Shown: piece after piece, positions 1 to 64,000 of the stretch | Position numbering within the stretch: position 1 is the first letter of the stretch | Layout of the letters: every line of letters starts with the position of its first letter | Assembly: GCA_004379135.1 (NCBI GenBank) | Contig: NBNI01000006.1 | Location: 249,160-313,159, forward strand | Direction: 5' to 3' | Source of the DNA: Acidimicrobiales bacterium mtb01 | Lineage (GTDB): Bacteria; Actinomycetota; Acidimicrobiia; Acidimicrobiales; Ilumatobacteraceae | Length of the DNA: 64,000 bases | Program-made: the position numbers and the translations under genes | The notes under the pieces: model-generated | What the model was told of the DNA's origin: nothing | Databases searched by the model: none | The model's input: the letters and a program-made list of their open reading frames with translations, nothing else

Positions 1-1052
1 ACCGGCCAGTGGTAGAGGTACAGACCGTACGACCGTTCGCCGATCGCGCGCAGCGCCGGATTGCCGAGTGCCCGACCGGTGAACGCGCGCTGATGCGCCA
101 CGGCCGAGATGAGCATCACCGTGAACAGTCCGGTGAGGAACAGACCACCCCAGAACAGGAGGCGATCGGCGTGCAGACCGTCCTCGCCGCGCAATGTGAG
201 GATGTGCGTTCGCGTGACGAGGAGACCGAGACCGACGAAACCGAGAAGGGCGATCGGGTCCATCAACTTGCCCTTGTTGCGCATGGGCCCACGCAGGAGC
301 GCGAAGGGTCGCCACACGAGTGCGAGTGCGGCCCCGAGCAACAGGCCGGTCGACCGACTGGGAGTGGAGAGATACAACGCGTCGACCTTGCTGATGCACC
401 GGTCGCCGAGCATCCAGTAGGCGTCGGGGGTTTCGGTGCAGAGTCCGATCGGGCCGCGGGGCGCGAGCAGCCCGACGAGCAACGAGATGAAGATCGCGAT
501 GCCGACGAACCACAGCGCGACACGCGGCAGACGATCGCGTCCACGGCGCAGAATCGCTGCCATCACGAGGGGCCACAACAAGTAGAACTGCTCCTCGACC
601 GCAAGCGACCAAAGGTGCCGCAAAGGCGCGAAGTCGTTCACCGCCGTGTAGCCCGCGCCGATCCAGACCTGGAACCAGTTCGAACCATACAGAGCGCCGG
701 CGATCACGTCGCCACGCAGTGCGCCGAGCGCATCGCGTTCGAAGAAGGCCGTCCACACGACCAACAGGAACATCATGACCACGAGTGCCGGAAGCAATCG
801 GCGGGCCCGTCGAGCCCAGAAGCCGCGCAGGCTCAGGGTGTCGGTGCGCTCGTGTTCGGCCACGATGAGCAACGTGATGAGATAACCGCTGATGACGAAG
901 AAGACTTCGACGCCGAGGAATCCACCCGGGAGCCAGTCGGAATTCGCGTGGTACACGATCACCGCGAGCACCGCGAGAGCGCGCAAACCGTCGAGCCCGG
1001 GCAGGTACGGGACCCGACTGATCTGTTGCGAACGTGAGCCCGACGCGGTCAT
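1..1052 (-). CDS. acyltransferase family 3 (OafA/YrhL-like membrane acyltransferase); C-terminal part runs off the window
   Basis: Missing from the ORF track because it is open to the window edge. My reverse-strand translation from the ATG (complement of 1050-1052) reads MTASGSRSQQISRVPYLPGLDGLRALAVLAVIVYHA...VFFVISGYLIT...LRHLWSLAVEEQFYLLWPLV, which are the hallmark acyltransferase_3 motifs. The + strand ORF 9..1037 is R/E/D-rich antisense noise. Confidence 0.8.
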   Translation of the reverse strand, partial: MTASGSRSQQISRVPYLPGLDGLRALAVLAVIVYHANSDWLPGGFLGVEVFFVISGYLITLLIVAEHERTDTLSLRGFWARRARRLLPALVVMMFLLVVWTAFFERDALGALRGDVIAGALYGSNWFQVWIGAGYTAVNDFAPLRHLWSLAVEEQFYLLWPLVMAAILRRGRDRLPRVALWFVGIAIFISLLVGLLAPRGPIGLCTETPDAYWMLGDRCISKVDALYLSTPSRSTGLLLGAALALVWRPFALLRGPMRNKGKLMDPIALLGFVGLGLLVTRTHILTLRGEDGLHADRLLFWGGLFLTGLFTVMLISAVAHQRAFTGRALGNPALRAIGERSYGLYLYHWP

Positions 1053-1091
1053 GCGTGTTTCAGTCTGCCGAACCGCGTGGTCGGCGAGCGG

Positions 1092-1952
1092 TCAACCCTT
1101 CACCGGAAGGTCGAGATTGGCGTAGATCTCGCGCGTGGCCGTGCTGCGATTGAGCGTGTAGAAGTGGAGACCTGGTGCACCCGCCTCGAGGAGACGCGCG
1201 CACAGATCGGTGGCCACGTCGACGCCCACACGGCGAACGTCGTCCGGGTCGTCGACTTCGTTCAGGCTTTCGGCGAGCCACGTGGGAAACGCCGTGCCCG
1301 AGAGTTGTGCCATGCGCACGATCTGCGACTTGTTGGTGACGGGCATGATGCCGGGGATCACCGGTTTGGTGACACCGAGCGCGGCGAGTTCGTCGACGAG
1401 ACGAATGTAGGTCTCGGCTTCGAAGAAGAACTGCGTGATCGCGAAATCGGCCCGGTGCAACTTCTCGGCGAGGTGGTGGCGATCGGATTCGCGATTCGGC
1501 GAACGCGGGTGGATCTCGGGGTGGGCGGCCACGCCGACCGAGAAGCGACCGGATGCGAGAACGTCGTCGAGGAGATCGGACGCGTAGGTGTAATCGCTCG
1601 GCTCGGCCGATCCGTCGGCCGGCGCGTCGCCACCGAGCGCGAGGATGTTCTGCACATCGGACGTCGCGTACGTGTCGAGAATTTCCGCGATCTCCGAACG
1701 ACGGTGCCCTTGGCACGTGAGATGCGCCATCGGATTGATACTCGTTTCCTGTCGGATCCACTGCACCAACTGCTGGGTGCGTAGACGCGTGCTGCCAGCC
1801 GCTCCGTAAGTGATGCTCACGAAGCTCGGTGACAGGGATTCGAGTTCGGCGATGGTGCGACCCAACGTGAGCTGGGCCATGTCGGTCTTCGGGGGGAAGA
1901 ACTCGAACGAGAACGTGCGGCCAGCAGCGATGAGATCAGCGATACGAGCCAC
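1092..1952 (-). CDS. metF: 5,10-methylenetetrahydrofolate reductase
   Basis: 286-aa ORF. It has [26 protein letters not shown] and FAITQFFF motifs typical of the MetF family. Confidence 0.92.
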
Positions 1953-1972
1953 GATCGAATTCTACGCGTGGA

Positions 1973-3475
1973 TCAGTGGCGGAAGTGGCGGTGGCCCGTG
2001 AAGATCATCGCGATGCCGTGTTCGTCGGCGGCCGCGATCACTTCATCGTCGCGAACACTGCCACCCGGCTGGATGACGCATGAGGCCCCGGCCGCGGCCA
2101 CGGCGTCGAGTCCGTCGCGGAATGGGAAGAAGGCGTCGCTGGCGCACACCGAACCCTTCGCTCGTGCGGCCGCGCGTTCGACCGCGATGCGCGCCGAATC
2201 GAGACGGTTCTGCTGGCCCGCTCCGATTCCGACCGCGCATCCGCCGTTGACGAGCACGATGGCGTTCGAACTGACGGCCGACACGACTTGCCACGCCACG
2301 TCGATGTCGCTCCACTGAGACGGCGCTGGTTGCACTTTCGTGACCACTCGCCACGCACCGTGATCGATGGTCGCCTGATCGGGTGTCTGCACGAGGAGGC
2401 CGCCGTCGATGGAGCGCACGTCGAGACGCCGTCCGCGCGGAGCCGTTCCGCTGATGGTGCGCAGGTTCTTCTTCTCCGAGAGCACAGCCAGGGCGTCGGC
2501 ATCGAACGAAGGCGCCACCACCACTTCGGTGAACACCGGGGCCAACGCGGTCGCCATTGCGAGCGAGACGGGGCGATTGACCGCAACGATTCCGCCGAAT
2601 GCACTCACCGGATCGCACTCGTTCGCGGCGCGATACGCATCGACGATCGCCGCGTCGGGCCCGTCGACCACCGCGACACCGCACGGATTGGCGTGCTTGA
2701 CGATCACACAAGCCGGCGAGGGGAAGCGATTGACGAGCGACCACGCCGCCTCGGTGTCGTAGACGTTGAGGTAGCTGAGTTCCTTGCCGCCGTGCTGAAC
2801 CGCGTCATCCCACCAGCCGCGCTCGCCGGCCCATCGATACCGCGCACCCGCCTGATGCGGGTTCTCGCCGTAGCGCAGCGACTGCGCCTTCTCGGCCGCG
2901 AAGATCAACGAGTCGGGTAGGTCGGCACCGTCGCTCATCCACGTCGCGATTCCCGCGTCGTATTCGGCGGTGGCGCGGAACGCGTCCGCGGCCAATTCGC
3001 GACGGGTGGCCGCACTCACTCCACCGGTGTTCGCGATCTCAGCGGCAACTCGCGAGTAATCATCGGGTCGAACGACGACCGCGACATGCGCGTGATTCTT
3101 GGCCGCGCCGCGAACCATCGCCGGACCACCCACGTCGATGAGTTCGATCGACGGCTGCGACGCGAACGGATAGAGATTCACCACCACCAACGAGATCGGT
3201 TCGATGCCGAGGCGCTCGAGATCGGCGCGGTGCTCGGCATCGTCTAGATCGGCGAGGATTCCGCCGTGGATGGCTGGATGAAGCGTGACGACGCGGTGGC
3301 CGAGAATCGCCTCGAACCCCGTGATGGTGGCGACGTCGGTGACCTCGACGCCCGCCTCCGACAGCACACGCGCGGTTCCGCCGCTCGACAGGATCTTCCA
3401 ACCCGCCCGATGCAACGACGATGCGAAGTCGACGACTCCGGTCTTGTCGTACACGCTGATCAGCGCCGTGGGCAC
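1973..3475 (-). CDS. purH: bifunctional AICAR transformylase / IMP cyclohydrolase
   Basis: 500 aa. The N-terminal MGS-like domain reads [10 protein letters not shown]...SSGGTA. AICARFT motifs KHANPCG and [10 protein letters not shown] are present. GTG start; only 20 nt upstream of metF. Confidence 0.95.
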
Positions 3476-3617
3476 GACGAAACCCTAACCAGACGTTTCG
3501 ACGTTCTCACGAGGAGATACGAGGTCGACGCGACGAGCGACCCCGGGAACCTTCACGGAAGTGCGGGAATCTGGTGCGACTTCGTCACCTATGCGGTGAC
3601 TTTCAGTCACCAGATTC

Positions 3618-4517
3618 TCAGTTGAGAGAGGCGATGATCTCGGCCATGAGGGTGCCGGCCTCGGTGGGGTTCTGACCCACCTTCACACCGGCGGCCCGCA
3701 ACGCATCCATCTTGCCCTGCGCCGTCCCCTTGCCACCCGACACGATCGCCCCGGCGTGGCCCATCTTCTTGCCCGGAGGCGCGGTCACACCGGCGATGTA
3801 CGCGCTCATCGGCTTCGTCACATTCGCCTTGATGAAGTCGGCCGCTTCCTCCTCGGCCGAACCACCGATTTCGCCGATCATGATGATCGCGTGCGTCTCG
3901 GGATCGGCCTGGAATTCGCGAAGGCAGTCGATGAAGTTGGTGCCCGGCACCGGGTCGCCACCGATGCCCACGCACGTGCTCACGCCGATGCCGCGCTGCT
4001 TCAACTCGTACAACGCCTGATACGTCAGGGTTCCGGAACGGCTCACGATGCCAACGTTCTTCTTGCTCGTGCTCGGCAACTCGGCGATCTCGCCGGCGGT
4101 GATGCCGATGTTGCACTTGCCTGGGCTGATGATGCCGGGGCAATTGGGTCCGAGCAGTCGCGTGTTGGGGTAGTCGCGCACGAGCGTGTTGTAGACCCGG
4201 GCTTCGTCTTGCGCCGGGATGCCTTCCGTGATGCACACGATGAAGCGGATGCCCACCGCGGCGGCTTCGAGAATGGCCGCGGAAGCCGCCTTGGGCGGCA
4301 CGGCGATGAACGACGCGTCGGCGCCGGTGGCCTTCACGGCCTCGGCCACGGTGTTGAACACCGGGATGCCCTCGACATCGGTGCCGCCCTTGCCCGGCGT
4401 GACACCGCCCACGACTTGAGTGCCGTACGCCTTGTTGCGCAGACCGTGGTACTTGCCCTGGCCTCCGGTGAGGCCCTGCACGATGACCTTGGTGTTCTGG
4501 TTCACGAAGATGGCCAT
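3618..4517 (-). CDS. sucD: succinyl-CoA synthetase alpha subunit
   Basis: 299 aa. CoA-binding motif [12 protein letters not shown] and phosphohistidine loop [15 protein letters not shown]. Confidence 0.95.
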
Positions 4518-4521
4518 GACT

Positions 4522-5673
4522 TCACTTCCCGTTGGCGATGGCGACGGCGGCCTGAGCCGCTTCGAGCATGGTGGGCTTGGACTTGAGAATCGACTCGGGG
4601 ATACCGGCGTTCTTCAGGATCTCGCGACCCTGTTCGGCGTTGGTTCCATCGAGACGGATGATCATCGGCGCGCGCAGTTTCACGCGACCGACCGCTTCGA
4701 CGATTCCCTTGGCCACTTCTTCGCCGCGTGTAATGCCGCCGAAGATGTTGATGAAGATCGACTTCACGTTCTGGTCGAAGTTGATGACCTCGAGCGCGGC
4801 CGCCATCACGTCGGCGTTGGCACCGCCGCCGATGTCGAGGAAGTTGGCCGCCTGGCCACCCACCTGGTTGACCACGTCGAGCGTGCTCATGGCCAGACCG
4901 GCGCCATTGGCGATGATTCCGACCGAACCCTCGAGGCCGATGTACTGCAGATCGTGGGTTCTAGCGAGTTGCTCACGCGCGTCGAGTTCTTCGGTGGCGC
5001 GGTACTCCTCCCACTCGGGGTGGCGGAACGACGCGTTGTTGTCGAGGCTCACCTTGGCGTCGAGGGCGTGCACTTCGCCGGTGGGCTTCAGGATGAGCGG
5101 ATTGATTTCAGCGAGGTCGCAGTCACCCTCGGTGAAGCAGCGGTACAGCTGAACGAGGATCTTGGCCACGCCATCGACCGCCTTGGCCGGAATGCGCGCG
5201 TCGACCGCGGCCTGGCGTGCGGTGGCCTCCGAGATGCCGTCGACCGGATCGATGTGCAACTTCACGATGGCCGTGGGGTCCTTGGCGGCCACGTCTTCGA
5301 TATCGACACCACCCTGAGCCGAGAGCATCAGCAAATGCTTCTTGGCCGAACGGTCGAGCGTGTACGACGCGTAGTACTCCTCGGCGATGTCGCTCGCGTG
5401 CTCGACCCACAGCCGCTTCACCACGTGACCCTTGATGTCCATGCCGAGGATGTTCCCGGCGTGGAGACGCACCTCGTCGACGTTGTTGGCCAACTTGATG
5501 CCGCCGGCCTTGCCGCGTCCGCCCACTTGCACCTGCGCCTTCACGACGACCGGGAAGCCGGCCGCATTGGCAACTTCCACGGCTTCGTCGACCGTGTCGG
5601 CGGCGCCGCCGGGGCTGACGGGAATGTCGAAGCGGGCGAAGTACTGCTTGCCCTGGTATTCGAACAGGTCCAT
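4522..5673 (-). CDS. sucC: succinyl-CoA synthetase beta subunit
   Basis: 383 aa with an ATP-grasp N-terminus MDLFEYQGK. The C-terminal ligase-CoA domain reads [10 protein letters not shown]. There is a 4-nt gap to sucD. Confidence 0.95.
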
Positions 5674-5739
5674 GTTGGAGGATCCTCTTTCTGATCGCGA
5701 TCGATGACGGACGAAGGTGAGCGAGTTGGTGAGTCGGAC

Positions 5740-6195
5740 CTACACGGCGACGGCGTCTTCACGCGCGTCGAGTTCGACTTCGAGCCATTGCGCGATGGCC
5801 TTGAGCGACGAGCCCGGACCGAAGATCTCGGCCACGCCCTGTTCGCGGAGCGTGCGGGCATCGGCGTCGGGAATCACACCGCCACCGAACACGAGCATGT
5901 CGGCGAGATCGCGCGAGCGCAGTTCTTCCATCACGCGGGGGAAGAGGGTGAGGTGCGCGCCGGAGAGAAGTGACAGGCCGACCGCATCGACATCTTCTTG
6001 GAGAGCGGTTTCGGCGATCTGCTCGGGCGTTTGGTGCAGACCGGTGTAGATGACCTCGAACCCGTGGTCGCGAAGCGCGCGGGTGATGGTCTTGGCCCCG
6101 CGGTCGTGGCCGTCGAGGCCGGGCTTGGCAACGACGATTCGGTAGGGCCGTATCACGGCGGTAGACCCTAGGTCCTGCCCGCTCGGGGCGCACAT
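5740..6195 (-). CDS. cobalamin (B12)-binding domain protein, methylmalonyl-CoA-mutase small-subunit type
   Basis: VAKPGLDGHDRGAKTITRALRDHGFEVIYTGLHQTPEQI carries the DxHxxG B12-binding signature. The start is uncertain (ATG 6195 or GTG 6156). Confidence 0.85.
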   Translation of the reverse strand: MCAPSGQDLGSTAVIRPYRIVVAKPGLDGHDRGAKTITRALRDHGFEVIYTGLHQTPEQIAETALQEDVDAVGLSLLSGAHLTLFPRVMEELRSRDLADMLVFGGGVIPDADARTLREQGVAEIFGPGSSLKAIAQWLEVELDAREDAVAV

Positions 6196-6250
6196 TTCGC
6201 CCCGAGCAGGCCGTCGACCTGCGCCCCACCGCGAACGCAGGTCGACGCGG

Positions 6251-6913
6251 TCAGTTGGCGCGCAGGATCGCGCCGCCGAACGAGCCGCCGTCCGAGTTGG
6301 CAGCCATCAAGCGGACGACCTGTCCACCCCGGATGATCGCGATCAGGCCATCCGAATCGGCGGCCGTGATCACCTCGAGGGCGTCGTCGGTCGGGATAGT
6401 TGCGGTCTCGTCAATCACGGTCTCAACGACGCCGAGCCCGGTCACCACCGGCTCGAAGCCGGAGTCCCGGCTGTCACGCTGGCCCGAGGTCTCATTGGTC
6501 GAGTTGCCCTCACCATTCGACGACGGCTGGTTCTTGCCGGTCTGGTCGTTGCCGGTCTGGTCGTTGCCGGTCTGGTCGCGGCCCGAGTCCTCGGATGAAT
6601 CGCTCGCGTCATCACCCGCATCGTTCCCGGAATCGCTGGGCTCGCTCTGGTGGGTGTGGTCGCCGTGGCCGTAGCCATGGCCGTTGCCATGATCCTCGTG
6701 ACCGCGGCCGCGGCCGGGGTTCTCGTCTTCGTCGTGGCCGCGAACCGCGTCGGGGTTCGGATGGCCCTTCTCCTCGTGGGCCTCCTGGCTGCGGTTCGAT
6801 GACCTCTCGGCTCCGTTGCTCGCGGCGGCACCCGACATCCCGGCGCCGAGAACGACGGCGGTGGCAGCGGTGAGGGCGAGAGCCAGGCGGAGGGGGCGGC
6901 GGTTGATCTTCAC
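6251..6913 (-). CDS. secreted His/Asp/Gly-rich protein (possible metal-binding); function unknown
   Basis: C-terminal 220 aa of ORF 6251..7255, starting at GTG 6913 with AAGGA 7 nt upstream. The signal-peptide-like N-terminus is VKINRRPLRLALALTAATAVVLGAGMSGAAAS. A His-rich block reads HEDHGNGHGYGHGDHTH, followed by a DQTGN triple repeat. Confidence 0.65.
   Translation of the reverse strand: MKINRRPLRLALALTAATAVVLGAGMSGAAASNGAERSSNRSQEAHEEKGHPNPDAVRGHDEDENPGRGRGHEDHGNGHGYGHGDHTHQSEPSDSGNDAGDDASDSSEDSGRDQTGNDQTGNDQTGKNQPSSNGEGNSTNETSGQRDSRDSGFEPVVTGLGVVETVIDETATIPTDDALEVITAADSDGLIAIIRGGQVVRLMAANSDGGSFGGAILRAN
6536..6580. repeat. 15-bp tandem repeat x3 (gccggtctggtcgtt) inside the His-rich gene
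   Basis: Direct reading: two identical copies, and a third with 2 changes at its 3' end. They encode DQTGN-DQTGN-DQTGK. Confidence 0.9.
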
Positions 6914-7019
6914 GGTGGTTCCTTTCGTTGTGAGCGCCGGTTGCGCTCCCACCGGACAAGAGGCCCCTGGCACACGGTCCTCGCAAAAACTTCGGAAACT
7001 TCTTGGGCAGACTTGGAGG

Positions 7020-7520
7020 GTGCGCCGCCCCGAGTTCCGAACCCCCCTGGCCCGGGCCGTGGCCCCGGTGGCGGCCGGCCTCGGTTTCTTCGCCCTGCTC
7101 GGCCTCCTGCTCTGGGGAATCGCCTCCTTGATGGCCGGTGAACAGGCCCAGACCACCACGTTCACCCCCGATCGGCTGCAGGTCGGTTCGATCACCCGCT
7201 GGGCCGAATCGATCGACACCGACGGGCCCGTGCTCTTCCCGGGACTGGGCACCACGTCGGGCGAGCGGACCCTGGTGCTCGATCACAACGGCACCAACGT
7301 CGAGAAGGGCTGGGTCGTCTACTACGCCTATCCCGCCGACCGCGGCCCCGAGTGCGCGGTCGAACAGGTGGAGGGCACCGACGATTTCGTCGACTGCGAC
7401 GGTCGCACACTCGACGTGACCGAGTTGTCACCGCCCACCAACGGCGAATACCCGATCGTCGAGGATCGCAAGACGGTCTTCATCGACCTCGGCGAACGGC
7501 CGGGCGATACGACTCCTTGA
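7020..7520 (+). CDS. membrane-anchored hypothetical protein
   Basis: 3' part of ORF 6816..7520; the upstream part overlaps the divergent His-rich gene. One hydrophobic helix (AVAPVAAGLGFFALLGLLLWGIASLMAG) precedes a soluble domain. The start is approximate: GTG 7020 lies directly after GGAGG. Confidence 0.5.
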   Translation: MRRPEFRTPLARAVAPVAAGLGFFALLGLLLWGIASLMAGEQAQTTTFTPDRLQVGSITRWAESIDTDGPVLFPGLGTTSGERTLVLDHNGTNVEKGWVVYYAYPADRGPECAVEQVEGTDDFVDCDGRTLDVTELSPPTNGEYPIVEDRKTVFIDLGERPGDTTP

Positions 7521-7534
7521 GTCAGGGCCGTCAG

Positions 7535-8377
7535 TCAGCGCGGAAACAACCGAGGGAACCACGGACCCGACAACGGTTCGCCCGGTGTCCGCGGATCTTC
7601 GTCACCGAACAACCGTGAGAAATCGGGCGAGCACGTCCACTCGCGAGGCGCGTACACCATGTCGTCGCCGAGAACCCGCAGACTGAACACGCGCCGGTGG
7701 CCGTCGCCCGACACACCCGGAGCCCCGTGCACCGTGAGCATGTGGAACGCGATCGCGTCACCGGGCTCGAGCGACCACGACTTGATGTCGAACATGTCGC
7801 GGTTGGCGTCGATGTCGGGAAGTTCGCCGAGCGAACCCTCGGGAAACCACTTCGCTTCCTTCGTGAGGAACGACCGCGGCATGAGCCACGGACCGTGGTG
7901 TGTTCCGGACACCAACTCGAGGCACGACGCCACGTTCACCGGGTCGACCGGAATCCAGAAACTCACGTTCTGGCGTCCTTCGACGTCGTAATACGGCTGG
8001 TCCTGGTGCCACGGTGTGCGCTGCCGTGTTCGCGCCTCCTTCACCAGGACGTGATCGTGATACATGCGAATCGTCTTGCTGTCGGTCAACTGCGCGGCCA
8101 CGTCACCGAGGCTCGTCGTCCGCACGAACTCGGCGAAGGCCGCATGCTCGCGCCAGGTGCAGAAGTCCTCGATGAAGAATCCCGGGTCGTCGGGCGAACT
8201 CGCCACCTTGGCTCGCGGACTCGGCGTCGCGAGGACTTCGTCGATGCCCGTCGTGAGGAGTTCGATTTCGTGCGGCGACACCACACCACGCAGAACCACC
8301 GCACCGTCGCGCCGGTACGTCTCGACGTCGGAACGGCTCACGGCGACACGCGATTCCACCTGTTCATTCTGATACAC
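7535..8377 (-). CDS. phytanoyl-CoA dioxygenase (PhyH) family Fe(II)/2-oxoglutarate oxygenase
   Basis: 280 aa. The HxD facial-triad context is WHQDQPYY, with a distal His in AFHMLTVHGAP and a PhyH-like N-terminus YRRDGAVVLRGV. Confidence 0.8.
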   Translation of the reverse strand: MYQNEQVESRVAVSRSDVETYRRDGAVVLRGVVSPHEIELLTTGIDEVLATPSPRAKVASSPDDPGFFIEDFCTWREHAAFAEFVRTTSLGDVAAQLTDSKTIRMYHDHVLVKEARTRQRTPWHQDQPYYDVEGRQNVSFWIPVDPVNVASCLELVSGTHHGPWLMPRSFLTKEAKWFPEGSLGELPDIDANRDMFDIKSWSLEPGDAIAFHMLTVHGAPGVSGDGHRRVFSLRVLGDDMVYAPREWTCSPDFSRLFGDEDPRTPGEPLSGPWFPRLFPR

Positions 8378-8399
8378 GGCGTCTGATACAAGAGAACGC

Positions 8400-8927
8400 G
8401 TGCCCTATACGCCGATCATCGGAACTCTCGGCTACGTGATCGACCGCTCCAACGACTCGGTGCTGCTCGTCCACCGCAACAAGCGGGCCGGCGACGAACA
8501 TCTCGGCAAGTGGAATGGCCTGGGCGGCAAACTCGAACCGGGTGAAGACCTCGCGGCCGGAATGCGCCGCGAACTTCTCGAAGAGGCGCACATCGAGGTT
8601 CATTCGATGGCTCTGCGCGGAACGATCTCGTGGCCGGGGTTCGGAGCCAACGGCGAGGATTGGTTCGGGCCGATCTTCCTGATCGACAAGTGGAAAGGGA
8701 CGCCTCCGGAATCGAACGCCGAGGGCGACCTGGCCTGGATCGCCACCGACCGCATTCGACGCGCGTGCAGCGACGACCCGGCCGAGCGCGACGCGGCCGA
8801 GTTGCCGATGTGGGAGGGCGACCGGTTCTTCCTGCCATTGGTGTTCGACGCCGACCCGCGGCCCTTCCACGGTGTGATGCCGTACGCCCAGGGACGGCCG
8901 GTGTCGTGGACCTTCGAACGCTGGTGA
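8400..8927 (+). CDS. NUDIX hydrolase (MutT-like)
   Basis: 175 aa. The Nudix box is GKWNGLGGKLEPGEDLAAGMRRELLEEAHI. Confidence 0.88.
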   Translation: MPYTPIIGTLGYVIDRSNDSVLLVHRNKRAGDEHLGKWNGLGGKLEPGEDLAAGMRRELLEEAHIEVHSMALRGTISWPGFGANGEDWFGPIFLIDKWKGTPPESNAEGDLAWIATDRIRRACSDDPAERDAAELPMWEGDRFFLPLVFDADPRPFHGVMPYAQGRPVSWTFERW

Positions 8928-8993
8928 ACACCGCCGCTCACACTGATAACGAGCCGCGCGCACACTGACCTCTCTCGCATTCGTTCCCTCTCC

Positions 8994-9251
8994 ATGCCCG
9001 AGAGGAATTCGTTTTGGCGCCGAACGTTCGACGCCGCCCGTTCGCACGGCGACTGGCACCGCGTCGACAAGCTCTACACACGCAACACGGCCGCACAGAT
9101 CGCGAGCGACATCCGACGCGCGCATCTCGACGGACGACGTTCGATTCGGACACAGGGAATCCGACCGGGTGAGCAGTGGGAAGCACGCTGGGCCGACATC
9201 AGAACGGGTGCTCCGGGCGATTGCGAAGTCTGGATCAGGGTCGTGCGCTGA
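8994..9251 (+). CDS. small conserved-motif protein, paralog A (function unknown)
   Basis: 85 aa. It shares the core W-RV--YT--TAAQIASDIR--H...GI-PGE-W-ARW...WI with the convergent ORF 9261..9593. Confidence 0.6.
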   Translation: MPERNSFWRRTFDAARSHGDWHRVDKLYTRNTAAQIASDIRRAHLDGRRSIRTQGIRPGEQWEARWADIRTGAPGDCEVWIRVVR

Positions 9252-9260
9252 GCGCGCGCG

Positions 9261-9593
9261 TCACTTCTGATAGCCGACGAATTTGATCCAGATGGAGAAA
9301 CTGCCCGGCGGGCACTTCTCGTCGGCACCCCATCGCGCGGTCCACAATTCGCCTGGAAGAATGCCCCGAACCCTCAACGTTTCGAGCGGCCGGCGGTGCG
9401 ACGAGCGAATGTCGCTGGCGATCTGAGCGGCGGTGGACGCGGTGTAGAAACGCTGGACGCGAACCCAACGGTTCTGCTCGCGCGCATCGTCGAGAGCGAG
9501 AACCCAGAACGACTGGCGCTGCCAATGCCCGCCGTTGGGCGGCTCTTCGGCGACGACCCGTCGCGACCCTTTCGACTGGCCCCGCTCCGCCAT
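9261..9593 (-). CDS. small conserved-motif protein, paralog B (function unknown)
   Basis: 110 aa. By-eye alignment to 8994..9251 gives about 45 percent identity over about 80 residues, including the identical decapeptide TAAQIASDIR. Confidence 0.65.
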   Translation of the reverse strand: MAERGQSKGSRRVVAEEPPNGGHWQRQSFWVLALDDAREQNRWVRVQRFYTASTAAQIASDIRSSHRRPLETLRVRGILPGELWTARWGADEKCPPGSFSIWIKFVGYQK

Positions 9594-9698
9594 GCATTCA
9601 GTGTCGTCAATCGAGGCACATCTGTCATCACAATCGGTGAGAACCGTCTACACCATTTTCTTAGACGATTAAGAAGGTCGCTCCAGGTGACGGCGACT

Positions 9699-10289
9699 TC
9701 AAGCGGCCGATGCACCTACACCGTTAGTCGCTAGTCGGTACACGACTAAGCGTGCCTTCTCCTGAGCGCGATGAACCCGACGCAACACCGTCGTGTGCGA
9801 CTCGGCGTTGATGTCGGCCACTTCGGAGTAGTTGAGGCCGACCAGACGCGTGCGGCAGAAGTCGCGCTGTTCGTCGGAGGTCATCGTCGACAGAACGGCA
9901 CCGAGGAGTTCGTGACTCTCGATCTCGCCGGTGGGATCGCAACCCGATGTGTGAGAGTCGAGCGACGCGTCGAGTGACGACACCTCTCGGCCACGACGAG
10001 CCCCTGCGCCGCGCTGGGCATCGTTGCTCCGAATGGCATCGACCAATACGGACCGGCGAACGGCCCGCGCGTAGGCGGCGCCATCGGGGTAACGATCGAC
10101 TTCGTGCTTCACGGTCTTCACCAGACGCAGCGACAGCCGCGACACGGCTTCATCGGCCAAGCCGTACGGCAGTTGGCGCGACTCGAACATTACGCGCGCG
10201 GCGGCCAGCGCCTCGCTCACGAAGGCCTCCTCGCGGGCCGTGAACGCGATCCGCTGGGACGGATGGACTCGACGCTTCGACATGCTCAC
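9699..10289 (-). CDS. sigma-70/ECF-like DNA-binding protein (divergent)
   Basis: 196 aa. The region-2-like stretch is AAYARAVRRSVLVDAIRSNDAQRG. The region-4-like HTH is MTSDEQRDFCRTRLVGLNYSEVADINAESHTTVLRRVHRAQEKAR. Confidence 0.55.
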   Translation of the reverse strand: MSMSKRRVHPSQRIAFTAREEAFVSEALAAARVMFESRQLPYGLADEAVSRLSLRLVKTVKHEVDRYPDGAAYARAVRRSVLVDAIRSNDAQRGAGARRGREVSSLDASLDSHTSGCDPTGEIESHELLGAVLSTMTSDEQRDFCRTRLVGLNYSEVADINAESHTTVLRRVHRAQEKARLVVYRLATNGVGASAA

Positions 10290-10381
10290 TCCTTCGCCGT
10301 CCCGGGTGGTCCGGCGAGCCCAGGGTGACCAAGGGGTGTGTCAGAGAACAGGTGTTCGATTCTCGAACATCACGCAGATCG

Positions 10382-11914
10382 TCACGACGAACTCTTGTCG
10401 CGCAGGTGCCGGCCTATGTACGCCACCACCACTTGCTGCGTCTCGTTGTCGAAGAACACGTGCACGCGATACAGGTTGGCGCCCTTTCCGTTGCGGATGT
10501 GGGCCACCGCGTACTCGGTGCGACCGCGCCAAGTGAACACGTAGTCCTCGGAGAACTTCCGCTCGGCGGTGTCGGAAATTCCACCGGCGTAATTCAGACC
10601 CAGGCTTCGGCAGGAGATGGTGAGCGACGCGTTGTTGATGCGACCGCTCTTCCAGTCCCCCGCCACCACGTCGAGGCGGACCAGATCCTCGAGCAGTCGA
10701 TCGGCGTTGATGCCATCGAGAAGGGCGGCTGTCTCGATGGCGCGCTGGTGAAACGTGAGATGCGTGCACAGATCGCGCGCCTTGGCCACCGCGTCGGATG
10801 CAGACGATGCGCGAAGTTCGGTGCCCCGTTTGCCGAGACGGATCTCGAGGGCGACGTTGCGCTGCACCAGCTGATCGACGAGGCCTTCGCGGTTCTCGAG
10901 CAACTGATTGCGTTCGTCGATGGTGCGATCGGCCTCGGCCAACGCCTGCTCGAGTTCGTCGATGCGGTTGTACGCCTCCTGCCAGCCTTCGAGCGCTGCG
11001 CTGTACTCGTCCCACGGCACCGACTGCTCGGAGACCTCGTTGGTGGCGACGGTCGGGGTCGTTGGGACGACGATCGCCGCCGCGGTCGCGATCGGCTCGA
11101 CCGTCTTCGGTTCGCGCGGGCGGCGAGTGAACGCGGGCGAACGCAACGGCGCCAGCGAGTTGAACGCGGCCTCGTTCACGAGCGCGAGACAATCGCGCAG
11201 TTCGTGTTCAGCTTCGATGGCCGTGACCTTGGAACCGCCCCACTGGCGAACGTCGCGACCGGGCCAGAAGAGAGTGAGACCGCGCGCGTTGAGTACATCG
11301 AGGCCGTAGAGGCCGTGGAACGCCGTACGGGCGGCATCGCCTTCGAGCCTGTACAGATGCGCTTGACCAGCCACACGAAGTCCGATCGACTCGACCTTGT
11401 AGAGCGGCGTACTGCGCGACGGTACGGTCTCCACCAATACGGGCAGCAGTCGACCCTTCGCATCGCAGAACGCCGCCACCTCCTGGGCCGCCATCGACTC
11501 GGATACGAGACGAACGCCCGCGAGCACGCGTTGATTGGCGTCGTACAGCCGAGCGATCTCGAGAACACGGGCCACCAATTTCTGTACCGACGCCGCCGGC
11601 ACGTCGTTGGACGTCGGTGCGATTCGGCGCCCGCCCGGCACGAGGATGACGCGGGCTTCGAACGTGGTGGTCTTCTCGTCACTCGCAATGGTGATCGTGG
11701 TGGTGGCCACCGAATTCCCGGCGAGACCGCGGTCGACCGACATGCGCCACCAGCGTTCGGGCTGATCGTTGTCGACTCGAACCGAGACTCCGGCTTCGCG
11801 TTCCTCGAACGGATGCTCTGCCTCCACCCAATCGGTCACCACCCGACGCACGGCATCGGTCTGTCCGGGCGCCCAAGCCGGTCCATCGAGGCGCATCGCG
11901 TAGACCGGTCGCAT
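10382..11914 (-). CDS. large hypothetical protein with a central coiled coil and a RelE/ParE-like C-terminal signature
   Basis: 510 aa. The composition is protein-like and the antisense + ORF is junk. The coiled coil reads EGWQEAYNRIDELEQALAEADRTIDERNQLLENREGLVDQL. The C-terminus reads YAVAHIRNGKGANLYRVHVFFDNETQQVVVAYIGRHL. I see no Walker or nuclease motifs. Confidence 0.7.
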   Translation of the reverse strand: MRPVYAMRLDGPAWAPGQTDAVRRVVTDWVEAEHPFEEREAGVSVRVDNDQPERWWRMSVDRGLAGNSVATTTITIASDEKTTTFEARVILVPGGRRIAPTSNDVPAASVQKLVARVLEIARLYDANQRVLAGVRLVSESMAAQEVAAFCDAKGRLLPVLVETVPSRSTPLYKVESIGLRVAGQAHLYRLEGDAARTAFHGLYGLDVLNARGLTLFWPGRDVRQWGGSKVTAIEAEHELRDCLALVNEAAFNSLAPLRSPAFTRRPREPKTVEPIATAAAIVVPTTPTVATNEVSEQSVPWDEYSAALEGWQEAYNRIDELEQALAEADRTIDERNQLLENREGLVDQLVQRNVALEIRLGKRGTELRASSASDAVAKARDLCTHLTFHQRAIETAALLDGINADRLLEDLVRLDVVAGDWKSGRINNASLTISCRSLGLNYAGGISDTAERKFSEDYVFTWRGRTEYAVAHIRNGKGANLYRVHVFFDNETQQVVVAYIGRHLRDKSSS

Positions 11915-11959
11915 CCCTCCAGTCTCGCCCCTCGTCCCGGCACCTCCTACCCTCGGAAC

Positions 11960-12412
11960 ATGTTCGATGCCTGGTCAGATGCAACGGCGGAGGCTCTGGT
12001 TCTGGCCAACGCCGCGGCCGCTCTCGTGATGACCGGGCTCATCTGGTTCGTGCAGATCGTCCACTATCCCCTGCTGGCCGGCACACCGGCCGATCGCAGT
12101 ACGGATGTGGCCGCGGAACATCAACGACGCACCTCGTACGTCGTCGCGGTGCCGATGGCGGTCGAAGGCATCACGACTCTCGCGCTCCTCGTCGATCGTC
12201 CGGGCGACGTCGCACTGGTCTGGCCGTGGCTCGGAGCACTTCTCGTCGCGATCGCACTCGGGTCCACCATCTTGTTGTCGGTCCCGCTGCACGCACGCAT
12301 GGCCCTCGCGTTCGATCCGAACACGGGCCCGAGGCTGGTTCTCACCAACTGGCCGCGAACCGTCGCTTGGACACTTCACGGTGTCGTCGGTCTGGTGATG
12401 CTCGCGCCGTAG
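11960..12412 (+). CDS. small polytopic membrane protein (DUF1772-like, tentative)
   Basis: The last 150 aa of ORF 10325..12412, starting at ATG 11960. About four hydrophobic helices. The upstream 545 codons of that ORF are antisense to the 510-aa gene. Confidence 0.6.
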   Translation: MFDAWSDATAEALVLANAAAALVMTGLIWFVQIVHYPLLAGTPADRSTDVAAEHQRRTSYVVAVPMAVEGITTLALLVDRPGDVALVWPWLGALLVAIALGSTILLSVPLHARMALAFDPNTGPRLVLTNWPRTVAWTLHGVVGLVMLAP

Positions 12413-12442
12413 GCTGACGTTCGATCGGGCAGGAGAACGCTC

Positions 12443-14131
12443 ATGGACAATCAGACCGGCGTCGACAGCTCGGGATTCGAAGAACTCGGCCTACGGCCGC
12501 AACTGCTCGCGTCGTTGTCGGCGCTCGGCTATGAGGAGCCCACGCCGATCCAGCGCGAGGCGATCCCTCTCCTCCTACGCGGACACGACCTGCTCGGCCA
12601 GGCGGCTACCGGAACCGGAAAGACCGCCGCCTTCGCGTTGCCGATCCTCGAAAAGATCGACGTAGCGCGATCGAAGCCGGCCCCCTCGGCGCTCGTGCTC
12701 GTTCCCACTCGTGAACTCGCCATGCAGGTGAGCGAGGCCATCTACAAATACGGCCATCAACTCGGTGCCAAGTGCGTTCCCATCTACGGCGGTCAGCCCA
12801 TCGGTCGCCAGATCGACGCATTGCGTCGCGGAACCCACGTGGTCGTCGCGACGCCCGGCCGTGCCCTCGACCACATCCGCAAGGAGACGCTCGAGTTGGG
12901 CGACGTCGAGATGGTCGTCCTCGACGAGGCCGACGAGATGCTCGACATGGGATTCGCCGAAGACCTCGACGCGATCCTCGAATCGCTGCCGGCCGCGCGT
13001 CAAACCGTTCTCTTCTCGGCCACCATGCCGCCGCGCATCGAGAAGATCGCGCGCGAGCATCTGAGCGAACCGGTGCGCGTCACGATCGAACGCAAGGCCA
13101 GCCAGCCCGGCTCCATTCCTCTGGTACGGCAGACCGCGTACATGGTGCCGCGCTTCCACAAGCCTGCCGCACTCGGTCGAATCCTCGATATCGAAGCCCC
13201 TGAAGCCGCAATCGTCTTCTGCCGCACACGCGGTGAAGTCGATCAACTCACCGAGACGCTGAACGGTCGCGGCTACCGAGCCGAGGCCCTCCACGGCGGC
13301 ATGGACCAGGAACAGCGCGACCGTGTGATGGGACGCGTGCGTGCCGGCACCGCCGATCTCTTGATCGCCACCGATGTGGCCGCGCGCGGGCTCGACATCG
13401 AGCACCTCACGCACGTGGTCAACTTCGACGTACCGTCGGCACCCGAGTCGTACGTCCACCGCATCGGCCGCGTGGGTCGGGCCGGTCGCGAGGGCGTGGC
13501 CATCACCATCGCCGAGCCGCGCGAGCAGCGCATGCTCCACAACATCGAACGTCTCACCAAGCAGAAGATCTCGTTCGAGAAGGTTCCGTCGGTCGAGGCT
13601 CTTCGAGCCAAGCAGATGGAACTCACCACGGAGAACGTGCGCGAAGCCCTCGGTCTTCCCGATCTGGTCGCTTTCGACGAAGTGATCGACGAACTCTCCA
13701 AGGAATTCTCCATCACCGACATCGCGCGCGCGGCCATCAAATTGGCGCACGACGCCGAACAGTCGACACTCGAAGAAGTCGAGATCCCCGATCTGTCGGT
13801 CGAGCGGCCCGAACGCGGCGGCAAGCGCGAACGCGACTCGTTCCGTGACCGCGAACACGGCGGCAAGCGCGAGCGTGGCGAACGCTTCAGCGGAAAGACT
13901 TCGCGGCTCTGGGTGTCGGTCGGTCGCAAGTCGGGTGTTCGTCCGGCCGATCTGGTGGGTGCCATCGCCAACGAGAGCGGTGTGCCCGGTCGCGACATCG
14001 GTGTGCGCATCTTCGACTCGCACTCGGTCGTCGAGGTTCCAGCATCTCGCGCCGCGCACGTGATCGACTCGATGCGCAACACCATCATCCGCGGAAAGCG
14101 CGCGACGGTGCGCCACTTCAAGGAGGACTGA
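12443..14131 (+). CDS. DEAD-box ATP-dependent RNA helicase (DeaD/CsdA-like with a DbpA-type C-terminal RNA-binding domain)
   Basis: 562 aa. Q-motif/Walker A AATGTGKT, then DEAD (VLDEADEM), SAT and HRIGRVGRAG motifs. The R/E-rich linker is followed by a C-terminal domain RLWVSVGRKSGVRPADLVGAI. Confidence 0.95.
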   Translation: MDNQTGVDSSGFEELGLRPQLLASLSALGYEEPTPIQREAIPLLLRGHDLLGQAATGTGKTAAFALPILEKIDVARSKPAPSALVLVPTRELAMQVSEAIYKYGHQLGAKCVPIYGGQPIGRQIDALRRGTHVVVATPGRALDHIRKETLELGDVEMVVLDEADEMLDMGFAEDLDAILESLPAARQTVLFSATMPPRIEKIAREHLSEPVRVTIERKASQPGSIPLVRQTAYMVPRFHKPAALGRILDIEAPEAAIVFCRTRGEVDQLTETLNGRGYRAEALHGGMDQEQRDRVMGRVRAGTADLLIATDVAARGLDIEHLTHVVNFDVPSAPESYVHRIGRVGRAGREGVAITIAEPREQRMLHNIERLTKQKISFEKVPSVEALRAKQMELTTENVREALGLPDLVAFDEVIDELSKEFSITDIARAAIKLAHDAEQSTLEEVEIPDLSVERPERGGKRERDSFRDREHGGKRERGERFSGKTSRLWVSVGRKSGVRPADLVGAIANESGVPGRDIGVRIFDSHSVVEVPASRAAHVIDSMRNTIIRGKRATVRHFKED

Positions 14132-14517
14132 TGAGCATCGCCGACGAGCGCTACGTGCTGCTCACCACGTTCCGCAAGGACGGCTCACCGGTGCGGACGC
14201 CGGTCTGGATCGCACCGTTGTCGGGTGGCGAGGCCTGTTTCACCACCAGCGGCGACGCCGGGAAGGTCAAGCGCATCAACCGCACACCCCGGGTTACGCT
14301 CCAACCCTGCGACATGCGCGGTCGAATCAAGGCCGGCGGCACCCCGAGCGAGGGCACGGCCCGCGTGGTCACCGGCCCCGACTTCGCCCCGGTGGAGAAG
14401 GCCGTGGCCAAGAAATACGGCATCCAGTACCGGCTGGTGGTGTGGTCGGGGACCCTGACCTCGTTCTTCAAGCGCACCAAAACCGCCGACGCAGGCATCG
14501 TCATCACTCTCGGCTGA
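14131..14517 (+). CDS. PPOX-class (pyridoxamine-5'-phosphate-oxidase-like) probable F420-dependent protein
   Basis: 128 aa. YVLLTTFRKDGSPVRTPVWIA...GKVKRINRTPRVTLQPCD matches the PPOX F420 family pattern. The start overlaps the helicase stop (ATGA). Confidence 0.8.
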   Translation: MSIADERYVLLTTFRKDGSPVRTPVWIAPLSGGEACFTTSGDAGKVKRINRTPRVTLQPCDMRGRIKAGGTPSEGTARVVTGPDFAPVEKAVAKKYGIQYRLVVWSGTLTSFFKRTKTADAGIVITLG

Positions 14518-14574
14518 CCAGAACTAAGGTCGGTTCGAAGGCCGACCCCACGGCCAACTTGAGGGAGGAAATCC

Positions 14575-15828
14575 ATGCTCAGCAAGACCCGCGGGTCGCT
14601 CGGGCTCGCCCTCGTCGCAGCGCTTGGCATCGGCCTCGTCGCATGCGGCGGTGATGACGAGTCGAGCGAACCGGCAGCAACAGAAGCCCCGGCCGCATCC
14701 GAGGCTCCGGCCGGCAGCGACGCTCCGGCTGGTACCGACGCACCGGCCCAGGGCGCAACGCTCGCCAACTTCACTCCGTGGAGTGCCGACGCACCCGTCA
14801 TCGATTGCCGTCCCGAGGAAGGACCGCTGAAGGCGGCCTGGATCTACGTCGGCCCCACCAACGACGGTGGCTGGACCCAGCAACACGACGCCAGCCGTCA
14901 AGCCGTGCAGGATCACTTCGGTGACGCCGTCGAGACCACCTACAAGGAGAACGTGCCCGAAGGGCCGCAGGTTCTCCAGACCATCGAAGACTTGATCGCC
15001 GACGGCAACACCGTCATCTTCGGAACCTCGTTCGGATTCCAGGATGCGTTCGTCGAGGCCGCCGCCGCTCACCCCGACGTGTGCTTCGAGTTCGCCACCG
15101 GTTACAAGGGTGCCGACAACCTGTCGCAGTTCTATGGCGCCGCCGAGGACACCGACTTCCTCGCCGGGATGGCGGCTGGTGCCGCATCGCCCACCGGCAA
15201 GCTCGGCATGCTCGCCTCGTTCCCCATTGGTGAAGTGCTGCGCGGCGTGAACGCGTGGACCATGGGTGCGCGCATGATGAATCCGGACGCCACCGTCAAT
15301 GTGGTGTGGGTCAACAGCTGGTTCGATCCGCCGAACGAGCGCAAGGCCGCCGAAGCCCTCATCGCCGAAGGCATCGACACATTGGGTCAGAAGGGCATCG
15401 ACTCGCCGGCCACCGGCGACGCCGCCAAGGCTGCCGGTGTTCCGTGGGCGGGCTACAACGCCGACCAGAGCGCCAACTACGGCGACGTGTGGTTGACCGC
15501 AACCGAGTACGACTGGACCGTGTACCAGATCCCGCGTCTGCAGGCCATCCTCGACGGCGCCTGGGTTGCCGGCAACTACTACGGCAACCTGTCGGACGGC
15601 TTCGTCAAACTGGCCACGTTCGGTGACCTCGTGACCGAGGAGACGCGCGCCGCGATCCAGGCCGAACTCGAGAAGCTCACGGCCAAGCCGAACTCTCAGT
15701 TCACTGGTCCGATCAACGACAACAAGGGCAATGAAGTCCTCGCCGCTGGTGTGAGCCACACGTTCGAGGAACTCATGAGCATGGCCTACTTGATCGAAGG
15801 TGTCATCGGAGACATTCCGGCGGGCTGA
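14575..15828 (+). CDS. BMP-family ABC transporter substrate-binding lipoprotein
   Basis: 417 aa. The lipobox is LVACGGDD. Basic-membrane-protein family similarity is seen in FGTSFGFQDA and GYKGADNLSQFYG. GAGGGAGG lies upstream. Confidence 0.85.
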   Translation: MLSKTRGSLGLALVAALGIGLVACGGDDESSEPAATEAPAASEAPAGSDAPAGTDAPAQGATLANFTPWSADAPVIDCRPEEGPLKAAWIYVGPTNDGGWTQQHDASRQAVQDHFGDAVETTYKENVPEGPQVLQTIEDLIADGNTVIFGTSFGFQDAFVEAAAAHPDVCFEFATGYKGADNLSQFYGAAEDTDFLAGMAAGAASPTGKLGMLASFPIGEVLRGVNAWTMGARMMNPDATVNVVWVNSWFDPPNERKAAEALIAEGIDTLGQKGIDSPATGDAAKAAGVPWAGYNADQSANYGDVWLTATEYDWTVYQIPRLQAILDGAWVAGNYYGNLSDGFVKLATFGDLVTEETRAAIQAELEKLTAKPNSQFTGPINDNKGNEVLAAGVSHTFEELMSMAYLIEGVIGDIPAG

Positions 15829-15854
15829 CGCTCAACGTCGCAAGAAGTGCGTAG

Positions 15855-15887
15855 GGACGGGCCCGCAAGGGCCCGTCCTTCGTTTTT
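15855..15887 (+). terminator. intrinsic terminator/attenuator between the substrate-binding gene and the ATPase gene
   Basis: The stem ggacgggccc / gggcccgtcc encloses a GCAA loop and is followed by ttcgttttt. Confidence 0.75.
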
Positions 15888-15938
15888 ACGGGGCGTGCCG
15901 TTCGGCCATCTAGGGTTGAAGCGGAAGGGGGCACCGCA

Positions 15939-17465
15939 ATGAAGTCTGCTGTGCGCATGACGGGGATCGTGAAACGTTTTCCCGGGGTCGTGGCCAATGA
16001 CGGTGTCGACGTCGACATCCGTGCCGGCGAGGTGCACGCGCTTCTCGGTGAGAACGGAGCGGGCAAGTCCACCCTCTCGAACATCCTCACCGGCTTGTAC
16101 CGACCCGACGACGGCACGGTCGAGATCGATGGACACCCGATGCAGTTCTCGTCGCCGCGCGATGCCCTCGAAGCCGGAATCGGCATGGTGCATCAGCACT
16201 TCCGCCTCGTCTCCACGTTCACGGTTGCCGAGAACGTCGTGCTCGGCGAACCCGACTCGCCGTTCATGATGGACGCCGCCCGGGTGGCCCAGCAGGTGAA
16301 GGAGTTGAGCGACCGCTACGGACTCGCGGTCGATCCATCCGCACGCATCTGGCAGTTGAGCGTGGGCGAGCAGCAGCGCGTCGAGATCATCAAGGTCCTC
16401 TACCGCGGCGCCAAGGTTCTCATCCTCGACGAACCCACCGCGGTCCTCACCCCCATCGAGGCCGATGCACTCTTCAAGACCTTGCGGGCCATGGTCGCCG
16501 AAGGTCGAACGGTCATCTTCATCTCGCACAAACTCGACGAGGTCATAAAGGTGAGTGATCGCGTGACCGTGCTGCGCGGTGGCAAGACGGTCGGAACGGT
16601 CGAGACCGCCAGCACCAACACGCGCGAATTGGCCAGCCTCATGGTCGGACGCTCGGTCGAGTTCAATCGCATCGTGCGCTCCAACCCGGCCGACGTCGCC
16701 CACACGGTGCTCACGCTCGACGGTGTGTCGGCCCGCGACGATCGCGGTCGCGAAGCGCTCCACGACATTTCGCTCATGGTCGGTCGGGGCGAGATCGTCG
16801 GCGTGGCCGGCGTGGCCGGCAACGGCCAACGCGAGCTCGCCGAGGTGATTTCCGGAATGCGCCCGCTGTCGACGGGCCGCATCGACGTCGCCGGTGAATC
16901 CGTGCAGTCGGGGCGCGCGCGATCGGCCATCGCCAAGGGGATCGCCCACATCCCCGAGGACCGTCTGCACACCGGACTCGCGTCGTCGCATTCGGTCGAA
17001 GACAACCTGGCCCTCAAGAACTACCGATCGAGCAGTCTTTCGAAGTTCCGAGTACTTCGTCGCAAGGCCATTCGCGCCCAGGCCGCCGACCTCGTTCGGA
17101 GCTACGACGTGAAGACACCCGACACCGTGACACCGGTGCGTCTCTTGTCGGGCGGGAACGTCCAGAAGGTTCTTCTCGCGCGCGAGTTCTCCTCGCTGCC
17201 CAAGGTGCTCATCGCCGCCTCCCCCACGCGGGGTCTCGACGTCGGTGCCATCGAGACCGTTCGCGCACGTCTGGTCGAAGCGGCCGAACGCGGCGTCGGC
17301 ATCCTCCTCATCAGCGAAGATCTCGACGAGATCATGTCGCTGGCCGATCGCATCGTGGTGATGTACGAAGGTCGGCTCGTCGACGAGGTCGCGGCCGAAG
17401 CAGCCGACCGCGAACGACTGGGCCTCACGATGGGCGGGAGCACCGTGAGCGGAGGTGCGCGGTGA
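15939..17465 (+). CDS. ABC transporter ATP-binding protein with duplicated ATPase domains
   Basis: 508 aa. Two nucleotide-binding domains: GENGAGKST plus LSVGEQQRVEI, and VAGNGQREL plus LSGGNVQKVLLAR. Confidence 0.92.
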   Translation: MKSAVRMTGIVKRFPGVVANDGVDVDIRAGEVHALLGENGAGKSTLSNILTGLYRPDDGTVEIDGHPMQFSSPRDALEAGIGMVHQHFRLVSTFTVAENVVLGEPDSPFMMDAARVAQQVKELSDRYGLAVDPSARIWQLSVGEQQRVEIIKVLYRGAKVLILDEPTAVLTPIEADALFKTLRAMVAEGRTVIFISHKLDEVIKVSDRVTVLRGGKTVGTVETASTNTRELASLMVGRSVEFNRIVRSNPADVAHTVLTLDGVSARDDRGREALHDISLMVGRGEIVGVAGVAGNGQRELAEVISGMRPLSTGRIDVAGESVQSGRARSAIAKGIAHIPEDRLHTGLASSHSVEDNLALKNYRSSSLSKFRVLRRKAIRAQAADLVRSYDVKTPDTVTPVRLLSGGNVQKVLLAREFSSLPKVLIAASPTRGLDVGAIETVRARLVEAAERGVGILLISEDLDEIMSLADRIVVMYEGRLVDEVAAEAADRERLGLTMGGSTVSGGAR

Positions 17466-18565
17466 GGTCGCCGATTCGGTTCGAGCGACGGCTCGAGCAG
17501 CCGAAGTGGCTCAACTGGGCCATTCCGGTCGTGTCCCTGATCGCGGCTCTCGTGCTCGGGGCCATCGTTCTTCTGGCTACCGGCAAGAACCCGCTCGATG
17601 TGTACGGCCGTATCTTCGAACGCGGCTTCGCCGGAACGCGCGCATTGTCCGGCTCCATCAAAACGGCCACCCCGCTCGCGTTCACCGGCTTGTGCGCCGC
17701 CATCGCGTTCCGCATGGGGCTCATCAACATCGGCGGTGAGGGCCAGTTCTACATGGGAGCCGTCGGGGCGACCTGGGCCGGCCTCGCATTCGGCGGCGAC
17801 CTCCCCACCGGTGCCGTGGTGATCGTCATGGCCCTCAGTGGCATGGTCTGCGGCGGCCTCTACGCCGCGATCGTCGGCGTCCTGCGGGCCAAGTTCAACA
17901 CCAACGAGATCATCACGTCGCTGATGATGAACTACCTCGCCGCCATCTTCCTCAACTACCTCATCTACAACTCCACGTCGTATTGGCGTGACCCCGAGTC
18001 GCGCAACTTCCCGGCCGGCAAACCCATCTCCGACCGCGCCGACTGGAACTTCTACGAGATCGGCGGAATCAAGATCCCACTCGCGTTCCTCATCGCCATC
18101 CTCGCCGCGGCCGCGATCTGGGTCCTCTACAAGCGCACGCGTTTCGGCTTCGAGGTCGGAGTGATCGCCGATTCACCGAAGGCCGCGCGTTACGCCGGTA
18201 TCCGCACCACCTCCACCATCGTGATCGTCCTCGCCTTGTCGGGAGCCCTGGCCGGTCTCGGCGGCGCGGCCGACGTGGGCAACTTCCGCGGACTTCTCGA
18301 CTCCAAGGGTCTGCAGATGTCGGGCTACGGCTACACCGGAATCGTGGTGGCCGCGCTGGCCCGACTGAACCCGATCTCCACACTCGTCGTGGCAGTTCTC
18401 ATCGGCGGACTCACCAACGCCGGCTTCGCCCTCCAGGGCCCCGACTTTCCGAGCGGGCTCGTGGGAACCCTGCAGGGCCTCATTCTGTTCACGGCGGTCG
18501 CGGGCGAAGTGCTCGTGAAGTACCGAATCAGACGCAATCGTCGAATCGCGGCGGTGGCGGCATGA
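17462..18565 (+). CDS. ABC transporter permease
   Basis: 367 aa, polytopic. The start overlaps the upstream stop by 4 nt. Confidence 0.88.
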   Translation: MRSPIRFERRLEQPKWLNWAIPVVSLIAALVLGAIVLLATGKNPLDVYGRIFERGFAGTRALSGSIKTATPLAFTGLCAAIAFRMGLINIGGEGQFYMGAVGATWAGLAFGGDLPTGAVVIVMALSGMVCGGLYAAIVGVLRAKFNTNEIITSLMMNYLAAIFLNYLIYNSTSYWRDPESRNFPAGKPISDRADWNFYEIGGIKIPLAFLIAILAAAAIWVLYKRTRFGFEVGVIADSPKAARYAGIRTTSTIVIVLALSGALAGLGGAADVGNFRGLLDSKGLQMSGYGYTGIVVAALARLNPISTLVVAVLIGGLTNAGFALQGPDFPSGLVGTLQGLILFTAVAGEVLVKYRIRRNRRIAAVAA

Positions 18566-19521
18566 ATAGCAACATCTTCGTCATCATCGCGTCGTCGGCG
18601 ATCTTCTACGGGACGCCATTGTTCTTCGCGGCCCTGGGCGGCATCTTCACCGAACGCAGCGGAGTTCTCAACCTCGGTGTCGAGGGCACGATGCTCCTCG
18701 GCGGCGTCACCGGCGCCTGGGCGTCGCAGCACGTGCCGGGCTCGGCGTGGTTCACCGTGCTCGCCGCCATCATCATCGGCATGGCAGCCGGAGCGCTCAC
18801 GTCCACTCTGCTCGCGTTCCTGTGCGTGACGCTGCGCACCAACCAGACGGTGGCCGGTCTGGCCATCACGATCTTCGCGGGTGGCGTTGGTCTGTCGAGT
18901 TACTTCGCCAACGTCTGGAAGGTGGCCGAAGCACCGGTCGACCGACAGGTACGACGGCTCGACGTGCTGGGTTGGGCCGATGTTCCCGTGCTCGGCCCGA
19001 TCCTCTTCAACCAGACGATCCTCACGTATCTGTCGTGGGTCATGGTGGTGCTGGCGAGCATCTACTTGTTCCGCACGCGGTTCGGACTGCAATTGCGCGC
19101 CGTCGGCGAGTCGCCCCAGACCGCCGACGCGATGGGAATCAACGTCGTGAAGTACCGCTACCTGCACACGATCCTGGGCGGGGCCCTGGCCGGACTCGGC
19201 GGCGTGTACTACAGCCTGGCCATCGTTCCCACGTGGGTGGACGGCATGACCAAGGGAGCCGGCTGGATCGCCATCGCCCTCGTGATCTTCGGCTTCTGGC
19301 GACCGAGCATCACGTTGATCGGCGCGTACCTGTTCGGCGCGTTGCAGTCGCTGAGCTCCACTCTCAAGGCGCGCAACGTGCAGATCAGCGGCGACGTTCT
19401 GGATGCTCTTCCGTTCTTCATGACCATCGTGGTACTCGTCCTCGTGTCGACCCGCTTCGCCCACCGCCGCCTCGGCGCACCGGCGGCGCTCGGTGTCCCC
19501 TACGAGCGCGAAGAACGATGA
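18562..19521 (+). CDS. ABC transporter permease
   Basis: 319 aa, polytopic. The start overlaps the upstream stop by 4 nt. Confidence 0.88.
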   Translation: MNSNIFVIIASSAIFYGTPLFFAALGGIFTERSGVLNLGVEGTMLLGGVTGAWASQHVPGSAWFTVLAAIIIGMAAGALTSTLLAFLCVTLRTNQTVAGLAITIFAGGVGLSSYFANVWKVAEAPVDRQVRRLDVLGWADVPVLGPILFNQTILTYLSWVMVVLASIYLFRTRFGLQLRAVGESPQTADAMGINVVKYRYLHTILGGALAGLGGVYYSLAIVPTWVDGMTKGAGWIAIALVIFGFWRPSITLIGAYLFGALQSLSSTLKARNVQISGDVLDALPFFMTIVVLVLVSTRFAHRRLGAPAALGVPYEREER

Positions 19522-20519
19522 CGTCGATCAGCAACGTCTCACCCGCTCTTCGCCGCATCTGGCATCCGGTCGGACGCGTCGAGTCGTTCGGGCCCGAACC
19601 CACGCGAGTCGAGCTCGTCGGGGAGGGCTACGTGGTCGTGAGACTCGACGGTGAGTTGCGCGCGTTTCTCGACGTGTGCCCCCACCGCTTCGCCCGTCTG
19701 TCGGATGGCACGGTGGTCGACGACACGATTCGATGCCCCTATCACGGCTGGCAGTTCTCGTCCGAAGGGCGATGCACGCACGTTCCCGCGCTCGGTGACG
19801 ACGCCACTCTTCCGCCCGCTCGACTCACCGCACCGCACATCAAGGAGGCGTACGGTCTCCTCTGGATCGCTCCCGACGAACCGATCACCGACATGCTCGC
19901 CATCCCTGAGTGGGACGATGCGTCGCTCGACAAGGTGTGGGTCCCACCGGTCGATGTCGCGGCCGGCGCCGCTCAGATCGTCGACAACTTCCTCGACTTC
20001 GCCCACTTCCCGTTCGTGCATGCCGGCACCTTCGGCTCCGACAAGGACCGGCTGGTGCGCGACTACTCGACCGAGCGCACACCCGACGGCTGGGGGTTCG
20101 TCGTCGAGTACCCGCACGTGATCGAGAACCACGAGGACCCTCTCGTCGCCAACGGCCAGCATCCCCTCGTCCAGCCGCGCGAAATGCGCTACGACTTCCG
20201 AGTTCCGTTCACCGCCAATCTGAGGCTGTTCCTCCCGCTCACCGGCATGGTGAACGCGATCGTGCTGTGGTGCCAGCCGATGAACGCGTCGACCACTCGC
20301 GTCCACATGGTCATGATCCGCAACGACACGAAGACCGACGTCGATCGCCAAGCGGCGATCGACTACGAACTCGCGATCTTCACCGAGGATCGCCGAATCA
20401 TCGAACGTCTGCCGTCCACCGAAGTGCCGCTCGATCGGGGCCAGGTACATGTTCGATCCGACCGCCACACGGTGGAGTTCCGCCGCATCCTGCAGCGTCT
20501 GGTCGAGTCGGCGAACTAG
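19518..20519 (+). CDS. Rieske [2Fe-2S] non-heme-iron oxygenase
   Basis: C-terminal 333 aa of ORF 18747..20519, starting at ATG 19518, which overlaps the permease stop as ATGA. Rieske motif CPHRFARL...CPYHGWQF. The catalytic-domain motif reads DNFLDFAHFPFVH. Confidence 0.88.
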   Translation: MTSISNVSPALRRIWHPVGRVESFGPEPTRVELVGEGYVVVRLDGELRAFLDVCPHRFARLSDGTVVDDTIRCPYHGWQFSSEGRCTHVPALGDDATLPPARLTAPHIKEAYGLLWIAPDEPITDMLAIPEWDDASLDKVWVPPVDVAAGAAQIVDNFLDFAHFPFVHAGTFGSDKDRLVRDYSTERTPDGWGFVVEYPHVIENHEDPLVANGQHPLVQPREMRYDFRVPFTANLRLFLPLTGMVNAIVLWCQPMNASTTRVHMVMIRNDTKTDVDRQAAIDYELAIFTEDRRIIERLPSTEVPLDRGQVHVRSDRHTVEFRRILQRLVESAN

Positions 20520-21118
20520 TCGATTCGCACGAACTCGAGAGTGCACTCGGCACCCGACGAGTCGACCATGCGGAGGTGCAGCAGGCCGTCCACGAACGAC
20601 CGGGTGTGGGTTTCGAGGCCCGCCGGTGTGTCGACTTCCATCACGAGGTCGGTGTCGTGGAACAACGTGACGATGGAGACCGGACCCGACGGTGAGTCGA
20701 GAATGACCGCCGTTTCGCCGTCGACGGGGAACTTCTGGACCGTCTTGCGATGGCGGATGTCGCCGATCGAACGCGACTTGACGGTGACGGTGAGTTCGCC
20801 ATCCTTGAAGTCGATGTCGGTGGTGGTGCGGTTGAACTCGTCGCTAACCCGCTTCTCGATGTCGGCCGGGGCGACACCGTGCGCGGCCAGCCAATCGCGA
20901 TAACCGGTGTGGCCGACGAACTTCCAGAGTCCGCGCCACGGGTAGATCGGGTCGTCGAGTTCGACCTTCTGGGCCTTCGGCTTGCGACGTCGACGGGGCG
21001 AGAAGGCGGTGTTGAGGGCCTCGGCGCGAGCGCGCTGGACCATCTTGCCGGCGATGGCCTCGGTCTTGGGCGGCTTGGCGAACTTGGCGAGCGACTTCAT
21101 GACGAGCCGATCGTACAC
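20516..21118 (-). CDS. hypothetical protein
   Basis: 200 aa. It has a basic N-terminus and a beta-rich C-terminal half, with no motif I recognise. Its stop shares the CTAG palindrome with the Rieske gene stop. Confidence 0.55.
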   Translation of the reverse strand: MYDRLVMKSLAKFAKPPKTEAIAGKMVQRARAEALNTAFSPRRRRKPKAQKVELDDPIYPWRGLWKFVGHTGYRDWLAAHGVAPADIEKRVSDEFNRTTTDIDFKDGELTVTVKSRSIGDIRHRKTVQKFPVDGETAVILDSPSGPVSIVTLFHDTDLVMEVDTPAGLETHTRSFVDGLLHLRMVDSSGAECTLEFVRID

Positions 21119-21136
21119 CGGGCCCGCCGGGCGCGA

Positions 21137-22318
21137 TCAGGGCTCGGGGCCGAGTTGAACCAAACGCCCGAACAGTGGCGACGTCATCACGCGATAGTCG
21201 AGAGAGTCGAGGCCGTCGAGGTACATGTCGAGGACCGAGAGGCCGATCGGAATCGATTGTCCCGCCACCGCCACGGCCATCACGATGTCATCGGGCAGGG
21301 CGCTCTTCTCCAACAGGACTCGATAGCGAGTCAGATTGGTCTCATGCACCTCGTCGATGACCGCCGCGAGATCACGACGATGGCTCGCCGCCACGTACGC
21401 CTCGAGCCGGAAACGCAGCCACGGACGACGTCGACTGCCTGCCCCGCGCACGAGAAGACTGGCCGAAGCATCGGCCATCGTGGCTCGGTCGAGAGCACGA
21501 TCGGTGAGCGAGCGATTGTCGTAGATGGCTTCGTTGAGCATCGTGCGCAACGCGTCGATGAGCAGATCGTCCTTCGTGTCGTAGCGCGTGTACACGGCAC
21601 CCGCTGTCTGCCCGGCCCGACGGCCGATGCGACTCACGGTCGTCGACTGCAGACCCACCTGTCCGATCACGCTCATCGCACTGTTGATGAGCGCATCCCG
21701 CAGTTCCTCCCCGGTCGAGGACGACAACGATTCACCCGGGTTGGGGCTCCACGACGGATCGAGCGCGGGAGCCTCTGATCGGACCGCCATCGTGAACATG
21801 AAGAACGAGAAATCGACGATCTTGCGCGGCACTTCGGAGATCTGCTGGCGAAACACCAATCCGAGCGAATATCCGAGCACGTAGGCGATGCGGCCGCGCT
21901 CGACCTCGTCTCGACGATCCCAGTCGAGAACGGCGAGCAACTGGGGGCGCACGACCTCGTCGAGTTCGGGGAAGCGACGGGCCACCACAACAATTTCGAG
22001 ACCCGCCAACAACTCGTTCGATGGCTCCACGATCCGGGACGCCAGATCGACGTCGTCACCTCGAGCGAACTTCACCGCATCGGCCACGAATCCCAAGGTC
22101 GATTCGCGCAGACGTTCGTCCCATACGGCGATGAGGAGTTCGCCCACGGTCTCGTGGCGCGAATACACGCTGCCAGCGGCCAGGCCGCATCGACGAGCGA
22201 CCGCGAGCATGCCGAGGGCGTCGACGCCTTGTTCGACGATCTCGGCAGTTGTGGCATCGAGGATCTCGCCGTCGCGGCGGATCGCACTGGCCGAGCGAGC
22301 TCGGGCTTTGAGGGGCAC
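21137..22318 (-). CDS. TetR-family regulator with two tandem TetR modules
   Basis: 393 aa. Two HTH signatures: ILDATTAEIVEQGVDALGMLAVARRCGLAAGSVYSRH and LINSAMSVIGQVGLQSTTVSRIGRRAGQTAGAVYTRY. Confidence 0.8.
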   Translation of the reverse strand: MPLKARARSASAIRRDGEILDATTAEIVEQGVDALGMLAVARRCGLAAGSVYSRHETVGELLIAVWDERLRESTLGFVADAVKFARGDDVDLASRIVEPSNELLAGLEIVVVARRFPELDEVVRPQLLAVLDWDRRDEVERGRIAYVLGYSLGLVFRQQISEVPRKIVDFSFFMFTMAVRSEAPALDPSWSPNPGESLSSSTGEELRDALINSAMSVIGQVGLQSTTVSRIGRRAGQTAGAVYTRYDTKDDLLIDALRTMLNEAIYDNRSLTDRALDRATMADASASLLVRGAGSRRRPWLRFRLEAYVAASHRRDLAAVIDEVHETNLTRYRVLLEKSALPDDIVMAVAVAGQSIPIGLSVLDMYLDGLDSLDYRVMTSPLFGRLVQLGPEP

Positions 22319-22382
22319 GGCGTCAGAGTAATCGCCGTGGAACCAAAGTCCGGATTCGCCCCATGGCCTAGGGTCGAAACTC

Positions 22383-22961
22383 GTGACCAGGTTCGGGGCC
22401 GACTACTACCGGCGCTTCTACGGACGCGGCGGTGTCCACGACAAGAACTCCATCGCCCGACTCGCGTCAGCCGTGCACAGCATGAGCGCGTGGTGGGGCG
22501 TGGCTCCGCGCAGCGTCCTCGACGTGGGGGCAGGTCCCGGGCTGTGGCGCGACTGGTACCGCGATCAGCACCCGCGTGTACGCGTCGTCTCCACGGATGT
22601 GAGCGAGTACGCATGTGCCAAGTACGGACACGAACGACGCGACATCGCCGCCTGGCGTCCGGCCAAGCCTTTCGATCTCGTGATCTGCCACGGTGTTCTT
22701 CAGTACCCGAGCGACGCCGACGCCGAGTCGGCGATCGACAACTTGGCCCACGCGTGCCGACACGTGATGTACCTCGAGGTACCGACGCTCTCCGACTATC
22801 GAACGATCGTCGATCCGTCGGCCACCGACATGGACGTGCATCAACGAACCGGCGACTGGTATCGCACTCGCCTCGAACGTCATTTCATCCAAGCAGGTGC
22901 CGGCCTGTGGGCCCGCAAGGGCGGCAACGTCCTTCTCTACGAACTCGAACGCGCGCGCTGA
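22383..22961 (+). CDS. class I SAM-dependent methyltransferase
   Basis: 192 aa. Motif I is VLDVGAGPGLW, with a post-I acidic residue and FDLVICHGVLQY. Confidence 0.8.
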   Translation: MTRFGADYYRRFYGRGGVHDKNSIARLASAVHSMSAWWGVAPRSVLDVGAGPGLWRDWYRDQHPRVRVVSTDVSEYACAKYGHERRDIAAWRPAKPFDLVICHGVLQYPSDADAESAIDNLAHACRHVMYLEVPTLSDYRTIVDPSATDMDVHQRTGDWYRTRLERHFIQAGAGLWARKGGNVLLYELERAR

Positions 22962-22962
22962 A

Positions 22963-24246
22963 TCAGGCGCGTACGGCTCGACGCACCGGGCGATCCCATC
23001 CCGGCTCGCCGGTGGGCCGCGGACCGGGCCACAAGCGATGCCCCATCTCGACCATGCCGTGATGCGATCCGTATTCGCCGAGCAAGTTCAGATACGGCTC
23101 GGCCTCGAATGCCTCGGCTCCGCGAACTCCGGTGCCCTTCCAGACACCGGTCGCGAGCAGTTCGATGGCGACGACCGGACAGATCGCGGTCTGCCACAGC
23201 ACCGCCTGCGATCCCCATTCGCGCATCGTCGTCTCGTTGTCGGCCACGTGGTACAGGTACACCTCGCGCGGTTCGCCGTACGACATGCCCTTGACCCAGA
23301 TGCCGGCGCACGTCTTGCCGTGCATCAGGTGACCGAGCTTGGCCGGGTTGGGTAGCACCGCGGCCAGAACGTCGCGCGGCGACACCTCCACGTCTCCGAC
23401 CCGAATCGGCACGGTGGAGTCGAGACCGAGGTACGCGAACGTCTTCAGCCAGTCGATGAACTCGGCACCCAAGCCATACTTGAACGTCACGCGATTGCAG
23501 TCGACCTCGCGCGGAATGAGGATGACTTCCTCGTGCTCGACGTTGACGCACTCGATGCGCCCGATGCCGGCCGGGAAGTGGAAGATCTCCGGCTCGCTGA
23601 AGCAGTCGGTGGTGTAAAGGCCGCGTTCGCGCTCCCACACGATCGGCGGATTGAGGCACTCCTCGATCGTCGTCCAGATGGAGAATGTGGGGGCGAATTC
23701 GAAACCATCGATCGACAGATTGGAACCGTCGCGCACACCGATCTCGTCGATGGTGTCGAACAGGTTGTCGGCGGCATAGCGGGCGAACACGTCGGACAAA
23801 CCGGGTTCGACGCCCATGCCCACCAGGGCCAGCAGACCCTTCTCGCGCCACGCGGTGTCGGCATCGAGCTGCGCCTGACCGAGCGGAACACCCACCTGGT
23901 TGTAGGGATCGGAGGGGTGCGGCCGACTCAGATTCATGGCCATGTCGAGGTAGTTCGTGCCGGCACGGAAGCAGGCACCGAAGATCTCCTCGTTGAGCCG
24001 CGGATCGCAGGCGTTGACCACGATGTCGGCCTTGGTTCGTGTGATGAGATCGACCAGATCGTCGACGGAGCGAGCATCGACTCGTTCGGCCGAGAAACGG
24101 CCGGGGTCATCGAGTTCGCTCACCGCCTTCTGCGCCGACGCCAACGAGATGTCGGCGATGATGAACCGGTCGAAGAACGCGCGAGTCTCGGCGATGGATG
24201 CCATCGAGGCTCCAACGCCGCCGGCGCCGATCACCAGGATGTTCAT
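22963..24246 (-). CDS. saccharopine dehydrogenase family NAD(P)-dependent oxidoreductase
   Basis: 427 aa. The Rossmann N-terminus is MNILVIGAGGVGAS. The family pattern VVNACDPRLNEEIFGACFRAGTNYLDMA is present. Confidence 0.85.
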   Translation of the reverse strand: MNILVIGAGGVGASMASIAETRAFFDRFIIADISLASAQKAVSELDDPGRFSAERVDARSVDDLVDLITRTKADIVVNACDPRLNEEIFGACFRAGTNYLDMAMNLSRPHPSDPYNQVGVPLGQAQLDADTAWREKGLLALVGMGVEPGLSDVFARYAADNLFDTIDEIGVRDGSNLSIDGFEFAPTFSIWTTIEECLNPPIVWERERGLYTTDCFSEPEIFHFPAGIGRIECVNVEHEEVILIPREVDCNRVTFKYGLGAEFIDWLKTFAYLGLDSTVPIRVGDVEVSPRDVLAAVLPNPAKLGHLMHGKTCAGIWVKGMSYGEPREVYLYHVADNETTMREWGSQAVLWQTAICPVVAIELLATGVWKGTGVRGAEAFEAEPYLNLLGEYGSHHGMVEMGHRLWPGPRPTGEPGWDRPVRRAVRA

Positions 24247-24345
24247 GAGGAATCAGTCCAATTCGGGGGAACGGTGTGAACCGTGACCTCATGTCTACCC
24301 GACGAAACCACGCATGCCAATGCATGCATTCGTCAAGATTCGTTC

Positions 24346-25083
24346 CTAACGACGAAACGAAGCGAAATGTGCGGCGATTCCGCTGATCACCGACGATTTC
24401 GATGGCGTGTCGTCGAATCTGGTTCGAACGACGGCTGGGAAGACCTCCGCACCGTTCCAACGGCCGATCGATCGGGTTTCGGGAACGACGGTGGGCAACG
24501 CGTTCGACCAATCGCGTTCGCGATCGATCAATTCGGTCACCTGCGGATGTGCCGACGCATCCGACACGCGGAACACTCCGTATGACAACGAATTCGCGAT
24601 CGTGGTGACGAAACCCTTGTGACCCGCCAATCGCGATGCGACGAAGTCACCGGGGAGGACGAACGACGCAATCGTCGACCATGCGTCGGCTTCGCTGCGA
24701 TGCATCCACGACATCTTCGTGACCGCCTGACGGGCCTCGGGCACGATCCCCACTTCGCTCTCCCACCATTCGGCGGGCATTTTCTTGCGGCACCAGCCGG
24801 CATCCGGTTCGGAGCGGTCGTCATCCCACACGCTTCGAACCGGATGACCCTTGCCATCGAGTACGACCAGACCCGACGCGAAGGCGGCGACGCCGATCGC
24901 TTCCACCGCCGGCGCACCGAGACGACTCCAGGCTTCGTCGATGGCACGCAGCCACTCGAGTGGCGACACCTCGCCGTCGACCATGTGATTGTCGACCGAC
25001 ACCGTGTCGACGACCGACCCACTTCCCCCGTCGACGGTGGCGACCGCGGTGGCGGCGAGGGAGACGTCGATGACAGCGAACAC
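24346..25083 (-). CDS. FGGY carbohydrate-kinase N-terminal domain only (truncated gene or stand-alone domain)
   Basis: 245 aa resembling FGGY_N (AIGVAAFASGLVVLDGKGHPVR, MSWMHRSE, VLPGDFVASRLAG). No C-terminal domain follows in the 100 nt before the next gene. Confidence 0.55.
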   Translation of the reverse strand: MFAVIDVSLAATAVATVDGGSGSVVDTVSVDNHMVDGEVSPLEWLRAIDEAWSRLGAPAVEAIGVAAFASGLVVLDGKGHPVRSVWDDDRSEPDAGWCRKKMPAEWWESEVGIVPEARQAVTKMSWMHRSEADAWSTIASFVLPGDFVASRLAGHKGFVTTIANSLSYGVFRVSDASAHPQVTELIDRERDWSNALPTVVPETRSIGRWNGAEVFPAVVRTRFDDTPSKSSVISGIAAHFASFRR

Positions 25084-25088
25084 GCCGA

Positions 25089-25823
25089 TCAGACTCCCAC
25101 GGTCTCGCCGATGGCACGAATCGGACGCAGACGGTGATAGAGCCGGAACCGTTCGACCGAGTGCCGGGTGATGTGGGACTCGGCTTCGGCCAGATCGTCG
25201 GTCACGAGCAGCAGATCGAGGTCGCTCCGGTCGATCATCCCCTCCTCCACCATCTCGTCGAGCTGGGCGAGCAGCGGAGACCAGAACTCGCGACCCATGA
25301 GCACCACGGGGAAGTCGCTCACCTTGCCGGTTTGGATGAGGGTGAGCGCCTCGAACAACTCGTCGACGGTTCCGAATCCGCCCGGCATCACGACGAACGC
25401 GTACGAGTACTTCACGAGCATGACCTTGCGGACGAAGAAGTACGAGAACTCGACGCTCACGTCGACGTACGGATTGGCCGCCTGTTCGTGCGGCAGGACG
25501 ATGTTGCAGCCGATCGAATGACCACCGGCCTCCTTGGCGCCGCGATTGGCCGCTTCCATGACGCCGGGGCCGCCGCCGGTCATCACCGAGAAGCCCAGTC
25601 GGCTCATGGCCGCACCGACTTCGCGCGCCATCTCGTATTCGGCGTCACCCTCACGCACTCGAGCCGATCCGAAAACGGTGACACACGGACCCACGAAGTG
25701 GAGTTGTCGGAAGCCGTGCAGCATTTCGCGGGTCACTCGTACGATCGTGCGCAGTTCGCGCCGGCGTAGTCGCGGTCCGCTGAGGAACGACCGATCGCGT
25801 CCGGCCGGCGACTTCGACTTCAT
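25089..25823 (-). CDS. LOG-family (TIGR00730) Rossmann-fold nucleotide-binding protein
   Basis: Motifs TVFGSAR, VMTGGGPGVMEAANRGA and PGGFGTVDELFEALTLIQTGK. I prefer ATG 25823, because the track start at 25889 would overlap the divergent gene. Confidence 0.85.
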   Translation of the reverse strand: MKSKSPAGRDRSFLSGPRLRRRELRTIVRVTREMLHGFRQLHFVGPCVTVFGSARVREGDAEYEMAREVGAAMSRLGFSVMTGGGPGVMEAANRGAKEAGGHSIGCNIVLPHEQAANPYVDVSVEFSYFFVRKVMLVKYSYAFVVMPGGFGTVDELFEALTLIQTGKVSDFPVVLMGREFWSPLLAQLDEMVEEGMIDRSDLDLLLVTDDLAEAESHITRHSVERFRLYHRLRPIRAIGETVGV

Positions 25824-25875
25824 CGATGACTTTGGTCCCTGTGAGCCCACATCCATACCCGCAAGAATGCCATCC

Positions 25876-26235
25876 ATGGAACTGCACATTCACGGCACCG
25901 AAGTGATGAACGACCTCGTTCCGCTGGCCCGAGACTTCCGCCACGCCGCAACCGACGTGATGAAGGCCTTCGGCGAACTGCATCGGTCGGCCATGGCAGC
26001 CGGCGCCCTCGACACCAAGACCAAGGAACTCATCGCCTTGGCGATCTCCGTGAGCAAGCAGTGCGACGGCTGTATCGCGTCGCACGCCAAAGGGGCGGCC
26101 AAGGCCGGTGCGACCGAAGCCGAGGTGGCCGAGGCACTCGGAGTGACCGTGCTCATGAACGGCGGGCCGGCCACGGTGTACGGACCACGGGCCCTCTCCG
26201 CATTCCGCGACTTCGCCGGAGGTATGGCAACCTGA
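25876..26235 (+). CDS. carboxymuconolactone decarboxylase / AhpD-like family protein
   Basis: The last 119 aa of ORF 25534..26235, starting at ATG 25876. The CxxC core is LAISVSKQCDGCIASH. Confidence 0.82.
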   Translation: MELHIHGTEVMNDLVPLARDFRHAATDVMKAFGELHRSAMAAGALDTKTKELIALAISVSKQCDGCIASHAKGAAKAGATEAEVAEALGVTVLMNGGPATVYGPRALSAFRDFAGGMAT

Positions 26236-26240
26236 GGGCG

Positions 26241-27080
26241 ATGCCCCGCCGCTCACGTCTCACCGTCGCCACCGTCAATGTCAATGGCCTGCGCGCCGCG
26301 GCCAACAACGGGATCAAGGGCTGGCTCGACGACCGCAGACCCGACATCGTCACGATGCAAGAGGTGCGCGCACCCGATGCACTCGTCCCCGAGTTGGTGA
26401 AGTCGGTGGCCGGACCCAAGTGGTCGGTTGCCCACGACGAATGCGAGCAGAAGGGTCGCGCCGGCGTCGCCGTGGCATCACACCGACCGATCGTCGCCCG
26501 TCGGGCCGGACTCCAGAAGTTCGCCGCCGACTCGACGCCGTTCAGTGACAGCGGCCGGTGGATCGAAGTCGACTTCGACACCGCCGACGGACGCGGCCTC
26601 ACGGTCATCTCGTCGTACGTGCACACCGGCGACGCCGAGTCGCCGCAGCGCATGGCCGAGAAGTTGGCGTTCATGCGGGCCACCACCAAACGGCTGCAGG
26701 CGCTCAAGAAGACCAAGCGGCACGTTCTGCTCACGGGCGATCTGAACGTGGCCCACCGTGAGATCGATCTCAAGAACTGGAAGGGCAACCTGAAGAGCGC
26801 CGGCTTCCTCCCCGAGGAGCGGGCCTGGTTCGACGAACTGTTCGACCGCCACGGCTGGGTGGACGTTGCCCGCAAACTCAGCGGTGACGGCCCGGGCCCG
26901 TATTCATGGTGGTCGTGGCGCGGCAAGGCCTTCGACACCAACGCCGGTTGGCGCATCGATTACCACATCGCCTCACCCGATCTGGCCGACGCTGCGGTCG
27001 AGACGATCGTCGATCGCGCGCCGTCGTACGCAGAGCGCTGGTCGGATCACGCACCGGTGGTGGTGACGTACCTCTTGTGA
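26241..27080 (+). CDS. xthA: exodeoxyribonuclease III
   Basis: 279 aa from ATG 26241. Motifs VATVNVNGLRAA, DIVTMQEVR, LTGDLNVAHREIDL and SDHAPVVV. Confidence 0.92.
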   Translation: MPRRSRLTVATVNVNGLRAAANNGIKGWLDDRRPDIVTMQEVRAPDALVPELVKSVAGPKWSVAHDECEQKGRAGVAVASHRPIVARRAGLQKFAADSTPFSDSGRWIEVDFDTADGRGLTVISSYVHTGDAESPQRMAEKLAFMRATTKRLQALKKTKRHVLLTGDLNVAHREIDLKNWKGNLKSAGFLPEERAWFDELFDRHGWVDVARKLSGDGPGPYSWWSWRGKAFDTNAGWRIDYHIASPDLADAAVETIVDRAPSYAERWSDHAPVVVTYLL

Positions 27081-27973
27081 TGCCCGTTGCGACGCACCAC
27101 CGCGACGGTGGTGCCGAGCACGAGAGCTCCGATCACCGACACGATCACCCCTTGCAAGATGTCGTTGTCGATCGTGTCGAACACGTAGGCGCCGATGCAG
27201 ATCACGGTCAGGATGGCCCCTCCCACCACCTGCTCGATCCGCACGTATCTGACACCTGACCAGAACAGCAGCACCGCCACCGCGAGTGACGGCAGGAAAC
27301 CGAGGACTCCCCCGACGTCGCTCAGCCACACCGGCGCCGACGACACGATGGTGACCACGCCGGCCACGCGCAACAGCACCGACAAGCCGACGTGCTGCTG
27401 ACCGAGCCAGAGCACGAACGTGCCGCCTCCGACGAACAACGCCGAACTGGCCGCCCCTTGCCACGAGAAGTGCTCGACCAGACCGACTCCGATGGCCTGC
27501 AGGGAGGGCAGAAGCGCGATGGCCGCAGAGAACTTGGCCGACGGCAGCCGGATGAAGCTCCATGTCATACCGACCGCTCCGGCCACCACTGCGATCCATT
27601 CGCCATCCCAGTCGGCTTCGGTGAGGAGCAACGCACCGGCGGCCACGAACGAGCCGAGCGCGATCAACTCGAGGACTTCACCGGCGGTGGGCCGCCAGTC
27701 GCGTCCGCGAATGAACCGTTGCGCGAACCACGCGGCGACGATGAAGATGCCGTACAGAGCGACCGCGATGGAGACCTTCGATGCCTCTTCGAAGAGGGCG
27801 ATGACGAGTCGCACGAGACCGAGCGACAAGATGGCGAGCCCGAGATACGTGAGCGCCGAGCGCCACTGGATTCGGAACCGCGGGGCCTGCAGCAGCTCAT
27901 CGGCCTGATACGCGGTGATGCGGCGATCGACCACCAATTCGTGCAGAAGTTCGGGAAGTGTCTTGTCGGCCAT
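27047..27973 (-). CDS. polytopic membrane protein, function unknown
   Basis: 308 aa. After a soluble N-terminus there are about 8 hydrophobic helices. The 3' end overlaps xthA convergently by 34 nt. Confidence 0.65.
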   Translation of the reverse strand: MADKTLPELLHELVVDRRITAYQADELLQAPRFRIQWRSALTYLGLAILSLGLVRLVIALFEEASKVSIAVALYGIFIVAAWFAQRFIRGRDWRPTAGEVLELIALGSFVAAGALLLTEADWDGEWIAVVAGAVGMTWSFIRLPSAKFSAAIALLPSLQAIGVGLVEHFSWQGAASSALFVGGGTFVLWLGQQHVGLSVLLRVAGVVTIVSSAPVWLSDVGGVLGFLPSLAVAVLLFWSGVRYVRIEQVVGGAILTVICIGAYVFDTIDNDILQGVIVSVIGALVLGTTVAVVRRNGHHKRYVTTTGA

Positions 27974-28037
27974 GGCGACCTCCTCGACGGAATGGAACCA
28001 CTGGCCCGCGGCGAACGGTGCGCGGTGCGATGCATAC

Positions 28038-28055
28038 GGGACGAATGTTCGTCCC
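28038..28055 (-). terminator. short palindromic hairpin downstream of the XRE gene
   Basis: gggacgaa tg ttcgtccc, with no clear U-tract. Confidence 0.25.
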
Positions 28056-28063
28056 GAAGTCGA

Positions 28064-28432
28064 TCAGACGGCGCCGTTGGCGGCGCGATATGCGCGGTAC
28101 ACCGAGACGAGCGAATCCTTCTGCTCGTCGGTGAGCGCCGCGTCGGCCTGGATCGCGTCCTCGGTGGACGACGACACCGGTTCGCTTGCCGCGTCGTCGT
28201 CGAGCATGCCAGCATCACCCAGTAGCTCTTCGGCCGACACGTTGAGAGCCTTGGCGATCGACCGCACCACGCGAACCGACGGTTCGTGCAGACCACGTTC
28301 GATCTGGCTGAGATACGGATTCGACACCTGCGCCAGTTCGGCCAACTGGCGCAGACTCATCTGCGCGAGCTGGCGTTGGCGGCGAATGGTGGCGCCGAGG
28401 ACGCCCAGCCGATTGCTCCAGTCGTCGCTCAT
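28064..28432 (-). CDS. XRE-family HTH transcriptional regulator
   Basis: 122 aa from ATG 28432. The HTH is MSLRQLAELAQVSNPYLSQIERGLHEPSVRVVRSIAKALN. Confidence 0.85.
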   Translation of the reverse strand: MSDDWSNRLGVLGATIRRQRQLAQMSLRQLAELAQVSNPYLSQIERGLHEPSVRVVRSIAKALNVSAEELLGDAGMLDDDAASEPVSSSTEDAIQADAALTDEQKDSLVSVYRAYRAANGAV

Positions 28433-28451
28433 GACGAGGCGACGATCCGGA

Positions 28452-28802
28452 TCAAGAAGCCGGGGCGACGGTCTTGGCGATCTTGTTGGCGAACTCGATC
28501 TGCGCCTGGGCGACCTTGACGGCGAAATCGATGTTGGCCGTGATGGCCTTGCGCACGTTGGCGACGACCGGACGAGCCTTGGCCGGGGCCACGCGATCGA
28601 CGGTGGCGACGGCGCGACCGACGGCGGCGATGGTGCGCTCCTGACCCTTGGCGACACCCGTGGCCAGTGCGGCGCGGGCGACCTCGGGCTTGAGGTTGGC
28701 GGTCACCTTGCCCACGAGCACGCGCGGGTCGCGCGACGACGGGGCGGCCTCGGGGGCGGTGCCATTGGATTCGACGGTGAAGGTGGTCTTTTTCTGAGCC
28801 AT
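28452..28802 (-). CDS. small Ala/Lys/Val-rich helical protein, function unknown
   Basis: 116 aa from ATG 28802 (MAQKKTTFTVES...). It ends 19 nt upstream of the XRE gene, so the two are probably co-transcribed. Confidence 0.55.
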   Translation of the reverse strand: MAQKKTTFTVESNGTAPEAAPSSRDPRVLVGKVTANLKPEVARAALATGVAKGQERTIAAVGRAVATVDRVAPAKARPVVANVRKAITANIDFAVKVAQAQIEFANKIAKTVAPAS

Positions 28803-28874
28803 GCTTGAAGAATACGACCTTCTGCTAGGTATGCCAAGCACAGCCCCGTGGCGCTCGTCACACCCGCTGCGGCC

Positions 28875-29411
28875 TCAACTGCGTCCGGTTCGCAGCCGAT
28901 CGACTCTCGGCTCACGGTCGCCCACGATCCGAGCCAATCGATTCGACGCCACGGCACGGTCCAGACTCCCCGACTCGGCCATGGCGTCGATGTCGACCCA
29001 GTCCTTGGGGCGGTCGAACAGCGCCTTGAACACAGCCAGATCCTCGGCGCAGAGGATCGTCACCGACCGACCGGCGAACGGAACCTGACGACACCGCTCG
29101 CCCACGTCGTGGTGGAAGTCGCTGGCGACGAAGAACAGGTCGATCGGCGTGTCGTCCCACATCAACCGCACTTGATCGCTCGTCAGAACTTCGTGTCGAC
29201 TCTCATGTCCGACCACCACACCTTCGGGAAGTGCGTTGAACACCACATCAACCGCCGAGGCTCGGACGAAGACGTTCACATCGATGTCGCGCGTACCGCG
29301 CGGCTCGGCCGTGGCGTAAGCCAACGCGAAGGCTCCACCGAATGCCCACGGCACGTCGGCACGATCGAATGCCTCGGCGACCGCCAGGATCTTGTCGACG
29401 AGAGTCGTCAC
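28875..29411 (-). CDS. nucleotidyltransferase-fold protein (AbiEii/MNT-like putative toxin)
   Basis: About 178 aa. The NTase signature is WAFGGAFALAYATAEPRGTRDIDVNVFV. GTG 29411 overlaps the upstream stop as GTGA; the track start, TTG 29414, is in frame. Confidence 0.7.
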   Translation of the reverse strand: MTTLVDKILAVAEAFDRADVPWAFGGAFALAYATAEPRGTRDIDVNVFVRASAVDVVFNALPEGVVVGHESRHEVLTSDQVRLMWDDTPIDLFFVASDFHHDVGERCRQVPFAGRSVTILCAEDLAVFKALFDRPKDWVDIDAMAESGSLDRAVASNRLARIVGDREPRVDRLRTGRS

Positions 29412-29695
29412 CAACGAGCCTCGGCCAGCGGGCGTGGTTGATACGGCAGAGCTTCAGCCAGGTGGAGCACCTGCTCGAGTCGATGGCCCAGCAACCACGG
29501 GTCGCCCACCCGATCGAATCGGATCTCGTAGCCGATTGCCGACACGATTCGTCCCGCAACCTCCAACGAGGGTTGACGGCGTTCGCACTCATATGCGCTG
29601 ACGACCGTCGACGGGATCCCGACCCGCCGGGCGACCTCGGCCTGCGTCAGACCGGCTCGCACCCGCAGATCCCGAAGAGTCCGACCTCGAAACAT
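29408..29695 (-). CDS. XRE-family HTH protein (putative cognate antitoxin)
   Basis: 95 aa from ATG 29695. The HTH is LRVRAGLTQAEVARRVGIPSTVVSAYECERRQPS. Confidence 0.75.
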   Translation of the reverse strand: MFRGRTLRDLRVRAGLTQAEVARRVGIPSTVVSAYECERRQPSLEVAGRIVSAIGYEIRFDRVGDPWLLGHRLEQVLHLAEALPYQPRPLAEARW

Positions 29696-29764
29696 GACGT
29701 CAGGATACTGAATATGAGCGTTTCCGCTTAGTTCACGCTCCTCCCAAATCGCGAACCGTCCCAG

Positions 29765-29808
29765 AAATGTTTCGAGGGCCAGCCTCACGGCTGACCCTCG
29801 AAACATTT
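29765..29808 (-). terminator. long hairpin abutting the att core; probably the ancestral terminator of the tRNA gene, displaced by the island
   Basis: A perfect 14-bp stem (aaatgtttcgaggg / ccctcgaaacattt) plus an inner 5-bp stem (cagcc / ggctg). It starts directly after the duplicated tRNA 3' end. Confidence 0.55.
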
Positions 29809-29824
29809 GGTGGCGGGGAGGGGA
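29807..29824. repeat. attL-type direct repeat (18 bp, TTGGTGGCGGGGAGGGGA)
   Basis: Identical to 42078-42095, which is the 3' end of the tRNA gene. Confidence 0.85.
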
Positions 29825-29864
29825 ACCGTCGCTCCGTTCCTCCCAAATCCGCAGAGCCGCGATC

Positions 29865-29904
29865 AAAATGGAAATGCCGCCCCGAAGGGCGGCATTTCCA
29901 TTTT
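29865..29904. terminator. perfect 18-bp hairpin with a 4-nt loop at the island's left end (bidirectional-terminator-like)
   Basis: aaaatggaaatgccgccc cgaa gggcggcatttccatttt. The A-tract and T-tract are part of the arms. Confidence 0.6.
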
Positions 29905-29967
29905 GGTGGGGTATGCACCGAAGTCGGAAGCCCAGCGTGGGGGCGGGTTCCGGGTCGGTGTGGCGGG

Positions 29968-30001
29968 GATTTCTAACTGAAAATCGACAGATTTCTAACT
30001 G
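29968..30001. repeat. two copies of the 12-bp direct repeat gatttctaactg with 22-bp phasing
   Basis: Copies lie at 29968-29979 and 29990-30001. This is an A/T-rich spot between attL and the first island gene, and a candidate recombinase arm site or regulator site. Confidence 0.6.
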
Positions 30002-30036
30002 CGAGCCGGCGGAGCGTCTGACCGTCGGTTGGTCCC

Positions 30037-30771
30037 TTACTTGTATAGCCCCCGGGCACGGCTGATGGCTTCTCGCCGGATTCGGCTGCGCAGGGCGGGT
30101 TCCTCGAGTGCCTTCTGTCTCGTGGAGTTGATGTCGTCTTCACGCAGCCATTGCAGACAGCTGCCGGCTGCGACGGCCGAATTCCCGCCAGCCCCGATCG
30201 CGGTCTCGACCCAGTTCTCGATGATCTCGATCTCTGCGTCCGCGCTCTCGATGGTGGTCGCGAAGTCGAACACAGGAATGTTCGTACGCGTCAGGTAATG
30301 AGTGAGCCGCTGGAGTGTGAGAGCGATGCCGAAGAGCTCCATCGACGCGATGCGCTTCGCCGGGGCGAGAGATTCCGCATCGACTACCGCGAGCACGTCG
30401 AAGTCGGCTTCCCAGCATTCGACTCTTTCGTCGTCTGGGGTGCCTGTCGGTGGCTGGAGTTCCGGCAGGACCATTTTGTTGAAGTGCCGATCGGTCGGCC
30501 AGATGTTTCGCTTGCTCCCCTTGTTGACCACCGCGACCAGGATCCCGTTGCGCGTGTTGAGGCCGTCGGGGCGCATCGTGCAGGGATGTTGTAAAACGAT
30601 GAAGGTTCGTTCCTCAGGGTTCTGCACCTTGGTGGTGACGTTGATCGCCGCCCGAAAGACGTCACCTGTGGTCACCGGACGATGCAACGGCGTTTCCTCA
30701 CCTCGCCCACGCCAGATCTGCGCGGCCCAGCTGCTGGCCGGGCCCTCGGGGGCATCGAGGTCGACGGGCAT
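30037..30771 (-). CDS. island orphan protein C (244 aa), function unknown
   Basis: Last gene of the three-gene operon, starting 9 nt after the upstream stop. No motif I recognise. The N-terminal half is beta-rich (TTGDVFRAA...FIVLQHPCTMR...ILVAVVNK). Confidence 0.7.
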   Translation of the reverse strand: MPVDLDAPEGPASSWAAQIWRGRGEETPLHRPVTTGDVFRAAINVTTKVQNPEERTFIVLQHPCTMRPDGLNTRNGILVAVVNKGSKRNIWPTDRHFNKMVLPELQPPTGTPDDERVECWEADFDVLAVVDAESLAPAKRIASMELFGIALTLQRLTHYLTRTNIPVFDFATTIESADAEIEIIENWVETAIGAGGNSAVAAGSCLQWLREDDINSTRQKALEEPALRSRIRREAISRARGLYK

Positions 30772-30780
30772 CGTTGCGGG

Positions 30781-31464
30781 TCAGTCCCGGTCGTTGGTGT
30801 CTTTGGAGACGATGGACAGGACACCGTCCGACGCGCGGACAACTTTGAAGTCGCTCCGGTACTTCTCGCGCCAGTTCGGTTCGAACTCCGTGAGGGCATC
30901 CTCGGGTGAGATGTGCGTCGAGACCAGCTCGAGCGCGAGGTCCTCACGGTTGCCGGCAATCAGATCGATGCTCGTCAACGGGCATCCGGTGACGATCGGC
31001 ATCTCCGCCCACGCTGCCGGGTCGACGGTCAGGTGGGTGTCGCTCATCTGTTCGAACAGCGCGTTCAACAACGCGAGGCGTTTGCGGTTCTCTCCCGTGG
31101 CCGGTTCGCCTTTGCGCCACTTTTGAACCGCCGGCACCGAGACCCGCGACATTCTCGCGATGTCTCGCCAAGAGAACCCGAGGTCACTCAGCCGCGAGAG
31201 AAGTTCGGTGACCGCCAATCCCTGCAGCGCCTGGGCGGCTTCGTCAAGGCTTCGTCGACCGAGAACACGATGAACCTCAGTGGCGTCGCTTGCAAGGAAC
31301 GACACCTGACTGCGGATGAGCGCCGCTTTGCCGCTGAGCTCATAGTAAGAGGTCTGCGTCGTCGAGATCGACGGCGCCGGACTGACCTCGAGTGCGCCGG
31401 TCGGCTCGTCAACATCCGTGACAACCCCCGAACCAGCGGTCTTCACCATCGAGTACACACTCAT
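30781..31464 (-). CDS. island multidomain HTH protein B (227 aa)
   Basis: ATG 31464 has GGGGGAGG 6-7 nt upstream and overlaps the upstream stop as ATGA. The central HTH is FSWRDIARMSRVSVPAVQKWRKGE. The flanking N- and C-terminal domains are unassigned. Confidence 0.75.
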   Translation of the reverse strand: MSVYSMVKTAGSGVVTDVDEPTGALEVSPAPSISTTQTSYYELSGKAALIRSQVSFLASDATEVHRVLGRRSLDEAAQALQGLAVTELLSRLSDLGFSWRDIARMSRVSVPAVQKWRKGEPATGENRKRLALLNALFEQMSDTHLTVDPAAWAEMPIVTGCPLTSIDLIAGNREDLALELVSTHISPEDALTEFEPNWREKYRSDFKVVRASDGVLSIVSKDTNDRD

Positions 31465-32252
31465 TCGAACCTCCCCCGCATTGCTTCCCGCATCCGTGGC
31501 GTGACCAGTTTCTCGAACATCTCCGTCAACGGCCGGTGCAGCACGTCGACTTTCTCCAGGACCGCGCCAGCCGAGTACTCCGGAACGTGACCCTCGGCCA
31601 CCCAGTAACTGTCGAAGTCCAGCAGGAAACACTCCGGGTTCGCCGGAAGGTTCACACGCCGCAAAGCCCCGTTCGGATCGACCGCAGGAGCCTCCCTCGG
31701 CCCGTAACGGAGAACCACCGAAGTGCCCTCAGGCGTCACGAACTGTGTCAAGCCTTGCCAGGCAGTCGCAGTGATGTCGTCGATCCCCAGACCCGACGGT
31801 CCGATCAGTTCCGGCACCACCCACTCCCGCCAATCCGTCGAACTGGACGTGACCGCCGGGCGGATCTCGTCGATGAAGCGCAAACCGACCCTCTCAACAC
31901 CACCCGGCGCCAGAACCGTCTCGACCACCGCGACCGCCCGTTCGACCAGCGCCCGGAAACGCTCGTAGCCGGCGTAAGCCGTCGTCTCGACAATCGCCCT
32001 GTCCGGCCAGAAGCTCACACTCGTTGTCTTCTCCCGGTTCCTGAGACGCAGGATCTCGACCGGCTCGACGTGCTGCTGACCACCAGGACCGAGATCTAGA
32101 CGCTGCAGCACCTCGGTCGACCCCAACGGCAGGACATCCTTGAGTTCCGTCCGGAGCCGCCGGAACCCCTCGGCACCCTGGTCAGCGAGCGGAAACCTGA
32201 TCTCACACACAACCAGCGCCAACGGCGCGTTCGGGTAGACCTCGCTGCTCAT
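31461..32252 (-). CDS. island protein A (263 aa), TIGR04255-like uncharacterised family (assigned from memory)
   Basis: ATG 32252. The N-terminus is MSSEVYPNAPLALVVCEIRF, followed by VGLRFIDEI. The longer track ORF (to 32546) overlaps the divergent gene and is rejected. Confidence 0.7.
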   Translation of the reverse strand: MSSEVYPNAPLALVVCEIRFPLADQGAEGFRRLRTELKDVLPLGSTEVLQRLDLGPGGQQHVEPVEILRLRNREKTTSVSFWPDRAIVETTAYAGYERFRALVERAVAVVETVLAPGGVERVGLRFIDEIRPAVTSSSTDWREWVVPELIGPSGLGIDDITATAWQGLTQFVTPEGTSVVLRYGPREAPAVDPNGALRRVNLPANPECFLLDFDSYWVAEGHVPEYSAGAVLEKVDVLHRPLTEMFEKLVTPRMREAMRGRFE

Positions 32253-32402
32253 ACCGCCATCATAGGGCCCGGGAGCAACAACCAAAACAGCAACCACGAC
32301 GGAAACTGTCCGGGTGCTGACCCAAGGGGCAAGCGACCGGTAGAAACCGGACCGGTTCAGCCTTTCGTTGCGGCGACCCTCCATCCCGGGACGATCCCGC
32401 GT

Positions 32403-32705
32403 ATGACACCCCTGGAAAACCCGGTCGGCGTGAGTCAGTTCCTCGACAGCTTTGCGGCCGCATTGGAGGACGGTCTCGGCGTCCCCGCCGCTTTCGCCAA
32501 CGCCGCCTCGGCCAACGGCTTCGACCACACCACGATCGAAGCGCATCTCACGCTCCGGTCGCTCGACGGAAAGCTCACCTGCTCCTCATTGCTCGACGGG
32601 CTGGTCAGCGACGAAATACTCACGGTCATCCGCACCGGAGAGAAGCAGGCAGACGTGATCGGTCACCTCCGTCTCGCCGCGGTCAACGCGCTCCCCGGCA
32701 CCTGA
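32403..32705 (+). CDS. island hypothetical protein (100 aa)
   Basis: ATG start with strong third-position G/C bias in this frame. It is divergent from the three-gene operon. No motif I recognise. Confidence 0.55.
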   Translation: MTPLENPVGVSQFLDSFAAALEDGLGVPAAFANAASANGFDHTTIEAHLTLRSLDGKLTCSSLLDGLVSDEILTVIRTGEKQADVIGHLRLAAVNALPGT

Positions 32706-32882
32706 TCAACTCATCCGCGTCAAAACTCCGGTGCAACCCGGAACTCCGCAGTATCCCTCCGGTTCCTCGAGCATCCTGCCGATACACCTCTCGGTTCGGC
32801 ATCCTCGATTGCCGCAGGACCGGACGTTGCAGCGAAACACGTGCCGAGAGTTGCACTCGGGGCACTTCTCGTCAGTCACCAT
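32706..32882 (-). CDS. 58-aa Cys-rich (8 Cys) zinc-ribbon-like protein, absent from the ORF track
   Basis: My own translation: MVTDEKCPECNSRHVFRCNVRSCGNRGCRTERCIGRMLEEPEGYCGVPGCTGVLTRMS. ATG is the complement of 32880-32882 and TGA the complement of 32706-32708. Third-position G/C is about three quarters by eye. It lies 56 nt downstream of the 197-aa gene. Confidence 0.5.
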   Translation of the reverse strand: MVTDEKCPECNSRHVFRCNVRSCGNRGCRTERCIGRMLEEPEGYCGVPGCTGVLTRMS

Positions 32883-32938
32883 CAGTTCAGATTACTGCGC
32901 CGTCGCGGTGAGCCAGATCAGGTCATCCTCAATCCCGA

Positions 32939-33532
32939 CTACTGATCTAGTGGTGTAAGTGTCCCATGCCGGTCACGGTGCCAGGCCCGGTTGGCACTGT
33001 CGGTGAACCGGACAGCGAGGAGCAACCGGCTGACCGCCAGTTCTGACAGTTCGACTGCGGATACGTAGGAGAACAAGGTGTGGCCCGCCTGCTCCTCAGG
33101 CACGTCAGCGACGTCGAGCACTCGTTCAGGTTCGAGTTTGCAGACCGCAACCTCGCTCGGAGCGACGACCGGTCGCATCGTCGTAAGGATCAGCACGTCA
33201 CCTTTGAACCACTCCAGCTGGACCTTGTAGATCGGCTGGCTGGAACGATTCGCGATCAAGCCGTTGACCGAGACGTTCGTGTACATCCACGCGGACCCGG
33301 CGCCGTCCTTACGTTCAGGTTTGACAACCGCCGGCTCTGCCCACGCAGCGACCTGTGATGCCTGGAGAGCGCGAGTCTCTGCTTCGTGGCGCTCGTCGCG
33401 TTTGCGTTCGATCTCGACGATGTCCCGGGCCCAGCGCCCCGCGAGAACTGCAGCGATGACAGCTGCGACTGTCGCGACGGCCGTGAGCCACGTCGCCACG
33501 TCCCCGTATTGAACACCGTCAAACGACATCAC
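32939..33532 (-). CDS. island membrane-anchored protein (197 aa), function unknown
   Basis: One N-terminal TM helix (VATWLTAVATVAAVIAAVLAG), a charged helix, then a beta-rich domain. Confidence 0.65.
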   Translation of the reverse strand: MMSFDGVQYGDVATWLTAVATVAAVIAAVLAGRWARDIVEIERKRDERHEAETRALQASQVAAWAEPAVVKPERKDGAGSAWMYTNVSVNGLIANRSSQPIYKVQLEWFKGDVLILTTMRPVVAPSEVAVCKLEPERVLDVADVPEEQAGHTLFSYVSAVELSELAVSRLLLAVRFTDSANRAWHRDRHGTLTPLDQ

Positions 33533-33559
33533 GATGGCGATCGTATTTCACGGGTGTGT

Positions 33560-33814
33560 ATGCAATCTGGAGACACCTCGTCACAGTGGCGGGTCCCGTC
33601 CACCGACCGAAAGGCCCACCTGTTGCAACCACCCTCCCCGGACCCGTACCTCACGATGAAGGAAGTTCTCGCCGTGGTCGGAGTCTCACGTTCGACGTTC
33701 TCCAAGTGGCGCAGCGAAGGTCGAGCTCCCGAGATGATCCGCCTTCCCAATGGGGAGCTGCGAATCCGTCTGAGTGTGCTCGAGGCGTGGTTCGATTCTC
33801 TACCTGACGCCTGA
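33560..33814 (+). CDS. excisionase/AlpA-type HTH protein
   Basis: YLTMKEVLAVVGVSRSTFSKWRSEGRAPEMIRLPNGELRIRLSVLEAWF matches the Xis/MerR-type HTH_17 pattern. The start is uncertain (ATG 33560, TTG 33623 or ATG 33656). Confidence 0.7.
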   Translation: MQSGDTSSQWRVPSTDRKAHLLQPPSPDPYLTMKEVLAVVGVSRSTFSKWRSEGRAPEMIRLPNGELRIRLSVLEAWFDSLPDA

Positions 33815-33822
33815 TCGGCCGG

Positions 33823-36144
33823 TTACGCCGCGTCGACGTAGAGCAGTTGCTGGAAACCGCAGAACACTTGGCGGACCTCTGACGCATCGGCGCCGAGCAC
33901 GCCGAGCGCTTCCGCGACCCCTCCGTACTTGATCTCAAGTAGCGGAGGGAGTTTCTCGACCGCGAGCTCCTCGACTCCTTCGCTGACGTACTGGTCAAGC
34001 ACGAACTCGATGAAGTCGCGTTGACGTTCCCCGAACTGTACCCCGATCCGCCGGCGAGCTTTTGTAGCGCGGGACTCGCGAGTTCGCGGTGCCGAGTTGA
34101 AACTGATGTAGGCGAGCACGTCGTAGAGGTCGCTGTCGCGTGCCGAGATCAGTTCCTGGACCTTCTCGAGGTTCTCGACTCCGAAGCCTTTCTCGCCGAG
34201 TTTTGATAACAGCTCGATCCGAGTCAGTGGGTCTCCCCAGATGCGGCGAAGGTCGTCCTCGTCCTTGTAGAACTGCGGAAGTTCCCCGAACAGCCACTTG
34301 AGGAACTCCTCGGCGCTCATCTGCTTGCCGTCAGGTCCCCAGAACGTTGTCTTCATCATAAAGTCGATCTCCCGGCTCGATCCTCCGAGCTCTATGCGGA
34401 TCTTCTTCGGTCGTTCCGGTCCCGGTCCGACCGGCTTGCCCGGTGTCGGGTTGCCGTTCCCGTTGCCGGGTTTCGGTGTCGCCGGTACGGGTTCCTCCGG
34501 TGGACCATCCCATTCCGGGTCGTTGAACATCTCGTGGGCCTTCACGAAATCGTAGATCGTGAAGTAGTCCTTGCCGTCGAAGAGTCGCGTCCCTCGACCG
34601 ATGATCTGCTTGAACTCCACCATCGAAGTGATCGGGCGGAGCAGCACGATGTTGCGCACGTTGAGCGCGTCGACACCGGTCGAGAGTTTCTGCGAGGTCG
34701 TCAGGATCGTCGGGATGCTCTTCTCGTTGTCCTGGAAGTTCCTCAGATGCTGGTCACCCAGGTCGCCATCGTCGGCGGTGACGCGCTGGCAGTAGTTCGG
34801 GTCCTTGCTCGTCTTGATCTGGTTGATCAGGTCCCGCACCAGCAGCGCGTGTTCCTGGGTCGCGCAGAACACCAGCGTCTTCTCGTCCTGGTTGATCAGG
34901 CCCATAAAGATCTCGACGCGTCGACGTTCGCGCGCCACGATCTCGATGCGCTTGTTGAAGTCCGGCTCCCCGTAGGTGCGGCCCTCCTCGATGTCACCGG
35001 CGAGCACCTGGTCGCCCGGAGTGAACGTGTACTCGTCGAGCGTTGTCGAGATCTGGCGCACCCGGAACGGGGTGAGGTACCCGTCGTTGATCCCTTCCTT
35101 CAGTGAGTACGTGTACACCGGCTCACCGAAGTACTTGTAGGTGTCGGCGTTCTCGGTGCGCTTCGGTGTCGCCGTCAAACCGACCTGTACCGCCGGTTCG
35201 AAGTACTCGAGGATCCCGCGCCACTCGCTCTCGTCGTTCGCGCCGCCGCGGTGGCACTCGTCGACGATGATCAGATCGAAGAAGTCCTTCGGGTACTGCC
35301 CGAAGTTCGGCGCCGGGTTCCCATCCGCATCGGTGCCGGACATAAATGTCTGGAAGATCGTGAAGAAGATGCTCCCGTTCGTCGGGACCGACCCTTTCTT
35401 ACTCACGTCCCCGGGGCGGATCCGCACCAGTGCATCGTCGTCGAACGCCGAGAACGAGTTGTACGCCTGGTTCGCGAGGATGTTGCGGTCCGCGAGAAAC
35501 AGGATGCGCGGCCGGCGCTGCTTGTCACCCTGGATGTTCCACTTCGACTGAAAGAGCTTCCACGCCGTCTGGAACGCGATGAACGTCTTGCCGGTTCCGG
35601 TCGCGAGCGTCAGAAGGACACGCTTGTCGCCTTTCGCGATCGCACCGAGGACTCGTTCGACCGCGATGTCCTGGTAGTAGCGACCGCCGAACGTGCCGTT
35701 GCGCGACTCGAACGGCACATCCGTCAGTTCGTGCTCAAGCGTGCTCCCCGCCTCGAACGTCCGCCGCCACAGGTCATCCGGCCCCGGGAACGACGCGATC
35801 TCGCCTTCGGTTCCCTCCTCCATATCGACCTCGTAGAAACCCAGACCGTTCGTCGCGTAGGTGAACCGCACCGAGAGTTTCTCCGCGTACTCCTTGGCCT
35901 GCCCAAGACCTTCCGTCAGCGGCTTGCTCTCCGCTTTCGCCTCGATCACTGCGAGCTTGCGGTTGCGGTAGTAGAGGACGTAGTCCGCGATCAGCTGCTT
36001 CTGCGGACGTCCCACTCCTTCGATGCGCCCCGGTGCGATCACGTACTCGCGGGTCACCCGCGAATGCTCGACCTTCCCCCAGCCGGCAGCGACCAGCGCC
36101 GGGTCGATCAGATCGCCCCGAGTGTCTGCTTCGTTGCGCGCCAC
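33823..36144 (-). CDS. hsdR: type I restriction enzyme R subunit
   Basis: 773 aa. The HSDR_N-like nuclease N-terminus is EADTRGDLIDPALVAAGW...VIEAKA. Helicase motifs are LATGTGKTF and IIVDECHRG (DEAH), with an EcoEI-R-like C-terminus. The GTG start overlaps the hsdS stop by 1 nt. Confidence 0.93.
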   Translation of the reverse strand: MARNEADTRGDLIDPALVAAGWGKVEHSRVTREYVIAPGRIEGVGRPQKQLIADYVLYYRNRKLAVIEAKAESKPLTEGLGQAKEYAEKLSVRFTYATNGLGFYEVDMEEGTEGEIASFPGPDDLWRRTFEAGSTLEHELTDVPFESRNGTFGGRYYQDIAVERVLGAIAKGDKRVLLTLATGTGKTFIAFQTAWKLFQSKWNIQGDKQRRPRILFLADRNILANQAYNSFSAFDDDALVRIRPGDVSKKGSVPTNGSIFFTIFQTFMSGTDADGNPAPNFGQYPKDFFDLIIVDECHRGGANDESEWRGILEYFEPAVQVGLTATPKRTENADTYKYFGEPVYTYSLKEGINDGYLTPFRVRQISTTLDEYTFTPGDQVLAGDIEEGRTYGEPDFNKRIEIVARERRRVEIFMGLINQDEKTLVFCATQEHALLVRDLINQIKTSKDPNYCQRVTADDGDLGDQHLRNFQDNEKSIPTILTTSQKLSTGVDALNVRNIVLLRPITSMVEFKQIIGRGTRLFDGKDYFTIYDFVKAHEMFNDPEWDGPPEEPVPATPKPGNGNGNPTPGKPVGPGPERPKKIRIELGGSSREIDFMMKTTFWGPDGKQMSAEEFLKWLFGELPQFYKDEDDLRRIWGDPLTRIELLSKLGEKGFGVENLEKVQELISARDSDLYDVLAYISFNSAPRTRESRATKARRRIGVQFGERQRDFIEFVLDQYVSEGVEELAVEKLPPLLEIKYGGVAEALGVLGADASEVRQVFCGFQQLLYVDAA

Positions 36145-37316
36145 TAGAGCTCACCTCGGAATGCCGCCTCAAGAACCGACTGGCGTAGTTCAGATAACAG
36201 CTTCAAACGTCTTGCAACGTTCATTCTGAGTCGATGGACCTGCTCCTCTAGCGTCCGTACCCGGGAAGCAAAGCGTTCCTGGACGTCCCTTGGTGGCACC
36301 GGGATTGACACGCCTGCCACCAATGCGGAATTCAGGTTCTGGACGGTAGAGCCTTGAGCTCGCAGGCTGAACTCCGAGTACATCGTTGTCGAACCCAGCA
36401 AGTAGTAGAGATAGTCCTGATCAAAACGAGAGTTCTTGTCTTGAAGAACGAGCCAACCGTCGTGAATGCATCCGTCTGTCTGCATTATGTAGGGGCGACC
36501 AAAGCTCATCGAGTTTGACAAGAGGAAGTCTCCCGGACCGACTTTCCGTGACCGTTTCACTCCCGCCGGCTTGATCTTCTCAGAAGTCTCATAGATGTAC
36601 TTCCGGCTCGCGCTTGCGTCACCGATCTTCACCCAGTTGACGCCGTCCGCGTCGTCAGTAATGTACTCAGAGATGGGCCGAGGTGACCCTCCCCGAGCCA
36701 CTTCCAGAACGTCTCCAATGAGTTTCTCCTCATAGCGCTCACTCAGATCACGGATGGCAGCTGACACTTCGCTATCAAGTGCCTCGCTCGCCCGGAGCTC
36801 TGCTGAACGGTAAGTGCGTTCAAGACAGTCGGCCCTTTCGAGGAGTTGATCAAGTTTCGCTGCAATGCGCTTCTGTTCGGTAAGAGACGGAACAGGGATC
36901 TCGAACTCACGAAGTGCTTGAGGGCTGATTCGCGGGAGAGTTGCGCCGGTGGATTTCTCGGTGGCCTCCGAGATAACCCTTGGGCTACGAAGCCAGTGGA
37001 AGAGGTAGTCACGGTCTAGTTCAGTGGACGGGGCAACGGTGATGATGTCGGTGCTACACACTCCAGGGTGAGTGGGCCGGGCGACCTTGGCGAGATATGG
37101 GCGGAGTTTGCCAAACAGAACGTGTGTCGTATCGAACCGATACTTGTTGCTTCGCAGATCTGTTGCAGCGACGGCCCCGAGATTGATCAGCGCGCCGTCA
37201 CTTCCGATGTTCTCGAGACCGACGTAGACGTCTGATTCACGCAGTTGCTCAGGACGTACCGACTCACCGTCAATGTTCGCCACCTCGCCAAGCTTCTTGA
37301 TTGGTGTACTGCTCAC
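36144..37316 (-). CDS. hsdS: type I restriction-modification specificity subunit
   Basis: 390 aa from GTG 37316, which overlaps the hsdM TGA as GTGA. It has two target-recognition domains. The conserved spacers are PVPSLTEQKRIAAKLDQLL and IPVPPRDVQERFASRV. This is the most A/T-rich stretch of the window. The 671-aa track ORF is an artefactual extension. Confidence 0.9.
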   Translation of the reverse strand: MSSTPIKKLGEVANIDGESVRPEQLRESDVYVGLENIGSDGALINLGAVAATDLRSNKYRFDTTHVLFGKLRPYLAKVARPTHPGVCSTDIITVAPSTELDRDYLFHWLRSPRVISEATEKSTGATLPRISPQALREFEIPVPSLTEQKRIAAKLDQLLERADCLERTYRSAELRASEALDSEVSAAIRDLSERYEEKLIGDVLEVARGGSPRPISEYITDDADGVNWVKIGDASASRKYIYETSEKIKPAGVKRSRKVGPGDFLLSNSMSFGRPYIMQTDGCIHDGWLVLQDKNSRFDQDYLYYLLGSTTMYSEFSLRAQGSTVQNLNSALVAGVSIPVPPRDVQERFASRVRTLEEQVHRLRMNVARRLKLLSELRQSVLEAAFRGEL

Positions 37317-38824
37317 GACAGCAGACCCTTGATGTTCGCTATGAGTGCTGCTGCTTCTGCGTCGAGAGATTCGAGTTCGGCGAGGATCTCCGCAGGTGTG
37401 CCGAGCTGTTTGGGGCCTTCGGCGTTGGGGTTGCGCACAGTGAGGTCCCAGGTTTTCGGGTCGACGTCCTTGATGTCGACGGTCCAGGAGTTCGGTCCGT
37501 CGGTCTTGGTTTTCGAGAGCGAGACGAACTCCGCGAGGTCGTCGTCGTTGAGTGGGCTGGTCTTGCCGAAGTTCCGTCCCGGGTTGAGCTGGTAGTACCA
37601 GATCTTCTTGGTCGCGGTGCCTTTCTCGAAGAAGAGAACGATCGTGCGCACGCCGGCACCTTGGAAGGTGCCCCCGGGGAGGTCGAGGATGGTGTATAGG
37701 TTGCAGCTTGTCAGCAAGTGCTTTCGCAGTTCGACCGAAGCGTTGTCGGTGTTGGACAGGAAGGTGTTCTTGATGACCACGCCGGCGCGGCCCTTGACCT
37801 TCAAGATCTTGATGAAGTGTTGCAGGAACAGGTACGCGGTCTCGGATGACTTGATCGGGAAGTTCTGCTGCACTTCCCCGCGTTCCTTGCCGCCGAACGG
37901 CGGGTTCGCCAGGATGACGTTGTGGCGGTCTTTCTCTTGGATCTCGTCGATGTTCTGCGCGAGCGTGTTGGTGTGCAGGACGTTCGGTGCGTCGATGCCG
38001 TGCAGGATCATATTCATCACCGCGATGACGTACGCGAGTGACTTCTTCTCCCGGCCGTAGAACGTCTTCTCCTGCAGAGTCTTGAGGTTCGATGTAGTGA
38101 GCCCGGTCTTGGCCGAGAGATGTTCGAAGGCTTCGCAGAGAAAGCCTGCCGACCCGCACGCCCCGTCGTAGATCGTCTCGCCGATCTGGGGGTCGACGAC
38201 GTCGATGATCGCGCGGATCAACGGGCGTGGTGTGTAGTACTCGCCGCCGTTGCGTCCGGCGTTGCCCATATTCTTGATCTTGACTTCGTAAAGGTCCGAC
38301 AGTTCGTGCTTCTGGACCTGCGACTTGAAGGTGAGCTTGTCGAGCTCGTTGATGACGTCACGCAGGTTGTAGCCGGAGCTGATGCGGTTGCGGATCTCGT
38401 CGAAGATCTCGCCGATCTTGTACTCGATGGTGTTGCTCGCTGCGGCGCGCTGCTTGAAGCCGCGCAGGTATGGGAAGAGTTTGTCGTTGACGAAATCGAG
38501 TAAGTCAGGTCCGGTCTGCTGCTTGTGGTGGTCCGGGCTACCGTCGGTCTTGCGTGGTGCTGCCCAAGTCGTCCAGCGGTACGCCGGTTCGAGGATGTGT
38601 TCGTACTTCTTGCCGGTGAGTGCCGCTTCCTGCGCGCGTGATTCCTCGAGTGCGTCGAGGTACTTGAGAAAGAGCAGCCACGAGGACTGTTCGGTGTAGT
38701 CGAGTTCCGAGGTGCAGCCGGCGTCCTTGTGCAGGATGTCGTCGACGTTCTTGAAGACCTGCTGGTAGCCGTTCGTCGCTACCTTCGCGATGGTTGTCTT
38801 CGATGTCGTTGTCTTGGCCGCCAT
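37313..38824 (-). CDS. hsdM: type I restriction-modification N6-adenine DNA methyltransferase subunit
   Basis: 503 aa. HsdM_N is present. AdoMet motif I is YDGACGSAGFL and motif IV is ILANPPFGG. AAGGAG lies 7 nt upstream. Confidence 0.93.
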   Translation of the reverse strand: MAAKTTTSKTTIAKVATNGYQQVFKNVDDILHKDAGCTSELDYTEQSSWLLFLKYLDALEESRAQEAALTGKKYEHILEPAYRWTTWAAPRKTDGSPDHHKQQTGPDLLDFVNDKLFPYLRGFKQRAAASNTIEYKIGEIFDEIRNRISSGYNLRDVINELDKLTFKSQVQKHELSDLYEVKIKNMGNAGRNGGEYYTPRPLIRAIIDVVDPQIGETIYDGACGSAGFLCEAFEHLSAKTGLTTSNLKTLQEKTFYGREKKSLAYVIAVMNMILHGIDAPNVLHTNTLAQNIDEIQEKDRHNVILANPPFGGKERGEVQQNFPIKSSETAYLFLQHFIKILKVKGRAGVVIKNTFLSNTDNASVELRKHLLTSCNLYTILDLPGGTFQGAGVRTIVLFFEKGTATKKIWYYQLNPGRNFGKTSPLNDDDLAEFVSLSKTKTDGPNSWTVDIKDVDPKTWDLTVRNPNAEGPKQLGTPAEILAELESLDAEAAALIANIKGLLS

Positions 38825-38982
38825 TGGTCTGCTCCTTTTGGGAGCACTGTTCCGCGGCCGCCGCTTGCGGCATTTGTCCCCGTCTCTGGCTCCGATCGGC
38901 GTTCGACAACCCGGCTCGTACCGGGACGTTTCTGCGCCTTGCGAAAGCCTATGACTCGGGTGAGACAGGGTGTGTTTCTCTT

Positions 38983-39333
38983 CTAAGACAGTGTGAGTTT
39001 CAGCTCGGCACCGTCATCAAACACCGGGATGATCTGGACGCCGAGTTCTACCGCCCATTTCATTGCGTCACCGATGTCGATCGGGGTCTGGCCGTGGAGT
39101 TTGCGGGTCAGCCAGGCCGGGTCCTCCCCGATCCGATCCGCCAGGTCGGCAGTGGTCTCGCCAGCGGCGCGGAGTTCGAGCATCACCGCCACCGCGGCCC
39201 GGTGCTGAAAGATCGCCCACGCGGTTTCGGTTGGGTCGAGCGGGCAGGGGTCTGCCCATTGTGGGGTTGGGATTCGCCCGAAATGGCGGGGGTTCGCACA
39301 GATTCGGGCGGGTTTGAACCTCGGCTTTCCCAC
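38983..39333 (-). CDS. small XRE/Cro-like HTH protein upstream of hsdM (start uncertain)
   Basis: The HTH-like stretch is AVAVMLELRAAGETTADLADRIGEDPAWLTRKLHGQTPIDIGDAMKWAVELG. The N-terminal part of track ORF 38983..39444 runs through an A/T-rich promoter-like region, so I chose an internal GTG. Confidence 0.5.
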   Translation of the reverse strand: MGKPRFKPARICANPRHFGRIPTPQWADPCPLDPTETAWAIFQHRAAVAVMLELRAAGETTADLADRIGEDPAWLTRKLHGQTPIDIGDAMKWAVELGVQIIPVFDDGAELKLTLS

Positions 39334-39336
39334 CCA

Positions 39337-39366
39337 TTGATAATGGCATACCAACAGGTGTATTTT
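39337..39366 (+). promoter_or_regulatory. candidate promoter for the recombinase/transposase-like gene pair
   Basis: TTGATA, an 18-nt spacer, then TATTTT. It sits in a locally A/T-rich divergent intergenic region. Confidence 0.3.
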
Positions 39367-39376
39367 ACGCCTTTTC

Positions 39377-40378
39377 TTGCTATCTTCGAGTGCTCGTGAA
39401 TGCCCTGTGGGCACCTTGACCGGAGTGACCGCCGCCGACACCACCTCGACGTTCTCAGCCTCGACCTCTCAGCCGACCGATCCCGGATGCTCGCCGGGAT
39501 ATGTCGGGATTGTCGCGACGTACGACCCGCGGAAGTCGAAGTTTGCGCTCTGCGCCCCAGCGGAGTGGGAGGTCGTCGCCCCGGTGGTCCGCGCCACGGT
39601 CGCCAGGTTGGAGGGTTTCGCGGATCGTGGGCTCCGGCCGTATCTCACCGCGATGACCCGGCTCTCGGTCTGGGCTCTCCGGGAGGGCCTCCCTCTCGTG
39701 CCGGCGTCTCTTCTCTCTGATCCGGTAATCGAGGCGCACGTCGCGACCCTTGATGCGAATGCCGGGACTTTCCGTTCGCAGTTGCGGCGTCTCGCGGCCG
39801 CGAACGGTGTGGCACTCGGGTCGACCGCTGTCGGTTACGCCCGGCCCGGTTACTCCGCTCCGTACACGCTCGACGAGGTGCGTGCGCTGCTGTTGTTCGC
39901 ATCGTCACTCACAAATGAGATCCGTCGTCGGCAGCTCACCGGTCTGCTGCTTCTCGGCGCGGCGTGCGGTTTCTCCCGTGCTGATCTCCGGGGAGTATGC
40001 AATGGCGACGTGCATCATCACAGTGGTGTCCGTTATGTGCGGACCCGGAATCGTTGCACCCCGATCCTCGAGGATTTCTCCGCTGACTTCGATGCGTATC
40101 TGTCGTGGTGTGGGGATGAACCGTTTGTCGGGGTGAAGCCCGGCGCGAACATCACCGACCGGATGGTTTCCTGGGTCGGTGAGCGTGCCGGTCTGCCGCG
40201 ACTCTCTGCCGACCGGCTGCGGGCGTTCTTCGTTGTCGAGCATCTGCGTCGCAACACGCCGCTTCCCTCGCTGCTCGCATACTGCGGTTTCGCAAGCCTT
40301 GAGGCGCTTGACCCTTATCTCGCGTTTCTTCCCGCGTCGACCCCACTTTGCGGGTCTTGTGAGGAAGGTTCGCTGTGA
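39377..40378 (+). CDS. degenerate tyrosine-recombinase-like protein
   Basis: 333 aa. The layout is recombinase-like: LLLGAACGFSRADL (Arg I), ADRLRAFFVVEHL in place of HxLRH, and CGFASLEALDPYL (candidate Tyr). Both His positions appear substituted. The start is uncertain (TTG 39377 or downstream GTGs). Confidence 0.5.
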   Translation: MLSSSARECPVGTLTGVTAADTTSTFSASTSQPTDPGCSPGYVGIVATYDPRKSKFALCAPAEWEVVAPVVRATVARLEGFADRGLRPYLTAMTRLSVWALREGLPLVPASLLSDPVIEAHVATLDANAGTFRSQLRRLAAANGVALGSTAVGYARPGYSAPYTLDEVRALLLFASSLTNEIRRRQLTGLLLLGAACGFSRADLRGVCNGDVHHHSGVRYVRTRNRCTPILEDFSADFDAYLSWCGDEPFVGVKPGANITDRMVSWVGERAGLPRLSADRLRAFFVVEHLRRNTPLPSLLAYCGFASLEALDPYLAFLPASTPLCGSCEEGSL

Positions 40379-41868
40379 ACACGGCTGACGTCAGGCGCGC
40401 AGAGCGCATCATCGACGCTTCCGGTCTCGTTGCGATGATCGAGACGCGGATTGCCGCGACTAGGCGGGTCTCTGGTCGTCCCCGCGAACTCTCGGTGCGA
40501 ACGCTTCTGGTTGCGCTGCTGCTGTTGTCCCAGTCCGGTTCGATGCATCTGATTCGTGTCCCGGGGATACTCAACGCTCTCGATCTGCCGACGCGCAAGC
40601 GGCTCGGAGTCGTTCGTACAGGTGGTGTCACCCGCCGCCAGGTTGAGCGCCTCTTCAACTTGGTCGCGCACGCTCTCGAGGGTTCGGCTCACGCGCATTT
40701 CGATTCCTTCTGTGATCTCTTGCTGCAGGCCACGATCGATCCGGCGTGCGCGGAGACGAGTTCGATCGCTGTTGACGGAACGAGCGTCGATTCCTGGGGA
40801 CGTCGCCGGCGGCGCGTCGACGTTGCGGGCCAGGTCTCTTGGGTGTCTTCGGATACCGATGCAGAGTGGCGTCGCAAGAGCAAAGACAACCCGTGGAAGC
40901 GTCCGGTGTTCGGCTACGACCTCACCGTCGCGGTGACCGTTCCTGAAATTGACGGCCCTGATGTGCCGCTTGCCGCGCGTTCGATGCGCTTCCGCGGCGC
41001 GAACCGTCAGAACGTCGCGATGGGGCGCGCGGTCGTGAAGGAAGTTGCCCGTCAGCAGGGTGTGCTCGGTGATGTGATCGCGGACCGCGAGTACACCTCG
41101 ACGATCGATGGGCGTGACTTCGTGCTCCCGGTTCGTGCCCTCGGTGGTGAGCCGGTGTTCGAACTGACACAAGCCCAGCTCGGTGCGCGTGGCACCACGC
41201 ACGGCGCGGTGATGATCGACGGTCATCCGTTCTCTCCGTCGGTGCCGCCGGCGCTGCAGCTGCTCACACCGCCGCCGCCGGGTGCGCCGTGGGCAGATGT
41301 TGCTGCGTACCAGCAGAAGGTCGCAACGCGCGAGAAGTACGCGCTCGTCCCGCACGGTGCTCGCAAAGCGAACGGCTCGCAGGTGTTCCAATGTCCGGCT
41401 TCGGCTGGGAAGCTCTCGTGTCCGTTGGTTGCCTCCTCAAAAGCCAGTGCGTTCCCGGCGGTGCTCGCCCCCGCGAGTGCAGCACCTGGCTCGGTGTGCG
41501 CCAAGAAGTTCACGACTTTCCAAGCAACCGATGCGCCGCTCTCGCAGCGCGACTTGTTCGGATCCGCGAAGTGGTATGCGTCGATGTCACGGCGCTCGCG
41601 TGTCGAAGGGTTCTTCGGGAACGTCAAGAACGAGGCGTGCGAGAACCTTCGTCGCGGCACGATTCGTGTGCGTGGTCTCGTGAAGACCGGGATGCTTGTT
41701 GCGTTCGCAGTCGCGAGCACCAACCTGCGTCTCGCGGACTCCTTCGCGAAGCGCACACCGAACACGCCGGCGAAGAAACGTGGCCGTCCGAAGAAGACCG
41801 GTGTCGTCAAATACGCCGACGTCTTCACCGCGGACGCTGCCGCGAACGCCCCGCCGTCTGCCGCCTGA
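40375..41868 (+). CDS. IS4-superfamily DDE (YREK-motif) transposase-like protein
   Basis: 497 aa. GTG 40375 overlaps the upstream stop as GTGA, with GAGGAAGG 7 nt upstream. Candidate catalytic residues lie in AVDGTSVDSWG and FGYDLTVAV. The C-terminal YREK-like block is WYASMSRRSRVEGFFGNVKN...RGL. Confidence 0.65.
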   Translation: MNTADVRRAERIIDASGLVAMIETRIAATRRVSGRPRELSVRTLLVALLLLSQSGSMHLIRVPGILNALDLPTRKRLGVVRTGGVTRRQVERLFNLVAHALEGSAHAHFDSFCDLLLQATIDPACAETSSIAVDGTSVDSWGRRRRRVDVAGQVSWVSSDTDAEWRRKSKDNPWKRPVFGYDLTVAVTVPEIDGPDVPLAARSMRFRGANRQNVAMGRAVVKEVARQQGVLGDVIADREYTSTIDGRDFVLPVRALGGEPVFELTQAQLGARGTTHGAVMIDGHPFSPSVPPALQLLTPPPPGAPWADVAAYQQKVATREKYALVPHGARKANGSQVFQCPASAGKLSCPLVASSKASAFPAVLAPASAAPGSVCAKKFTTFQATDAPLSQRDLFGSAKWYASMSRRSRVEGFFGNVKNEACENLRRGTIRVRGLVKTGMLVAFAVASTNLRLADSFAKRTPNTPAKKRGRPKKTGVVKYADVFTADAAANAPPSAA

Positions 41869-41936
41869 CTCGCACCGCACTCTGATGCGCGCTCGAGGTT
41901 CTCCTCGCACGCCCTGACACTGATCACACCGCACCT

Positions 41937-41959
41937 CGGCCGCCTTCGGGCGGCCGTTT
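41937..41959 (+). terminator. intrinsic terminator after the transposase-like gene
   Basis: cggccgcc ttcg ggcggccg, followed by ttt. Confidence 0.55.
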
Positions 41960-42006
41960 CGCATCCACCGGACGGTCCGTTGCGACAAGGCGACCTCGAG
42001 AAAGCA

Positions 42007-42042
42007 GAAGTCCCGGTTGCTGTTTCCAGAAACCGGGACTTC
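42007..42042. terminator. 12+3-bp hairpin 36 nt from the tRNA 3' end (island-borne replacement terminator or att-proximal structure)
   Basis: gaagtcccggtt g ctg tttc cag a aaccgggacttc. On the minus strand it is followed by tgctttctc. Confidence 0.45.
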
Positions 42043-42078
42043 GGTGCTCGATGCACACCCACTTGGGTGCACACCTCT

Positions 42079-42155
<77 letters not shown>

Positions 42156-42166
42156 TTGACCGGGTC

Positions 42167-42195
42167 AGCCTAGGGGTCGGTCGGGTTCTCTCCAA
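42167..42195 (-). promoter_or_regulatory. candidate tRNA promoter
   Basis: On the minus strand: TTGGAG, a 17-nt spacer, then TAGGCT, ending 11 nt before the mature tRNA 5' end. Confidence 0.35.
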
Positions 42196-42203
42196 CGCCC
42201 CGA

Positions 42204-42929
42204 TCAGGACATGTCTCCGCGCTCGCGCGGAATCATCCAGTCGAGGACCTCGAGCAACTTCTCGGTCAGACGCTTGGACGCCATCGACAAGTTGGCGTTG
42301 AACTGGTCGGCCGTCGCGGTCGGATGATCGACCAGGTCGGTGATCGCCTTCAGCGCCATGAACGGCACCGACATCTGCTCGCACACGTACCCCACCGCGG
42401 CCGCCTCCATGTCCTTAACCGCTGCGCCCGACGCGGAAATCATGAGACGGTCGTCGTCGTTCTCGTCGAGAGAGTTGCTGGTGGTCACGATGCCCGTCTT
42501 CAATCCGAGCGTCGATGCCATCTGTCGTGCGGGCAGAACGGGGTACGCGCCGATTCCGTATTCACGGAATCCTTCGAGGGCGATCCTCCGATCGTGATGC
42601 ACGACGCAGCCATCGCTCACGTACACGTCGCCGATCGCGCCGCCAGCGCGCTCCCATGCCCCGGCGGTTCCGGCCGAGATCACCACTTCGGGTCGGAATC
42701 GATCGATGGCCACGTACGTGCTCAGCGCCGCCGGCTCGGTCCCGATGGAATCGACACCGAAGCGGCGGTCGCGGCCGTTCAACGCGATCAGAATCTCGGC
42801 GCGATGTCGCGTGGCCGTGAACCAACGCACCACCAACGGTGCCACTCCGGTGGCGGCTTCGGCGGAGAGCGCGGTGAGCACCGGGGAGGCCTCGGCACTC
42901 ATGGCCATCACGACCGCGATGCGCTTCAT
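42204..42929 (-). CDS. mtnN: 5'-methylthioadenosine/S-adenosylhomocysteine nucleosidase (PNP_UDP_1 family)
   Basis: 241 aa. Motifs IAVVMAMSAEASP, VISAGTAGA, VKDMEAAAV and MALKAITDLVD closely parallel MTA nucleosidases. Confidence 0.85.
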   Translation of the reverse strand: MKRIAVVMAMSAEASPVLTALSAEAATGVAPLVVRWFTATRHRAEILIALNGRDRRFGVDSIGTEPAALSTYVAIDRFRPEVVISAGTAGAWERAGGAIGDVYVSDGCVVHHDRRIALEGFREYGIGAYPVLPARQMASTLGLKTGIVTTSNSLDENDDDRLMISASGAAVKDMEAAAVGYVCEQMSVPFMALKAITDLVDHPTATADQFNANLSMASKRLTEKLLEVLDWMIPRERGDMS

Positions 42930-42982
42930 GAACGAATCGTAGAGCCCCGCTCGAGGTGCGATCGGCGACTACTTTTTGACGA

Positions 42983-43396
42983 GTGGGACTCTTCGGTCGA
43001 TCAAAGAAAGCCAGGCAGGCCGAACTCGACGCGGTGCGCGCTCAGATCGCGGCCATCAGCGATCAAGTGAATGCTCTCGTCGGCAGCGAGACGGCTCACC
43101 GCGAACAACTCGAGGCTCTGCTCGCCCGCCTCAACGGTCTCGACGCTCGGATCGTCCAAGTCGGCCACGAAGTCACCCATCAACTCGGTGAATTGTCCGG
43201 CGACATCGACACCCTGTCGGCTCGGTCGAACCAACTGGCAACCGACATGGGCGAACTGACGGCGCTGCCCCAGATGGTCGACGGCGTGAAGAGCGATCAG
43301 GCCCGCCTGGCCAACGAGCAGGCCCGCTACGAGATCGCCTTCCGCCAAGATCTGGCCGAGATCGTCGAGATGCTCACCAAGCGCCGCTCGGCCTGA
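42983..43396 (+). CDS. coiled-coil protein, function unknown
   Basis: 137 aa, heptad-rich (QAELDAVRAQIAAISDQVNAL...). Confidence 0.55.
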   Translation: MGLFGRSKKARQAELDAVRAQIAAISDQVNALVGSETAHREQLEALLARLNGLDARIVQVGHEVTHQLGELSGDIDTLSARSNQLATDMGELTALPQMVDGVKSDQARLANEQARYEIAFRQDLAEIVEMLTKRRSA

Positions 43397-43402
43397 CGCG
43401 CA

Positions 43403-46366
43403 TCACGCACCCAGCAGGGTGAGGGCCCGCGTGATCCGCTTCTGCGCTTCGCCGACCTTCTGCTGGTACAAACCGAGATCGCCGTCACGGAGCGCCTCAT
43501 CGGCTTCGTCGAACAGCGACTCGGCCTCTTCGAGCAGTACGACCGGATCATCGGAGGTGGACCCCGGAGTCGTGGGCGTGGTCGAACCACCGCTGGTTCC
43601 ACCCGATGTCGATCCCGACGTCGAACCCGACGTGCCGGTTCCGGTGTCGGCGCCGTCATCGACGGGCGCCGACCCGTCGTCGAGCACTTCGCCGAGGTCG
43701 ACGTCGGCTTGCGGGAACAAACGGTTGATCGCATCCGACAACGTGTCACCGATCACCGATCGACCGTCGTACCAGGCGAGTACTCGTCGGACGAACACCT
43801 GCTTCGAACCCGGATCGTCGGGGCGCACGTAGAGCGGGCGCACCCACACCAAACCCTCACCAACCGGGAAGAACTGCAATTGTCCGAATACCACTCGCGA
43901 ACCGCGTTGGTCGAGCAACGTGATGGTCGGGGCGATTTCGGTGTCGCTCTGGAGTTCGGCAGCAACAGTGGCCGGCCCTTCGGGCAGCGAACCGTCGATG
44001 CGATACACGGTCAGCTGACCGTAGGTCTCGGGTTCGCTCGACACGACCATCACCGCACGGAGTTCCTTGCGCGTGTCGTCGGCCGAGAACGGCACGAACG
44101 GGCGCAACAACGAGAACTGCGAACTGTCGCGATCGGGGGCGTGGAAGAACGTGTAGTACGGCTCGAAGCGGCTGACGTTGGCATCGGCCACGTCGCCGGT
44201 GTTGGCCTGACTGGCTTCGTCGACCAGCGCGACTCCGGCCGCGGTGTTCGACACCTCGGGCTCGCGCGGAGAGGCCTGGGCCACACTCCACGCTGCGTCG
44301 CGGTTGAAGAACTGGTCGGCGTCGGCGAACTGGTAGCGGCCGTACAGATTGGTCTGGACGCGGAACAGGTCTTCGGGGTAGCGGAAGTGCTGACGCAGCT
44401 GGTCGGGCACCTGATCGCCAGCCGTGAACAGACCCGGGTACGCCTTCGACCAGGCCCTGATGATCGGGTCGGTCGGGTCGATCACGTAGAGCGTGACGTC
44501 GCCCGAGTACGCGTCGATCACGGCCTTCACGCTGTTGCGGACGTAGTTGAAGTTGTGATTGAGACCAGAACCCGGTGTGAGCTGGTCGGTGTTCGCCTTC
44601 TGCGCGTATGGGTAGCGCGACGTGGTGGTGAACGCGTCGATCACCCAGCTGACCTCGCCGTCGACGACCACCGGATACGGGTCGGCGTCGAGATGGAGGA
44701 ACGGAGCCAATTTCGAAACACGATCGCGGACATCACGGACGTGGAGGAGCCTTGAACCGCCGTCGATGAGTCCCGATCCGAACAGGTTGAATTCCCCGAA
44801 GTGCACGGCCATCGCCACCCGGCGAATGGTGGAGTCGAGGGGGATCCCGCCGTCTCCGGAGTATTCGGATGCTTCGGTTCCGGGGCAGGCCTGCTCGACC
44901 TGATCGGTGTTGACGATCGCGTAACCCGGCTGCTGCGTGCCCACGTACAACTGCGGACGGTCGACTTCGAGCGGCGCGTAGATCGGACGTCCGTCGCTGG
45001 TGATGCGACTCGCCGAGGCGGCCACCACACCGCAGCCGTGTGTGTAGATGAGATGGCGTGACACCCACGTCTTGTTGGGGATGCCGGCCGAGTTGAGTTC
45101 GCGCGCGGCCACGAGCGTCTGCTGAACACGGCCGTCGATCTCGTAGCGGTCGACGTCGAGGTCGTTGATCGAATAGAAGGCGAGCTGGCCCTCGTCGAGC
45201 GAGAAGCGATCGCGCATCTCGGTGACGTCGAGCAGACGAGCGTCGGCGAGCGCCGCTGAATCGGCGACCACATCATCAGTCGATACGTCGCCGAACGACA
45301 CGGCGACGGTTTGCACCTTGTCGAGCCCCATCGCCACCTGAGTGGCGTCGATGTTGCGCTCGATGTACGGGCGTTCGCGGGTGGTGACGTTCGGCTGCAC
45401 CACGAAACGCTGGATGACGGCCGGGTACACCGCACCGGCGACGACCGCGACCAGCGCCCACAACGCCATCGACAACAGCGGGAGTCGCCAGCCACCCCAA
45501 CGCAAACCGGCGAGGAAAAGAGCCGCCACGAGAAGGCTGACGAGGATCAGCAGGTTGATGGCCGGAAGTTGGGCCTTCACGTCGGTGTAGGTGGCACCCT
45601 GCACCACGCCTCGCGTGGACACCGTGAGTTCGAAGCGCTGCAGCCAGTAGTCGACGGCCTTGATGGCCGCCAACAACGCGAACATCACACTGAGTTGGAT
45701 CCGCGCACCGCGCGCGACGCGCTCGCCGGGGCTCTGCACCCGAATGGAACCGTTCAGGAAATGGAGAATCGCCGACAGGATGACGATGAACACCAGAGCG
45801 GCGAAAGCCCAGTCGACCACATACGTGAGGAACGGAAGACGGAAGACGTAGAACCCCACGTCGACGCCGAACTGCGGATCGTCGATACCGAAACTCTGCG
45901 AGTTGCGGAACAGGAGCCACGACTGCCACTGGCCGGTCGCCGGCAAGCCGACGAGCAAGCCGAACACCATCGAGACGGCGATGCGCAGCAGGCGCGAGCG
46001 GCGACCGATGATCTGGCGGTAGCGCTCGACGACCTCGCGTTCGGGGCCGGTGGGGAGATCCTTGGGGGCGAGTCGTTCGGACAGCGTCAGGCTGAACAAA
46101 CAGACGATCGCGAACGCGGCCGTGAACAACGCGCCGAGAAGAACCTTCGCCCACAGCGAATCCCAGAACACGCTGCTCTGATCGACTGAATCGAACCACA
46201 GCGCGTCGACGTAGAAACTGGCCAACTGTCGTGCCGAGAGCACGAGCAGCAACAGGATCGCCGCGACGACGATGAGGATGATCCGCCCGCGCGACACCCA
46301 ACGGGGTCGGCCGGTTGACGACGATCGGCGGCGCGGACCACGGGGAAGGTCCGAGGGGATGCGCAC
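43403..46366 (-). CDS. UPF0182 family large membrane protein
   Basis: 987 aa. The N-terminal polytopic region has LASFYVDALWFDSV. A large extracytoplasmic domain follows. The size and motifs are typical of actinobacterial UPF0182. Confidence 0.88.
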   Translation of the reverse strand: MRIPSDLPRGPRRRSSSTGRPRWVSRGRIILIVVAAILLLLVLSARQLASFYVDALWFDSVDQSSVFWDSLWAKVLLGALFTAAFAIVCLFSLTLSERLAPKDLPTGPEREVVERYRQIIGRRSRLLRIAVSMVFGLLVGLPATGQWQSWLLFRNSQSFGIDDPQFGVDVGFYVFRLPFLTYVVDWAFAALVFIVILSAILHFLNGSIRVQSPGERVARGARIQLSVMFALLAAIKAVDYWLQRFELTVSTRGVVQGATYTDVKAQLPAINLLILVSLLVAALFLAGLRWGGWRLPLLSMALWALVAVVAGAVYPAVIQRFVVQPNVTTRERPYIERNIDATQVAMGLDKVQTVAVSFGDVSTDDVVADSAALADARLLDVTEMRDRFSLDEGQLAFYSINDLDVDRYEIDGRVQQTLVAARELNSAGIPNKTWVSRHLIYTHGCGVVAASASRITSDGRPIYAPLEVDRPQLYVGTQQPGYAIVNTDQVEQACPGTEASEYSGDGGIPLDSTIRRVAMAVHFGEFNLFGSGLIDGGSRLLHVRDVRDRVSKLAPFLHLDADPYPVVVDGEVSWVIDAFTTTSRYPYAQKANTDQLTPGSGLNHNFNYVRNSVKAVIDAYSGDVTLYVIDPTDPIIRAWSKAYPGLFTAGDQVPDQLRQHFRYPEDLFRVQTNLYGRYQFADADQFFNRDAAWSVAQASPREPEVSNTAAGVALVDEASQANTGDVADANVSRFEPYYTFFHAPDRDSSQFSLLRPFVPFSADDTRKELRAVMVVSSEPETYGQLTVYRIDGSLPEGPATVAAELQSDTEIAPTITLLDQRGSRVVFGQLQFFPVGEGLVWVRPLYVRPDDPGSKQVFVRRVLAWYDGRSVIGDTLSDAINRLFPQADVDLGEVLDDGSAPVDDGADTGTGTSGSTSGSTSGGTSGGSTTPTTPGSTSDDPVVLLEEAESLFDEADEALRDGDLGLYQQKVGEAQKRITRALTLLGA

Positions 46367-46375
46367 ACGCGCAGG

Positions 46376-48259
46376 CTAGTTGCGCAGGGGAACGAGTGCA
46401 CAGCGGCAACCCGCATGCGCCGGCGCGTGGGTGTGACCTGTGGGGAACGCGTCGCCTCCACAAATTGCACCCGCCAACGAATTGTCTTCGGCGTCGGGAC
46501 AACCCGGGCCGGCCGGATCGAACTTCCAACACACCTTCATGTCCGGATCGAGCGCCGACAACGCGCCACGGCCGAAAGCGGTGTAGGCGATGTCGTCGAT
46601 GTGCTCGTCGACGATCTGGTTCTTCCACTCGCGGTACACCGAGCGGACGAGCGACGACAGTTCGGCGTTCGAACCACCCGCCTGTGAGATCGAACGACTC
46701 AGGCGTTCGCGCAACGGCTCGACGAACGCGGTGATGATCGCCTCGTCGACGGCCTTCAACTGCGGAGCGACCATTTCGGCCAATGCCTTGTCGGACGGAA
46801 CCGAACCGGTGGTGTGGATCGAACGCGCACCCGCGATGGCCGCCGACTTCACCGAAGCCGACAACGCCGAGCAGAAGCGCTTGGTGTGATCGGACTTGGG
46901 TCCGACGATCGCGTCGAGCGTCTTGACCACGGCACGACCGCGGAGAATGTCGAGCACCTCGTTCTGCTCGTCGGCGAGAACCCGCTTGATCTTGCGGCCC
47001 ATCGTCAGAACGAGGGGCACGAGGATTTCATCGCGCGACTCGAACGTGGTGACCGAATCGGCGACGTCATCGAGCTTGGGCGACGGAGTCACTGCCTTCG
47101 TCTTGCTGTTGGCTTCCTTGGCTACCGACTCGGCGCTGGCCCGGCGCAACTTGGCGAAGATGTCGTCGACCGGAACGGCCGTACGGGCCGCCGGCTTCGC
47201 CGGCTCGGTCGGGGCCGGTTCGCTCTTGCCGAACAACGGCACGACGTTCGACGGCTTGGGAGCCTCGACGACCGGTTCGACGACCGGCTCGGGTGTCTCG
47301 ATCGCGACGGCTTCTTCGACGACTTCGATCTCTTCGACGACGACGGGTGTGTCGACGACGACCGCGTGCACTTCTTCCATCTCGGCGACCGTCATCGATG
47401 CCGTGGGGTTGTCGATGCTCGGGTGCCGCACGACGACCTGCTCGTGAACGACCGTCTCCGCCTCGTCGCGATCCTGGTCGTAGAACTGCGTGGGCATCGG
47501 ACGGCGCATCGACTCGTGCATCTCGTCGGCCTGCACCACGATCGGAACCGGCCCGGTGGTGTTGGCCAGGTTCACGAACTCGGACGGCTCGTCGCCCGCG
47601 TCGGCGAGATCGCGCAACACGTCGTCGGTCGCGATACGGGCCCGCTCGAACGACTGCACAAGACGGTCGCGTCCGTGGATGAGATCTTCGATCTGCTCGC
47701 GCGCGAGTTCGCGGCGGCGGGCCACATCGGCCAACACGCGCTCACGGTAGGCCCGAGCCTCCTCCACCATGTCGCGACCTTGCTGCTTGGCCATGAGGAC
47801 TTCGGCTTCGGCATCGGCGGTGGCGTCCTGACGACGGCGGGCCGCTTCGAGTTCAGCCTCTTCGCGGATGCGGGCCGCGTCCTCGGTGGCGTCGCGGAGC
47901 AGGCGCTGGGCCGTCTCCTCGGCTCGGGCCCGTATCTTGCCGGCGGCCTCGCGCGCGGCCTGGATGATGCGGGCGGTCTCCTCGCCGAGCATCTCGGTGA
48001 TCGTGTCGTCGTCGAGATCGGCCGGGATGAACGGGGCCCCTTCCGGACGATTGGCCACTTCGCGCTCGAGGAATCGCTCGCGCTCCTGGAGGCGCGACAG
48101 CTCGGCGGCGACCATGCGCAGGAAATCGCGGACTTCGGTCGGCTCGAATCCGCGGCGGCTGGTCGGGAACGAGGCCCCGGCGACGGCAGCCGGGGACGAC
48201 GGGTCAGGGCGCGAAAATGAGATAGCCACGGGTGAAGGGTACGGAATACCTGTGGACAA
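46376..48259 (-). CDS. DivIVA-domain protein with a long C-terminal extension ending in a Cys/His motif
   Basis: 627 aa. The DivIVA N-terminal motif is FPTSRRGFEPTEVRDFLRMVAAEL. A coiled-coil region follows. The C-terminus reads GCPDAEDN...FPTGHTHAPAHAGCRCALVP. Confidence 0.8.
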   Translation of the reverse strand: MSTGIPYPSPVAISFSRPDPSSPAAVAGASFPTSRRGFEPTEVRDFLRMVAAELSRLQERERFLEREVANRPEGAPFIPADLDDDTITEMLGEETARIIQAAREAAGKIRARAEETAQRLLRDATEDAARIREEAELEAARRRQDATADAEAEVLMAKQQGRDMVEEARAYRERVLADVARRRELAREQIEDLIHGRDRLVQSFERARIATDDVLRDLADAGDEPSEFVNLANTTGPVPIVVQADEMHESMRRPMPTQFYDQDRDEAETVVHEQVVVRHPSIDNPTASMTVAEMEEVHAVVVDTPVVVEEIEVVEEAVAIETPEPVVEPVVEAPKPSNVVPLFGKSEPAPTEPAKPAARTAVPVDDIFAKLRRASAESVAKEANSKTKAVTPSPKLDDVADSVTTFESRDEILVPLVLTMGRKIKRVLADEQNEVLDILRGRAVVKTLDAIVGPKSDHTKRFCSALSASVKSAAIAGARSIHTTGSVPSDKALAEMVAPQLKAVDEAIITAFVEPLRERLSRSISQAGGSNAELSSLVRSVYREWKNQIVDEHIDDIAYTAFGRGALSALDPDMKVCWKFDPAGPGCPDAEDNSLAGAICGGDAFPTGHTHAPAHAGCRCALVPLRN

Positions 48260-48288
48260 GGGGTGGCAATCGCCGAATCACCCCAGCG

Positions 48289-49437
48289 TCAGCCCCGTGT
48301 GACTGGTTCACCACCCCAGCGTTCGAGGGCCGCCAACGCCTCGGCGAGAGTCGACACGGTCTCGATTTCCACCGAGGCACCGACCGCACGTCGAGCCGCT
48401 TCCACATCGGCCGGGTCCTGGCCGGCCGGAACGATGAAGTGGCGCGCACCCGATCGCTTGACGGCGATGGCCTTCTGGACGAGCGCGCCGATCGGACCGA
48501 CCGAGCCGTCTTCGGCGATGGTTCCGGTGAGAGCCACTCCCCCGGGCGGCGAGAGTTCGCCCGGCGACAACTCGTCGATGAGCGCGACGGTGAACGCCAA
48601 ACCGGCCGACGGACCACCGATCTCGTCGGTGTCGATGCCGATCTCGAACGGCAACTTCACCGTGCGCGTGTCGCGGGCGTTGAAACCGATGATCGTGCGA
48701 TTCGGATCGTCGGGGCTCGCCATCAATTCGACCTTCACGGTTCGCACCTCATCGGCCGGGGCGTCGAAGGGTCGGACCACGAGGCGGATCACGTCGCCGG
48801 GTTCGGCCTCGGCCAACGCCTTCGACAGATCGGTCACCACGTCGATGTCGATGGTGTCATCGGCCGATCCGGTGGCTTGTGGCGTGAGGTCGACCTTCAA
48901 GATCGTGTCGCCCACCGACAGCACGCGACAAGCCCGAAGCTCGGGCGCGTCGTCGGGGCACAGCGCCGGATCGAAGCCGCCGACCTGGGCGGGACCCATG
49001 TCGAACGACGCATCGAGTCCGAGATAGTCGAGTGCGACGAACGATGCGATCTCCTTCGCCGTCGACATAGCACCGAGCTGGATCGTGCGATTGGCGTCGG
49101 GATCGCAATCGCCGAACCGCTGTTCGCAGGTCTGCACGTCGACGTACGGGTCGATCCAACCCATGAACGACTGGAGCGGAGCCAACTCGCTGCCGAGAGC
49201 CGTCACGAAACGAACACTTCGATCGGGCTCGAAGATGCCCACGCCGTCGGTCGCACCCTCGATGGAGACGCGGGGGGCGACCAATTTGGCCCGTCCGGGT
49301 GCGGTTTCGAATCGCTGCATCGGCCAGACCATCGCTCCGAGCACCGCGACAATCACGAGAAAAGCAAGGGTCGCGAACGGAACGCCCCACACCGGACGCG
49401 TGGCCCCGGCTACTTTGTCTTCTCGAGTGTCACTCAC
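48289..49437 (-). CDS. PDZ-domain Lon-like (S16) serine protease, YlbL/SepM type
   Basis: It has a TM anchor and a PDZ-like region. The Lon_C motifs are IGGPSAGLAFTVALID and GTIAEDGSVGPIGALVQKAIA. The start is GTG 49437 or GTG 49390; the longer track ORF is rejected. Confidence 0.85.
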   Translation of the reverse strand: MSDTREDKVAGATRPVWGVPFATLAFLVIVAVLGAMVWPMQRFETAPGRAKLVAPRVSIEGATDGVGIFEPDRSVRFVTALGSELAPLQSFMGWIDPYVDVQTCEQRFGDCDPDANRTIQLGAMSTAKEIASFVALDYLGLDASFDMGPAQVGGFDPALCPDDAPELRACRVLSVGDTILKVDLTPQATGSADDTIDIDVVTDLSKALAEAEPGDVIRLVVRPFDAPADEVRTVKVELMASPDDPNRTIIGFNARDTRTVKLPFEIGIDTDEIGGPSAGLAFTVALIDELSPGELSPPGGVALTGTIAEDGSVGPIGALVQKAIAVKRSGARHFIVPAGQDPADVEAARRAVGASVEIETVSTLAEALAALERWGGEPVTRG

Positions 49438-49723
49438 TGATCTCACCGTTCGTGTCGCCGCGATTACCGCTTTCGCCTTGCTGGCGCTGATCGCGGTCGG
49501 CTGGAGACAGCCTGCCAGACATCGTGCGCAAAGCCACCGCACCGAGCAGTCGACGCCGAGCGGTGTCGACGAACCCTCGGTCGCATTCGGTGACGACGTG
49601 AAGAAGCGCGCGCTTCGAATCGCCGGGCTCGGAGGCATCGCTCTCGTCGCGAGCGCCGTGGTCGCCACCATCGTGTCGGTGGTGCTGGCCTCGCTCGTCA
49701 CCAACATCATCGATCGGCTCTGA
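49427..49723 (+). CDS. possible small two-TM membrane protein (tentative)
   Basis: The 3' end of track ORF 49085..49723 has high third-position G/C and two hydrophobic segments (VAAITAFALLALIAVGW and IAGLGGIALVASAVVATIVSVVLASLV). It stops 4 nt before the HEAT-repeat gene. The start is uncertain. Confidence 0.3.
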   Translation: MSLTDLTVRVAAITAFALLALIAVGWRQPARHRAQSHRTEQSTPSGVDEPSVAFGDDVKKRALRIAGLGGIALVASAVVATIVSVVLASLVTNIIDRL

Positions 49724-49726
49724 CCG

Positions 49727-50320
49727 GTGACCGCGCCCGATCATCTCGAGAGACGCCGCGCCGTCGTGATCGCCGGGCACACCGGCGATGCCGCCATCGT
49801 TCAATCCGGACTCGACGACGCGGACGCCGGAGTGCGGGAGGCGGCACTCGGCGCCTTGGCCCGACTCGGATCGTTCGACGTCGACATCGCACGACGGTTC
49901 GCCTCCGATCCCGCGCCGCGCGTTCGTCGGCGAGTCGCCGAACTCGCGGCGGCACTGGGCGACTTCGATCTGCTTCCCCTCCTCGACGATGACGACTCTT
50001 CTGTTGTCGAGACCGCCGCCTGGGCCGGTGGCGAACAGGTGGAAGTCGCCGATGTAACCCTTCACCGAATCATCGAACTAGCAACGTCTCACGACGACGT
50101 CCTCGTGCGCGAAGCCGCAGTGGCCGCGCTCGGCGCCATCGGCGACGAGCGGGGACTCCCCGCGATCCTCCGCGGTTGTTCCGACAAACCGGCCATTCGT
50201 CGGCGCGCGGTTCTTGCTCTCGCACCGTTCGACGGACCCGAGGTCGAGGCCGCTCTGAAAGTCGCTCTCGAGGATCGCGATTGGCAGGTTCGGCAGGCCG
50301 CCGAAGATCTTCTCGGCTGA
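49727..50320 (+). CDS. HEAT-repeat (PBS-lyase-type) protein
   Basis: 197 aa with repeated VREAALGALARLG / VREAAVAALGAIGD / WQVRQAAEDLL units. Confidence 0.8.
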   Translation: MTAPDHLERRRAVVIAGHTGDAAIVQSGLDDADAGVREAALGALARLGSFDVDIARRFASDPAPRVRRRVAELAAALGDFDLLPLLDDDDSSVVETAAWAGGEQVEVADVTLHRIIELATSHDDVLVREAAVAALGAIGDERGLPAILRGCSDKPAIRRRAVLALAPFDGPEVEAALKVALEDRDWQVRQAAEDLLG

Positions 50321-50887
50321 TCAGAGTCCTTCGACGATCAGCAGCACTCCGAACACGACGAACGACAACGTCGCGCCGATGCGGATCGTCCGCTCGGGGA
50401 GGAGTGCGCCCAGTTGCTGGCCCACCACGATCGCCAGCGCATCGGCCGCGACCATGCCGAGTGTCGAGCCGATCCAGATTCCCCACGCGCTTTCCTTGGT
50501 CGCCAAGGTGATGGTGGCCAACATCGTCTTGTCACCCAGTTCGGCGAGGAAGAACGCCACGCTGGCCGCCACCACCGCGTTGCGAGTGGAACGTTCGGCC
50601 GCCTTCGACTCGTCCTCGTCGAGCGAATCGCCGCGCCAGGTCCACCCGGCGAACAACAAGAACGCGAAACCGGCGACCACGGCGATGGTGTCGGTCGGGA
50701 GTTGCGCACCAACCACCGCACCGATGCCCACGCTGATCGCGTGCGTGACGGCGGTGGCGATGGTGATTCCGATGAGAACCGGCCAGGCGCGGTAGCGAGC
50801 GGCGAAGGCCAGCGCCATGAGCTGGCTCTTGTCGCCGAGTTCGGCCACGAAGATGACGCCGAAGCTGAGAAGGATCGCGGACAACAT
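50321..50887 (-). CDS. GDT1/TMEM165 (UPF0016) family cation (Mn2+/Ca2+) transporter
   Basis: 188 aa with the duplicated ELGDKSQL / ELGDKTML signature. Confidence 0.88.
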   Translation of the reverse strand: MLSAILLSFGVIFVAELGDKSQLMALAFAARYRAWPVLIGITIATAVTHAISVGIGAVVGAQLPTDTIAVVAGFAFLLFAGWTWRGDSLDEDESKAAERSTRNAVVAASVAFFLAELGDKTMLATITLATKESAWGIWIGSTLGMVAADALAIVVGQQLGALLPERTIRIGATLSFVVFGVLLIVEGL

Positions 50888-50916
50888 GGGAGCGTGGCGA
50901 CATTACAGTCAGCACG

Positions 50917-52386
50917 GTGGGGACCCAGGTATTCGCCCGGCACGTGAGCACACTGCCCGTCGACGACGACCATCCGTATCGCACGGGGTCCTGGCGCCCG
51001 CAGAACACCGAGTACACCGCCACCGAACTTCCGGTCGTCGGAACGATTCCGCACGACCTCCACGGTGTCTACCTCCGCAACACCGAGAACCCGCTGCATC
51101 CGAATTTCGAGCGGTACCACCCGTTCGACGGCGACGGAATGATCCACATGATGTCGTTCGCCAATGGCGAGGCCGAATATCGCAACCGCTTCGTGCGCAC
51201 GGTCGGCCTCGAAGTCGAACGCGAAGCCGGTGGTGTCCAGTGGGCCGGTCTGGCCGAATCGCCGAAGAAGTCGCCGCGAACCGACGGCTGGGGTGCGCGC
51301 ACGCGCATGAAGGATGCGTCGAGCACCGACGTGGTGGTGCACGCGGGCGTCGCGTACTCGAGCTTCTATCAATGCGGTGATCTGTACCAGCTCGATCCGC
51401 GAACACTCGACGATCGTGGACGTGCAACGTGGAACGGCAAGTTTCCATCGTGCGGCGTCTCGGCGCACACGAAGGTCGATGAAGTCGCCGGCGAGATGCT
51501 GTTCTTCAACTATGGGACCACGGCGCCGTTCATGCACTACGGCGTGGTCGACGCGAATCACGATCTCGTTCACTACGTTCCGATTCCTCTGGCCGGGGCG
51601 CGGCTTCCGCACGACATGGCGTTCACCGAGAACTTTGCGATCCTCAACGACTGTCCGTTGTTCTGGGACGCCGATCTCATCGCCAAGGGCATCTACGCCA
51701 CCAAGTGGCACCCCGAGATGCCCACAAGGTTCGCGGTGATTCCGCGGCGCGGGCAGTCGAGCGACATCAAGTGGTTCGAGGCCGATCCCACGTACGTCCT
51801 GCACTGGATCAACGCGTTCGAAACGCACGACCACGAGGGCCATTGGGTCGTACTCGACGGGTTCTTCCAGCACTCGCCCTCGCCGTACATCCCGCCCGAC
51901 GCCGACATCAACACCCGGCTCTTCCGGTTCCTCGATCTCTACGCGATGGATTCGCGCCCGTATCGCTGGCGCTTCAACCTCACGACGGGTGAGACGCGCG
52001 AGGGACCGTTGAGCGACGAAGTCACCGAGTTCGGGATGATCAACGGCCGCCACGGCGGTCGTCCGTATCGCTACTACTACTCGGTCGTCCCCACACCTGG
52101 TCGCTTCGAGTTCGACGGCATCACGCGCAACGATCTGCAGACCGGTCGCAAGGAGTCGTATCTGTTCGGGCCGGGAGTGTTCGGCAGCGAAACGGTGATG
52201 GCGCCTCGTGCAGGAGCCAAGTCGGAGGACGACGGCTACCTCGTCACGTTCACGATCGACGTGAACAACGACGTGTCGGAATGCCTTGTGTTCGACGCGG
52301 AGGGCGTGACCGACGGACCGCTGTGCCGCATTCGCCTACCGGAACGGATCAGCAGCGGCACCCACGCCTGCTGGGCCCCGGCCTGA
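50917..52386 (+). CDS. carotenoid/stilbene cleavage oxygenase (RPE65 family)
   Basis: 489 aa. YHPFDGDGMIHMMSF, and His-containing blades (AHTKVD, HDMAFTENF, LHWINAFE). Confidence 0.88.
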   Translation: MGTQVFARHVSTLPVDDDHPYRTGSWRPQNTEYTATELPVVGTIPHDLHGVYLRNTENPLHPNFERYHPFDGDGMIHMMSFANGEAEYRNRFVRTVGLEVEREAGGVQWAGLAESPKKSPRTDGWGARTRMKDASSTDVVVHAGVAYSSFYQCGDLYQLDPRTLDDRGRATWNGKFPSCGVSAHTKVDEVAGEMLFFNYGTTAPFMHYGVVDANHDLVHYVPIPLAGARLPHDMAFTENFAILNDCPLFWDADLIAKGIYATKWHPEMPTRFAVIPRRGQSSDIKWFEADPTYVLHWINAFETHDHEGHWVVLDGFFQHSPSPYIPPDADINTRLFRFLDLYAMDSRPYRWRFNLTTGETREGPLSDEVTEFGMINGRHGGRPYRYYYSVVPTPGRFEFDGITRNDLQTGRKESYLFGPGVFGSETVMAPRAGAKSEDDGYLVTFTIDVNNDVSECLVFDAEGVTDGPLCRIRLPERISSGTHACWAPA

Positions 52387-52390
52387 GCGG

Positions 52391-52573
52391 TCAGCGGCGG
52401 CGCAGTCCGGCGAAGAAACCCTTCTTGGTCGCCGGTTGAGCCGACTTCGACGGCGCATCGTCACAGCGACACCGCTGGTCCTTCTGGACATGACCCAACA
52501 CCTCTTCCACGTGGGCTCCGCAGCCGGCCCACGAGGGCTTTCCGCATTGGCGACAGGTCACTTGACGGCACAT
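52391..52573 (-). CDS. small Cys-rich protein (60 aa)
   Basis: From ATG 52573: MCRQVTCRQCGKPSWAGCGAHVEEVLGHVQKDQRCRCDD..., with 6 Cys and a basic tail. The longer track ORF overlaps the divergent gene. Confidence 0.5.
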   Translation of the reverse strand: MCRQVTCRQCGKPSWAGCGAHVEEVLGHVQKDQRCRCDDAPSKSAQPATKKGFFAGLRRR

Positions 52574-52627
52574 ACCCCCAAGGGTATCTGGGTTCCACGG
52601 CTCGGTCAACTCTGGAACACTCGGGAC

Positions 52628-53272
52628 ATGAGCGACCTTCTCCTGCCCACTCCCCAAGTGGTCGCTGCCTACGAAGGTGTTCGTGCGCGAGTGATCGAAC
52701 TGCTGCGCACGACGCCCGAGGCCGACGGCGATCGCACGGTGCCCCATTGCCCGTCGTGGACCGTGCGCGAACTCGCGGCCCATCTCGTCGGCCTACCCGA
52801 GGACGTCCTCGCCGGGCGCATGGAGGGTGTCACCACCGACGCCTGGACTCAGGCCCAGGTCGAGCGGCATCGCGGCGAGACGCTCGCGCAACTGGCCGAC
52901 GCGTTCGAAGCGTCGATCGAGGCGTTCGCGGCGATCCTTCCGCACATTCCTGTTCCAGTGAATTCGCAGATGGTCATGGACGCGGTCACGCACGAGCACG
53001 ATCTCCGACTCGCTCTGGGCCGATCCGGAGCCCGCGACTCCGACGCGGTGTCGGTGGCCGTCGGATGGTTGCTCGACATGGCCGAGAACCGCTCGAACGG
53101 ACTCGGACACCAGCTCCAGTCATCCGGTCTGTCGCCGTTCGACCTGCTGCGCGTGATGAGCGGGCGACGCTCCCCCTCCCAGGTCGCCGCTTTGGGACTC
53201 GACGCCGACGCTCTGGTCGCGTTGCTGGCCGGAACTCCCCTCAAACCTCCGCCCCAGCCCATCGACGAGTGA
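52628..53272 (+). CDS. DinB/maleylpyruvate-isomerase-family mycothiol-dependent-type protein
   Basis: 214 aa from ATG 52628. CPSWTVRELAAHLVG and HEHDLRLAL are typical of the actinobacterial TIGR03083-like family. Confidence 0.75.
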   Translation: MSDLLLPTPQVVAAYEGVRARVIELLRTTPEADGDRTVPHCPSWTVRELAAHLVGLPEDVLAGRMEGVTTDAWTQAQVERHRGETLAQLADAFEASIEAFAAILPHIPVPVNSQMVMDAVTHEHDLRLALGRSGARDSDAVSVAVGWLLDMAENRSNGLGHQLQSSGLSPFDLLRVMSGRRSPSQVAALGLDADALVALLAGTPLKPPPQPIDE

Positions 53273-53293
53273 GCCCAACAGGCGGTTGTCGAT

Positions 53294-53312
53294 TTAGTCA
53301 ATAGTTGACTAA
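53294..53312. promoter_or_regulatory. perfect 8-bp inverted repeat TTAGTCAA-tag-TTGACTAA, 10 nt upstream of modA
   Basis: Direct reading. It is A/T-rich, lies in a 49-nt intergenic region, and is a candidate operator. Confidence 0.6.
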
Positions 53313-53321
53313 TCTGACCCG

Positions 53322-54065
53322 ATGGGTCGCCGAGCGAGGTCTGCCATCGTCGTCATGTTGGCCCTCGTGGCCGCGTGCGGCGGTGACGACGGCGACGGCA
53401 CGACCGAACTCAATGTTCTGGCGGCAACGTCACTCACCGACGCATTCGGGGCGATCGAGCAAGCCTTCGAGACGGCGAACCCCGGCGTGAACGTGACCAT
53501 GAGCTTCGGCGGTTCGAGCACTCTCGCGACCCAGATCCAGAATGGTGCGCCGGCTGATGTCTTCGCGTCGGCCGACGAGAAGAACATGGACCTGATTACC
53601 GACCTGCTGTTCGGTGACTCGTCCGTTTTCACCACCAACGAGCTTCAGATCATGGTGGCGCCGGGAAATCCGAGGGACATTCGGTCGCTGGCCGACCTGA
53701 CCCGAACCGACGTGATCGTGATCACCGCTCAACCAGGTGTGCCGATCCGTACCTATACCGACGACGTCCTGGCGAATGCCGGAGTCGTCGCGAACTTCCG
53801 CTCGTTCGAGGCCAACGTGGGCGGCATCGTCACCAAGATCACCGGTGGCGCGGCCGACGCCGGGATCGTGTACCGGACCGATGTGATCGCCGCCGGGTCG
53901 AAAGCCCAGGGGGTTCGTATTCCGCTCGATCAGAACCTCGTCGCCCAGTATCCCATCGGCGTCCTCGCGGCTTCCACGAATCGTCGAGCCGCCGATGCCT
54001 TCGTCGCGTTCGTGAACGGGCCCGGGCAGAGCCTGCTCGCGTCGTACGGCTTCGGTGACGGATGA
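53322..54065 (+). CDS. modA: molybdate ABC transporter substrate-binding protein
   Basis: 247 aa. The lipoprotein-like signal is LVAACGGDD. Family motifs are LNVLAATSLTDAF and GAPADVFASAD. Confidence 0.9.
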   Translation: MGRRARSAIVVMLALVAACGGDDGDGTTELNVLAATSLTDAFGAIEQAFETANPGVNVTMSFGGSSTLATQIQNGAPADVFASADEKNMDLITDLLFGDSSVFTTNELQIMVAPGNPRDIRSLADLTRTDVIVITAQPGVPIRTYTDDVLANAGVVANFRSFEANVGGIVTKITGGAADAGIVYRTDVIAAGSKAQGVRIPLDQNLVAQYPIGVLAASTNRRAADAFVAFVNGPGQSLLASYGFGDG

Positions 54066-54889
54066 TCGACACGAATCGCCGTGCTCGCCGCTTGCGCGAG
54101 AGGCCACCCGCCGGTGTCGTCGCCCTCGCCCTGCTGGCCATCGTCTTCTTCGCGCTTCCGTTCCTCGGTCTCTTGTGGAAGGTCCCGTGGAGCGACGTGG
54201 GTCGGGTGCTCGGCAAGAGCGAAGTGCGTACCGCACTCTGGCTGTCGATTCGCACATCCGTCGCGTCCGCCTTGCTGGCCGGCTTCTTCGGAATACCGCT
54301 GGCCTGGTTGCTCGCCCGGACGAACTTCCCCGGCCGCAACTTCGTTCGCGCGCTCTGCACCATGTCGATGGTTCTTCCTCCGGTCGTCGGCGGCGTCGCT
54401 CTGTTCTTCTCGTTCGGACGACGCGGATTGTTCGGCCAGTACCTCGACCAGTGGTTCTCGTTCCAGCTCACGTTCACGGTGTGGGGAGTCATCGTCGCTC
54501 AGACGTTCGTCGCCATGCCGTTCCTCGTGCTCACGGTCGAGGCGGCCATTCGTCAAGCCGACGCGCGTTACGAGGATGCCGCCCGAACTCTCGGTGCGAC
54601 CCGCTCGTACGTGTTCCGTCGCATCACTCTTCCGGCGATTCGACCCGCGCTCCTAGCCGGCTTCGTCCTCGCCTGGGCTCGCGCGCTGGGAGAATTCGGG
54701 GCCACCATCACATTCGCCGGCAACTTCCCCGGTACGACGCAGACCATCTCCATCGCGACCTTCCTCGCGCTCGAAACCGATCAGCGCGATGCTCTCGTTC
54801 TCAGCGTCGTCATGATCGCCACCTCGTTCGCCGTCCTGCTGGGCCTGCGCGACCGATGGATGGGACGAACCGACGGAGTCGGATACTGA
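54062..54889 (+). CDS. modB: molybdate ABC transporter permease
   Basis: 275 aa. EAA-loop-like ARTLGATRSYVFRRITLPAIRPAL. It overlaps modA by 4 nt. Confidence 0.9.
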   Translation: MIDTNRRARRLRERPPAGVVALALLAIVFFALPFLGLLWKVPWSDVGRVLGKSEVRTALWLSIRTSVASALLAGFFGIPLAWLLARTNFPGRNFVRALCTMSMVLPPVVGGVALFFSFGRRGLFGQYLDQWFSFQLTFTVWGVIVAQTFVAMPFLVLTVEAAIRQADARYEDAARTLGATRSYVFRRITLPAIRPALLAGFVLAWARALGEFGATITFAGNFPGTTQTISIATFLALETDQRDALVLSVVMIATSFAVLLGLRDRWMGRTDGVGY

Positions 54890-55611
54890 TGGTGCTGCAC
54901 GGCCACGTCGTCGTCGAACGAAACCGCTTCACGCTCGACGCGTCCATTTCCGTCAGGGCCGGGGAAACCCTCGCCGTTCTCGGCCCGAACGGCGCGGGCA
55001 AGACCACTCTTCTGCGCGCGCTCGCCGGCCTCGTCCCCATCTCGGCTGGTTCGATCGAACTCGACGGCGCCTTGCTCGACGACCCCGACCACGACGTCTT
55101 CATCGTCCCCGAGCGGCGACCCATCGGCTTCGTCTTCCAGGACTATCTCTTGTTCCCCGACATGAGCGTCGTCGAGAACGTGGCGTTCGGACCACGCGCC
55201 CGTGGAACCAATCACGAACAGGCACTCGCTCGCGCCAGTGAACTGCTCGAGTGGGTCGGGCTCGGCGACCACGCGGAGAAGAGGCCCGATGCGATCAGCG
55301 GCGGACAAGCACAGCGCGTGGCACTGGCGCGCGCGATGGCCGTGTCACCTCGTTTGCTGCTGCTCGACGAACCGCTGGCCGCCCTCGACGTCACCACCCG
55401 TCGTTCCGTGCGCTCCGATCTGTCACGGCTCCTGGCAGGAGTCGATAGCGCACGCATCCTGGTGACGCACGATCCGCGCGACGCGCGCGCACTGGCCGAC
55501 CGCTTGATGATCATCGAGAACGGCCGTGTGGTGCAGAGCGGGTCGTTCGACGACATCGCGGCGAATCCGGCCACTCCGTACGTCCACGAATTGCTCGGAG
55601 ACTTCTCGTGA
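54889..55611 (+). CDS. modC: molybdate-type ABC transporter ATP-binding protein
   Basis: 240 aa from ATG 54889, which overlaps the modB stop by 1 nt. Motifs GPNGAGKTT, ISGGQAQRVALARA and LLLDEP. Confidence 0.85.
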   Translation: MVLHGHVVVERNRFTLDASISVRAGETLAVLGPNGAGKTTLLRALAGLVPISAGSIELDGALLDDPDHDVFIVPERRPIGFVFQDYLLFPDMSVVENVAFGPRARGTNHEQALARASELLEWVGLGDHAEKRPDAISGGQAQRVALARAMAVSPRLLLLDEPLAALDVTTRRSVRSDLSRLLAGVDSARILVTHDPRDARALADRLMIIENGRVVQSGSFDDIAANPATPYVHELLGDFS

Positions 55612-56126
55612 GTCGAGCATCTCGAACGGCGAACGAACTCCTCCTCGGCGAATGGGCCTGCCTCGGTGTCATCGCCCAGAAGCCGAGCCACGGATTCGCG
55701 GTCGCGACTCGCCTGGCGCCCACCGGCGATCTCGGCCGCATCTGGTCGCTGTCGCGTCCTCTCACGTATCGCGCGATCGATCAACTCGTCGGTCGCGGCT
55801 ACATCGAAACCCGTGGCGAGGAACCCGGAATCGCCGGCGGGCCGCGCACCATGCTGCGCATCACTCGGTCGGGCCGCGCCGCCCTGAACGCCTGGCTCGC
55901 ACTACCGGTGCCGCACCTGCGCGATCTGCGCGGCGAGTTGCTGCTGAAGCTGGAGATCGGCCGGCAGGTCGAGGTTCAGCAGACGGCGATGCTGAAGGAG
56001 CAAAGGCGGATCGTGGACGGGATCATCCGCGGTCTCGAGAAGACCGTCGGCGACGACGACATCGTCACCGCTTGGCGGCTCGAGTCGGCCGAAGCGGCCC
56101 GACGCTTTCTCGATCGACTCGACTGA
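55608..56126 (+). CDS. PadR-family transcriptional regulator
   Basis: 172 aa. The winged helix is HGFAVATRLAPTGDLGRIWSLSRPLTYRAIDQLVGRGYIE. The start overlaps the modC stop by 4 nt. Confidence 0.8.
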   Translation: MSRASRTANELLLGEWACLGVIAQKPSHGFAVATRLAPTGDLGRIWSLSRPLTYRAIDQLVGRGYIETRGEEPGIAGGPRTMLRITRSGRAALNAWLALPVPHLRDLRGELLLKLEIGRQVEVQQTAMLKEQRRIVDGIIRGLEKTVGDDDIVTAWRLESAEAARRFLDRLD

Positions 56127-56128
56127 CG

Positions 56129-57718
56129 TCAGTTCTCGACGCCGGCCAGGATGGGCCGGAGCGTGAGTTCGGGTTCGTCGCTCATGAGGCGCTGCAGGCG
56201 ATAGCGGTTCTCGAAGAGCGCAACCAGCTCGCCGTCTCCACGCTTGAGGATTCGGATTCCACCGATGCGCCGCAGACGTTCGACCGACTCTTCGTCGGTG
56301 AGGCGAATCGCTTGATACCCGGCCGGCTCGATCCGGCTCGGAGCGTTGAATTCGTGCTCGAGGCGATGCGCGAAGACTTCGAACTGCAACTGACCGACCG
56401 CGGCGAGGATCGGGTCGGCATCGCCCATGTCGGGATCGCGCAACACCTGCACGACTCCCTCTTCGTCGAGTTGCGACAAGCCCTTTCGGAATTGCTTGTA
56501 CTTGCCGGTGTCGACCGGGCGCGCGGTGGCGAACACCTCGGGCTCGAAGCGCGGAACGCCGGGGAACTCGACACGGGGCCCGGCGTACAACGTGTCGCCG
56601 ATCTGCAGGCCGGCGGCGTTGACGAGACCGATGATGTCGCCGGGGTATGCCCGCTCGATGGTCTCGCGTTCGGCACCGAACGCCGTGGTCGCGTACTTGG
56701 TCCCGACTGGCTTGCCGGTGCGGGTGTTGGTGACGTCCATCGAACGTTCGAATTCGCCCGAGCACACGCGCGCGAACGCCAGACGATCGCGGTGATTCGG
56801 GTCCATGTTGGCCTGCACCTTGAACACGAACGCCGCGAACGGAGAATCGATCGGACGACCTTCACCGTCGACGTCGAGGCGGGGTGAGGGCGGCGGGGCG
56901 TAATCGACAACCGCATCGAGCAGCATGCGCACTCCGAAGTTGGTGAGCGCCGATCCCACGTAGACGGGTGTCGATTCGCCGGCGAGGAACGACGGCTCAT
57001 CGACATCCGCTCCGATCGCATCGAGCAGGCCGCAGCCGTCGAGCGCGACCTTCCAGGCGTCGCCTTCCTCGGCGGCCGCCTGCTCGCGACTCACGAACTC
57101 CTCGGGTGCGAGAGACGCGCCGCGAGCGGTGCGCGTGAACCGGATGTAATCGCCGTTGCGCCGATCGATCACGCCGCGGAAGTCGCCTGGGATGCCCACC
57201 GGCCAAGTGACCGGTGTAGGACGTAGACCGATCTGCTCCTCCACTTCGTCGAGAAGTTCGAGGGGGTCGCGGCCGGCGCGGTCGTACTTGTTGAAGAACG
57301 TCACCACCGGCAGACGCCGAGTGCGGCACACCTGGAACAACTTGAGGGTCTGCGACTCGATGCCCTTGGCGGTGTCGAGCACCATGATGACCGCGTCGAC
57401 CGCCGCAAGAACTCGATACGTATCTTCGGAGAAGTCGCGGTGGCCCGGAGTATCGAGCAGATTGAAGACGTGATCGCGGTAGGGGAACTGCAGCACCGCC
57501 GACGAGATGGAGATTCCGCGCTGACGCTCGAGTTCCATCCAGTCGGATGTCGCACCGCGACGATCGCCTCGCGCGTGCACGGCACCGGCTTCCTGGATGG
57601 CGCCGGCATAGAGCAAGAACTTCTCGGTCAGCGTGGTCTTGCCGGCGTCAGGGTGGCTGATGATCGCGATGGTGCGGCGCCTGGCCGCCTCGGCTCGAAC
57701 ATCCACGACTTCCGACAC
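56129..57718 (-). CDS. prfC: peptide chain release factor 3
   Basis: 529 aa. GTPase motifs are IISHPDAGKTTLTEK, LLDTPGH and NKYDR. RF3 family length. Confidence 0.95.
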   Translation of the reverse strand: MSEVVDVRAEAARRRTIAIISHPDAGKTTLTEKFLLYAGAIQEAGAVHARGDRRGATSDWMELERQRGISISSAVLQFPYRDHVFNLLDTPGHRDFSEDTYRVLAAVDAVIMVLDTAKGIESQTLKLFQVCRTRRLPVVTFFNKYDRAGRDPLELLDEVEEQIGLRPTPVTWPVGIPGDFRGVIDRRNGDYIRFTRTARGASLAPEEFVSREQAAAEEGDAWKVALDGCGLLDAIGADVDEPSFLAGESTPVYVGSALTNFGVRMLLDAVVDYAPPPSPRLDVDGEGRPIDSPFAAFVFKVQANMDPNHRDRLAFARVCSGEFERSMDVTNTRTGKPVGTKYATTAFGAERETIERAYPGDIIGLVNAAGLQIGDTLYAGPRVEFPGVPRFEPEVFATARPVDTGKYKQFRKGLSQLDEEGVVQVLRDPDMGDADPILAAVGQLQFEVFAHRLEHEFNAPSRIEPAGYQAIRLTDEESVERLRRIGGIRILKRGDGELVALFENRYRLQRLMSDEPELTLRPILAGVEN

Positions 57719-57747
57719 AGGAGAAAGAATCTACCGACTGCCTTCGA

Positions 57748-59007
57748 GTGCTCACGGTCTACTCTCGTGACGTGACCGCAACCGAAGCAGCCGGCTCGCG
57801 TAATTCGTTGCGCCGCGAAGCCGGTCGACGCGAGTTCATGGCGCAGGTCACGGTGTTCATGGCGCTCATCGCGATCGCCATCGACTTGGTGCTGCCGGCG
57901 TTCCCCGAAGTTCGCCAAGCGTTCTCGATGCCATCGGACTCGACACGAGTCACCTGGGTCATCACCGTGTTCTTCTTGGGCATTTCGGTCGGTCCGTGGC
58001 TCTTCGGTCCGGCCTCCGATCGTTTCGGTCGCCGACCGATGCTCTTCGCCAGCCTCGGTCTCTACATCCTCGGCGGACTGCTCTCGGCCCTGGCGAGTTC
58101 GTGGCCGCTTCTCATCGCCGCCCGATTCGTGTGGGGAATCGGCGCCGCCGGTCCGCGCACACTCACCAACGCGATGGTGCGCGACCGCTTCGAGGGCGAC
58201 GTGATGGCGCGGCTGATGTCGTTCATCATGGCCGTGTTCCTGATCGTCCCGATCATCGCTCCTGCCATCGGCGCCGGACTCATCGAGATCTTCCCGTGGC
58301 GATCGGTGTTCGTCGCCCCGGTCGTGATCGCGATTCTGATGGCCGTGTGGGCATTGCGTCTGCCCGAGACCCTGCCCATCGAGCGTCGTCGTCCGTTCAC
58401 GTGGCGGGCCGTCGGCGAGGCCAGTCGCGAAGTCTTCCGCAACCGAACGACCCTGTCGTTCATGTTCGCCAACATGTTCACCTACGCGATCCTCACCGCG
58501 TACCTCGGCGCGTCCGAGGTGATCATGGAAGACGTGTACGAGCGCGGCGACCTGTTCCCCGTTTTCTTCGGGGTGCTCGGCGTCTTCTTCGCGTTGAACT
58601 CGCTCAACAACGCGCGGCGGGTGAAGAACGTGGGGCTGTATCACCACCTTCGCCGCTCGGTTCACTTCGGCTCGGTGTCGGCCATCGCGTTCGTCCTGGT
58701 GTCGTTTACCAACGGCGGCAAACCAAACTTCTGGATCTTCTCCTTCGCGCTCGCGTTGCTGATTCCGGTGGCTCAGGGCCTCGGGCCACTCGCCAACACC
58801 GCGGCCATGACTCCCCTCCCGCACATCGCCGGCACCGCATCGTCGGTCATCACCACCATCACCACGGCCGGTGGTGCACTTCTCGGTGGTGTCGCCAACT
58901 CCACGTTCGACGGAACGGTCCGTTCGTTCGCCGCGTGGTCGACTGGTTTCTTCGCGCTGGCGACACTGCTGATTCTCCGAGCCGCCCGCGAGGTCTCACC
59001 GACGTGA
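57748..59007 (+). CDS. MFS transporter (Bcr/CflA-like drug efflux type)
   Basis: About 12 TM segments. MFS motif A-like GPASDRFGRRPML. The start is uncertain. Confidence 0.82.
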   Translation: MLTVYSRDVTATEAAGSRNSLRREAGRREFMAQVTVFMALIAIAIDLVLPAFPEVRQAFSMPSDSTRVTWVITVFFLGISVGPWLFGPASDRFGRRPMLFASLGLYILGGLLSALASSWPLLIAARFVWGIGAAGPRTLTNAMVRDRFEGDVMARLMSFIMAVFLIVPIIAPAIGAGLIEIFPWRSVFVAPVVIAILMAVWALRLPETLPIERRRPFTWRAVGEASREVFRNRTTLSFMFANMFTYAILTAYLGASEVIMEDVYERGDLFPVFFGVLGVFFALNSLNNARRVKNVGLYHHLRRSVHFGSVSAIAFVLVSFTNGGKPNFWIFSFALALLIPVAQGLGPLANTAAMTPLPHIAGTASSVITTITTAGGALLGGVANSTFDGTVRSFAAWSTGFFALATLLILRAAREVSPT

Positions 59008-59777
59008 TCCGCCAACCCGCCGTCTTCATCGGCCACGGCAGTCCTATGAACGCGCTCGAATCGAATCGATTCACCAATTGCTGGCGCGAGTTGGTGGCAA
59101 TGCGTCCCGTGCCGCGGGCCATCGTCGCCGTTTCGGCTCATTGGTACATCAATGCGACCGCCGTCACCGCCATGGAGAAGCCGCGCACCATCCACGACTT
59201 CTACGGGTTCCCCGACGAACTGTTCGCATTCGAGTACCCGTGCCCGGGCTCCCGTGCAATCGCCCAAGAAGTCGTCGACGCGCTGGCTCCCGCCTGGGTC
59301 GGTTCGGACACCGATAGTTGGGGAATCGACCACGGCACCTGGTCGGTGCTCACCCACATGTTCCCGGCTGCCGACGTTCCGGTGCTGCAATTGTCCATCG
59401 ACGCCACGAAGTCGTTCGCCGATCACGTGGGGATCGGCGCGGGTCTCTCGAGATTGCAGGACGAGGGAATCCTGGTGCTCGGCAGCGGCAACGTTGTGCA
59501 CAATCTCGGCCGACTGGCCTGGGACCGGCCCGACGACGGCTACGACTGGGCCCGGTCGTTCGACGATGCGGCGCGCGCGATCATGACCGGCGATCCGTCA
59601 TCGATCACGAACCTCGTGTCGCACGACGCATTCTCCCTGGCGGTTCCCACACCAGATCACTTCATTCCGCTGCTGTACATCGCCGGAGCCGCCGTTGCAT
59701 CAGGGCGAAGCGCGTCAACCTTGGTCGAGGGATGCTCGATGGGTTCGCTGTCGATGACGAGTTACTTCGTCGATTGA
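59004..59777 (+). CDS. ygiD: 4,5-DOPA dioxygenase extradiol-like (LigB/YgiD family)
   Basis: 257 aa from GTG 59004, which overlaps the MFS stop as GTGA. Motifs FIGHGSPMNALE, SAHW, TIHDFYGFP, LGSGNVVHNL and HFIPLLY align with E. coli YgiD as I recall it. Confidence 0.88.
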   Translation: MIRQPAVFIGHGSPMNALESNRFTNCWRELVAMRPVPRAIVAVSAHWYINATAVTAMEKPRTIHDFYGFPDELFAFEYPCPGSRAIAQEVVDALAPAWVGSDTDSWGIDHGTWSVLTHMFPAADVPVLQLSIDATKSFADHVGIGAGLSRLQDEGILVLGSGNVVHNLGRLAWDRPDDGYDWARSFDDAARAIMTGDPSSITNLVSHDAFSLAVPTPDHFIPLLYIAGAAVASGRSASTLVEGCSMGSLSMTSYFVD

Positions 59778-59793
59778 CGTAGCAGGATGATCT

Positions 59794-60663
59794 TCACGCG
59801 CGTCGGCGACGCTGACGCTCCATGAGGCTGCACCAGTCCCACTGTGCTCCACCCATGGCGGTCACCTCGGCGAGCATCTGGCCCACCATCGCCGTCACGG
59901 GCAACGGGATGTTCATGGCTTCGGCCTCTTCGAGCACGAGTCCGATGTCCTTGCGCATGAGAGTGGTGGAGAAGCCGTAGTCGTACTCGCCGGCGAGCAT
60001 CTTCTCGGCACGATTGGCCATCTGCCACGATGCCGACGAGCCCTGGAGCATCACGTGGATCACCTTCGTCACGTCGAGACCGGCACTCTCGGCGAAGTCG
60101 AGTCCTTCGGCCAACGCCTGGCAGAGCCCCACCACGCAGATCTGGTTCGTCATCTTTGTGATCTGACCCGCTCCGGAATCGCCCATCAGCGTTATGCGGG
60201 CCGCGTACGACGCGACGACGCTTTCGACGTCATCGAACGCGCGCTGATCGCCACCGGCCATCACGGTGAGAGTTCCCTTGCGCGCCCCATCGACGCCACC
60301 TGACACCGGCGCGTCGAGGAACCGGCCGCCCGCATCGGCCACTCGCGACGCCACGGCCCGCGCGGCTTGCGCCGACGTGGTGGAGTGATCGACCCACACG
60401 CGGCCGGAACCGACTGCTGAAGCGATCTCTTCGGCCACCGCGAGCAGTTCGCGATCGGCCGGTAACGACGTGATGACGATGTCGGCATCGCGAGCCGCGT
60501 CGGCCGGTGAGTTGGCGGCTCGTCCACCCACTTCGCTCACGAATCGATCGGCCATTCCGGCGACCGCATCGCACACCGCCACTCGGTGGCCTTTGGCCAC
60601 GAGATGCGCGGCCATGTGCCAGCCCATGCGACCGATGCCGATGACGGCGACGGCGCGGCTCAC
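59794..60663 (-). CDS. NAD(P)-dependent 3-hydroxyisobutyrate-dehydrogenase-family oxidoreductase
   Basis: 289 aa from GTG 60663. Motifs AVIGIGRMGWHMAAHL and DAPVSGGVDGARKGTLTVMAGG. The longer track ORF is rejected. Confidence 0.85.
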   Translation of the reverse strand: MSRAVAVIGIGRMGWHMAAHLVAKGHRVAVCDAVAGMADRFVSEVGGRAANSPADAARDADIVITSLPADRELLAVAEEIASAVGSGRVWVDHSTTSAQAARAVASRVADAGGRFLDAPVSGGVDGARKGTLTVMAGGDQRAFDDVESVVASYAARITLMGDSGAGQITKMTNQICVVGLCQALAEGLDFAESAGLDVTKVIHVMLQGSSASWQMANRAEKMLAGEYDYGFSTTLMRKDIGLVLEEAEAMNIPLPVTAMVGQMLAEVTAMGGAQWDWCSLMERQRRRRA

Positions 60664-61244
60664 GCCGGTACTCCGGGCTTGCCGCGATCGGCCAGAGAGA
60701 AGCCTCCGGCCAGACGCGCGTGGACGCGGCCGCCGATCGCCATGGCGAGAATGACCACCATTTCGTCGGGCTTGGGTCCGTCGGGAACACCGACTTCGAT
60801 CGCGTCGTAATGACTTCCGACGTAACTCCATTCGAGATGAGTGATGGGCACGTCGAGGCGGGCGCCGACTCCGGCCACCTTCTTGGTGGACGGCACGATC
60901 GCGGTTCCCTTGCCCAGTGCGGCACGCATGCCTCCGCCGCCGGGGATGTGCCACATCGCGCCGTGTTCGATCTCGCCGGCCGAACCGACGATGGTCCCCT
61001 TGCCGTAACCGTCGATCACCGACGGGTCACCGCCGAGATGGTCGATGAGAATGTTTCCGAGCCGTTCACCGAGCGCGCGCAGTTCATCGGCCGCCGGTGA
61101 CAGATCGGACACGTACTGACCGACGTACGGATTGGTCACGACGGCCGCCACCGCACCTTTGACAGCCGGCCTTTCGGGTACCGGGCCGAGATCGTGGTGG
61201 ATCTCCTCCACCACGGCGACGATCTTGCGAACGTTGAACAACAT
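60660..61244 (-). CDS. amino-acid-synthesis family protein (DUF1185-like)
   Basis: 194 aa from ATG 61244. GKGTIVGSAGEIEHGAMWH and IVPSTKKVAG are typical of the family. It overlaps the downstream dehydrogenase by 4 nt. Confidence 0.7.
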   Translation of the reverse strand: MLFNVRKIVAVVEEIHHDLGPVPERPAVKGAVAAVVTNPYVGQYVSDLSPAADELRALGERLGNILIDHLGGDPSVIDGYGKGTIVGSAGEIEHGAMWHIPGGGGMRAALGKGTAIVPSTKKVAGVGARLDVPITHLEWSYVGSHYDAIEVGVPDGPKPDEMVVILAMAIGGRVHARLAGGFSLADRGKPGVPA

Positions 61245-61347
61245 GAGAACCCCCCGCGCCGGAGTCGCCGACGACACGATCGATTCTGCCACTCGGTCGA
61301 AGGTCGTCGGTAAAGCACACGGCGACACCTCGCCGTAGCCTGACGTC

Positions 61348-62823
61348 ATGACCACGGTCGAGCGTTCGCACTTCGCGTTCGACAACACGTACGCGCGCGA
61401 ATTGACCGGGTTGTACGAACCGTGGCGGGCCAATGTCGTGGCCGATCCGCGGCTCCTCGCCTTCAATGACGAATTGGCCGACGAACTCGGGCTCGACTCC
61501 GCATTCCTCCGCTCTCCCGACGGCGTGGCCGTGCTCGTGGGCAACGTGGTGCCGGACGGCGCCGAGCCGATCGCCCAGGCCTACAGCGGTCATCAGTTCG
61601 GCGGCTTTTCGCCCCGCCTCGGCGACGGGCGAGCATTGCTACTCGGCGAATTGATCGACGTGCGCGGTCGACGACGCGACATCCACCTGAAGGGTTCGGG
61701 GCGCACACCCTTCGCGCGCGGTGGTGACGGCAAGGCGGCCATCGGTCCGATGCTGCGCGAGTTCATCATGGGCGAGGCAATGCACGCGCTCGGAGTACCG
61801 ACCACGCGCGCACTCGCCGTGGTGGCCACCGGCGAATCGATCGCCCGCGAGTCGTTGTTGCCGGGCGCGGTTCTCGCCCGCGTGGCATCGAGCCACCTGC
61901 GCGTCGGCACGTTCCAGTTCGCGGCCACGACCCACGACAACGACCTGCTGAAGCGCCTCGCCGACTACGCGATCGCACGCCACTACCCCGAGGTCGCCGG
62001 AGCCGACAATCCTTATCTCTCGTTCTACGAGCGTGTCGTCGACGCGCAAGCAGCACTCATCGCGCGGTGGATGAACCTCGGATTCATTCACGGTGTGATG
62101 AACACCGACAACATGACCATCTCGGGCGAGACGATCGACTACGGCCCGTGTGCGTTCATGGACGCGTTCAACCCCGAGACCGTGTTCTCGTCCATCGATC
62201 ATCAGGGACGGTACGCCTATGGCAACCAGCCGATGATCGGGCAGTGGAATCTGGCCCGTCTGGCCGAAGCGATCGTGACCTTGTTCGATGACGACACCGA
62301 TACGGCCGTGAAGCTCGCCACCGATGTGCTCGTGTCGTTCACCGAGAGGTTCCACACATACTGGTTGGCCGGGATGCGCGCGAAGCTCGGATTCGACGGA
62401 GTTGCCGAGGGCGACGTCGAGATCGTCAACGACCTGCTGGCGCTGCTCCATTCCGAGCGCGTCGATTTCACGTCGTTCTTCCGCACGCTGTCGCGCTCAC
62501 TGCGAGGCGACTCGTCGCGACTCGACGCTCTGTTCGCCAATCGCATGGGTCTATTGGCCTGGATGCCCCGTTGGCGATCACGGCTCGGCGCGGACGACGC
62601 AGCGGTGGCGGAGCGCATGGACGCGGTCAATCCGATGTATGTGCCGCGTAATCACCTCGTCGAAGAAGCCCTGGCGGCGGGCACGCACGGTGATCTCTCG
62701 GTGATGTCGAACCTGCTCGAGGTACTGAGCGACCCGTACTCCGAGCGCGCCGGCCTCGAGCGCTGGGCCGAACCGGCACCGATCGAATACACCGAGGGCT
62801 ACGCCACTTTCTGCGGTACCTGA
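61348..62823 (+). CDS. selO: protein adenylyltransferase SelO (YdiU)
   Basis: 491 aa. Motifs [50 protein letters not shown] and MYVPRNHL. Confidence 0.93.
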
Positions 62824-62933
62824 GGCGTCGCTTTCCTTCACGATCCCGATGACCCGGGACAGCCGTCGCTTCGTCGAGTCGGATCTCCGATCGGGACAAG
62901 TTCGGCACGCCAACCGCCGAAGTCGCCGTCATC

Positions 62934-63731
62934 GTGGTGCGCATGACCACCAAGAAGAAAGCCTTACTGCTCGGCCTCGTCGTCGGCGGGCTGCTCACGG
63001 CTCTCGCCACCGTGAGCAACAGTGCACTGGCCTCGGGTAATCAATCCGACACCACTCCCGGTTCTGGAAGTCGAGCGGGATCGACCATCGGCTCCGGATC
63101 AACGGGTGCGCCGACCGACACCAGCGGATCCATCGACACGTCGGTGATCGCCACCGGTCCGAGCGACACCACTCCGCCCACTTCGCAGGGGTCGGGGAAT
63201 TCGTCCGATTACCCACCGGGCTTCGACGTCGTCGTCGAGCGCATCAACACCTCGGGCGCACCCGATGCGGTGAAGGAGCGAATCCTCGATCGCATCGAGA
63301 TCCTGAAAGAGAACGCGATCGCTTCGCCGCTGAGCCTGGGTGCTCTCGGCGCTCTGCTCGGGCGCACGGTGTCGGAAAGCCCGTTGCGCGACCAGATCCG
63401 TGATCAGTTGCGTCTTCGAATCCAGGACTTCGACCGGCTGATGCAGTCGGGCGACGTCGACGGGGCACGCGAAGAGGTCCGTCAGATCGTCAGCCGATAC
63501 CGCAACGAGATGATGATTCTCGTGCAGGAACGTGTGCACACCCGGCTCGACGGCATCATCGCCCGCCTTCCTGAACTGGCGGCCAAGATCGACACCGAGG
63601 CGTGGCGGGAGACGTTGTCAGGGCTCCGCAACGATGTGCTCGAAGCCACCGACCTGGCCGAGTTGCGGCAGGTCGTCGTCGAGGTTCGTGCGGCGCTGGG
63701 AGATCTGCGTCGCGAGATCAAGGGAAGTTGA
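62934..63731 (+). CDS. secreted Ser/Thr/Gly-rich then helical protein, function unknown
   Basis: 265 aa. The signal peptide is KKKALLLGLVVGGLLTALATVSNSALA. A low-complexity linker is followed by a helical domain. Confidence 0.6.
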   Translation: MVRMTTKKKALLLGLVVGGLLTALATVSNSALASGNQSDTTPGSGSRAGSTIGSGSTGAPTDTSGSIDTSVIATGPSDTTPPTSQGSGNSSDYPPGFDVVVERINTSGAPDAVKERILDRIEILKENAIASPLSLGALGALLGRTVSESPLRDQIRDQLRLRIQDFDRLMQSGDVDGAREEVRQIVSRYRNEMMILVQERVHTRLDGIIARLPELAAKIDTEAWRETLSGLRNDVLEATDLAELRQVVVEVRAALGDLRREIKGS

Positions 63732-63740
63732 GGAGAGGAC

Positions 63741-63953
63741 ATGAAAAGGAATTTCACCACTCGCTTGGCCGCTGGCACTCTGCTGATGCTCGGGGCGACC
63801 GCGTTGACGGCCTGCTCGGATGACGACTCGAAGACGTCGACCGACATCACCCATGATGTCGAGACGCTCGAGTCGGAGGTCGATTCACTCCTGGCCGAAA
63901 TCGACGAGGTCGAGACCATCGACTCCGTCTCGGCCGGCATCCTCGCCGACTGA
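63741..63953 (+). CDS. small lipoprotein, function unknown
   Basis: 70 aa. The lipobox is LGATALTACSDDD. GAGGAG lies upstream, 9 nt after the previous stop. Confidence 0.55.
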   Translation: MKRNFTTRLAAGTLLMLGATALTACSDDDSKTSTDITHDVETLESEVDSLLAEIDEVETIDSVSAGILAD

Positions 63954-64000
63954 GGCGACTCAACCGATCTTGACGAACTGCCATCCCGTCGACTTCAGTC

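Follow-up and report, generated by a model that had tools for sequence, protein, structure and literature searches.

A freshwater Acidimicrobiia genome encodes a HEC-07-like protein beside a sigma-like/sm gene pair with a putative LexA operator

The genome of Acidimicrobiales bacterium mtb01, a freshwater member of the Ilumatobacteraceae (acIV; 2.56 Mb), carries a small accessory islet that we read, with moderate confidence, as two functionally separate units left over from a reduced island: a gene resembling the HEC-07 anti-phage family, and a gene pair encoding a sigma-like protein, whose gene carries a putative LexA operator, and a small protein termed sm. The islet lies within the window, the stretch of 64,000 nucleotides that was analyzed. 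A first-pass annotation of this DNA had proposed an accessory cluster with a regulatory, stress, or defence role and not a metabolic one, and our results support an accessory or conflict-related cluster. The annotation had also suggested that the three genes form a self-contained unit with a dedicated sigma factor, which our results do not support.

Organization of the islet

Three open reading frames on the minus strand make up the cluster, and their coordinates and lengths were confirmed: a HEC-07-like gene of 510 aa (10382-11914), a sigma-like gene (9699-10289 as first annotated, 9699-10283 from its likelier start), and an sm gene of 110 aa (9261-9593). The gaps between them, described earlier as about 90-105 nt long and containing palindromes, measure 92 and 105 nt, and both palindromes are present. 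The sigma-like gene encodes 194 aa when read from ATG 10283 and 196 aa when read from GTG 10289; the ATG is probably the start, judging by the sequence (MSKRR...), which begins in the same way in all 33 close homologues and follows a GAAGGAG ribosome-binding site. The flanks are also as first annotated, with a NUDIX gene on one side (Pfam match 2.3e-15) and a small membrane protein and a DEAD-box helicase on the other. An sm paralogue of 85 aa, missed in the earlier annotation, is encoded on the plus strand at 8994-9251 and forms part of the same unit as the 110-aa gene; the two proteins share 46% identity by BLASTP (E 6e-25), and the 3′ ends of the convergent genes are 9 nt apart. An Rfam search of 8300-12600 returned zero RNA families, and a sigma-70 promoter scan gave no match.

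The HEC-07-like protein

HEC-07 (Hma-embedded candidate 07; PDLC04158-04161) combines AdoMetDC-like, thioredoxin-like, and RelE domains, and a representative of the family lowered plaquing in E. coli as a single gene (Payne et al., bioRxiv 10.1101/2024.01.29.577857). Judged by profile matches, the 510-aa protein is a collinear, distant homologue of this known single-gene anti-phage family. The PADLOC model PDLC04161 matched residues 317-507 through model positions 352-551 of 553 (E 4.4e-15), and the N-terminal 267 aa, searched alone, matched positions 107-233 through residues 69-196 (E 2.5e-7), the two halves of the protein following the same order as the model. Relatives of the protein matched up to four HEC-07 models, one of them spanning residues 127-488. 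Model coverage is nonetheless partial, so a strict PADLOC call of the 510-aa protein might fail. NsnC models also matched the C-terminal ~140-170 residues (1e-10), and searches of the protein with Pfam, NCBIfam, and PHROGs returned coiled-coil noise only.

The protein has 105 full-length homologues. An AF2 model (pLDDT 82) and the matches given below suggest the following domain order, with all coordinates on the minus strand. The N-terminus (aa 1-105; 11600-11914) is a β-rich, START/helix-grip-like domain by AF2 secondary structure, with weak Foldseek matches to SRPBCC/START proteins. The next domain (aa 106-255; 11150-11599) is thioredoxin-like, as Foldseek matched it to thioredoxins with a probability of 1.0 and a TM score of up to 0.68, and no CxxC motif was found in it. 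A Pro/Thr-rich linker (aa 256-300; 11015-11149), predicted to be disordered (AF2 pLDDT <50 at 262-297), leads into a coiled-coil hairpin (aa 301-365; 10820-11014; helices 301-340 and 342-362) that gave weak matches to SlyX-like coiled coils. The chain ends in a helical region and four-stranded sheet (aa 366-510; 10385-10819), a predicted RelE/BECR-type RNase domain by the HEC-07 and NsnC models and AF2, in keeping with the toxin-like ending that the first-pass annotation had ascribed to the large protein.

The RelE assignment is made because of the PADLOC models and the literature, in which C-terminal domains of the HEC-07/NsnC kind are classed as RelE/BECR with an H-R-H triad. The Pfam RelE/ParE families did not match the protein at E up to 1, a sequence-profile search of the PDB with the 510-aa family returned coiled coils only, and a whole-chain Foldseek search of the PDB, which found the thioredoxin-like and START-like parts, had no RelE structure among its best 50 matches. 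In an alignment of 32 sequences, H472, R474, R483, H503, and R505 are invariant, and from the model coordinates we infer that H503 is equivalent to HEC-07 H543. Within the family, the N-terminal part is 40-50% identical and the RNase core 78%, and the aa 1-105 domain has a mean pairwise identity of 47% vs 78% for that core; this variable N-terminal domain is presumed to be a sensor.

Homologues of the HEC-07-like gene were found in 19 of 121 Ilumatobacteraceae genomes, distributed over 7 of 61 genera, and none were found on viral contigs. The sigma-like gene accompanies the HEC-07-like gene in just two of the 19 genomes, both from the genus of the window, and 16 of them, belonging to six other genera, lack both the sigma-like and the sm gene. 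Around the remote homologues (loci L043-L057), neither partner was detected within about 10 kb. On this distribution, the 510-aa gene is predicted to be an autonomous unit, separate from the sigma-like/sm genes. The gene occupies one fixed chromosomal slot across its genus; defence genes are not usually fixed in this way, and this counts against a defence reading.

The sigma-like protein

By sequence comparison, the sigma-like protein is probably a divergent ECF-type sigma, with scores that fall under curated cut-offs. TIGR02937 matched residues 31-180 (9.2e-7) and scored 28.6 bits where the cut-off is 42.9, and Pfam Sigma70_ECF scored 20.4 against 21.1. The region-2- and region-4-like segments on which the sigma-70/ECF call of the first-pass annotation was based are present, but the curated thresholds are missed. 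All of the top PDB matches of the family profile are ECF sigmas or sigma-like domains, including the E. coli sigma-E structure 1or7 (E 0.0036), and a relative encoded in genome G053 matched Sigma70_r4_2 at 33.2, above the cut-off of 25.7. No anti-sigma domain of known type was detected among the genes adjoining the sigma-like gene, consistent with the earlier remark that no anti-sigma partner is apparent. The reading frame is intact and is 75-93% conserved across 33 homologues. A metagenome scan recovered three near-identical loci only, viral contigs held no relatives of the sigma-like protein, and a cultured-phage database gave no match to it or to sm.

The sm proteins

The 110-aa sm protein, which carries the motif TAAQIASDIR, had been described as belonging to an unrecognized family, and no match was found in Pfam, NCBIfam, PHROG, or PADLOC. 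The family is small, accounting for just 107 clusters in a set of 1.84 billion representative proteins, and its members occur on five IMG/VR contigs and in defence or mobile islands. An AF2 model of sm adopts an α–β–α–β–β fold that gave no PDB match (best E 0.6) and weak matches to uncharacterized actinophage proteins. Fusion proteins, comprising a histone-deacetylase-domain fusion and a few unknowns, offered no clear functional hint. The convergent sm pair is kept in L001, L005, G060, and L060-L072. We regard sm as a probable regulator that is associated with nucleic acids or with a sigma factor and that derives from mobile elements.

A Myb/SANT-like helix-turn-helix (HTH) was considered for sm, as hhalign aligned it to one eukaryotic SHAQKYF-type Myb repeat with 90% probability. 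This assignment was rejected: Pfam Myb matched 0 of 77 family members, no PDB sequence matched, and the AF2 model places a strand where the second helix should be. Small HTH proteins encoded beside sm on a phage contig and in G166 were likewise set aside as not homologous to sigma region 4.

Intergenic elements

The palindrome TGTTCGA-GAA-TCGAACA (10353-10369, minus strand) forms a hairpin after the stop codon of the HEC-07-like gene, and this hairpin was the sole feature with a terminator-like score in the scan for sigma-70 promoters. The other palindrome, TTCTTA-ATCGTC-TAAGAA (9658-9675, minus strand), lies inside a conserved block upstream of the 110-aa gene. There are 95 inverted pairs of at least 6 nt in this 3.2-kb region, and two palindromes of such size are therefore not exceptional. 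Across orthologous loci, neither the left arm of the first palindrome nor the right arm of the second is conserved. A further palindrome, GAACATGTTC (11973-11982), was rejected as a site; it shows no conservation and falls in the first part of the membrane-protein gene.

Overlapping the right arm of the 10353-10369 hairpin is a putative LexA (SOS) box, TCGAACACCTGTTCTC (10344-10359, minus strand), 57-68 nt upstream of the sigma-like start. The 26-nt block that contains it is invariant in six orthologous loci with varying flanks, although these six loci are closely related to one another. The core of the box is the core of the operator at the genome's own lexA, related boxes occur at recA and dnaE2, and the left half of the actinobacterial SOS box consensus tCGAAC-N4-GNNCGa (PMC9380542) is matched perfectly. 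The motif GAACANNTGTTC has 6 genomic sites vs ~0.8 expected, including those at lexA and dnaE2. The looser core GAAC-N4-GTTC has 77 genomic sites and a count in the window that is not above the shuffled expectation, so a lone site could be due to chance. The box is present only in the clade of close relatives; none were found upstream of divergent sigma-like or sm genes elsewhere. These sequence matches suggest that DNA damage induces the sigma-like gene.

The block upstream of the 110-aa gene (9605-9675, minus strand), a footprint in six orthologous loci, is probably that gene's own promoter or operator. A related motif, AACnGTCT...GTrTAsAC, is found upstream of the small gene in sister species without a sigma-like gene, and this persistence of the conserved block argues against a module built around a dedicated sigma factor.

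Pairing of the genes and the larger island

Among 301 genomes of the order, the sigma-like family and the sm family were each found in three; they co-occur in two and are adjacent in both. The genes are also close together in G009:C9, and their pairing, whose conservation the first-pass annotation had proposed to check, does recur elsewhere. The full trio, by comparison, is retained only in close relatives, and the 16 further genomes that carry the 510-aa gene without either partner do not fit a trio acting as one unit. Nor does a dedicated-sigma module fit the slot of the sigma-like gene in sister species, where there is either nothing, an MFS transporter, or an entire ADP-ribosylglycohydrolase (ARG)-centred system.

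The gene order at our locus (HEC-07-like, sigma-like, sm, sm) equals that of the ADP-ribosylglycohydrolase/WYL/ARPP island of the sister-species genome G060 minus five genes. Genes for an ARG-phosphatase fusion and a WYL regulator lie between the HEC-07-like and sm genes both in G060 and in the metagenome locus L005; sigma-like genes are nearby in each case, and the G060 island additionally has ARPP-1. Whole-genome tblastn searches with the G060/L005 components detected no ARG-DSPc, ARPP-1, or 259/274-aa proteins, the sole exception among the components that define the ARG system being an ordinary PafBC-like pair located elsewhere in the genome. No HTH domain was found in the adjacent NUDIX protein. 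We favour the view that the locus is a reduced ARG-centred island, not an operon built around a sigma factor.

Proposed function and alternatives

In the favoured reading of two separate units, the START-like and thioredoxin-like domains of the 510-aa protein would form a presumed infection sensor, coupled through the coiled coil to the RNase domain. Upon infection, the RelE/BECR-type domain would cut RNA, and phage or host translation would stop. Both RNase activity and defence are extrapolated here from the tested HEC-07 representative. In the second unit, LexA would repress the sigma-like gene in undamaged cells, and DNA damage, caused for example by UV or by an active phage or prophage, would release it through RecA-stimulated LexA cleavage, after which the sigma-like protein would redirect RNA polymerase to other targets.

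The most serious challenge to this reading concerns the second unit. The LexA box may be fortuitous, the conserved block acting merely as a promoter for the sigma-like gene or a terminator for the gene upstream of it, and the sigma-like gene being a decaying relic of a lost island. We consider this unlikely, though it is the strongest of the alternatives: loose GAAC-N4-GTTC cores are common in the genome, the six footprinted loci are close relatives, divergent loci lack the box, and the locus has no ARG system of the kind found with sigma-like genes elsewhere, but the stricter GAACANNTGTTC motif exceeds its expected count and has sites at lexA and dnaE2, the site is intergenic at a promoter-compatible distance, and the sigma-like frame has stayed intact and conserved. 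A bolder variant holds that the sigma-like/sm genes are a two-gene regulatory cassette of mobile origin, of a kind not described before, that in this lineage came under LexA and through which DNA damage or phage-induced SOS licenses an alternative transcription programme, with sm a novel type of sigma partner that phages carry to interfere; we rate this as quite improbable. In that variant, the HEC-07-like RNase next door or the two convergent sm genes possibly belong to the programme. Very improbable, in our judgement, is the single-module explanation, where a dedicated sigma-like factor drives the 510-aa gene and the small protein modulates. It would account for genes that are co-directional, closely spaced, and kept as a trio in close relatives, and for divergent sigma-like genes near HEC-07-like genes in G060, L005, L065, and L066. 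Against it stand the position of the sigma-like gene, downstream and not upstream of the 510-aa gene, its replacement in sister species by an MFS transporter or nothing, the rarity of either partner in HEC-07-like genomes, and the ability of HEC-07 to function as a single gene.

Two further alternatives concern what the HEC-07-like protein does and whether sm serves it. The protein could be a non-immune stress or dormancy RNase, fixed in the lineage of streamlined freshwater Acidimicrobiia, vertically inherited, and cutting the cell's own RNA. We regard this as improbable. An identical chromosomal slot across the genus and many metagenome contigs, retention in genomes of 1.5-2.8 Mb, absence from viral contigs, and the ordinary metabolic neighbours of some remote homologues all favour it, but the collinear match to HEC-07, of which the tested representative protects against phages, does not, nor do the patchy occurrence across genera, the pairing of a variable N-terminal part with a conserved effector, the conflict-gene neighbours in G060 and L005, and an evolution faster than that of the flanks (45-51% identity vs 68-73% for NUDIX and PhyH between the same two species). 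The sm proteins could also partner the RelE-type domain in an antitoxin-like or immunity role, with the phage-borne homologues acting as anti-defence mimics, as sm lies no more than 6 kb from a HEC-07-like gene in ~16 of 26 species-level loci, has homologues on five phage contigs, and has a fold without known relatives. This is the least probable of the readings: the association does not extend beyond a single genus-level lineage and a single chromosomal slot, sm occurs without the HEC-07-like gene in G009, G053, G102, and G166, the majority of HEC-07-like genomes lack sm, HEC-07 works without a partner, and no consistent match links sm to any immunity or antitoxin family.

Under the favoured two-unit reading, the 510-aa gene is a newcomer to the HEC-07 family, and the sigma-like/sm pair is a rare and modestly novel regulatory pair. 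The former would add freshwater Acidimicrobiia, which are abundant and uncultivated, to the range of a single-gene defence family; here a gene that is vertical at a fixed locus in streamlined genomes, and not shuffled among islands, bears on how immunity is kept up in small genomes. The position between the HEC-07-like and sm genes is a hotspot with interchangeable cargo (nothing, an MFS transporter, the sigma-like gene, or the ARG/WYL/ARPP system), and the pair with its predicted LexA operator may provide a small model for DNA-damage signalling to accessory regulators in Actinobacteria. These findings do not overturn current understanding.

Comparison with known systems

The 510-aa protein resembles HEC-07 in being a single chain of ~500-550 aa with the same domain order (N-terminal α/β, thioredoxin-like, helical connector, RelE-type RNase), a C-terminal conserved His, and a thioredoxin-like domain that lacks CxxC in both. 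It differs in its strong divergence (E values of 1e-15 and 1e-7 for the C- and N-terminal matches, with partial coverage), and whereas HEC-07 is proteobacterial and Hma-embedded, our gene comes from Acidimicrobiia, lies outside Hma in a fixed slot, and has a predicted defence role only. NsnC of the Menshen system likewise ends in a BECR domain (PB-BECR1 effector; PMC12065111), and the C-terminal His/Arg/His pattern of the 510-aa protein fits a BECR-type RNase; however, the inactive-PIN N-terminal domain of NsnC is absent, and in its place the 510-aa protein has a HEC-07-type N-terminal half. The neighbours are the sigma-like gene and the small membrane protein, with no NsnA (ParB-DUF262) or NsnB (ABC ATPase/DUF3696), and a PADLOC scan of the sigma-like and two small genes matched no Nsn model. 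Type II RelE/ParE toxins are stand-alone proteins of ~90 aa with an adjacent antitoxin, whereas the domain is here the tail of a 510-aa protein with no recognizable antitoxin.

The sigma-like protein shares with group IV (ECF) sigma-70 factors its region-2-like and region-4-like segments, in the right size and order, but is confined to three of 301 genomes of the order and is paired with sm instead of an anti-sigma factor. A co-encoded anti-sigma factor is usual for this group, though not universal, and the mixed α/β model of sm does not correspond to a helical anti-sigma domain. Compared with the ARG-centred anti-ADP-ribosylation conflict systems that have been described (Iyer, Burroughs, Anantharaman, Aravind 2022, PMC9503650), the locus is missing the ARG, the phosphatase, the WYL or Nudix transcription factor, and ARPP. 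Finally, the putative target of LexA at this locus differs from the usual LexA/SOS regulon in being a sigma-like regulator of an accessory islet, not a repair gene.

Gene Layout and Setting

The three minus-strand open reading frames reported by the first-pass annotation were confirmed at 10382-11914 (510 aa), 9699-10289 (196 aa, sigma-like) and 9261-9593 (110 aa), and the spacers claimed at about 90-105 nt measure 92 and 105 nt. The flanks are also as described, with a NUDIX hydrolase gene on one side and genes for a small membrane protein and a DEAD-box helicase on the other. The most likely start of the sigma-like gene is the ATG at 10283, because its close homologues all begin with MSKRR and are 194 aa long, and because GAAGGAG precedes that ATG. 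The 110-aa gene is convergent with a plus-strand gene at 8994-9251 that encodes an 85-aa paralogue (46% identity, E 6e-25), and we refer to the family of these two small proteins as sm. The source genome (2.56 Mb in 7 contigs, 97.7% complete) has a G+C content of 63-66% across the trio, the same as in the surroundings, and base composition bears no mark of a recent import.

Both palindromes named in the first-pass annotation exist, but neither is fully conserved in orthologous loci, and short inverted repeats (6-7 nt) abound around the trio, with 95 pairs in 3.2 kb. At 11973-11982 the membrane-protein gene, which is transcribed divergently from the 510-aa gene, has a perfect 10-bp palindrome, GAACATGTTC, over its start codon. 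This palindrome was considered as a site and rejected, since its lack of conservation in orthologues indicates that it is probably a coding chance.

The 510-aa Protein and the HEC-07 Family

Searches of general libraries with the 510-aa protein returned only coiled-coil noise. In PADLOC-DB, residues 317-507 match positions 352-551 of the 553-position HEC-07 model (E 4.4e-15), and NsnC models also match (1e-10). When the first 267 residues were searched alone, residues 69-196 aligned with positions 107-233 of the same HEC-07 model in collinear order (E 2.5e-7). Five relatives match as many as four different HEC-07 models, and one of these alignments runs unbroken from residue 127 to 488. In an AlphaFold2 model computed with 32 homologues as input (mean pLDDT 82), residues 1-105 form an N-terminal domain rich in beta strands and residues 106-255 an alpha/beta domain. 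A disordered linker (262-297) leads to a coiled-coil hairpin of two helices (301-362), and residues 372-502 make up a helical region and then a sheet of four strands. By Foldseek, the second domain matches thioredoxins (probability 1.0, TM up to 0.68) and the first, weakly, START/SRPBCC proteins, and no CxxC was found in the protein. HEC-07 has been described as having an N-domain that resembles AdoMetDC, a thioredoxin-like domain that lacks CxxC and, at the C-terminus, a domain of the RelE family in which a histidine is conserved (bioRxiv 10.1101/2024.01.29.577857).

Within the family of the 510-aa protein H472, R474, R483, H503 and R505 are invariant, and mean pairwise identity is 42-47% in the N-terminal domains and 78% in the C-terminal sheet, a gradient that fits a conserved effector coupled to a variable, putative sensor. 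On the basis of the profile matches, the domain order, the invariant His/Arg residues and this pattern, we file the gene as a divergent HEC-07 member, with a predicted RelE fold assigned via the models and the literature.

A word-indexed search returned 105 homologues, nearly all full-length (341-589 aa) and 32-95% identical, and those with names all belong to Actinomycetota or Ilumatobacteraceae MAGs; no relatives were found in viral contigs. The gene is present in 19 of the 121 genomes of the bacterial family and in 7 of its 61 genera. All copies within the genus of the window occupy the same chromosomal region, next to the NUDIX and PhyH genes. The copies in the sister species G097 and G060 are 45-51% identical to the 510-aa protein, compared with 68-73% for NUDIX and PhyH, and by this measure the gene diverges faster than these neighbors. 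One lineage (loci L003/L004, 5422-7479) carries the HEC-07-like gene and the membrane-protein gene as a block inverted relative to NUDIX, with no sm genes between the block and NUDIX.

Linkage of the Genes and the Variable Slot

The first-pass annotation proposed that the three genes form a self-contained module. Outside the source genome, the trio in this exact form is seen only in close relatives whose proteins are 85-94% identical, and this is ordinary vertical synteny. Two observations speak against a self-contained trio: remote homologues of the 510-aa protein in other genera have no sigma-like or sm gene within about 10 kb, and the contents of the slot between the HEC-07-like and sm genes differ among sister lineages. 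This slot is empty in G097 and in locus L064, holds an MFS transporter gene in L001 and L067-L071, and holds a very divergent sigma-like gene in L065 and L066. L063, L065, L071 and L076 come from TPA MAG records that contain this Acidimicrobiia-type locus under the title 'uncultured Bifidobacterium sp.'; these labels appear to be wrong.

In G060 the slot contains ARPP-1 (PF20208, 8e-54), a sigma-like gene, a 259-aa protein, a PafBC-like WYL regulator fused into a single chain of about 660 aa with a double WYL/WCX arrangement, a 274-aa protein distantly similar to the 259-aa one, and a fusion of ADP-ribosylglycohydrolase to a DSPc phosphatase. Locus L005 has the same gene set minus ARPP-1, with a Macro-domain gene and two sigma-like genes upstream. 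These sets, each a full system flanked by the HEC-07-like gene and the sm pair (5765-12553 of L034, that is G060:C52:4000-21000, and 7576-12681 of L005), are the ARG-centred conflict systems that Iyer et al. predicted to counter viral ADP-ribosylation (PMC9503650). Removing five genes, all but the sigma-like one, from the G060 order gives exactly the order and orientation seen in the window. The whole source genome contains no ARG-DSPc, ARPP-1, 259-aa or 274-aa genes, and only an ordinary PafBC-like pair elsewhere.

The link between the sigma-like and sm genes, as judged from gene neighborhoods, goes beyond what synteny would explain. Among the 301 genomes of the order, each family occurs in three, and the two genomes that have both (the source genome and G053) carry them side by side. 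In G053 their order is reversed, the gap is 19 nt and the context is unrelated (a sulfatase and an RDD protein). The two genes are also close together on contig C9 of G009.

The Sigma-Like and sm Proteins

TIGR02937 (sigma-70/ECF superfamily) covers residues 31-180 of the sigma-like protein with E 9e-7 and 28.6 bits (cut-off 42.9), and Pfam Sigma70_ECF scores 20.4 (cut-off 21.1). A profile of the family and its divergent relatives matches E. coli sigma-E (1or7) in the PDB with E 0.0036, and its best PDB matches are nearly all ECF sigma factors or sigma-like domains such as that of PhyR. Together these matches suggest a protein that is ECF-like in both halves, with scores below the curated cut-offs. 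The protein has 33 close homologues (75-93% identity) and no paralogue in its own genome, and its protein family is found in 2 of the 121 genomes of the bacterial family and, at E values up to 1e-8, in 3 of the 301 of the order.

The 110-aa sm protein matched nothing in profile libraries, and no Pfam family was matched consistently by 77 diverse members. An exhaustive profile search recovered only 107 clusters among 1.84 billion representative proteins. The AlphaFold2 model (alpha-beta-alpha-beta-beta, pLDDT 74) has no relative in the PDB; its sole resemblance, a weak one, is to actinophage proteins that are themselves uncharacterised. A profile-profile comparison matched a Myb repeat of the eukaryotic SHAQKYF type at 90% probability, but neither Pfam nor PDB profiles corroborated this, and the Myb reading is no more than a lead. 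One homologue, P0206 (435 aa), carries the sm sequence at the C-terminus of a histone-deacetylase-family domain (PF00850, 1.5e-29), and a few others have N-terminal extensions of 100-140 aa.

Where the HEC-07-like gene is absent, sm adjoins a GmrSD/HNH enzyme and an integrase-like gene (G009:C21), a GmrSD_C/Excalibur protein (G009:C9), or an Xis-like HTH gene and apparent type I restriction-modification genes that were named from sequence only (G166). Five IMG/VR contigs carry homologues amid small genes of early type, among them one for a WhiB-like regulator. In these low-GC contigs of 37-196 kb (L086, UViG_3300042569_002957, at 5977-6255, and L087-L090), presumably phages of freshwater Actinobacteria, the 92-aa sm homologue lies directly 3' of a 94-aa HTH-like ORF and near the WhiB-like gene.

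Regulatory Signals

A 26-nt block upstream of the sigma-like gene, CGAACACCTGTTCTCTGACACACCCC, is invariant in an alignment of six orthologous loci, and the stretch from the preceding stop codon up to the block is variable. Within the block lies a putative SOS box, TCGAAC-ACCT-GTTCTC (10344-10359), which matches the actinobacterial consensus tCGAAC-N4-GNNCGa (PMC9380542). In the same genome, comparable sites are found in the promoter of lexA (gene at C1:131332-132000; sites CGAACGCGTGTTCG and GAGAACACCTGTTCGG), at recA (CGAACGGGTGTTCG) and 26 nt upstream of the start of a dnaE2-like gene (TCGAACATATGTTCGA). Base composition predicts about 0.8 occurrences of the stricter palindrome GAACANNTGTTC in 2.56 Mb, whereas six are present, among them the lexA, dnaE2 and sigma-like sites. 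The dnaE2 copy is at C5:73943, and the remaining ones lie upstream of an SDR-like gene (C5:51963), at the start of a 595-aa ORF (C1:163753) and between yidD and dnaA (C2:495021). Taken together with lexA and recA, the GAACANNTGTTC sites suggest that the SOS regulon of this streamlined genome is very small.

Chance occurrence has to be weighed, since a looser core is found 77 times in the genome and its count in the window is not above the shuffled expectation. The case for the SOS box therefore rests on its position, its identity with the lexA operator and the conserved footprint, and on these grounds we consider it moderately probable that the putative LexA box is real. No SOS box precedes the divergent sigma-like genes elsewhere, which points to a wiring specific to this clade. 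A perfect 14-bp SOS-box-like palindrome, CGAACCGCTGTTCG, at 49113-49126 falls inside a 473-aa minus-strand coding frame and is probably fortuitous.

The 110-aa gene has a conserved block of its own, about 45 nt within 9605-9675, with AACnGTCT and, after about 10 nt, GTrTAsAC; the motif stands upstream of sm in several species, with or without a preceding sigma-like gene, and may be a promoter for some sigma factor or an operator. This separate block, and its recurrence where the sigma-like gene is lacking, argue for separate transcription units. No Rfam family matched around the trio.

Overall Reading

In spirit, the first-pass annotation was correct to read the cluster as defense or stress, and the toxin-like tail that it described exists, but a sigma factor dedicated to the large protein is not supported. 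As judged from gene content and conserved sites, the sigma-like and sm genes are a separate, rare pair, probably under SOS control. Both this pair and the HEC-07-type gene occupy a slot whose contents vary and which, in related species, accommodates larger conflict systems. The 510-aa gene itself is best described as an autonomous, divergent HEC-07-type gene, for which a role in defense is predicted by analogy with the HEC-07 representative that, as a single gene, lowered phage plaquing in E. coli (bioRxiv 10.1101/2024.01.29.577857).

Follow-up and report, generated by a model that had tools for sequence, protein, structure and literature searches.

A probable tRNA-targeting transposon with a tyrosine-recombinase-fold partner protein at an actinobacterial initiator tRNA gene

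By what mechanism did a mobile island come to lie at the 3′ end of the initiator tRNA gene of Acidimicrobiales bacterium mtb01? The preliminary description of the window (the whole 64,000-nucleotide stretch that was analysed) proposed recombination between attachment sites at a perfect 18-bp repeat. The comparisons reported here make it likely that a site-specific transposon of 12,168 bp inserted here, one of a family in actinobacteria whose members home to the 3′ ends of tRNA and tmRNA genes.

The initiator tRNA gene and the adjoining repeat unit

The tRNA-Met(CAT) gene (42079-42155, reverse strand) was found intact by ARAGORN, and its earlier reading as an initiator is borne out by the unpaired C1/C72, A11:U24, the CAU anticodon and a run of three G-C pairs at the base of its stem. 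The two other CAT tRNAs lack the initiator marks, and this is the only initiator tRNA in the genome. That a mobile island lies at its 3′ end was upheld by relatives whose sites are uninterrupted and have a terminator hairpin immediately after the tRNA. The joined flanks of the window align colinearly with the island-free relatives G023, L079, L128 and G008, and at the G023 site synteny extends to both sides.

The 18-mer TTGGTGGCGGGGAGGGGA does occur, as described, at 29807-29824 and 42078-42095. These are its only copies in the window, where no further match was found at up to two mismatches (0 expected by chance), and also in the whole 2.55-Mb genome. The right copy corresponds to the 3′ end of the initiator tRNA. 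The left copy is a tRNA 3′-end copy within a unit of about 100 bp, which also comprises the conserved 19-mer CCGTCGCT(T/C)CG(C/T)TCCTCCC and a hairpin, and which is found whole or in part at the uninterrupted sites of the same four relatives and at other tRNAs of this genome. The window carries a variant of the unit motif (CCGTCGCTCCGTTCCTCCC, then AAATC; 29826-29849). The canonical motif (CCGTCGCTTCGCTCCTCCC) adjoins tRNA-Gly(TCC), tRNA-Gly(CCC) and tRNA-SeC in this genome and tRNAs across the Actinomycetota, and identical unit arrays without an insertion are present at tRNA-SeC and tRNA-Gly(TCC). Judged by these alignments, the 18-bp repeat did not arise from the insertion. Its left copy is not half of an attachment-site pair but belongs to an older unit, and it is separated from the element by about 85 bp.

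The hairpin at 29765-29808 (reverse strand; hairpin A) is real (-38.8 kcal/mol, z = -9.1), as had been noted, but it is not the terminator displaced by the insertion. It belongs to the unit array, outside the transposon, as an older hairpin resembling a terminator, and its homologues directly follow the tRNA in G008, G012 and G023. The intrinsic terminator of the tRNA before insertion is hairpin B (29865-29904, reverse strand; -35.6 kcal/mol, z = -7.4), with a stem of 19 bp and, after it, UUUU on the tRNA strand; similar hairpins abut the tRNA in L079 and L128.

Ends, cargo and distribution of the element

The bounds of 29807 and 42095 given previously have to be moved inwards, as the true ends are imperfect terminal inverted repeats of about 18 bp at 29910-29927 and 42058-42075, with a flanking 7-bp direct repeat, TTGGTGG. 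The element spans 29910-42077. It is inserted in a fixed orientation, with its right end 5 bases beyond the acceptor stem, leaving the tRNA intact, and its own hairpin replaces the tRNA's terminator. The left inverted repeat (IRL, forward strand, GGTATGCACCGAAGTCGG; core TGCACCGAAGT by motif search) is defined by the start of homology common to four elements with three different left flanks, which begins exactly at GGTATGCACC. The right inverted repeat (IRR, reverse strand, CCCACTTGGGTGCACACC, extended to 42077 by the 2 nt TC) is kept in L014, L050 and L053, and the right-end homology of four elements stops at ..ACC(T/C)C, before the tRNA end. IRR matches IRL in inverted orientation at 15 of 18 bases. 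In 12 kb, where 136 chance pairs were found, an 18-nt match at 83% between inverted repeats is not significant by itself, and the weight of this pair comes from its position and conservation. The two ends also covary between subfamilies: they pair at 13/13 positions in G422 (TCACGAAAGTCGG), G194 (CAAATACAGAAGT) and G225 (CCAGCTAACGAAA), and in the window at 11/11 against the inner right-end copy (GCACCGAAGTC).

The left copy of the direct repeat (29903-29909), a candidate target-site duplication, abuts IRL directly, and the right copy (42078-42084) consists of 1 nt beyond CCA, CCA, A73, C72 and C71. The arrangement is identical in L014, where the left flank (hairpin B and TTTTGGTGG) and both ends are as in the window and the cargo is different. 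The register of the repeat is the same at fMet, Ile (G422) and Ser (G198) loci and also in the Gly element, with 6 of 7 bases matching there; its length is ambiguous, being either 7 bp or 9 bp with one mismatch. Tandem elements are spaced by exactly 9 nt, in IRR-TCTTGGTGG-IRL junctions that each join two different elements and not the ends of one circle. A 7-bp repeat between inverted sites also resembles the overlap regions of tyrosine recombinases.

Further inside the left end, two direct repeats of GATTTCTAACTG, 22 bp apart (29968-30001, forward strand), are probable protein-binding sites, and the motif GGG(G/T)ATTTCTAA..GAAAAT is conserved at the left end in L014 and in the two L050 elements. 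At the right end, the hairpin GGCCGCC-TTCG-GGCGGCC (41938-41955, forward strand), 3′ of the transposase gene, is kept in all four aligned right ends. A second conserved hairpin (42007-42048), identified by right-end alignment, motif search and folding, contains the inner end-motif copy AGCACCGAAGT (42038-42048) and probably also terminates the tRNA transcript.

The cargo is a type I restriction-modification system, with HsdR, HsdS and HsdM encoded together, plus orphan genes. Domain and defence-system matches agree with the earlier reading of hsdMSR: hsdR (33823-36144; ResIII, EcoEI_R_C and HSDR_N; REase_I E = 1e-138), hsdS (36144-37316; Methylase_S; Specificity_I E = 3e-80) and hsdM (37313-38824; N6_Mtase and HsdM_N; MTase_I E = 4e-156), all on the reverse strand. 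The greater A/T-richness reported for parts of the island is seen in the GC profile, with a G+C of 0.545-0.60 over hsdS and hsdM against about 0.65 in the flanks. Coding scores further support a three-gene operon at 30037-32252 (reverse strand), which had no PADLOC match and encodes a 244-aa protein of unknown function by family matching, a helix-turn-helix (HTH) protein (weak HTH_23 match) and a TIGR04255-family protein (E = 9e-38). They also support two orphan ORFs, 32403-32705 (forward) and 32939-33532 (reverse), with no match in family and domain searches or PADLOC. The gene at 38983-39192 (reverse strand), divergent from the recombinase-like gene and previously called Xis-like, encodes only a small HTH protein with weak matches to PHROG repressor families. 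It is probably a regulator; a gene of about 60-116 aa is at the equivalent position in 7 of 8 related contigs.

The family to which the element belongs was found in 17 of 401 genomes of the class, at no fewer than 10 different tRNA or tmRNA genes. The transposase and its partner occur together in every fully sampled locus and, in about 20 of 22 distinct loci, the pair is in the same orientation, convergent with the tRNA or tmRNA gene and 190-320 bp from its 3′ end. A second copy of the pair is present in this genome, at a tRNA-Gly. Stacked (tandem) copies of the element occur, and the cargo differs among those other loci whose cargo was examined.

The transposase and its recombinase-fold partner

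The two genes are translationally coupled, the start of the transposase gene (40375-41868, forward strand) overlapping the stop of the recombinase-like gene (39407-40378, forward strand). The former, earlier described as transposase-like, is confirmed as a Tn5-like DDE transposase by its conserved triad and by the Tn5 fold of its structure model. Residues D134, D237 and E411 are invariant in 24 sequences, and at least 90% have R407 and likewise K418. Of the Y-(2)-R-(3)-E-(6)-K (YREK) signature, the R(3)E(6)K part is kept, its last residue being K or R. The triad is kept in 7 of 8 family loci, the eighth being frameshifted. The four best PDB matches of the model (pLDDT 86.3, pTM 0.83) are all Tn5 transposase, aligned over about 500 columns (E = 8e-5), while sequence matches fall below the curated cut-offs (DDE_Tnp_1_6, 23.4 versus 25.1 bits; IS1182, 20.9 versus 270).

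The recombinase-like assignment of the partner, a putative target selector, stands at the level of fold only. Its model (pLDDT 82.5) matches Cre, XerA, XerH, Tn1549 Int and IntI over about 300 columns, and its sequence has no match in Pfam, NCBIfam or PHROG. Searching all six frames of the whole genome with PF00589 yielded 7 matches, of which none lies in C2:278966-291237, and hmmscan of the ORFs gave none. R191, R272 and Y304 do not vary among 16 members of the fMet subfamily, and the positions usually occupied by Lys, His-II and His-III are R216, D269 and F295 in the motif alignment. The fMet partner, in which Arg-I, Arg-II and Tyr are invariant, could therefore still be catalytic. Among six non-fMet subfamilies, Arg-I is absent from five, Tyr from five and both from four, and those with a full-length transposase frame keep the DDE triad.

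In the proposed mechanism, the transposase would excise and insert the element, and the partner would bind the end of the tRNA gene and steer the transposase there in one orientation. The loss of Tyr or Arg-I from the partner in several subfamilies, while the DDE triad is kept, makes the transposase the likely catalyst, and the partner is likely to be its target selector, by analogy with TnsF in Tn6022.

Integration chemistry and related systems

The island was most likely integrated by DDE transposition and not by recombination at att sites. Of the alternatives, the strongest, though unlikely, is that the recombinase-fold protein is a true integrase and the DDE protein accessory or passenger; a circle with an attP of the form IRR-9 nt-IRL would then recombine at the tRNA end through the 7-bp overlap TTGGTGG. 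The invariant Arg, Arg and Tyr of the fMet subfamily, the fold shared with Cre, Xer and Tn1549 Int, the 7-bp repeat with flanking inverted sites in a fixed orientation and the very existence of the IRR-IRL junctions are consistent with this. However, those junctions connect separate elements, the tRNA side of the target is unlike the element's end sites, and three further catalytic positions, as aligned by motif, read R, D and F. Sister subfamilies with the same architecture of ends and repeats (Ile G422, Ser G198, Gly G000, G214 and tmRNA G225) lack Tyr, Arg-I or both, whereas the DDE triad is kept in every full-length copy examined. In G422, one of these subfamilies, the inverted repeat is perfect over 13 bp and the repeat is 10 bp long.

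Somewhat less probable still is a decayed composite, an immobile transposon remnant whose cargo was swapped by homologous recombination between resident elements. L014 shares the site, the flank and a TT/TC mismatch with the window and has different cargo, which suggests one old insertion followed by cargo swapping, and the match of the inverted repeats at only 15 of 18 bases would fit decay. Yet both genes are intact, with catalytic or structural residues conserved, stacked copies occur, and the spread of the family over its many tRNA and tmRNA genes requires repeated movement. The original proposal, a 12.25-kb island (29825-42077) with the 18-bp repeat as attL and attR, is very improbable. 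In its favour, the two 18-mers are identical, occur nowhere else in the genome and cover the tRNA 3′ end like classical att identity blocks, and a hairpin abuts the left copy. On sequence comparison, this proposal is nevertheless already contradicted by island-free relatives that have the unit: the left 18-mer, the next motif and hairpin B are all present in G023 and partly in L079, L128 and G008. The uninserted arrays at tRNA-SeC and tRNA-Gly(TCC), the start of the element's conserved ends 85 bp further right and the lack of a canonical integrase (PF00589) in the island also argue against it.

Read as a DDE transposon, the element shares features with several known systems. Casposons are transposon-like, with terminal inverted repeats and target duplications, some at tRNA 3′ ends; their integrase is Cas1, their duplication is 14-15 bp and they carry a polymerase B gene, none of which is present here. 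Like tRNA islands and prophages of the P4, pSAM2 and L5 types, the element occupies a tRNA 3′ end, leaves the tRNA intact, carries defence cargo, stacks and has a recombinase-fold gene adjoining the tRNA. Unlike them, it lacks an integrase detectable by PF00589, its identity block measures only 7 bp, both its ends carry inverted repeats, it encodes a conserved DDE transposase, and the nucleophile of its recombinase-like protein is lost in sister subfamilies. With Tn5/IS50 and other cut-and-paste elements of the IS4 family it has in common DDE and YREK residues, the Tn5 fold, a short target duplication and terminal inverted repeats some 18-19 bp long. It differs in its sub-threshold Pfam/NCBIfam sequence matches, its obligatory second gene, its strictly site- and orientation-specific insertion at tRNA/tmRNA 3′ ends, a 7-bp repeat instead of the 9-bp duplication of Tn5, and about 9 kb of cargo inside a single transposon and not between two IS copies.

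In Tn7-like elements, TnsF and TnsD serve as target selectors; domain searches found no TnsA, TnsB, TnsC or TniQ core domain in any ORF of the element. In Tn6022-type elements, TnsF, a tyrosine-recombinase-derived protein, has been shown experimentally to choose the site at which a DDE transposon inserts (Faure et al. 2023, PMC10293859). The likeness to the Tn6022 type lies in a DDE transposon with a single orientation and a single conserved chromosomal site of insertion, a recombinase-derived protein and cargo. The transposase is TnsB-type (Mu-like) there and Tn5/IS4-like here. The partner here, of about 320 aa, has a plain recombinase fold with two domains and no zinc fingers, and in the window's subfamily it still has Arg, Arg and Tyr. 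The target is comM with a 5-bp repeat there, and a tRNA end with a 7-bp repeat here.

Repeat units beside tRNA genes and the uninterrupted site

Where an island adjoins a tRNA gene, a tyrosine or serine integrase is routinely held responsible, and the longest direct repeat of the tRNA end is taken to mark the island's limits; at the island studied here this rule gives the wrong boundary and probably the wrong enzyme. The tRNA-Met(CAT) gene (42079-42155, minus strand) has the initiator identity claimed for it in the preliminary description (C1 and C72 do not pair, there is an A11:U24 pair, and the base of the anticodon stem is built from three G-C pairs) and is the sole initiator, since the other two CAT tRNAs of the genome do not have these marks. 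The 18-mer TTGGTGGCGGGGAGGGGA, whose right copy overlaps the tRNA gene, was found just twice in the window (29807-29824 and 42078-42095) with up to two mismatches allowed, against none expected by chance, and no further copy is present in the whole 2.55-Mb genome. The lower G+C content noted within the island was likewise observed, with a fall from ~0.65 to 0.545-0.60 across the hsdS/hsdM part.

The left copy of the 18-mer, previously taken as a boundary of the island, sits in an array of short tandem repeat units (window 29740-29909). Similar units are found in the same genome downstream of tRNA-Gly(TCC), tRNA-Gly(CCC) and tRNA-SeC (C1:181030-181170, C2:368060-368275 and C2:427860-428013), and consist of 15-18 nt matching the 3' end of the neighbouring tRNA, a constant 19-mer (CCGTCGCTTCGCTCCTCCC), a T-loop-like stretch of 5-7 nt in inverted orientation and, often, a hairpin. 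At tRNA-SeC the tandem copies are perfect and 72 bp long, at tRNA-Gly(TCC) near-perfect and 69 bp long, with nothing inserted at either gene; tRNA-Gly(CCC) has three units. Exact copies of the constant 19-mer number more than 120 in public genomes (loci L072-L151 among those inspected). Its hosts in the Actinomycetota are Bifidobacterium, Gordonia, Nanopelagicales, Micrococcales and Acidimicrobiia, where the tRNAs concerned are fMet, Gly, SeC, Pro and Ser; most of those 19-mers with a tRNA in range lie 20 to ~125 nt past its 3' end, on the opposite strand, with a copy of that tRNA end ahead of most of them. REP-like repeats (..CCCTCACCCTT[19-mer]TCCCTCTCCC..) enclose the 19-mer in Sphingomonas, Deinococcus and Rhodobacterales.

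Relatives were aligned in search of empty sites, as the preliminary description had proposed, and uninterrupted loci were found in two genomes (G023 and G008) and at two further loci (L079 and L128). When positions 29910-42084 were deleted by script and the flanks joined, the product was colinear with all four, the aligned order being a tRNA 3'-end-like fragment, (A/G)CCGTCGCT(T/C)CG(C/T)TCCTCCCAAATC, ~15 nt, a hairpin and the tRNA. Synteny with G023 holds both to the left (window 17301-28739) and to the right (from 42070), and this genome keeps a complete copy of the 18-mer without any island. The 18-bp repeat is therefore real, but it predates the transposon and sits outside the element, since such units are carried both by island-free G023 and by island-free tRNAs. 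The ground for refutation given in the preliminary description, an 18-mer that is a repeat unrelated to integration, thus applies in a modified sense.

The insertion did displace a terminator, as had been proposed, but the hairpin concerned is the one at 29865-29904 (19 bp of stem, then UUUU when read on the strand of the tRNA; -35.6 kcal/mol) and not that at 29765-29808, which belongs to the next unit out. At L079 and L128 a hairpin resembling the former lies directly against the tRNA.

A different 13-kb insert is present at the same initiator tRNA in genome G003 (L048, G003:C1:95000-109000). A 47-bp repeat of the tRNA's 3' portion, extending into the anticodon arm, marks its boundary. The insert contains CobW-like, WD40, Fe-ADH and VWA/AAA genes, yielded no recombinase among its large ORFs and is unrelated to the element in the window.

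Ends of the element and the target repeat

Three kinds of left flank were compared: the window and L014 have the native one, L050 has another gene there, and the tail of L050 has the right end of a different element. Homology on the left begins exactly at GGTATGCACC, window position 29910, and on the right extends to ..GGTGCACACC-TC at 42077, immediately before the tRNA end. The left terminal repeat GGTATGCACCGAAGTCGG (29910-29927) and the right terminal repeat CCCACTTGGGTGCACACC (42058-42075) match in inverted orientation at 15 of 18 positions, and an inner copy of the end core is found at 42038-42048. A generic inverted-repeat search across the island returned 136 chance-level pairs and did not single out these ends within 12 kb; they were recognised as ends because they are placed where homology starts and stops, and because both ends covary between subfamilies. 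The paired ends match at 13 of 13 positions in the elements of genomes G422 (TCACGAAAGTCGG), G194 (CAAATACAGAAGT) and G225 (CCAGCTAACGAAA), and the end sequence in G198 is GGTGTT(A/T)ACGAAA...

Immediately outside the element lies a direct repeat, TTGGTGG (29903-29909 and 42078-42084), and the equivalent repeats are GTGGTGG in G422, GTGGCGG in G198 and TGTGAG(C/G) at the tRNA-Gly element. The register is constant, comprising five bases past the acceptor stem and two stem bases. From the mapped ends and the flanking repeat, the element spans 29910-42077 (12,168 bp). In stacked elements the spacing is exactly nine bases, i.e. two element-borne bases and the 7-mer, and the target duplication may be 9 bp with one mismatch rather than 7 bp.

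Longer target duplications and other origins for the flanking units were also considered. A casposon-like target duplication of 18 bp was entertained on account of an 18-bp repeat of identical register at the tRNA-Gly(CCC) locus, and was rejected because the same units are found at island-free tRNAs and in island-free relatives. The ~70-100-bp units share neither end sequence of the element and so are not miniature derivatives of the transposon. A search of Rfam (E up to 1) matched tRNAs alone, which argues against a known RNA family, and the constant part does not covary with acceptor stems, as would be expected of a tRNA minihelix. The units may represent miniature tRNA-end elements or else scars left behind by a different element family.

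Inside the left end (29958-30001) are two GATTTCTAACTG repeats, the first directly preceded by GTGGCGGGGA, which is the same as part of the tRNA acceptor strand. This sequence may be a putative decoy or binding site for a targeting protein.

The gene pair adjoining the tRNA

A canonical integrase was ruled out by Pfam, NCBIfam and PHROG searches of all plausible ORFs in the island; neither the ORF scans nor a six-frame search of the whole genome placed a Phage_integrase (PF00589) domain anywhere in the island. Next to the tRNA are instead two plus-strand genes (39407-40378 and 40375-41868) that overlap by stop and start codons.

The product of the first gene (323/333 aa) has no sequence-model match in Pfam, NCBIfam or PHROG and only 19 detectable homologue clusters in all. 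Its structural model (pLDDT 82.5) matches Cre, XerA, XerH, the Tn1549 integrase and IntI over ~300 columns and both domains. Residues R191, R272 and Y304 are invariant within its subfamily and occupy the positions expected for Arg-I, Arg-II and the nucleophilic Tyr, with R216, D269 and F295 at the usual Lys, His-II and His/Trp-III positions; these assignments, made by motif alignment, are putative.

The 497-aa product of the second gene scores slightly under threshold with the DDE_Tnp_1_6 and IS1182 models. Among 24 homologues, with identity down to 32%, D134, D237 (GDVxxDReY) and E411 are invariant, and the R(3)E(6)K portion of the YREK signature is present in most. The best four PDB matches of its AlphaFold model (pLDDT 86, pTM 0.83) are all Tn5 transposase, over ~500 columns. 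A profile search found this transposase in 17 of the 401 genomes of the class.

Contigs from other samples show the same feature order: after the pair (~300-345 aa and 477-508 aa) come ~210 nt of conserved non-coding sequence and then a tRNA-fMet or tRNA-Ser 3' end, and a small divergent gene (~60-116 aa) stands ahead of the pair in seven of eight. The transposase gene converges on a tRNA or tmRNA gene 190-320 bp away in ~20 of 22 distinct places, and the recombinase-fold gene lies directly upstream of it at every locus with enough sequence. The target genes are Met, Ile, Ser(GGA, TGA), Leu(TAA, CAG), Val, Gly, Arg and tmRNA; the distribution is patchy, with many different tRNA targets.

Outside the window, the same genome carries a second, diverged pair (C2:377466-380471) beside tRNA-Gly(CCC), within a ~12.4-kb transposon of the same superfamily (C2:368276-380659). 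Its inverted ends contain GTGCAC, the flanking repeat is TGTGAG(C/G), its recombinase-fold gene is without Arg-I and Tyr and its DDE transposase frame is open (663 aa). In G225 (L047, C7:60000-79999), a stack of at least three family members follows a tmRNA gene, and the transposase gene closest to the tmRNA is divided between reading frames.

Proposed target selection, and cargo

The element thus has inverted repeats, a short target repeat, a fixed orientation and register, a conserved gene pair and a capacity for stacking, and we regard it as a probable site-specific DDE transposon with a putative co-opted target selector. The catalyst would be the Tn5-like transposase: the DDE triad is retained in every subfamily with an intact copy, and end architecture is unchanged in elements with degenerate partners. 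Arg-I and Tyr are both gone from the partners in G225, G214, G198 and the tRNA-Gly element, Tyr from that in G422 and the first Arg from that at L054. Recognition of the tRNA gene end and placement of the transposase there most plausibly fall to the partner, a role that would account for the one orientation used and for the exact register. The partner of the fMet subfamily, to which the window element belongs, still has Arg, Arg and Tyr, and may have a residual or additional catalytic role, e.g. in excision or resolution.

Partner-guided positioning of a DDE transposase would resemble Tn6022, in which a tyrosine-recombinase-derived domain of TnsF selects the target for a DDE transposon, as supported by experiment (PMC10293859). 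We hold with middling confidence that the pair forms a minimal two-protein homing system. On this reading a Tn5-like DDE transposase, steered by a co-opted tyrosine recombinase, would place multi-kb defence cargo beside a chosen tRNA or tmRNA gene, always in the same orientation and exactly five bases beyond the acceptor stem, and different subfamilies would be retargeted to at least ten such genes; the recombinase would be still almost intact in the fMet subfamily but degenerate elsewhere. A full-text literature search turned up no account of such a pair beside tRNA genes. Should the mechanism hold, the two proteins would make a compact system that inserts large DNA precisely, at a conserved site where it does no harm, and the tyrosine recombinase fold would have been recruited a second time, independently, to select targets for a transposon; with partners ranging from apparently intact to clearly degenerate, the subfamilies would capture this recruitment at intermediate stages.

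Besides the gene pair, the window element contains a type I restriction-modification system (hsdR, hsdS and hsdM; 33823-38824), two orphan ORFs, a small HTH gene (38983-39192) and a tightly packed three-gene operon (30037-32252) encoding a TIGR04255 family protein, an HTH protein and a 244-aa protein. The operon has no match among known defence models and, lying beside the restriction system, is a candidate new defence module. Cargo varies among the contigs from other samples and includes type I restriction-modification, an N6_N4 methylase with a helicase, an Eco57I-like enzyme and FtsK/HerA-like proteins. In uncultured freshwater Acidimicrobiia, these elements emerge as vehicles for variable anti-phage genes.

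Directly left of the unit array is a further gene pair (28875-29695), consisting of an XRE-HTH gene and an AbiEii/DUF6036-like nucleotidyltransferase gene. The pair looks like a toxin-antitoxin module; G023 and G003 lack it at their syntenic loci, which places it within the same variable stretch.

Follow-up and report, generated by a model that had tools for sequence, protein, structure and literature searches.

The window, by which we mean the whole 64,000-nt stretch of the Acidimicrobiales bacterium mtb01 genome that was analysed, contains three closely packed minus-strand genes, designated A, B and C, at the far end of a 12.25-kb island that lies between repeats of a tRNA-Met 3' end (17-18 nt). 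The genes, the cis-elements that accompany them and the landmarks of the island are as follows, with coordinates of the window and with the strand where one applies.

29807-29824: distal island boundary, an att-like 18-nt copy of the tRNA-Met 3' end and an exact repeat of 42078-42095
29864-29905: terminator hairpin with a perfect 19-bp stem, a UUCG loop and A4/U4 flanks
30037-30771, minus strand: gene C, 244 aa, starting after the TGA of B
30781-31464, minus strand: gene B, 227 aa, starting within the end of A
31461-32252, minus strand: gene A, 263 aa, beginning MSSEVYPNAPLALVVCEIRF, a TIGR04255 family protein
32259-32264, minus strand: -10-like hexamer TATGAT, 6 nt upstream of the ATG of A
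32278-32296, minus strand: candidate operator, direct repeats TGGTTGC (32296-32290) and TGGTTGT (32284-32278), 12 nt apart
32403-32705, plus strand: u100, a divergent 100-aa acidic ORF with GC3 of 0.82 and no family match
33823-38824: hsdR, hsdS and hsdM, complete, with the hsdR stop 1571 nt from the start of A
42078-42095: proximal island boundary, the tRNA-Met 3' end; the tRNA gene itself occupies 42079-42155 on the minus strand (ARAGORN)

The tight packing of the three genes and the missing Shine-Dalgarno sequence ahead of C, both described in an earlier sequence-only reading of this DNA, were verified in the sequence, as the ATG of B overlaps the stop codon of A as ATGA and the spacer between the TGA of B and the start of C has only 9 nt, reads CCCGCAACG and contains no GGAGG. 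A, B and C are real coding genes, with GC3 of 0.77-0.78 and GC2 of 0.47 in all three, and in comparison with the relative locus L001, whose cassette is 94% identical, the differences within A-B-C fall mainly on third codon positions, with synonymous changes exceeding non-synonymous ones.

Upstream of A, the repeats of the candidate operator overlie the -35 region of the promoter. A locus with proteins of only ~50% identity and with different flanking DNA has exactly the same 17-nt core, TGGTTGCTGTTTTGGTT, and in 60 of 75 loci the 90 nt preceding A contain the pattern RGTT[GAT][CT]-N5-7-RGTT[GAT][CT], compared with a background of 7 matches in 1.99 Mb. We infer that B binds these repeats. A sigma-70 consensus scan upstream of A returned no full -35/-10 promoter; the TATGAT hexamer only 6 nt before the ATG implies a leaderless transcript, and in 47 of 75 related loci a start codon comes 5-8 nt after TAnnnT. 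A leaderless-type promoter, together with the transcription start of A, is predicted from these signals. At the opposite end, the terminator hairpin lies 132 nt past the stop codon of C, inside the 94%-identical block common to L001, and folds with -39.1 kcal/mol (z -5.8), a value that none of 200 shuffled sequences reached. The same block extends upstream to 32680 and u100 stands beside A in L001 and L002, yet this ORF is not conserved across 80 other loci and its membership in the system is doubtful.

Proteins of the cassette

The earlier assignment of A to the TIGR04255 family was borne out by an end-to-end NCBIfam match of 132 bits (cutoff 30), which aligns residues 6-258 with positions 2-251 of the 252-position model. 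A is thus a full-length member of a family that NCBIfam calls 'sporadically distributed' and uncharacterised, and homologues of A are labelled 'TIGR04255 family protein' by PGAP. The AF2 model (pLDDT 93.5, pTM 0.90) predicts two tandem beta-alpha-beta(3-4)-alpha units in a TBP/AdoMetDC-like fold. In Foldseek comparisons with the PDB, AdoMetDC was found with E 9e-5, TM 0.28 and rmsd 18 A and TBP with E 5e-3, and no PDB entry exceeded TM 0.28 or offered a functional handle, while the best BFVD match was an unnamed protein (E 1.5e-8). Residues E17, R73, R121, R125, E129, R182, D212 and D214 are invariant. An internal sequence repeat was rejected, as the two halves of A compared by hhalign gave a non-significant E of 0.045. 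We propose that A is a sensor or accessory component.

The HTH of B, at ~85-125, is preceded by an N-terminal region that varies and followed by a C-terminal domain that is conserved (W152, P156, W198). The central Cro/XRE-type HTH that had been read from the letters is below threshold in the window protein, where residues 92-122 match HTH_23 with 21.2 bits (cutoff 24.6) and HTH_3 with 14.2 bits (cutoff 23), and it finds its support in the family, since at E<=0.1 HTH_23 is matched by 41 of 42 members and HTH_3 by 32 of 42, with a best E of 6e-7. B homologues fall into 91 clusters. By eye, the C-terminal W..P..TPIDL stretch was considered as a DUF2384 domain and this assignment was discarded, as none of the 42 members matches PF09722 and no PDB relative was found. 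An autorepressor or antitoxin role is proposed for B.

The model of C (AF2; pLDDT 95.3, pTM 0.91) consists of a MazF/Kid-like beta domain (~20-145), forming an SH3-like barrel of the MazF/Kid/CcdB type, and a C-terminal helical domain (~146-243) without a structural match. The best 49 PDB matches returned by Foldseek all belong to MazF, Kid, YdcE or MoxT, with target-normalised TM of 0.51-0.76, probability up to 1.00 and modest E values, from 2e-3. The faint MazF/CcdB likeness noticed earlier therefore stands for the modelled fold and fails for the sequence profile and the catalytic residues. C itself has no Pfam match at E<=1, and 96 family members have none at E<=0.1, PF02452 (PemK_toxin) included; membership of C in MazF at the sequence level was rejected, with hhalign probabilities of 3% for B. 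subtilis MazF and 1% for E. coli MazF. The catalytic R25 and T48 of B. subtilis MazF fall on non-conserved columns of the 96-sequence alignment, in a register of low confidence. Because these positions are not conserved and sequence-level membership is missing, RNase activity of C is not implied, and the similarity of C to MazF, as modelled, is one of fold only. The family of C comprises 444 representatives, in which P32, G36, D37, C64, R140, G148, Q154, R162 and E180 are invariant and H62 and R67 nearly so, and in the model Cys64 lies where a short helix begins. On the basis of the modelled fold, C is proposed as the toxic effector.

The sequence-only reading had called the operon a candidate for an undescribed system, and database searches agree with it. 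In PADLOC-DB 2.0.0, B and C have no match and A has just one, to PDC-S13 with E 0.033, so that no model covers the cassette; matches in Pfam and PHROGs are weak and confined to the HTH of B; sequence-profile searches of the PDB with the families of A, B and C and with a distant third gene returned no match. TIGR04255 and its synonyms are absent from the literature searched, and searches of the literature on MazF-like, tripartite and Streptomyces systems gave nothing that matches this cassette.

Joint inheritance and genomic context

Conservation was followed in a set of 80 loci from different Actinomycetota species, anchored on B, of which 76 could be evaluated. Intact copies of both A and C occur in 55 of these 76, always in the order A-B-C, and the distances between stop codons are constant, with 625-711 nt from A to B and 686-988 nt from B to C. 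Pairwise identities of the three proteins correlate with each other (r ~0.92), and no fourth gene, u100 included, is conserved around them in the 80 loci. Rosetta-stone fusions were represented by a single A/B chimera that resembles a deletion product. The expectation that the three genes travel as a unit is upheld by the neighbourhoods of these B-anchored loci, and the description of the operon as an orphan had to be given up, as homologous triads exist in at least 75 other species. The cassette is thus inherited jointly across Actinomycetota in unrelated contexts, including plasmids and att-bounded islets.

Decay is not evenly distributed among the genes, and C is the first of them to decay. 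There are 13 loci in which only C has decayed and 1 in which only A has, counts from which any loss of B is hidden by the anchoring, and in all four loci without A, C is broken or absent too. Assembly errors of MAGs could inflate this asymmetry, although they are expected equally in A and C.

Within the window, the claimed tRNA island was recovered as the tRNA-Met 3' end at 42078-42095 and its repeat at 29807-29824, and no integrase is recognisable in it. The complete type I R-M system that had been placed about 1.6 kb from the operon is indeed intact in all three genes. The hsdMSR genes lie upstream of the cassette in the same orientation. In L001 the same 17-mer encloses only u100 and A-B-C, as an att-bounded 3-kb islet; this close relative shares the cassette at 94% with a backbone identity of just 84%, and its cassette has no R-M system beside it. 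A general adjacency to tRNA genes was considered and set aside, as 12 of 60 loci have a tRNA or tmRNA gene within 8 kb, near the chance level, and 6 of 60 have one within 1.2 kb.

Further carriers of the cassette are Rhodococcus and Pseudarthrobacter plasmids. The 140 immediate neighbours include 5 type I methyltransferases, 3 PIN proteins and 2 integrases, and transposases also occur. Of 81 loci, 7 encode HsdM at a distance of up to 8 kb, corresponding to ~5 independent events, and ~90% of the loci have no HsdM in this range. In four loci (L013, L015, L023 and L029) the hsdM start overlaps the stop codon of C, giving one A-B-C-hsdM-S-R string, and L013, L015 and L029 look like one transferred element because their upstream DNA is near-identical. 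Association with defence genes, as seen in these neighbourhoods, is modest and partly non-independent. Carriage by phages was sought as well: C has no match in 50,697 phage records, A is found there in just two bacterial-looking 'Acinetobacter phage' contigs, and the cassette is rare among IMG/VR viral contigs (4 loci). No E. coli counterpart was found at the DNA level.

Outside Actinomycetota, distant TIGR04255 genes of Proteobacteria, Cyanobacteria and Deinococcota stand in the same TIGR04255-HTH-unknown triad; the same layout was found in five other phyla or classes, and in all six phylum- or class-level lineages from which TIGR04255 members were sampled, these come first in an A-HTH-X triad. 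A is the sole component recognisably homologous in all phyla sampled. The middle genes have weak matches to Xre-like-HTH (PF20432; E 4e-4 to 0.03), and B is homologous to the middle gene of distant triads in profile comparison (hhalign 95.9%, E 6e-9). The distant third genes have an invariant Cys after a hydrophobic strand, and their hhalign comparisons with C are not significant (E 0.16-0.36), with a best local alignment that pairs the invariant Cys residues; judged from these alignments, homology of C to the non-actinobacterial third genes is a possibility. In PADLOC, the components of distant triads match nothing beyond RmrA at the HTH level.

A proposed toxin-antitoxin-type module and competing explanations

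A, B and C are adjacent, co-oriented, coupled and inherited jointly, as genes of toxin-antitoxin systems are. Somewhat probable, in our judgement, is that they constitute a self-contained, horizontally mobile three-component module of the toxin-antitoxin or abortive-infection type. The logic of this kind that had been suggested earlier is compatible with the conserved candidate operator, with the translational coupling, with a cassette that is carried by plasmids and islands and with the fact that C decays preferentially. The three genes appear to be co-transcribed on a leaderless mRNA, and GGTTRY direct repeats one helical turn apart occupy the -35 region of their promoter. In such a module, B would bind these repeats through its HTH and thereby autoregulate the operon. 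B, alone or with A, would keep C inactive in a complex, in which A may serve as the third partner, be it sensor, stabiliser or co-antitoxin. Phage infection, loss of the element or a signal acting via the conserved charged surface of A would disturb the complex and free C, which would then arrest growth by cleaving RNA or through another chemistry that depends on Cys64. A function in phage defence is plausible in view of the HsdM genes near 7 of the 81 loci.

The module invites comparison with MazEF and PemIK (Kis-Kid), with which it shares the MazF/Kid fold of the N-terminal domain of C, its strand order (GDV, a hydrophobic strand and LVAxV, aligned by eye and in the hhalign register), a DNA-binding gene directly upstream of C and translationally coupled to it, a conserved candidate operator at the promoter, and the carriage of the cassette on plasmids and islands. 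Unlike MazF and PemK, C has neither a Pfam PemK_toxin match nor significant profile similarity, possesses an invariant set of its own (D37, C64, R140, Q154, R162 and E180, besides the nearly invariant H62 and R67) and carries an additional ~100-aa helical domain; in place of a small MazE/Kis it has B as its partner, an HTH protein with several domains and 227 aa, and a third gene, A, is obligatory.

A third component that modulates the toxin-antitoxin pair is found in tripartite systems such as TAC (HigB-HigA-SecB-like chaperone), omega-epsilon-zeta, PaaR2-PaaA2-ParE2 and HipBST. A-B-C resembles these in having three genes, predicted here to be co-transcribed, with a DNA-binding regulator and a toxin-fold protein, but none of its components is homologous to theirs, and its order of accessory, HTH and toxin differs from those systems. 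To our knowledge, the TBP/AdoMetDC-like two-repeat fold occurs in no known toxin-antitoxin system. Some resemblance to Xre-RES, ParST and MbcTA is given by the weakly Xre-like HTH of distant middle genes and, by eye, by the W...P...TPIDL of B with respect to DUF2384; however, DUF2384 is present in 0 of 42 B members, a profile search of the PDB returned neither MbcA nor ParS nor Xre, and the cassette contains no RES or ParT toxin. Like GajC of type II Gabija, C is a MazF-like effector domain with extra helical material in a multi-gene system, which in the case of Gabija is anti-phage (PMC13069673); the partner of GajC is the UvrD-type helicase GajB and its MazF-like domain is split by a helical insert (PMC13069673). 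MazF-like domains act as defence effectors in other systems as well (PMC13069673), and MazF toxins are known to pair with antitoxins of varied DNA-binding folds (PMC3879964).

An HTH protein with a conserved candidate operator would also suit a non-toxic regulatory module of mobile elements, with B as a repressor or immunity-type regulator and A and C as co-factors in integration, excision or transfer. The triad of pNAPH, situated between a MobF relaxase and the coupling protein, the tyrosine recombinases directly upstream of the triad on Vibrio and Meiothermus plasmids and the att-bounded islet of L001 all point in this direction, but such a role is unlikely, as conservation does not extend beyond A, B and C, most loci have no adjoining recombinase or transfer gene (the 2 integrases among 140 neighbours), the island of the window is without a recognisable integrase, and the MazF fold and preferential decay of C would be left unexplained.

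A little less likely again is an enzymatic pair, in which the AdoMetDC/TBP-like A, with a conserved charged cleft, and a Cys-dependent C would modify a nucleic acid or small molecule under the regulation of B and without any toxin-antitoxin relation. The many invariant Arg, Glu and Asp residues of A would fit an enzyme, as would the invariant Cys64 of C at a helix N-terminus with the nearly invariant H62 and R67, the recurrence of an invariant Cys after a hydrophobic strand in distant third genes and the missing canonical MazF catalytic residues. Metabolic or modification genes, however, do not form the context of the cassette, the likeness of A to AdoMetDC is topological only, given its TM and rmsd, and a mobile, patchy distribution with frequent pseudogenisation of C suits a conflict module better.

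The roles within a toxin-antitoxin-type module could be distributed otherwise, with A as the toxic effector and C as an adaptor or antitoxin that uses its CcdB/MazF fold for binding. A alone is recognisably homologous in all phyla sampled and is strongly conserved at many charged positions, and outside Actinomycetota the third gene is of a family without detectable sequence similarity to C. In type II toxin-antitoxin operons the usual order is antitoxin followed by toxin. This is the order given by the HTH gene directly upstream of C, the MazF fold is known from toxins, and lone loss of A in 1 locus against C in 13 is the reverse of what is expected of a toxin, which together make such a distribution improbable. 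An accessory of type I R-M, for instance one that controls hsdMSR or protects it against loss, as might be thought from the overlap of hsdM with C in four loci and from the co-oriented hsdMSR 1.6 kb upstream in the window, is very improbable, since ~90% of the loci lack HsdM within 8 kb, a close relative has the 94%-identical cassette without R-M genes, and three of the four overlapping loci are likely one transferred element.

The toxin-antitoxin or abortive-infection-type reading can be extended to all TIGR04255-HTH-X triads, which might represent a pan-bacterial, undescribed three-component class of immune or addiction systems in which A senses a ligand and a MazF-fold effector acts by cysteine chemistry, an extension that we regard as tentative and rather doubtful. 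Here, the TBP/AdoMetDC-like A would sense an infection- or stress-derived ligand and, together with the HTH protein, control the effector. An effector that reuses the MazF fold for cysteine chemistry would explain the missing MazF catalytic residues, and such chemistry would explain the invariant Cys after a hydrophobic strand, the one feature common to the third genes of all lineages.

TIGR04255 is a curated family stamped on genomes by the NCBI pipeline, for which the literature searched gives neither function nor context. What is new here is that TIGR04255 leads a fixed cassette of three genes, which has a candidate operator of its own and is carried by plasmids and islands in a range that reaches from Actinomycetota to Proteobacteria, Cyanobacteria and Deinococcota. 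Should the toxin-antitoxin or defence reading be true, the cassette would represent a new tripartite architecture with a third component of a fold new to toxin-antitoxin systems, and with a MazF-fold effector in which the active site of MazF has been lost. For actinobacterial genomes, it would mean better annotation of several hundred 'hypothetical protein' families.

Organization of the cassette and its island

Three minus-strand genes, A, B and C, whose coordinates, overlap and gap as read from the sequence alone were all exactly confirmed, lie within an island together with a type I restriction-modification (R-M) system, as follows.

29864-29905: hairpin in terminator position, perfect 19-bp stem with UUCG (-39 kcal/mol, z -5.8), closing the operon
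30037-30771, minus strand: gene C, 244 aa; start 9 nt (CCCGCAACG) past the TGA of B
30781-31464, minus strand: gene B, 227 aa; ATG overlaps the TGA of A as ATGA
31461-32252, minus strand: gene A, 263 aa, N-terminus MSSEVYPNAPLALVVCEIRF
32264-32259, minus strand: -10-like hexamer TATGAT, 6 nt ahead of the ATG of A
32284-32278 and 32296-32290, minus strand: repeats TGGTTGT and TGGTTGC, 12 nt apart, directly upstream of TATGAT
33823-36144: hsdR, upstream of A-B-C
36144 to about 37316: hsdS, upstream of A-B-C
37313-38824: hsdM, upstream of A-B-C
39377-41868, plus strand: two overlapping transposase-like ORFs between hsdM and tRNA-Met, the second with a weak DDE_Tnp_1_6 match
42079-42155: tRNA-Met, beyond the transposase-like ORFs

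All three genes look coding: GC3 is 0.77-0.78 and GC2 is 0.47, and differences from a 94%-identical relative fall mostly in third codon positions, with synonymous exceeding non-synonymous changes. Longer ORFs extending upstream (361 and 283 aa) were rejected as over-calls: the TIGR04255 model starts to match at residue 6 of A, and homologues of B begin at the same Met. No Shine-Dalgarno sequence for C was found in the 9-nt gap. The proposed assignment of A to TIGR04255 was borne out over its full length (132 bits, cutoff 30), with zero matches in Pfam and PHROGs and only an insignificant PADLOC match (PDC-S13, E 0.033), as was the HTH of B, with sub-threshold HTH_23/HTH_3 matches at residues 92-122 and HTH_23 present in 41 of 42 family members. 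For C, four family libraries gave a single insignificant PHROG match (E 0.15), and Pfam matched none of 96 family members significantly. No sequence relatives of the three families were found in the PDB, nor were TIGR04255 and its synonyms in the literature searched.

The suspected tRNA island is delimited by an exact repeat of the last 18 nt of tRNA-Met (42078-42095) at 29807-29824, which places the island at 29825-42078 (12.25 kb) with A-B-C at its far end; no integrase is recognisable within it. In L001, a related metagenome contig, the backbone is ~84% identical, and the block 29774-32680, containing u100, A-B-C and the terminator, is 94.4% identical. There, a 17-mer of the same tRNA 3' end flanks only this 3-kb block, at which ARAGORN found no intact tRNA, and the 9.3-kb segment with hsdMSR and the 39377-41868 ORFs is absent, so the cassette moves, or is retained, independently of R-M. 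The divergent ORF u100 (32403-32705, plus strand; 100 aa, acidic, GC3 0.82) lies beside the cassette in L001 and in a second close relative, L002; it matched no family, and the other 80 loci do not conserve it.

Two neighbouring segments are recorded separately. At 28875-29866 (minus strand), just outside the att repeat, an XRE-type HTH ORF (29408-29866) shares 7 nt with the gene of a small nucleotidyltransferase (28875-29414) that has weak AbiEii/DUF6036 matches, and this looks like a second toxin-antitoxin (TA)-like pair, replaced by other genes in L001. The ORF at 32939-33532 (minus strand; 197 aa), which follows hsdR after 290 nt, has a predicted transmembrane helix at its N-terminus and matched no family; it may encode a membrane protein that is associated with R-M or is abortive infection (Abi)-like.

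The spacing of TATGAT to the ATG is as in leaderless transcripts of actinobacteria, and a TAnnnT-N5-8-start arrangement occurs in 47 of 75 loci. The 17-nt core of the repeats is identical in locus L003, whose proteins are only ~50% identical and whose flanking DNA is unalignable. In 60 of 75 loci, the 90 nt ahead of A contain the motif RGTT[GAT][CT]-N5-7-RGTT[GAT][CT], which has 7 occurrences in the remaining ~2 Mb on both strands. In the simplest reading, the repeats are a candidate operator to which B would bind and which overlaps the promoter of B's own operon.

Conservation and genomic context of the triad

Conservation of the three genes as a unit was established by a genome scan anchored on the HTH peptide of B, which gave 113 matches. 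The best 80 of these loci, almost every one from a different species, were analysed; all belong to Actinomycetota (Acidimicrobiia and Actinomycetes), and two Pseudarthrobacter plasmids are among them. HMM searches of their ORFs placed A directly 5' and C directly 3' of B in almost every locus, with stop-to-stop spacing that leaves no intergenic room; both partners are intact in 55 of 76 evaluable loci. C alone is lost or broken in 13, A alone in 1 and both in 7, and in all 4 loci without A, C is broken or absent. The pairwise identity matrices of the three proteins are correlated (r ~0.92), and clustering of 1143 called neighbour genes left these three alone conserved, the next cluster reaching at most 8 loci. 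B has 91 clusters of homologues, and the C family comprises 444 representatives in a full HMMER scan; a k-mer-limited search with C had returned two clusters only, both encoded behind A- and B-like genes.

In L014 (8898-10822) C is missing and B is followed by a 424-aa and 219-aa gene pair, which recurs in 4 loci and may be an IS element that has replaced C. Protein P0021 (283 aa, on 5 contigs), in which residues 1-124 of A are joined to residues 63-216 of B, is probably an in-frame deletion product and not a functional fusion. On the Rhodococcus pyridinivorans plasmid pNAPH, where the triad lies between a MobF relaxase and a coupling protein, the RefSeq start of the C homologue (L085, 5956-6621; annotated as 150 aa, 6169-6621) is probably mis-called, since the frame opened by ATG 5956, 6 nt past the B stop, encodes C at a full length of 221 aa (E 2e-72 with the C-family HMM). 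Phage collections yielded almost no copies of the cassette.

Outside Actinomycetota, a tblastn search of plasmid and phage records with A revealed TIGR04255 genes, 24-26% identical, in Vibrio, Meiothermus, Sinorhizobium and Gloeocapsopsis, as well as on a bacterial-looking contig labelled 'Acinetobacter phage'. The next two genes always encode an HTH protein (156-197 aa), which hhalign identifies as a homologue of B (95.9%, E 6e-9), and a hypothetical protein (234-278 aa). The Vibrio third gene in turn retrieved plasmids of Acinetobacter baumannii, Gloeocapsa and Robbsia, each with TIGR04255 and HTH genes upstream. These third proteins have no Pfam or PADLOC match and no significant similarity to C in hhalign profile comparison; an invariant Cys at the end of a hydrophobic strand (S-x-x-C-D in the third proteins, H-P-C in C) and an R...R..(F/V)P segment are common to both, and homology is possible. 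Neighbours of the distant triads include integrases, IS elements, PIN proteins, a SLATT protein and DNA methyltransferases. SLATT domains are linked to conflict systems, and a SLATT-domain gene lies directly upstream of the triad on the Gloeocapsa PCC 7428 plasmid (L096, 737-1228).

Among 140 immediate-neighbour proteins of the actinobacterial triads are 5 type I methyltransferases, 3 PIN and 3 DUF4268 proteins, 2 integrases and several transposases. An HsdM homologue is encoded no more than 8 kb away in 6 of 80 loci and also in the window, and in L013, L015, L023 and L029 the hsdM start overlaps the C stop. Because their upstream DNA is near-identical, L013, L015 and L029 look like one transferred element, leaving ~5 independent events. 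By our estimate from typical genome sizes, hsdM is expected in well under 1% of random 16-kb windows, so the association is probably real, if modest. In Galactobacter, Propionicimonas and Kocuria (L013, L015 and L029; ~7100-15500 in each) A-B-C-hsdM-hsdS-hsdR form one overlapping string, followed in L029 to hsdM only; such a combined element points to recent horizontal transfer across orders. tRNA or tmRNA genes lie within 8 kb in 12 of 60 loci, about the chance level, and within 1.2 kb in 6 of 60.

Predicted structures of C and A

In the C model (pLDDT 95.3, pTM 0.91, from a 96-sequence alignment), five helices come after an N-terminal beta-rich domain of ~145 residues. The MazF/CcdB-type look ascribed to C held at the level of fold and not of sequence: the top 49 Foldseek matches in the PDB are all MazF/Kid/YdcE/MoxT toxins over ~130 columns (target-normalised TM 0.51-0.76, probability up to 1.00, E from 2e-3), while hhalign gave only 1-3%, which rules out a sequence-level MazF. 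The helical domain had no Foldseek match. In a plausible hhalign register, GDV falls on GDV and RPVLVIQ on the strand preceding HPC, whereas the catalytic Arg and Thr of MazF fall on variable columns. Invariant in C are P32, G36, D37, C64, R140, G148, Q154, R162 and E180, and nearly so R31, H62, P63, R67 and R155; its chemistry may well be other than MazF-type RNA cleavage.

The A model (pLDDT 93.5) consists of two tandem beta-alpha-beta(3-4)-alpha units. Foldseek matched AdoMetDC/prozyme (E 9e-5) and TBP (E 5e-3) with TM at most 0.29; in BFVD, a viral protein that carries no name matched best (E 1.5e-8, TM 0.45/0.56), and viral TBPs matched weakly. The predicted topology is TBP/AdoMetDC-like, without close structural relative or functional transfer, and the many invariant Arg, Glu and Asp residues suggest a specific binding or catalytic surface.

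Proposed function and novelty

On balance, the triad is slightly more likely than not a TA/Abi-type module with C as effector, B as autorepressor and antitoxin, and A as third partner. B would bind the repeats upstream of A, autorepress the operon and act as antitoxin, C, encoded directly 3' of B, would be the effector, and A would serve as sensor, stabiliser or co-antitoxin. This reading is drawn from a self-contained, mobile, patchily distributed cassette with tight translational coupling, a promoter-proximal candidate operator and an HTH gene just upstream of a MazF-fold gene, carriage by plasmids and by islets between att repeats, fusion to R-M operons in some cases, and the tendency of C to be the first gene inactivated. 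Much less probably, mobile carriage with an HTH protein would belong to a non-toxic regulator of mobile elements, a reading that leaves the MazF fold and the preferential loss of C unexplained. The invariant residues of A and C would suit an enzymatic pair, also improbable, set against the patchy, mobile distribution and the frequent inactivation of C. Those of A would suit A and C with swapped roles, likewise improbable, set against 13 losses of C alone to 1 of A and the toxin fold of C. A role as accessory of R-M, the least probable, would match the overlapping strings and sits poorly with the L001 cassette.

The proposed TA/Abi-type module is of an already-known kind, a TA-like conflict module with a MazF-fold component, and its architecture is new, combining a TIGR04255 protein, a multidomain HTH protein, a Cys-bearing MazF-fold protein and GGTTRY candidate operators. 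No PADLOC 2.0.0 model matched the triad, Pfam and PHROGs recognise only the HTH of B, weakly, and the architecture was not found in the searchable literature. New candidate TA/defence cassettes are common; for this triad, conservation as a system has good support, direct tests are feasible, and the biological role may be phage defence, addiction or both.
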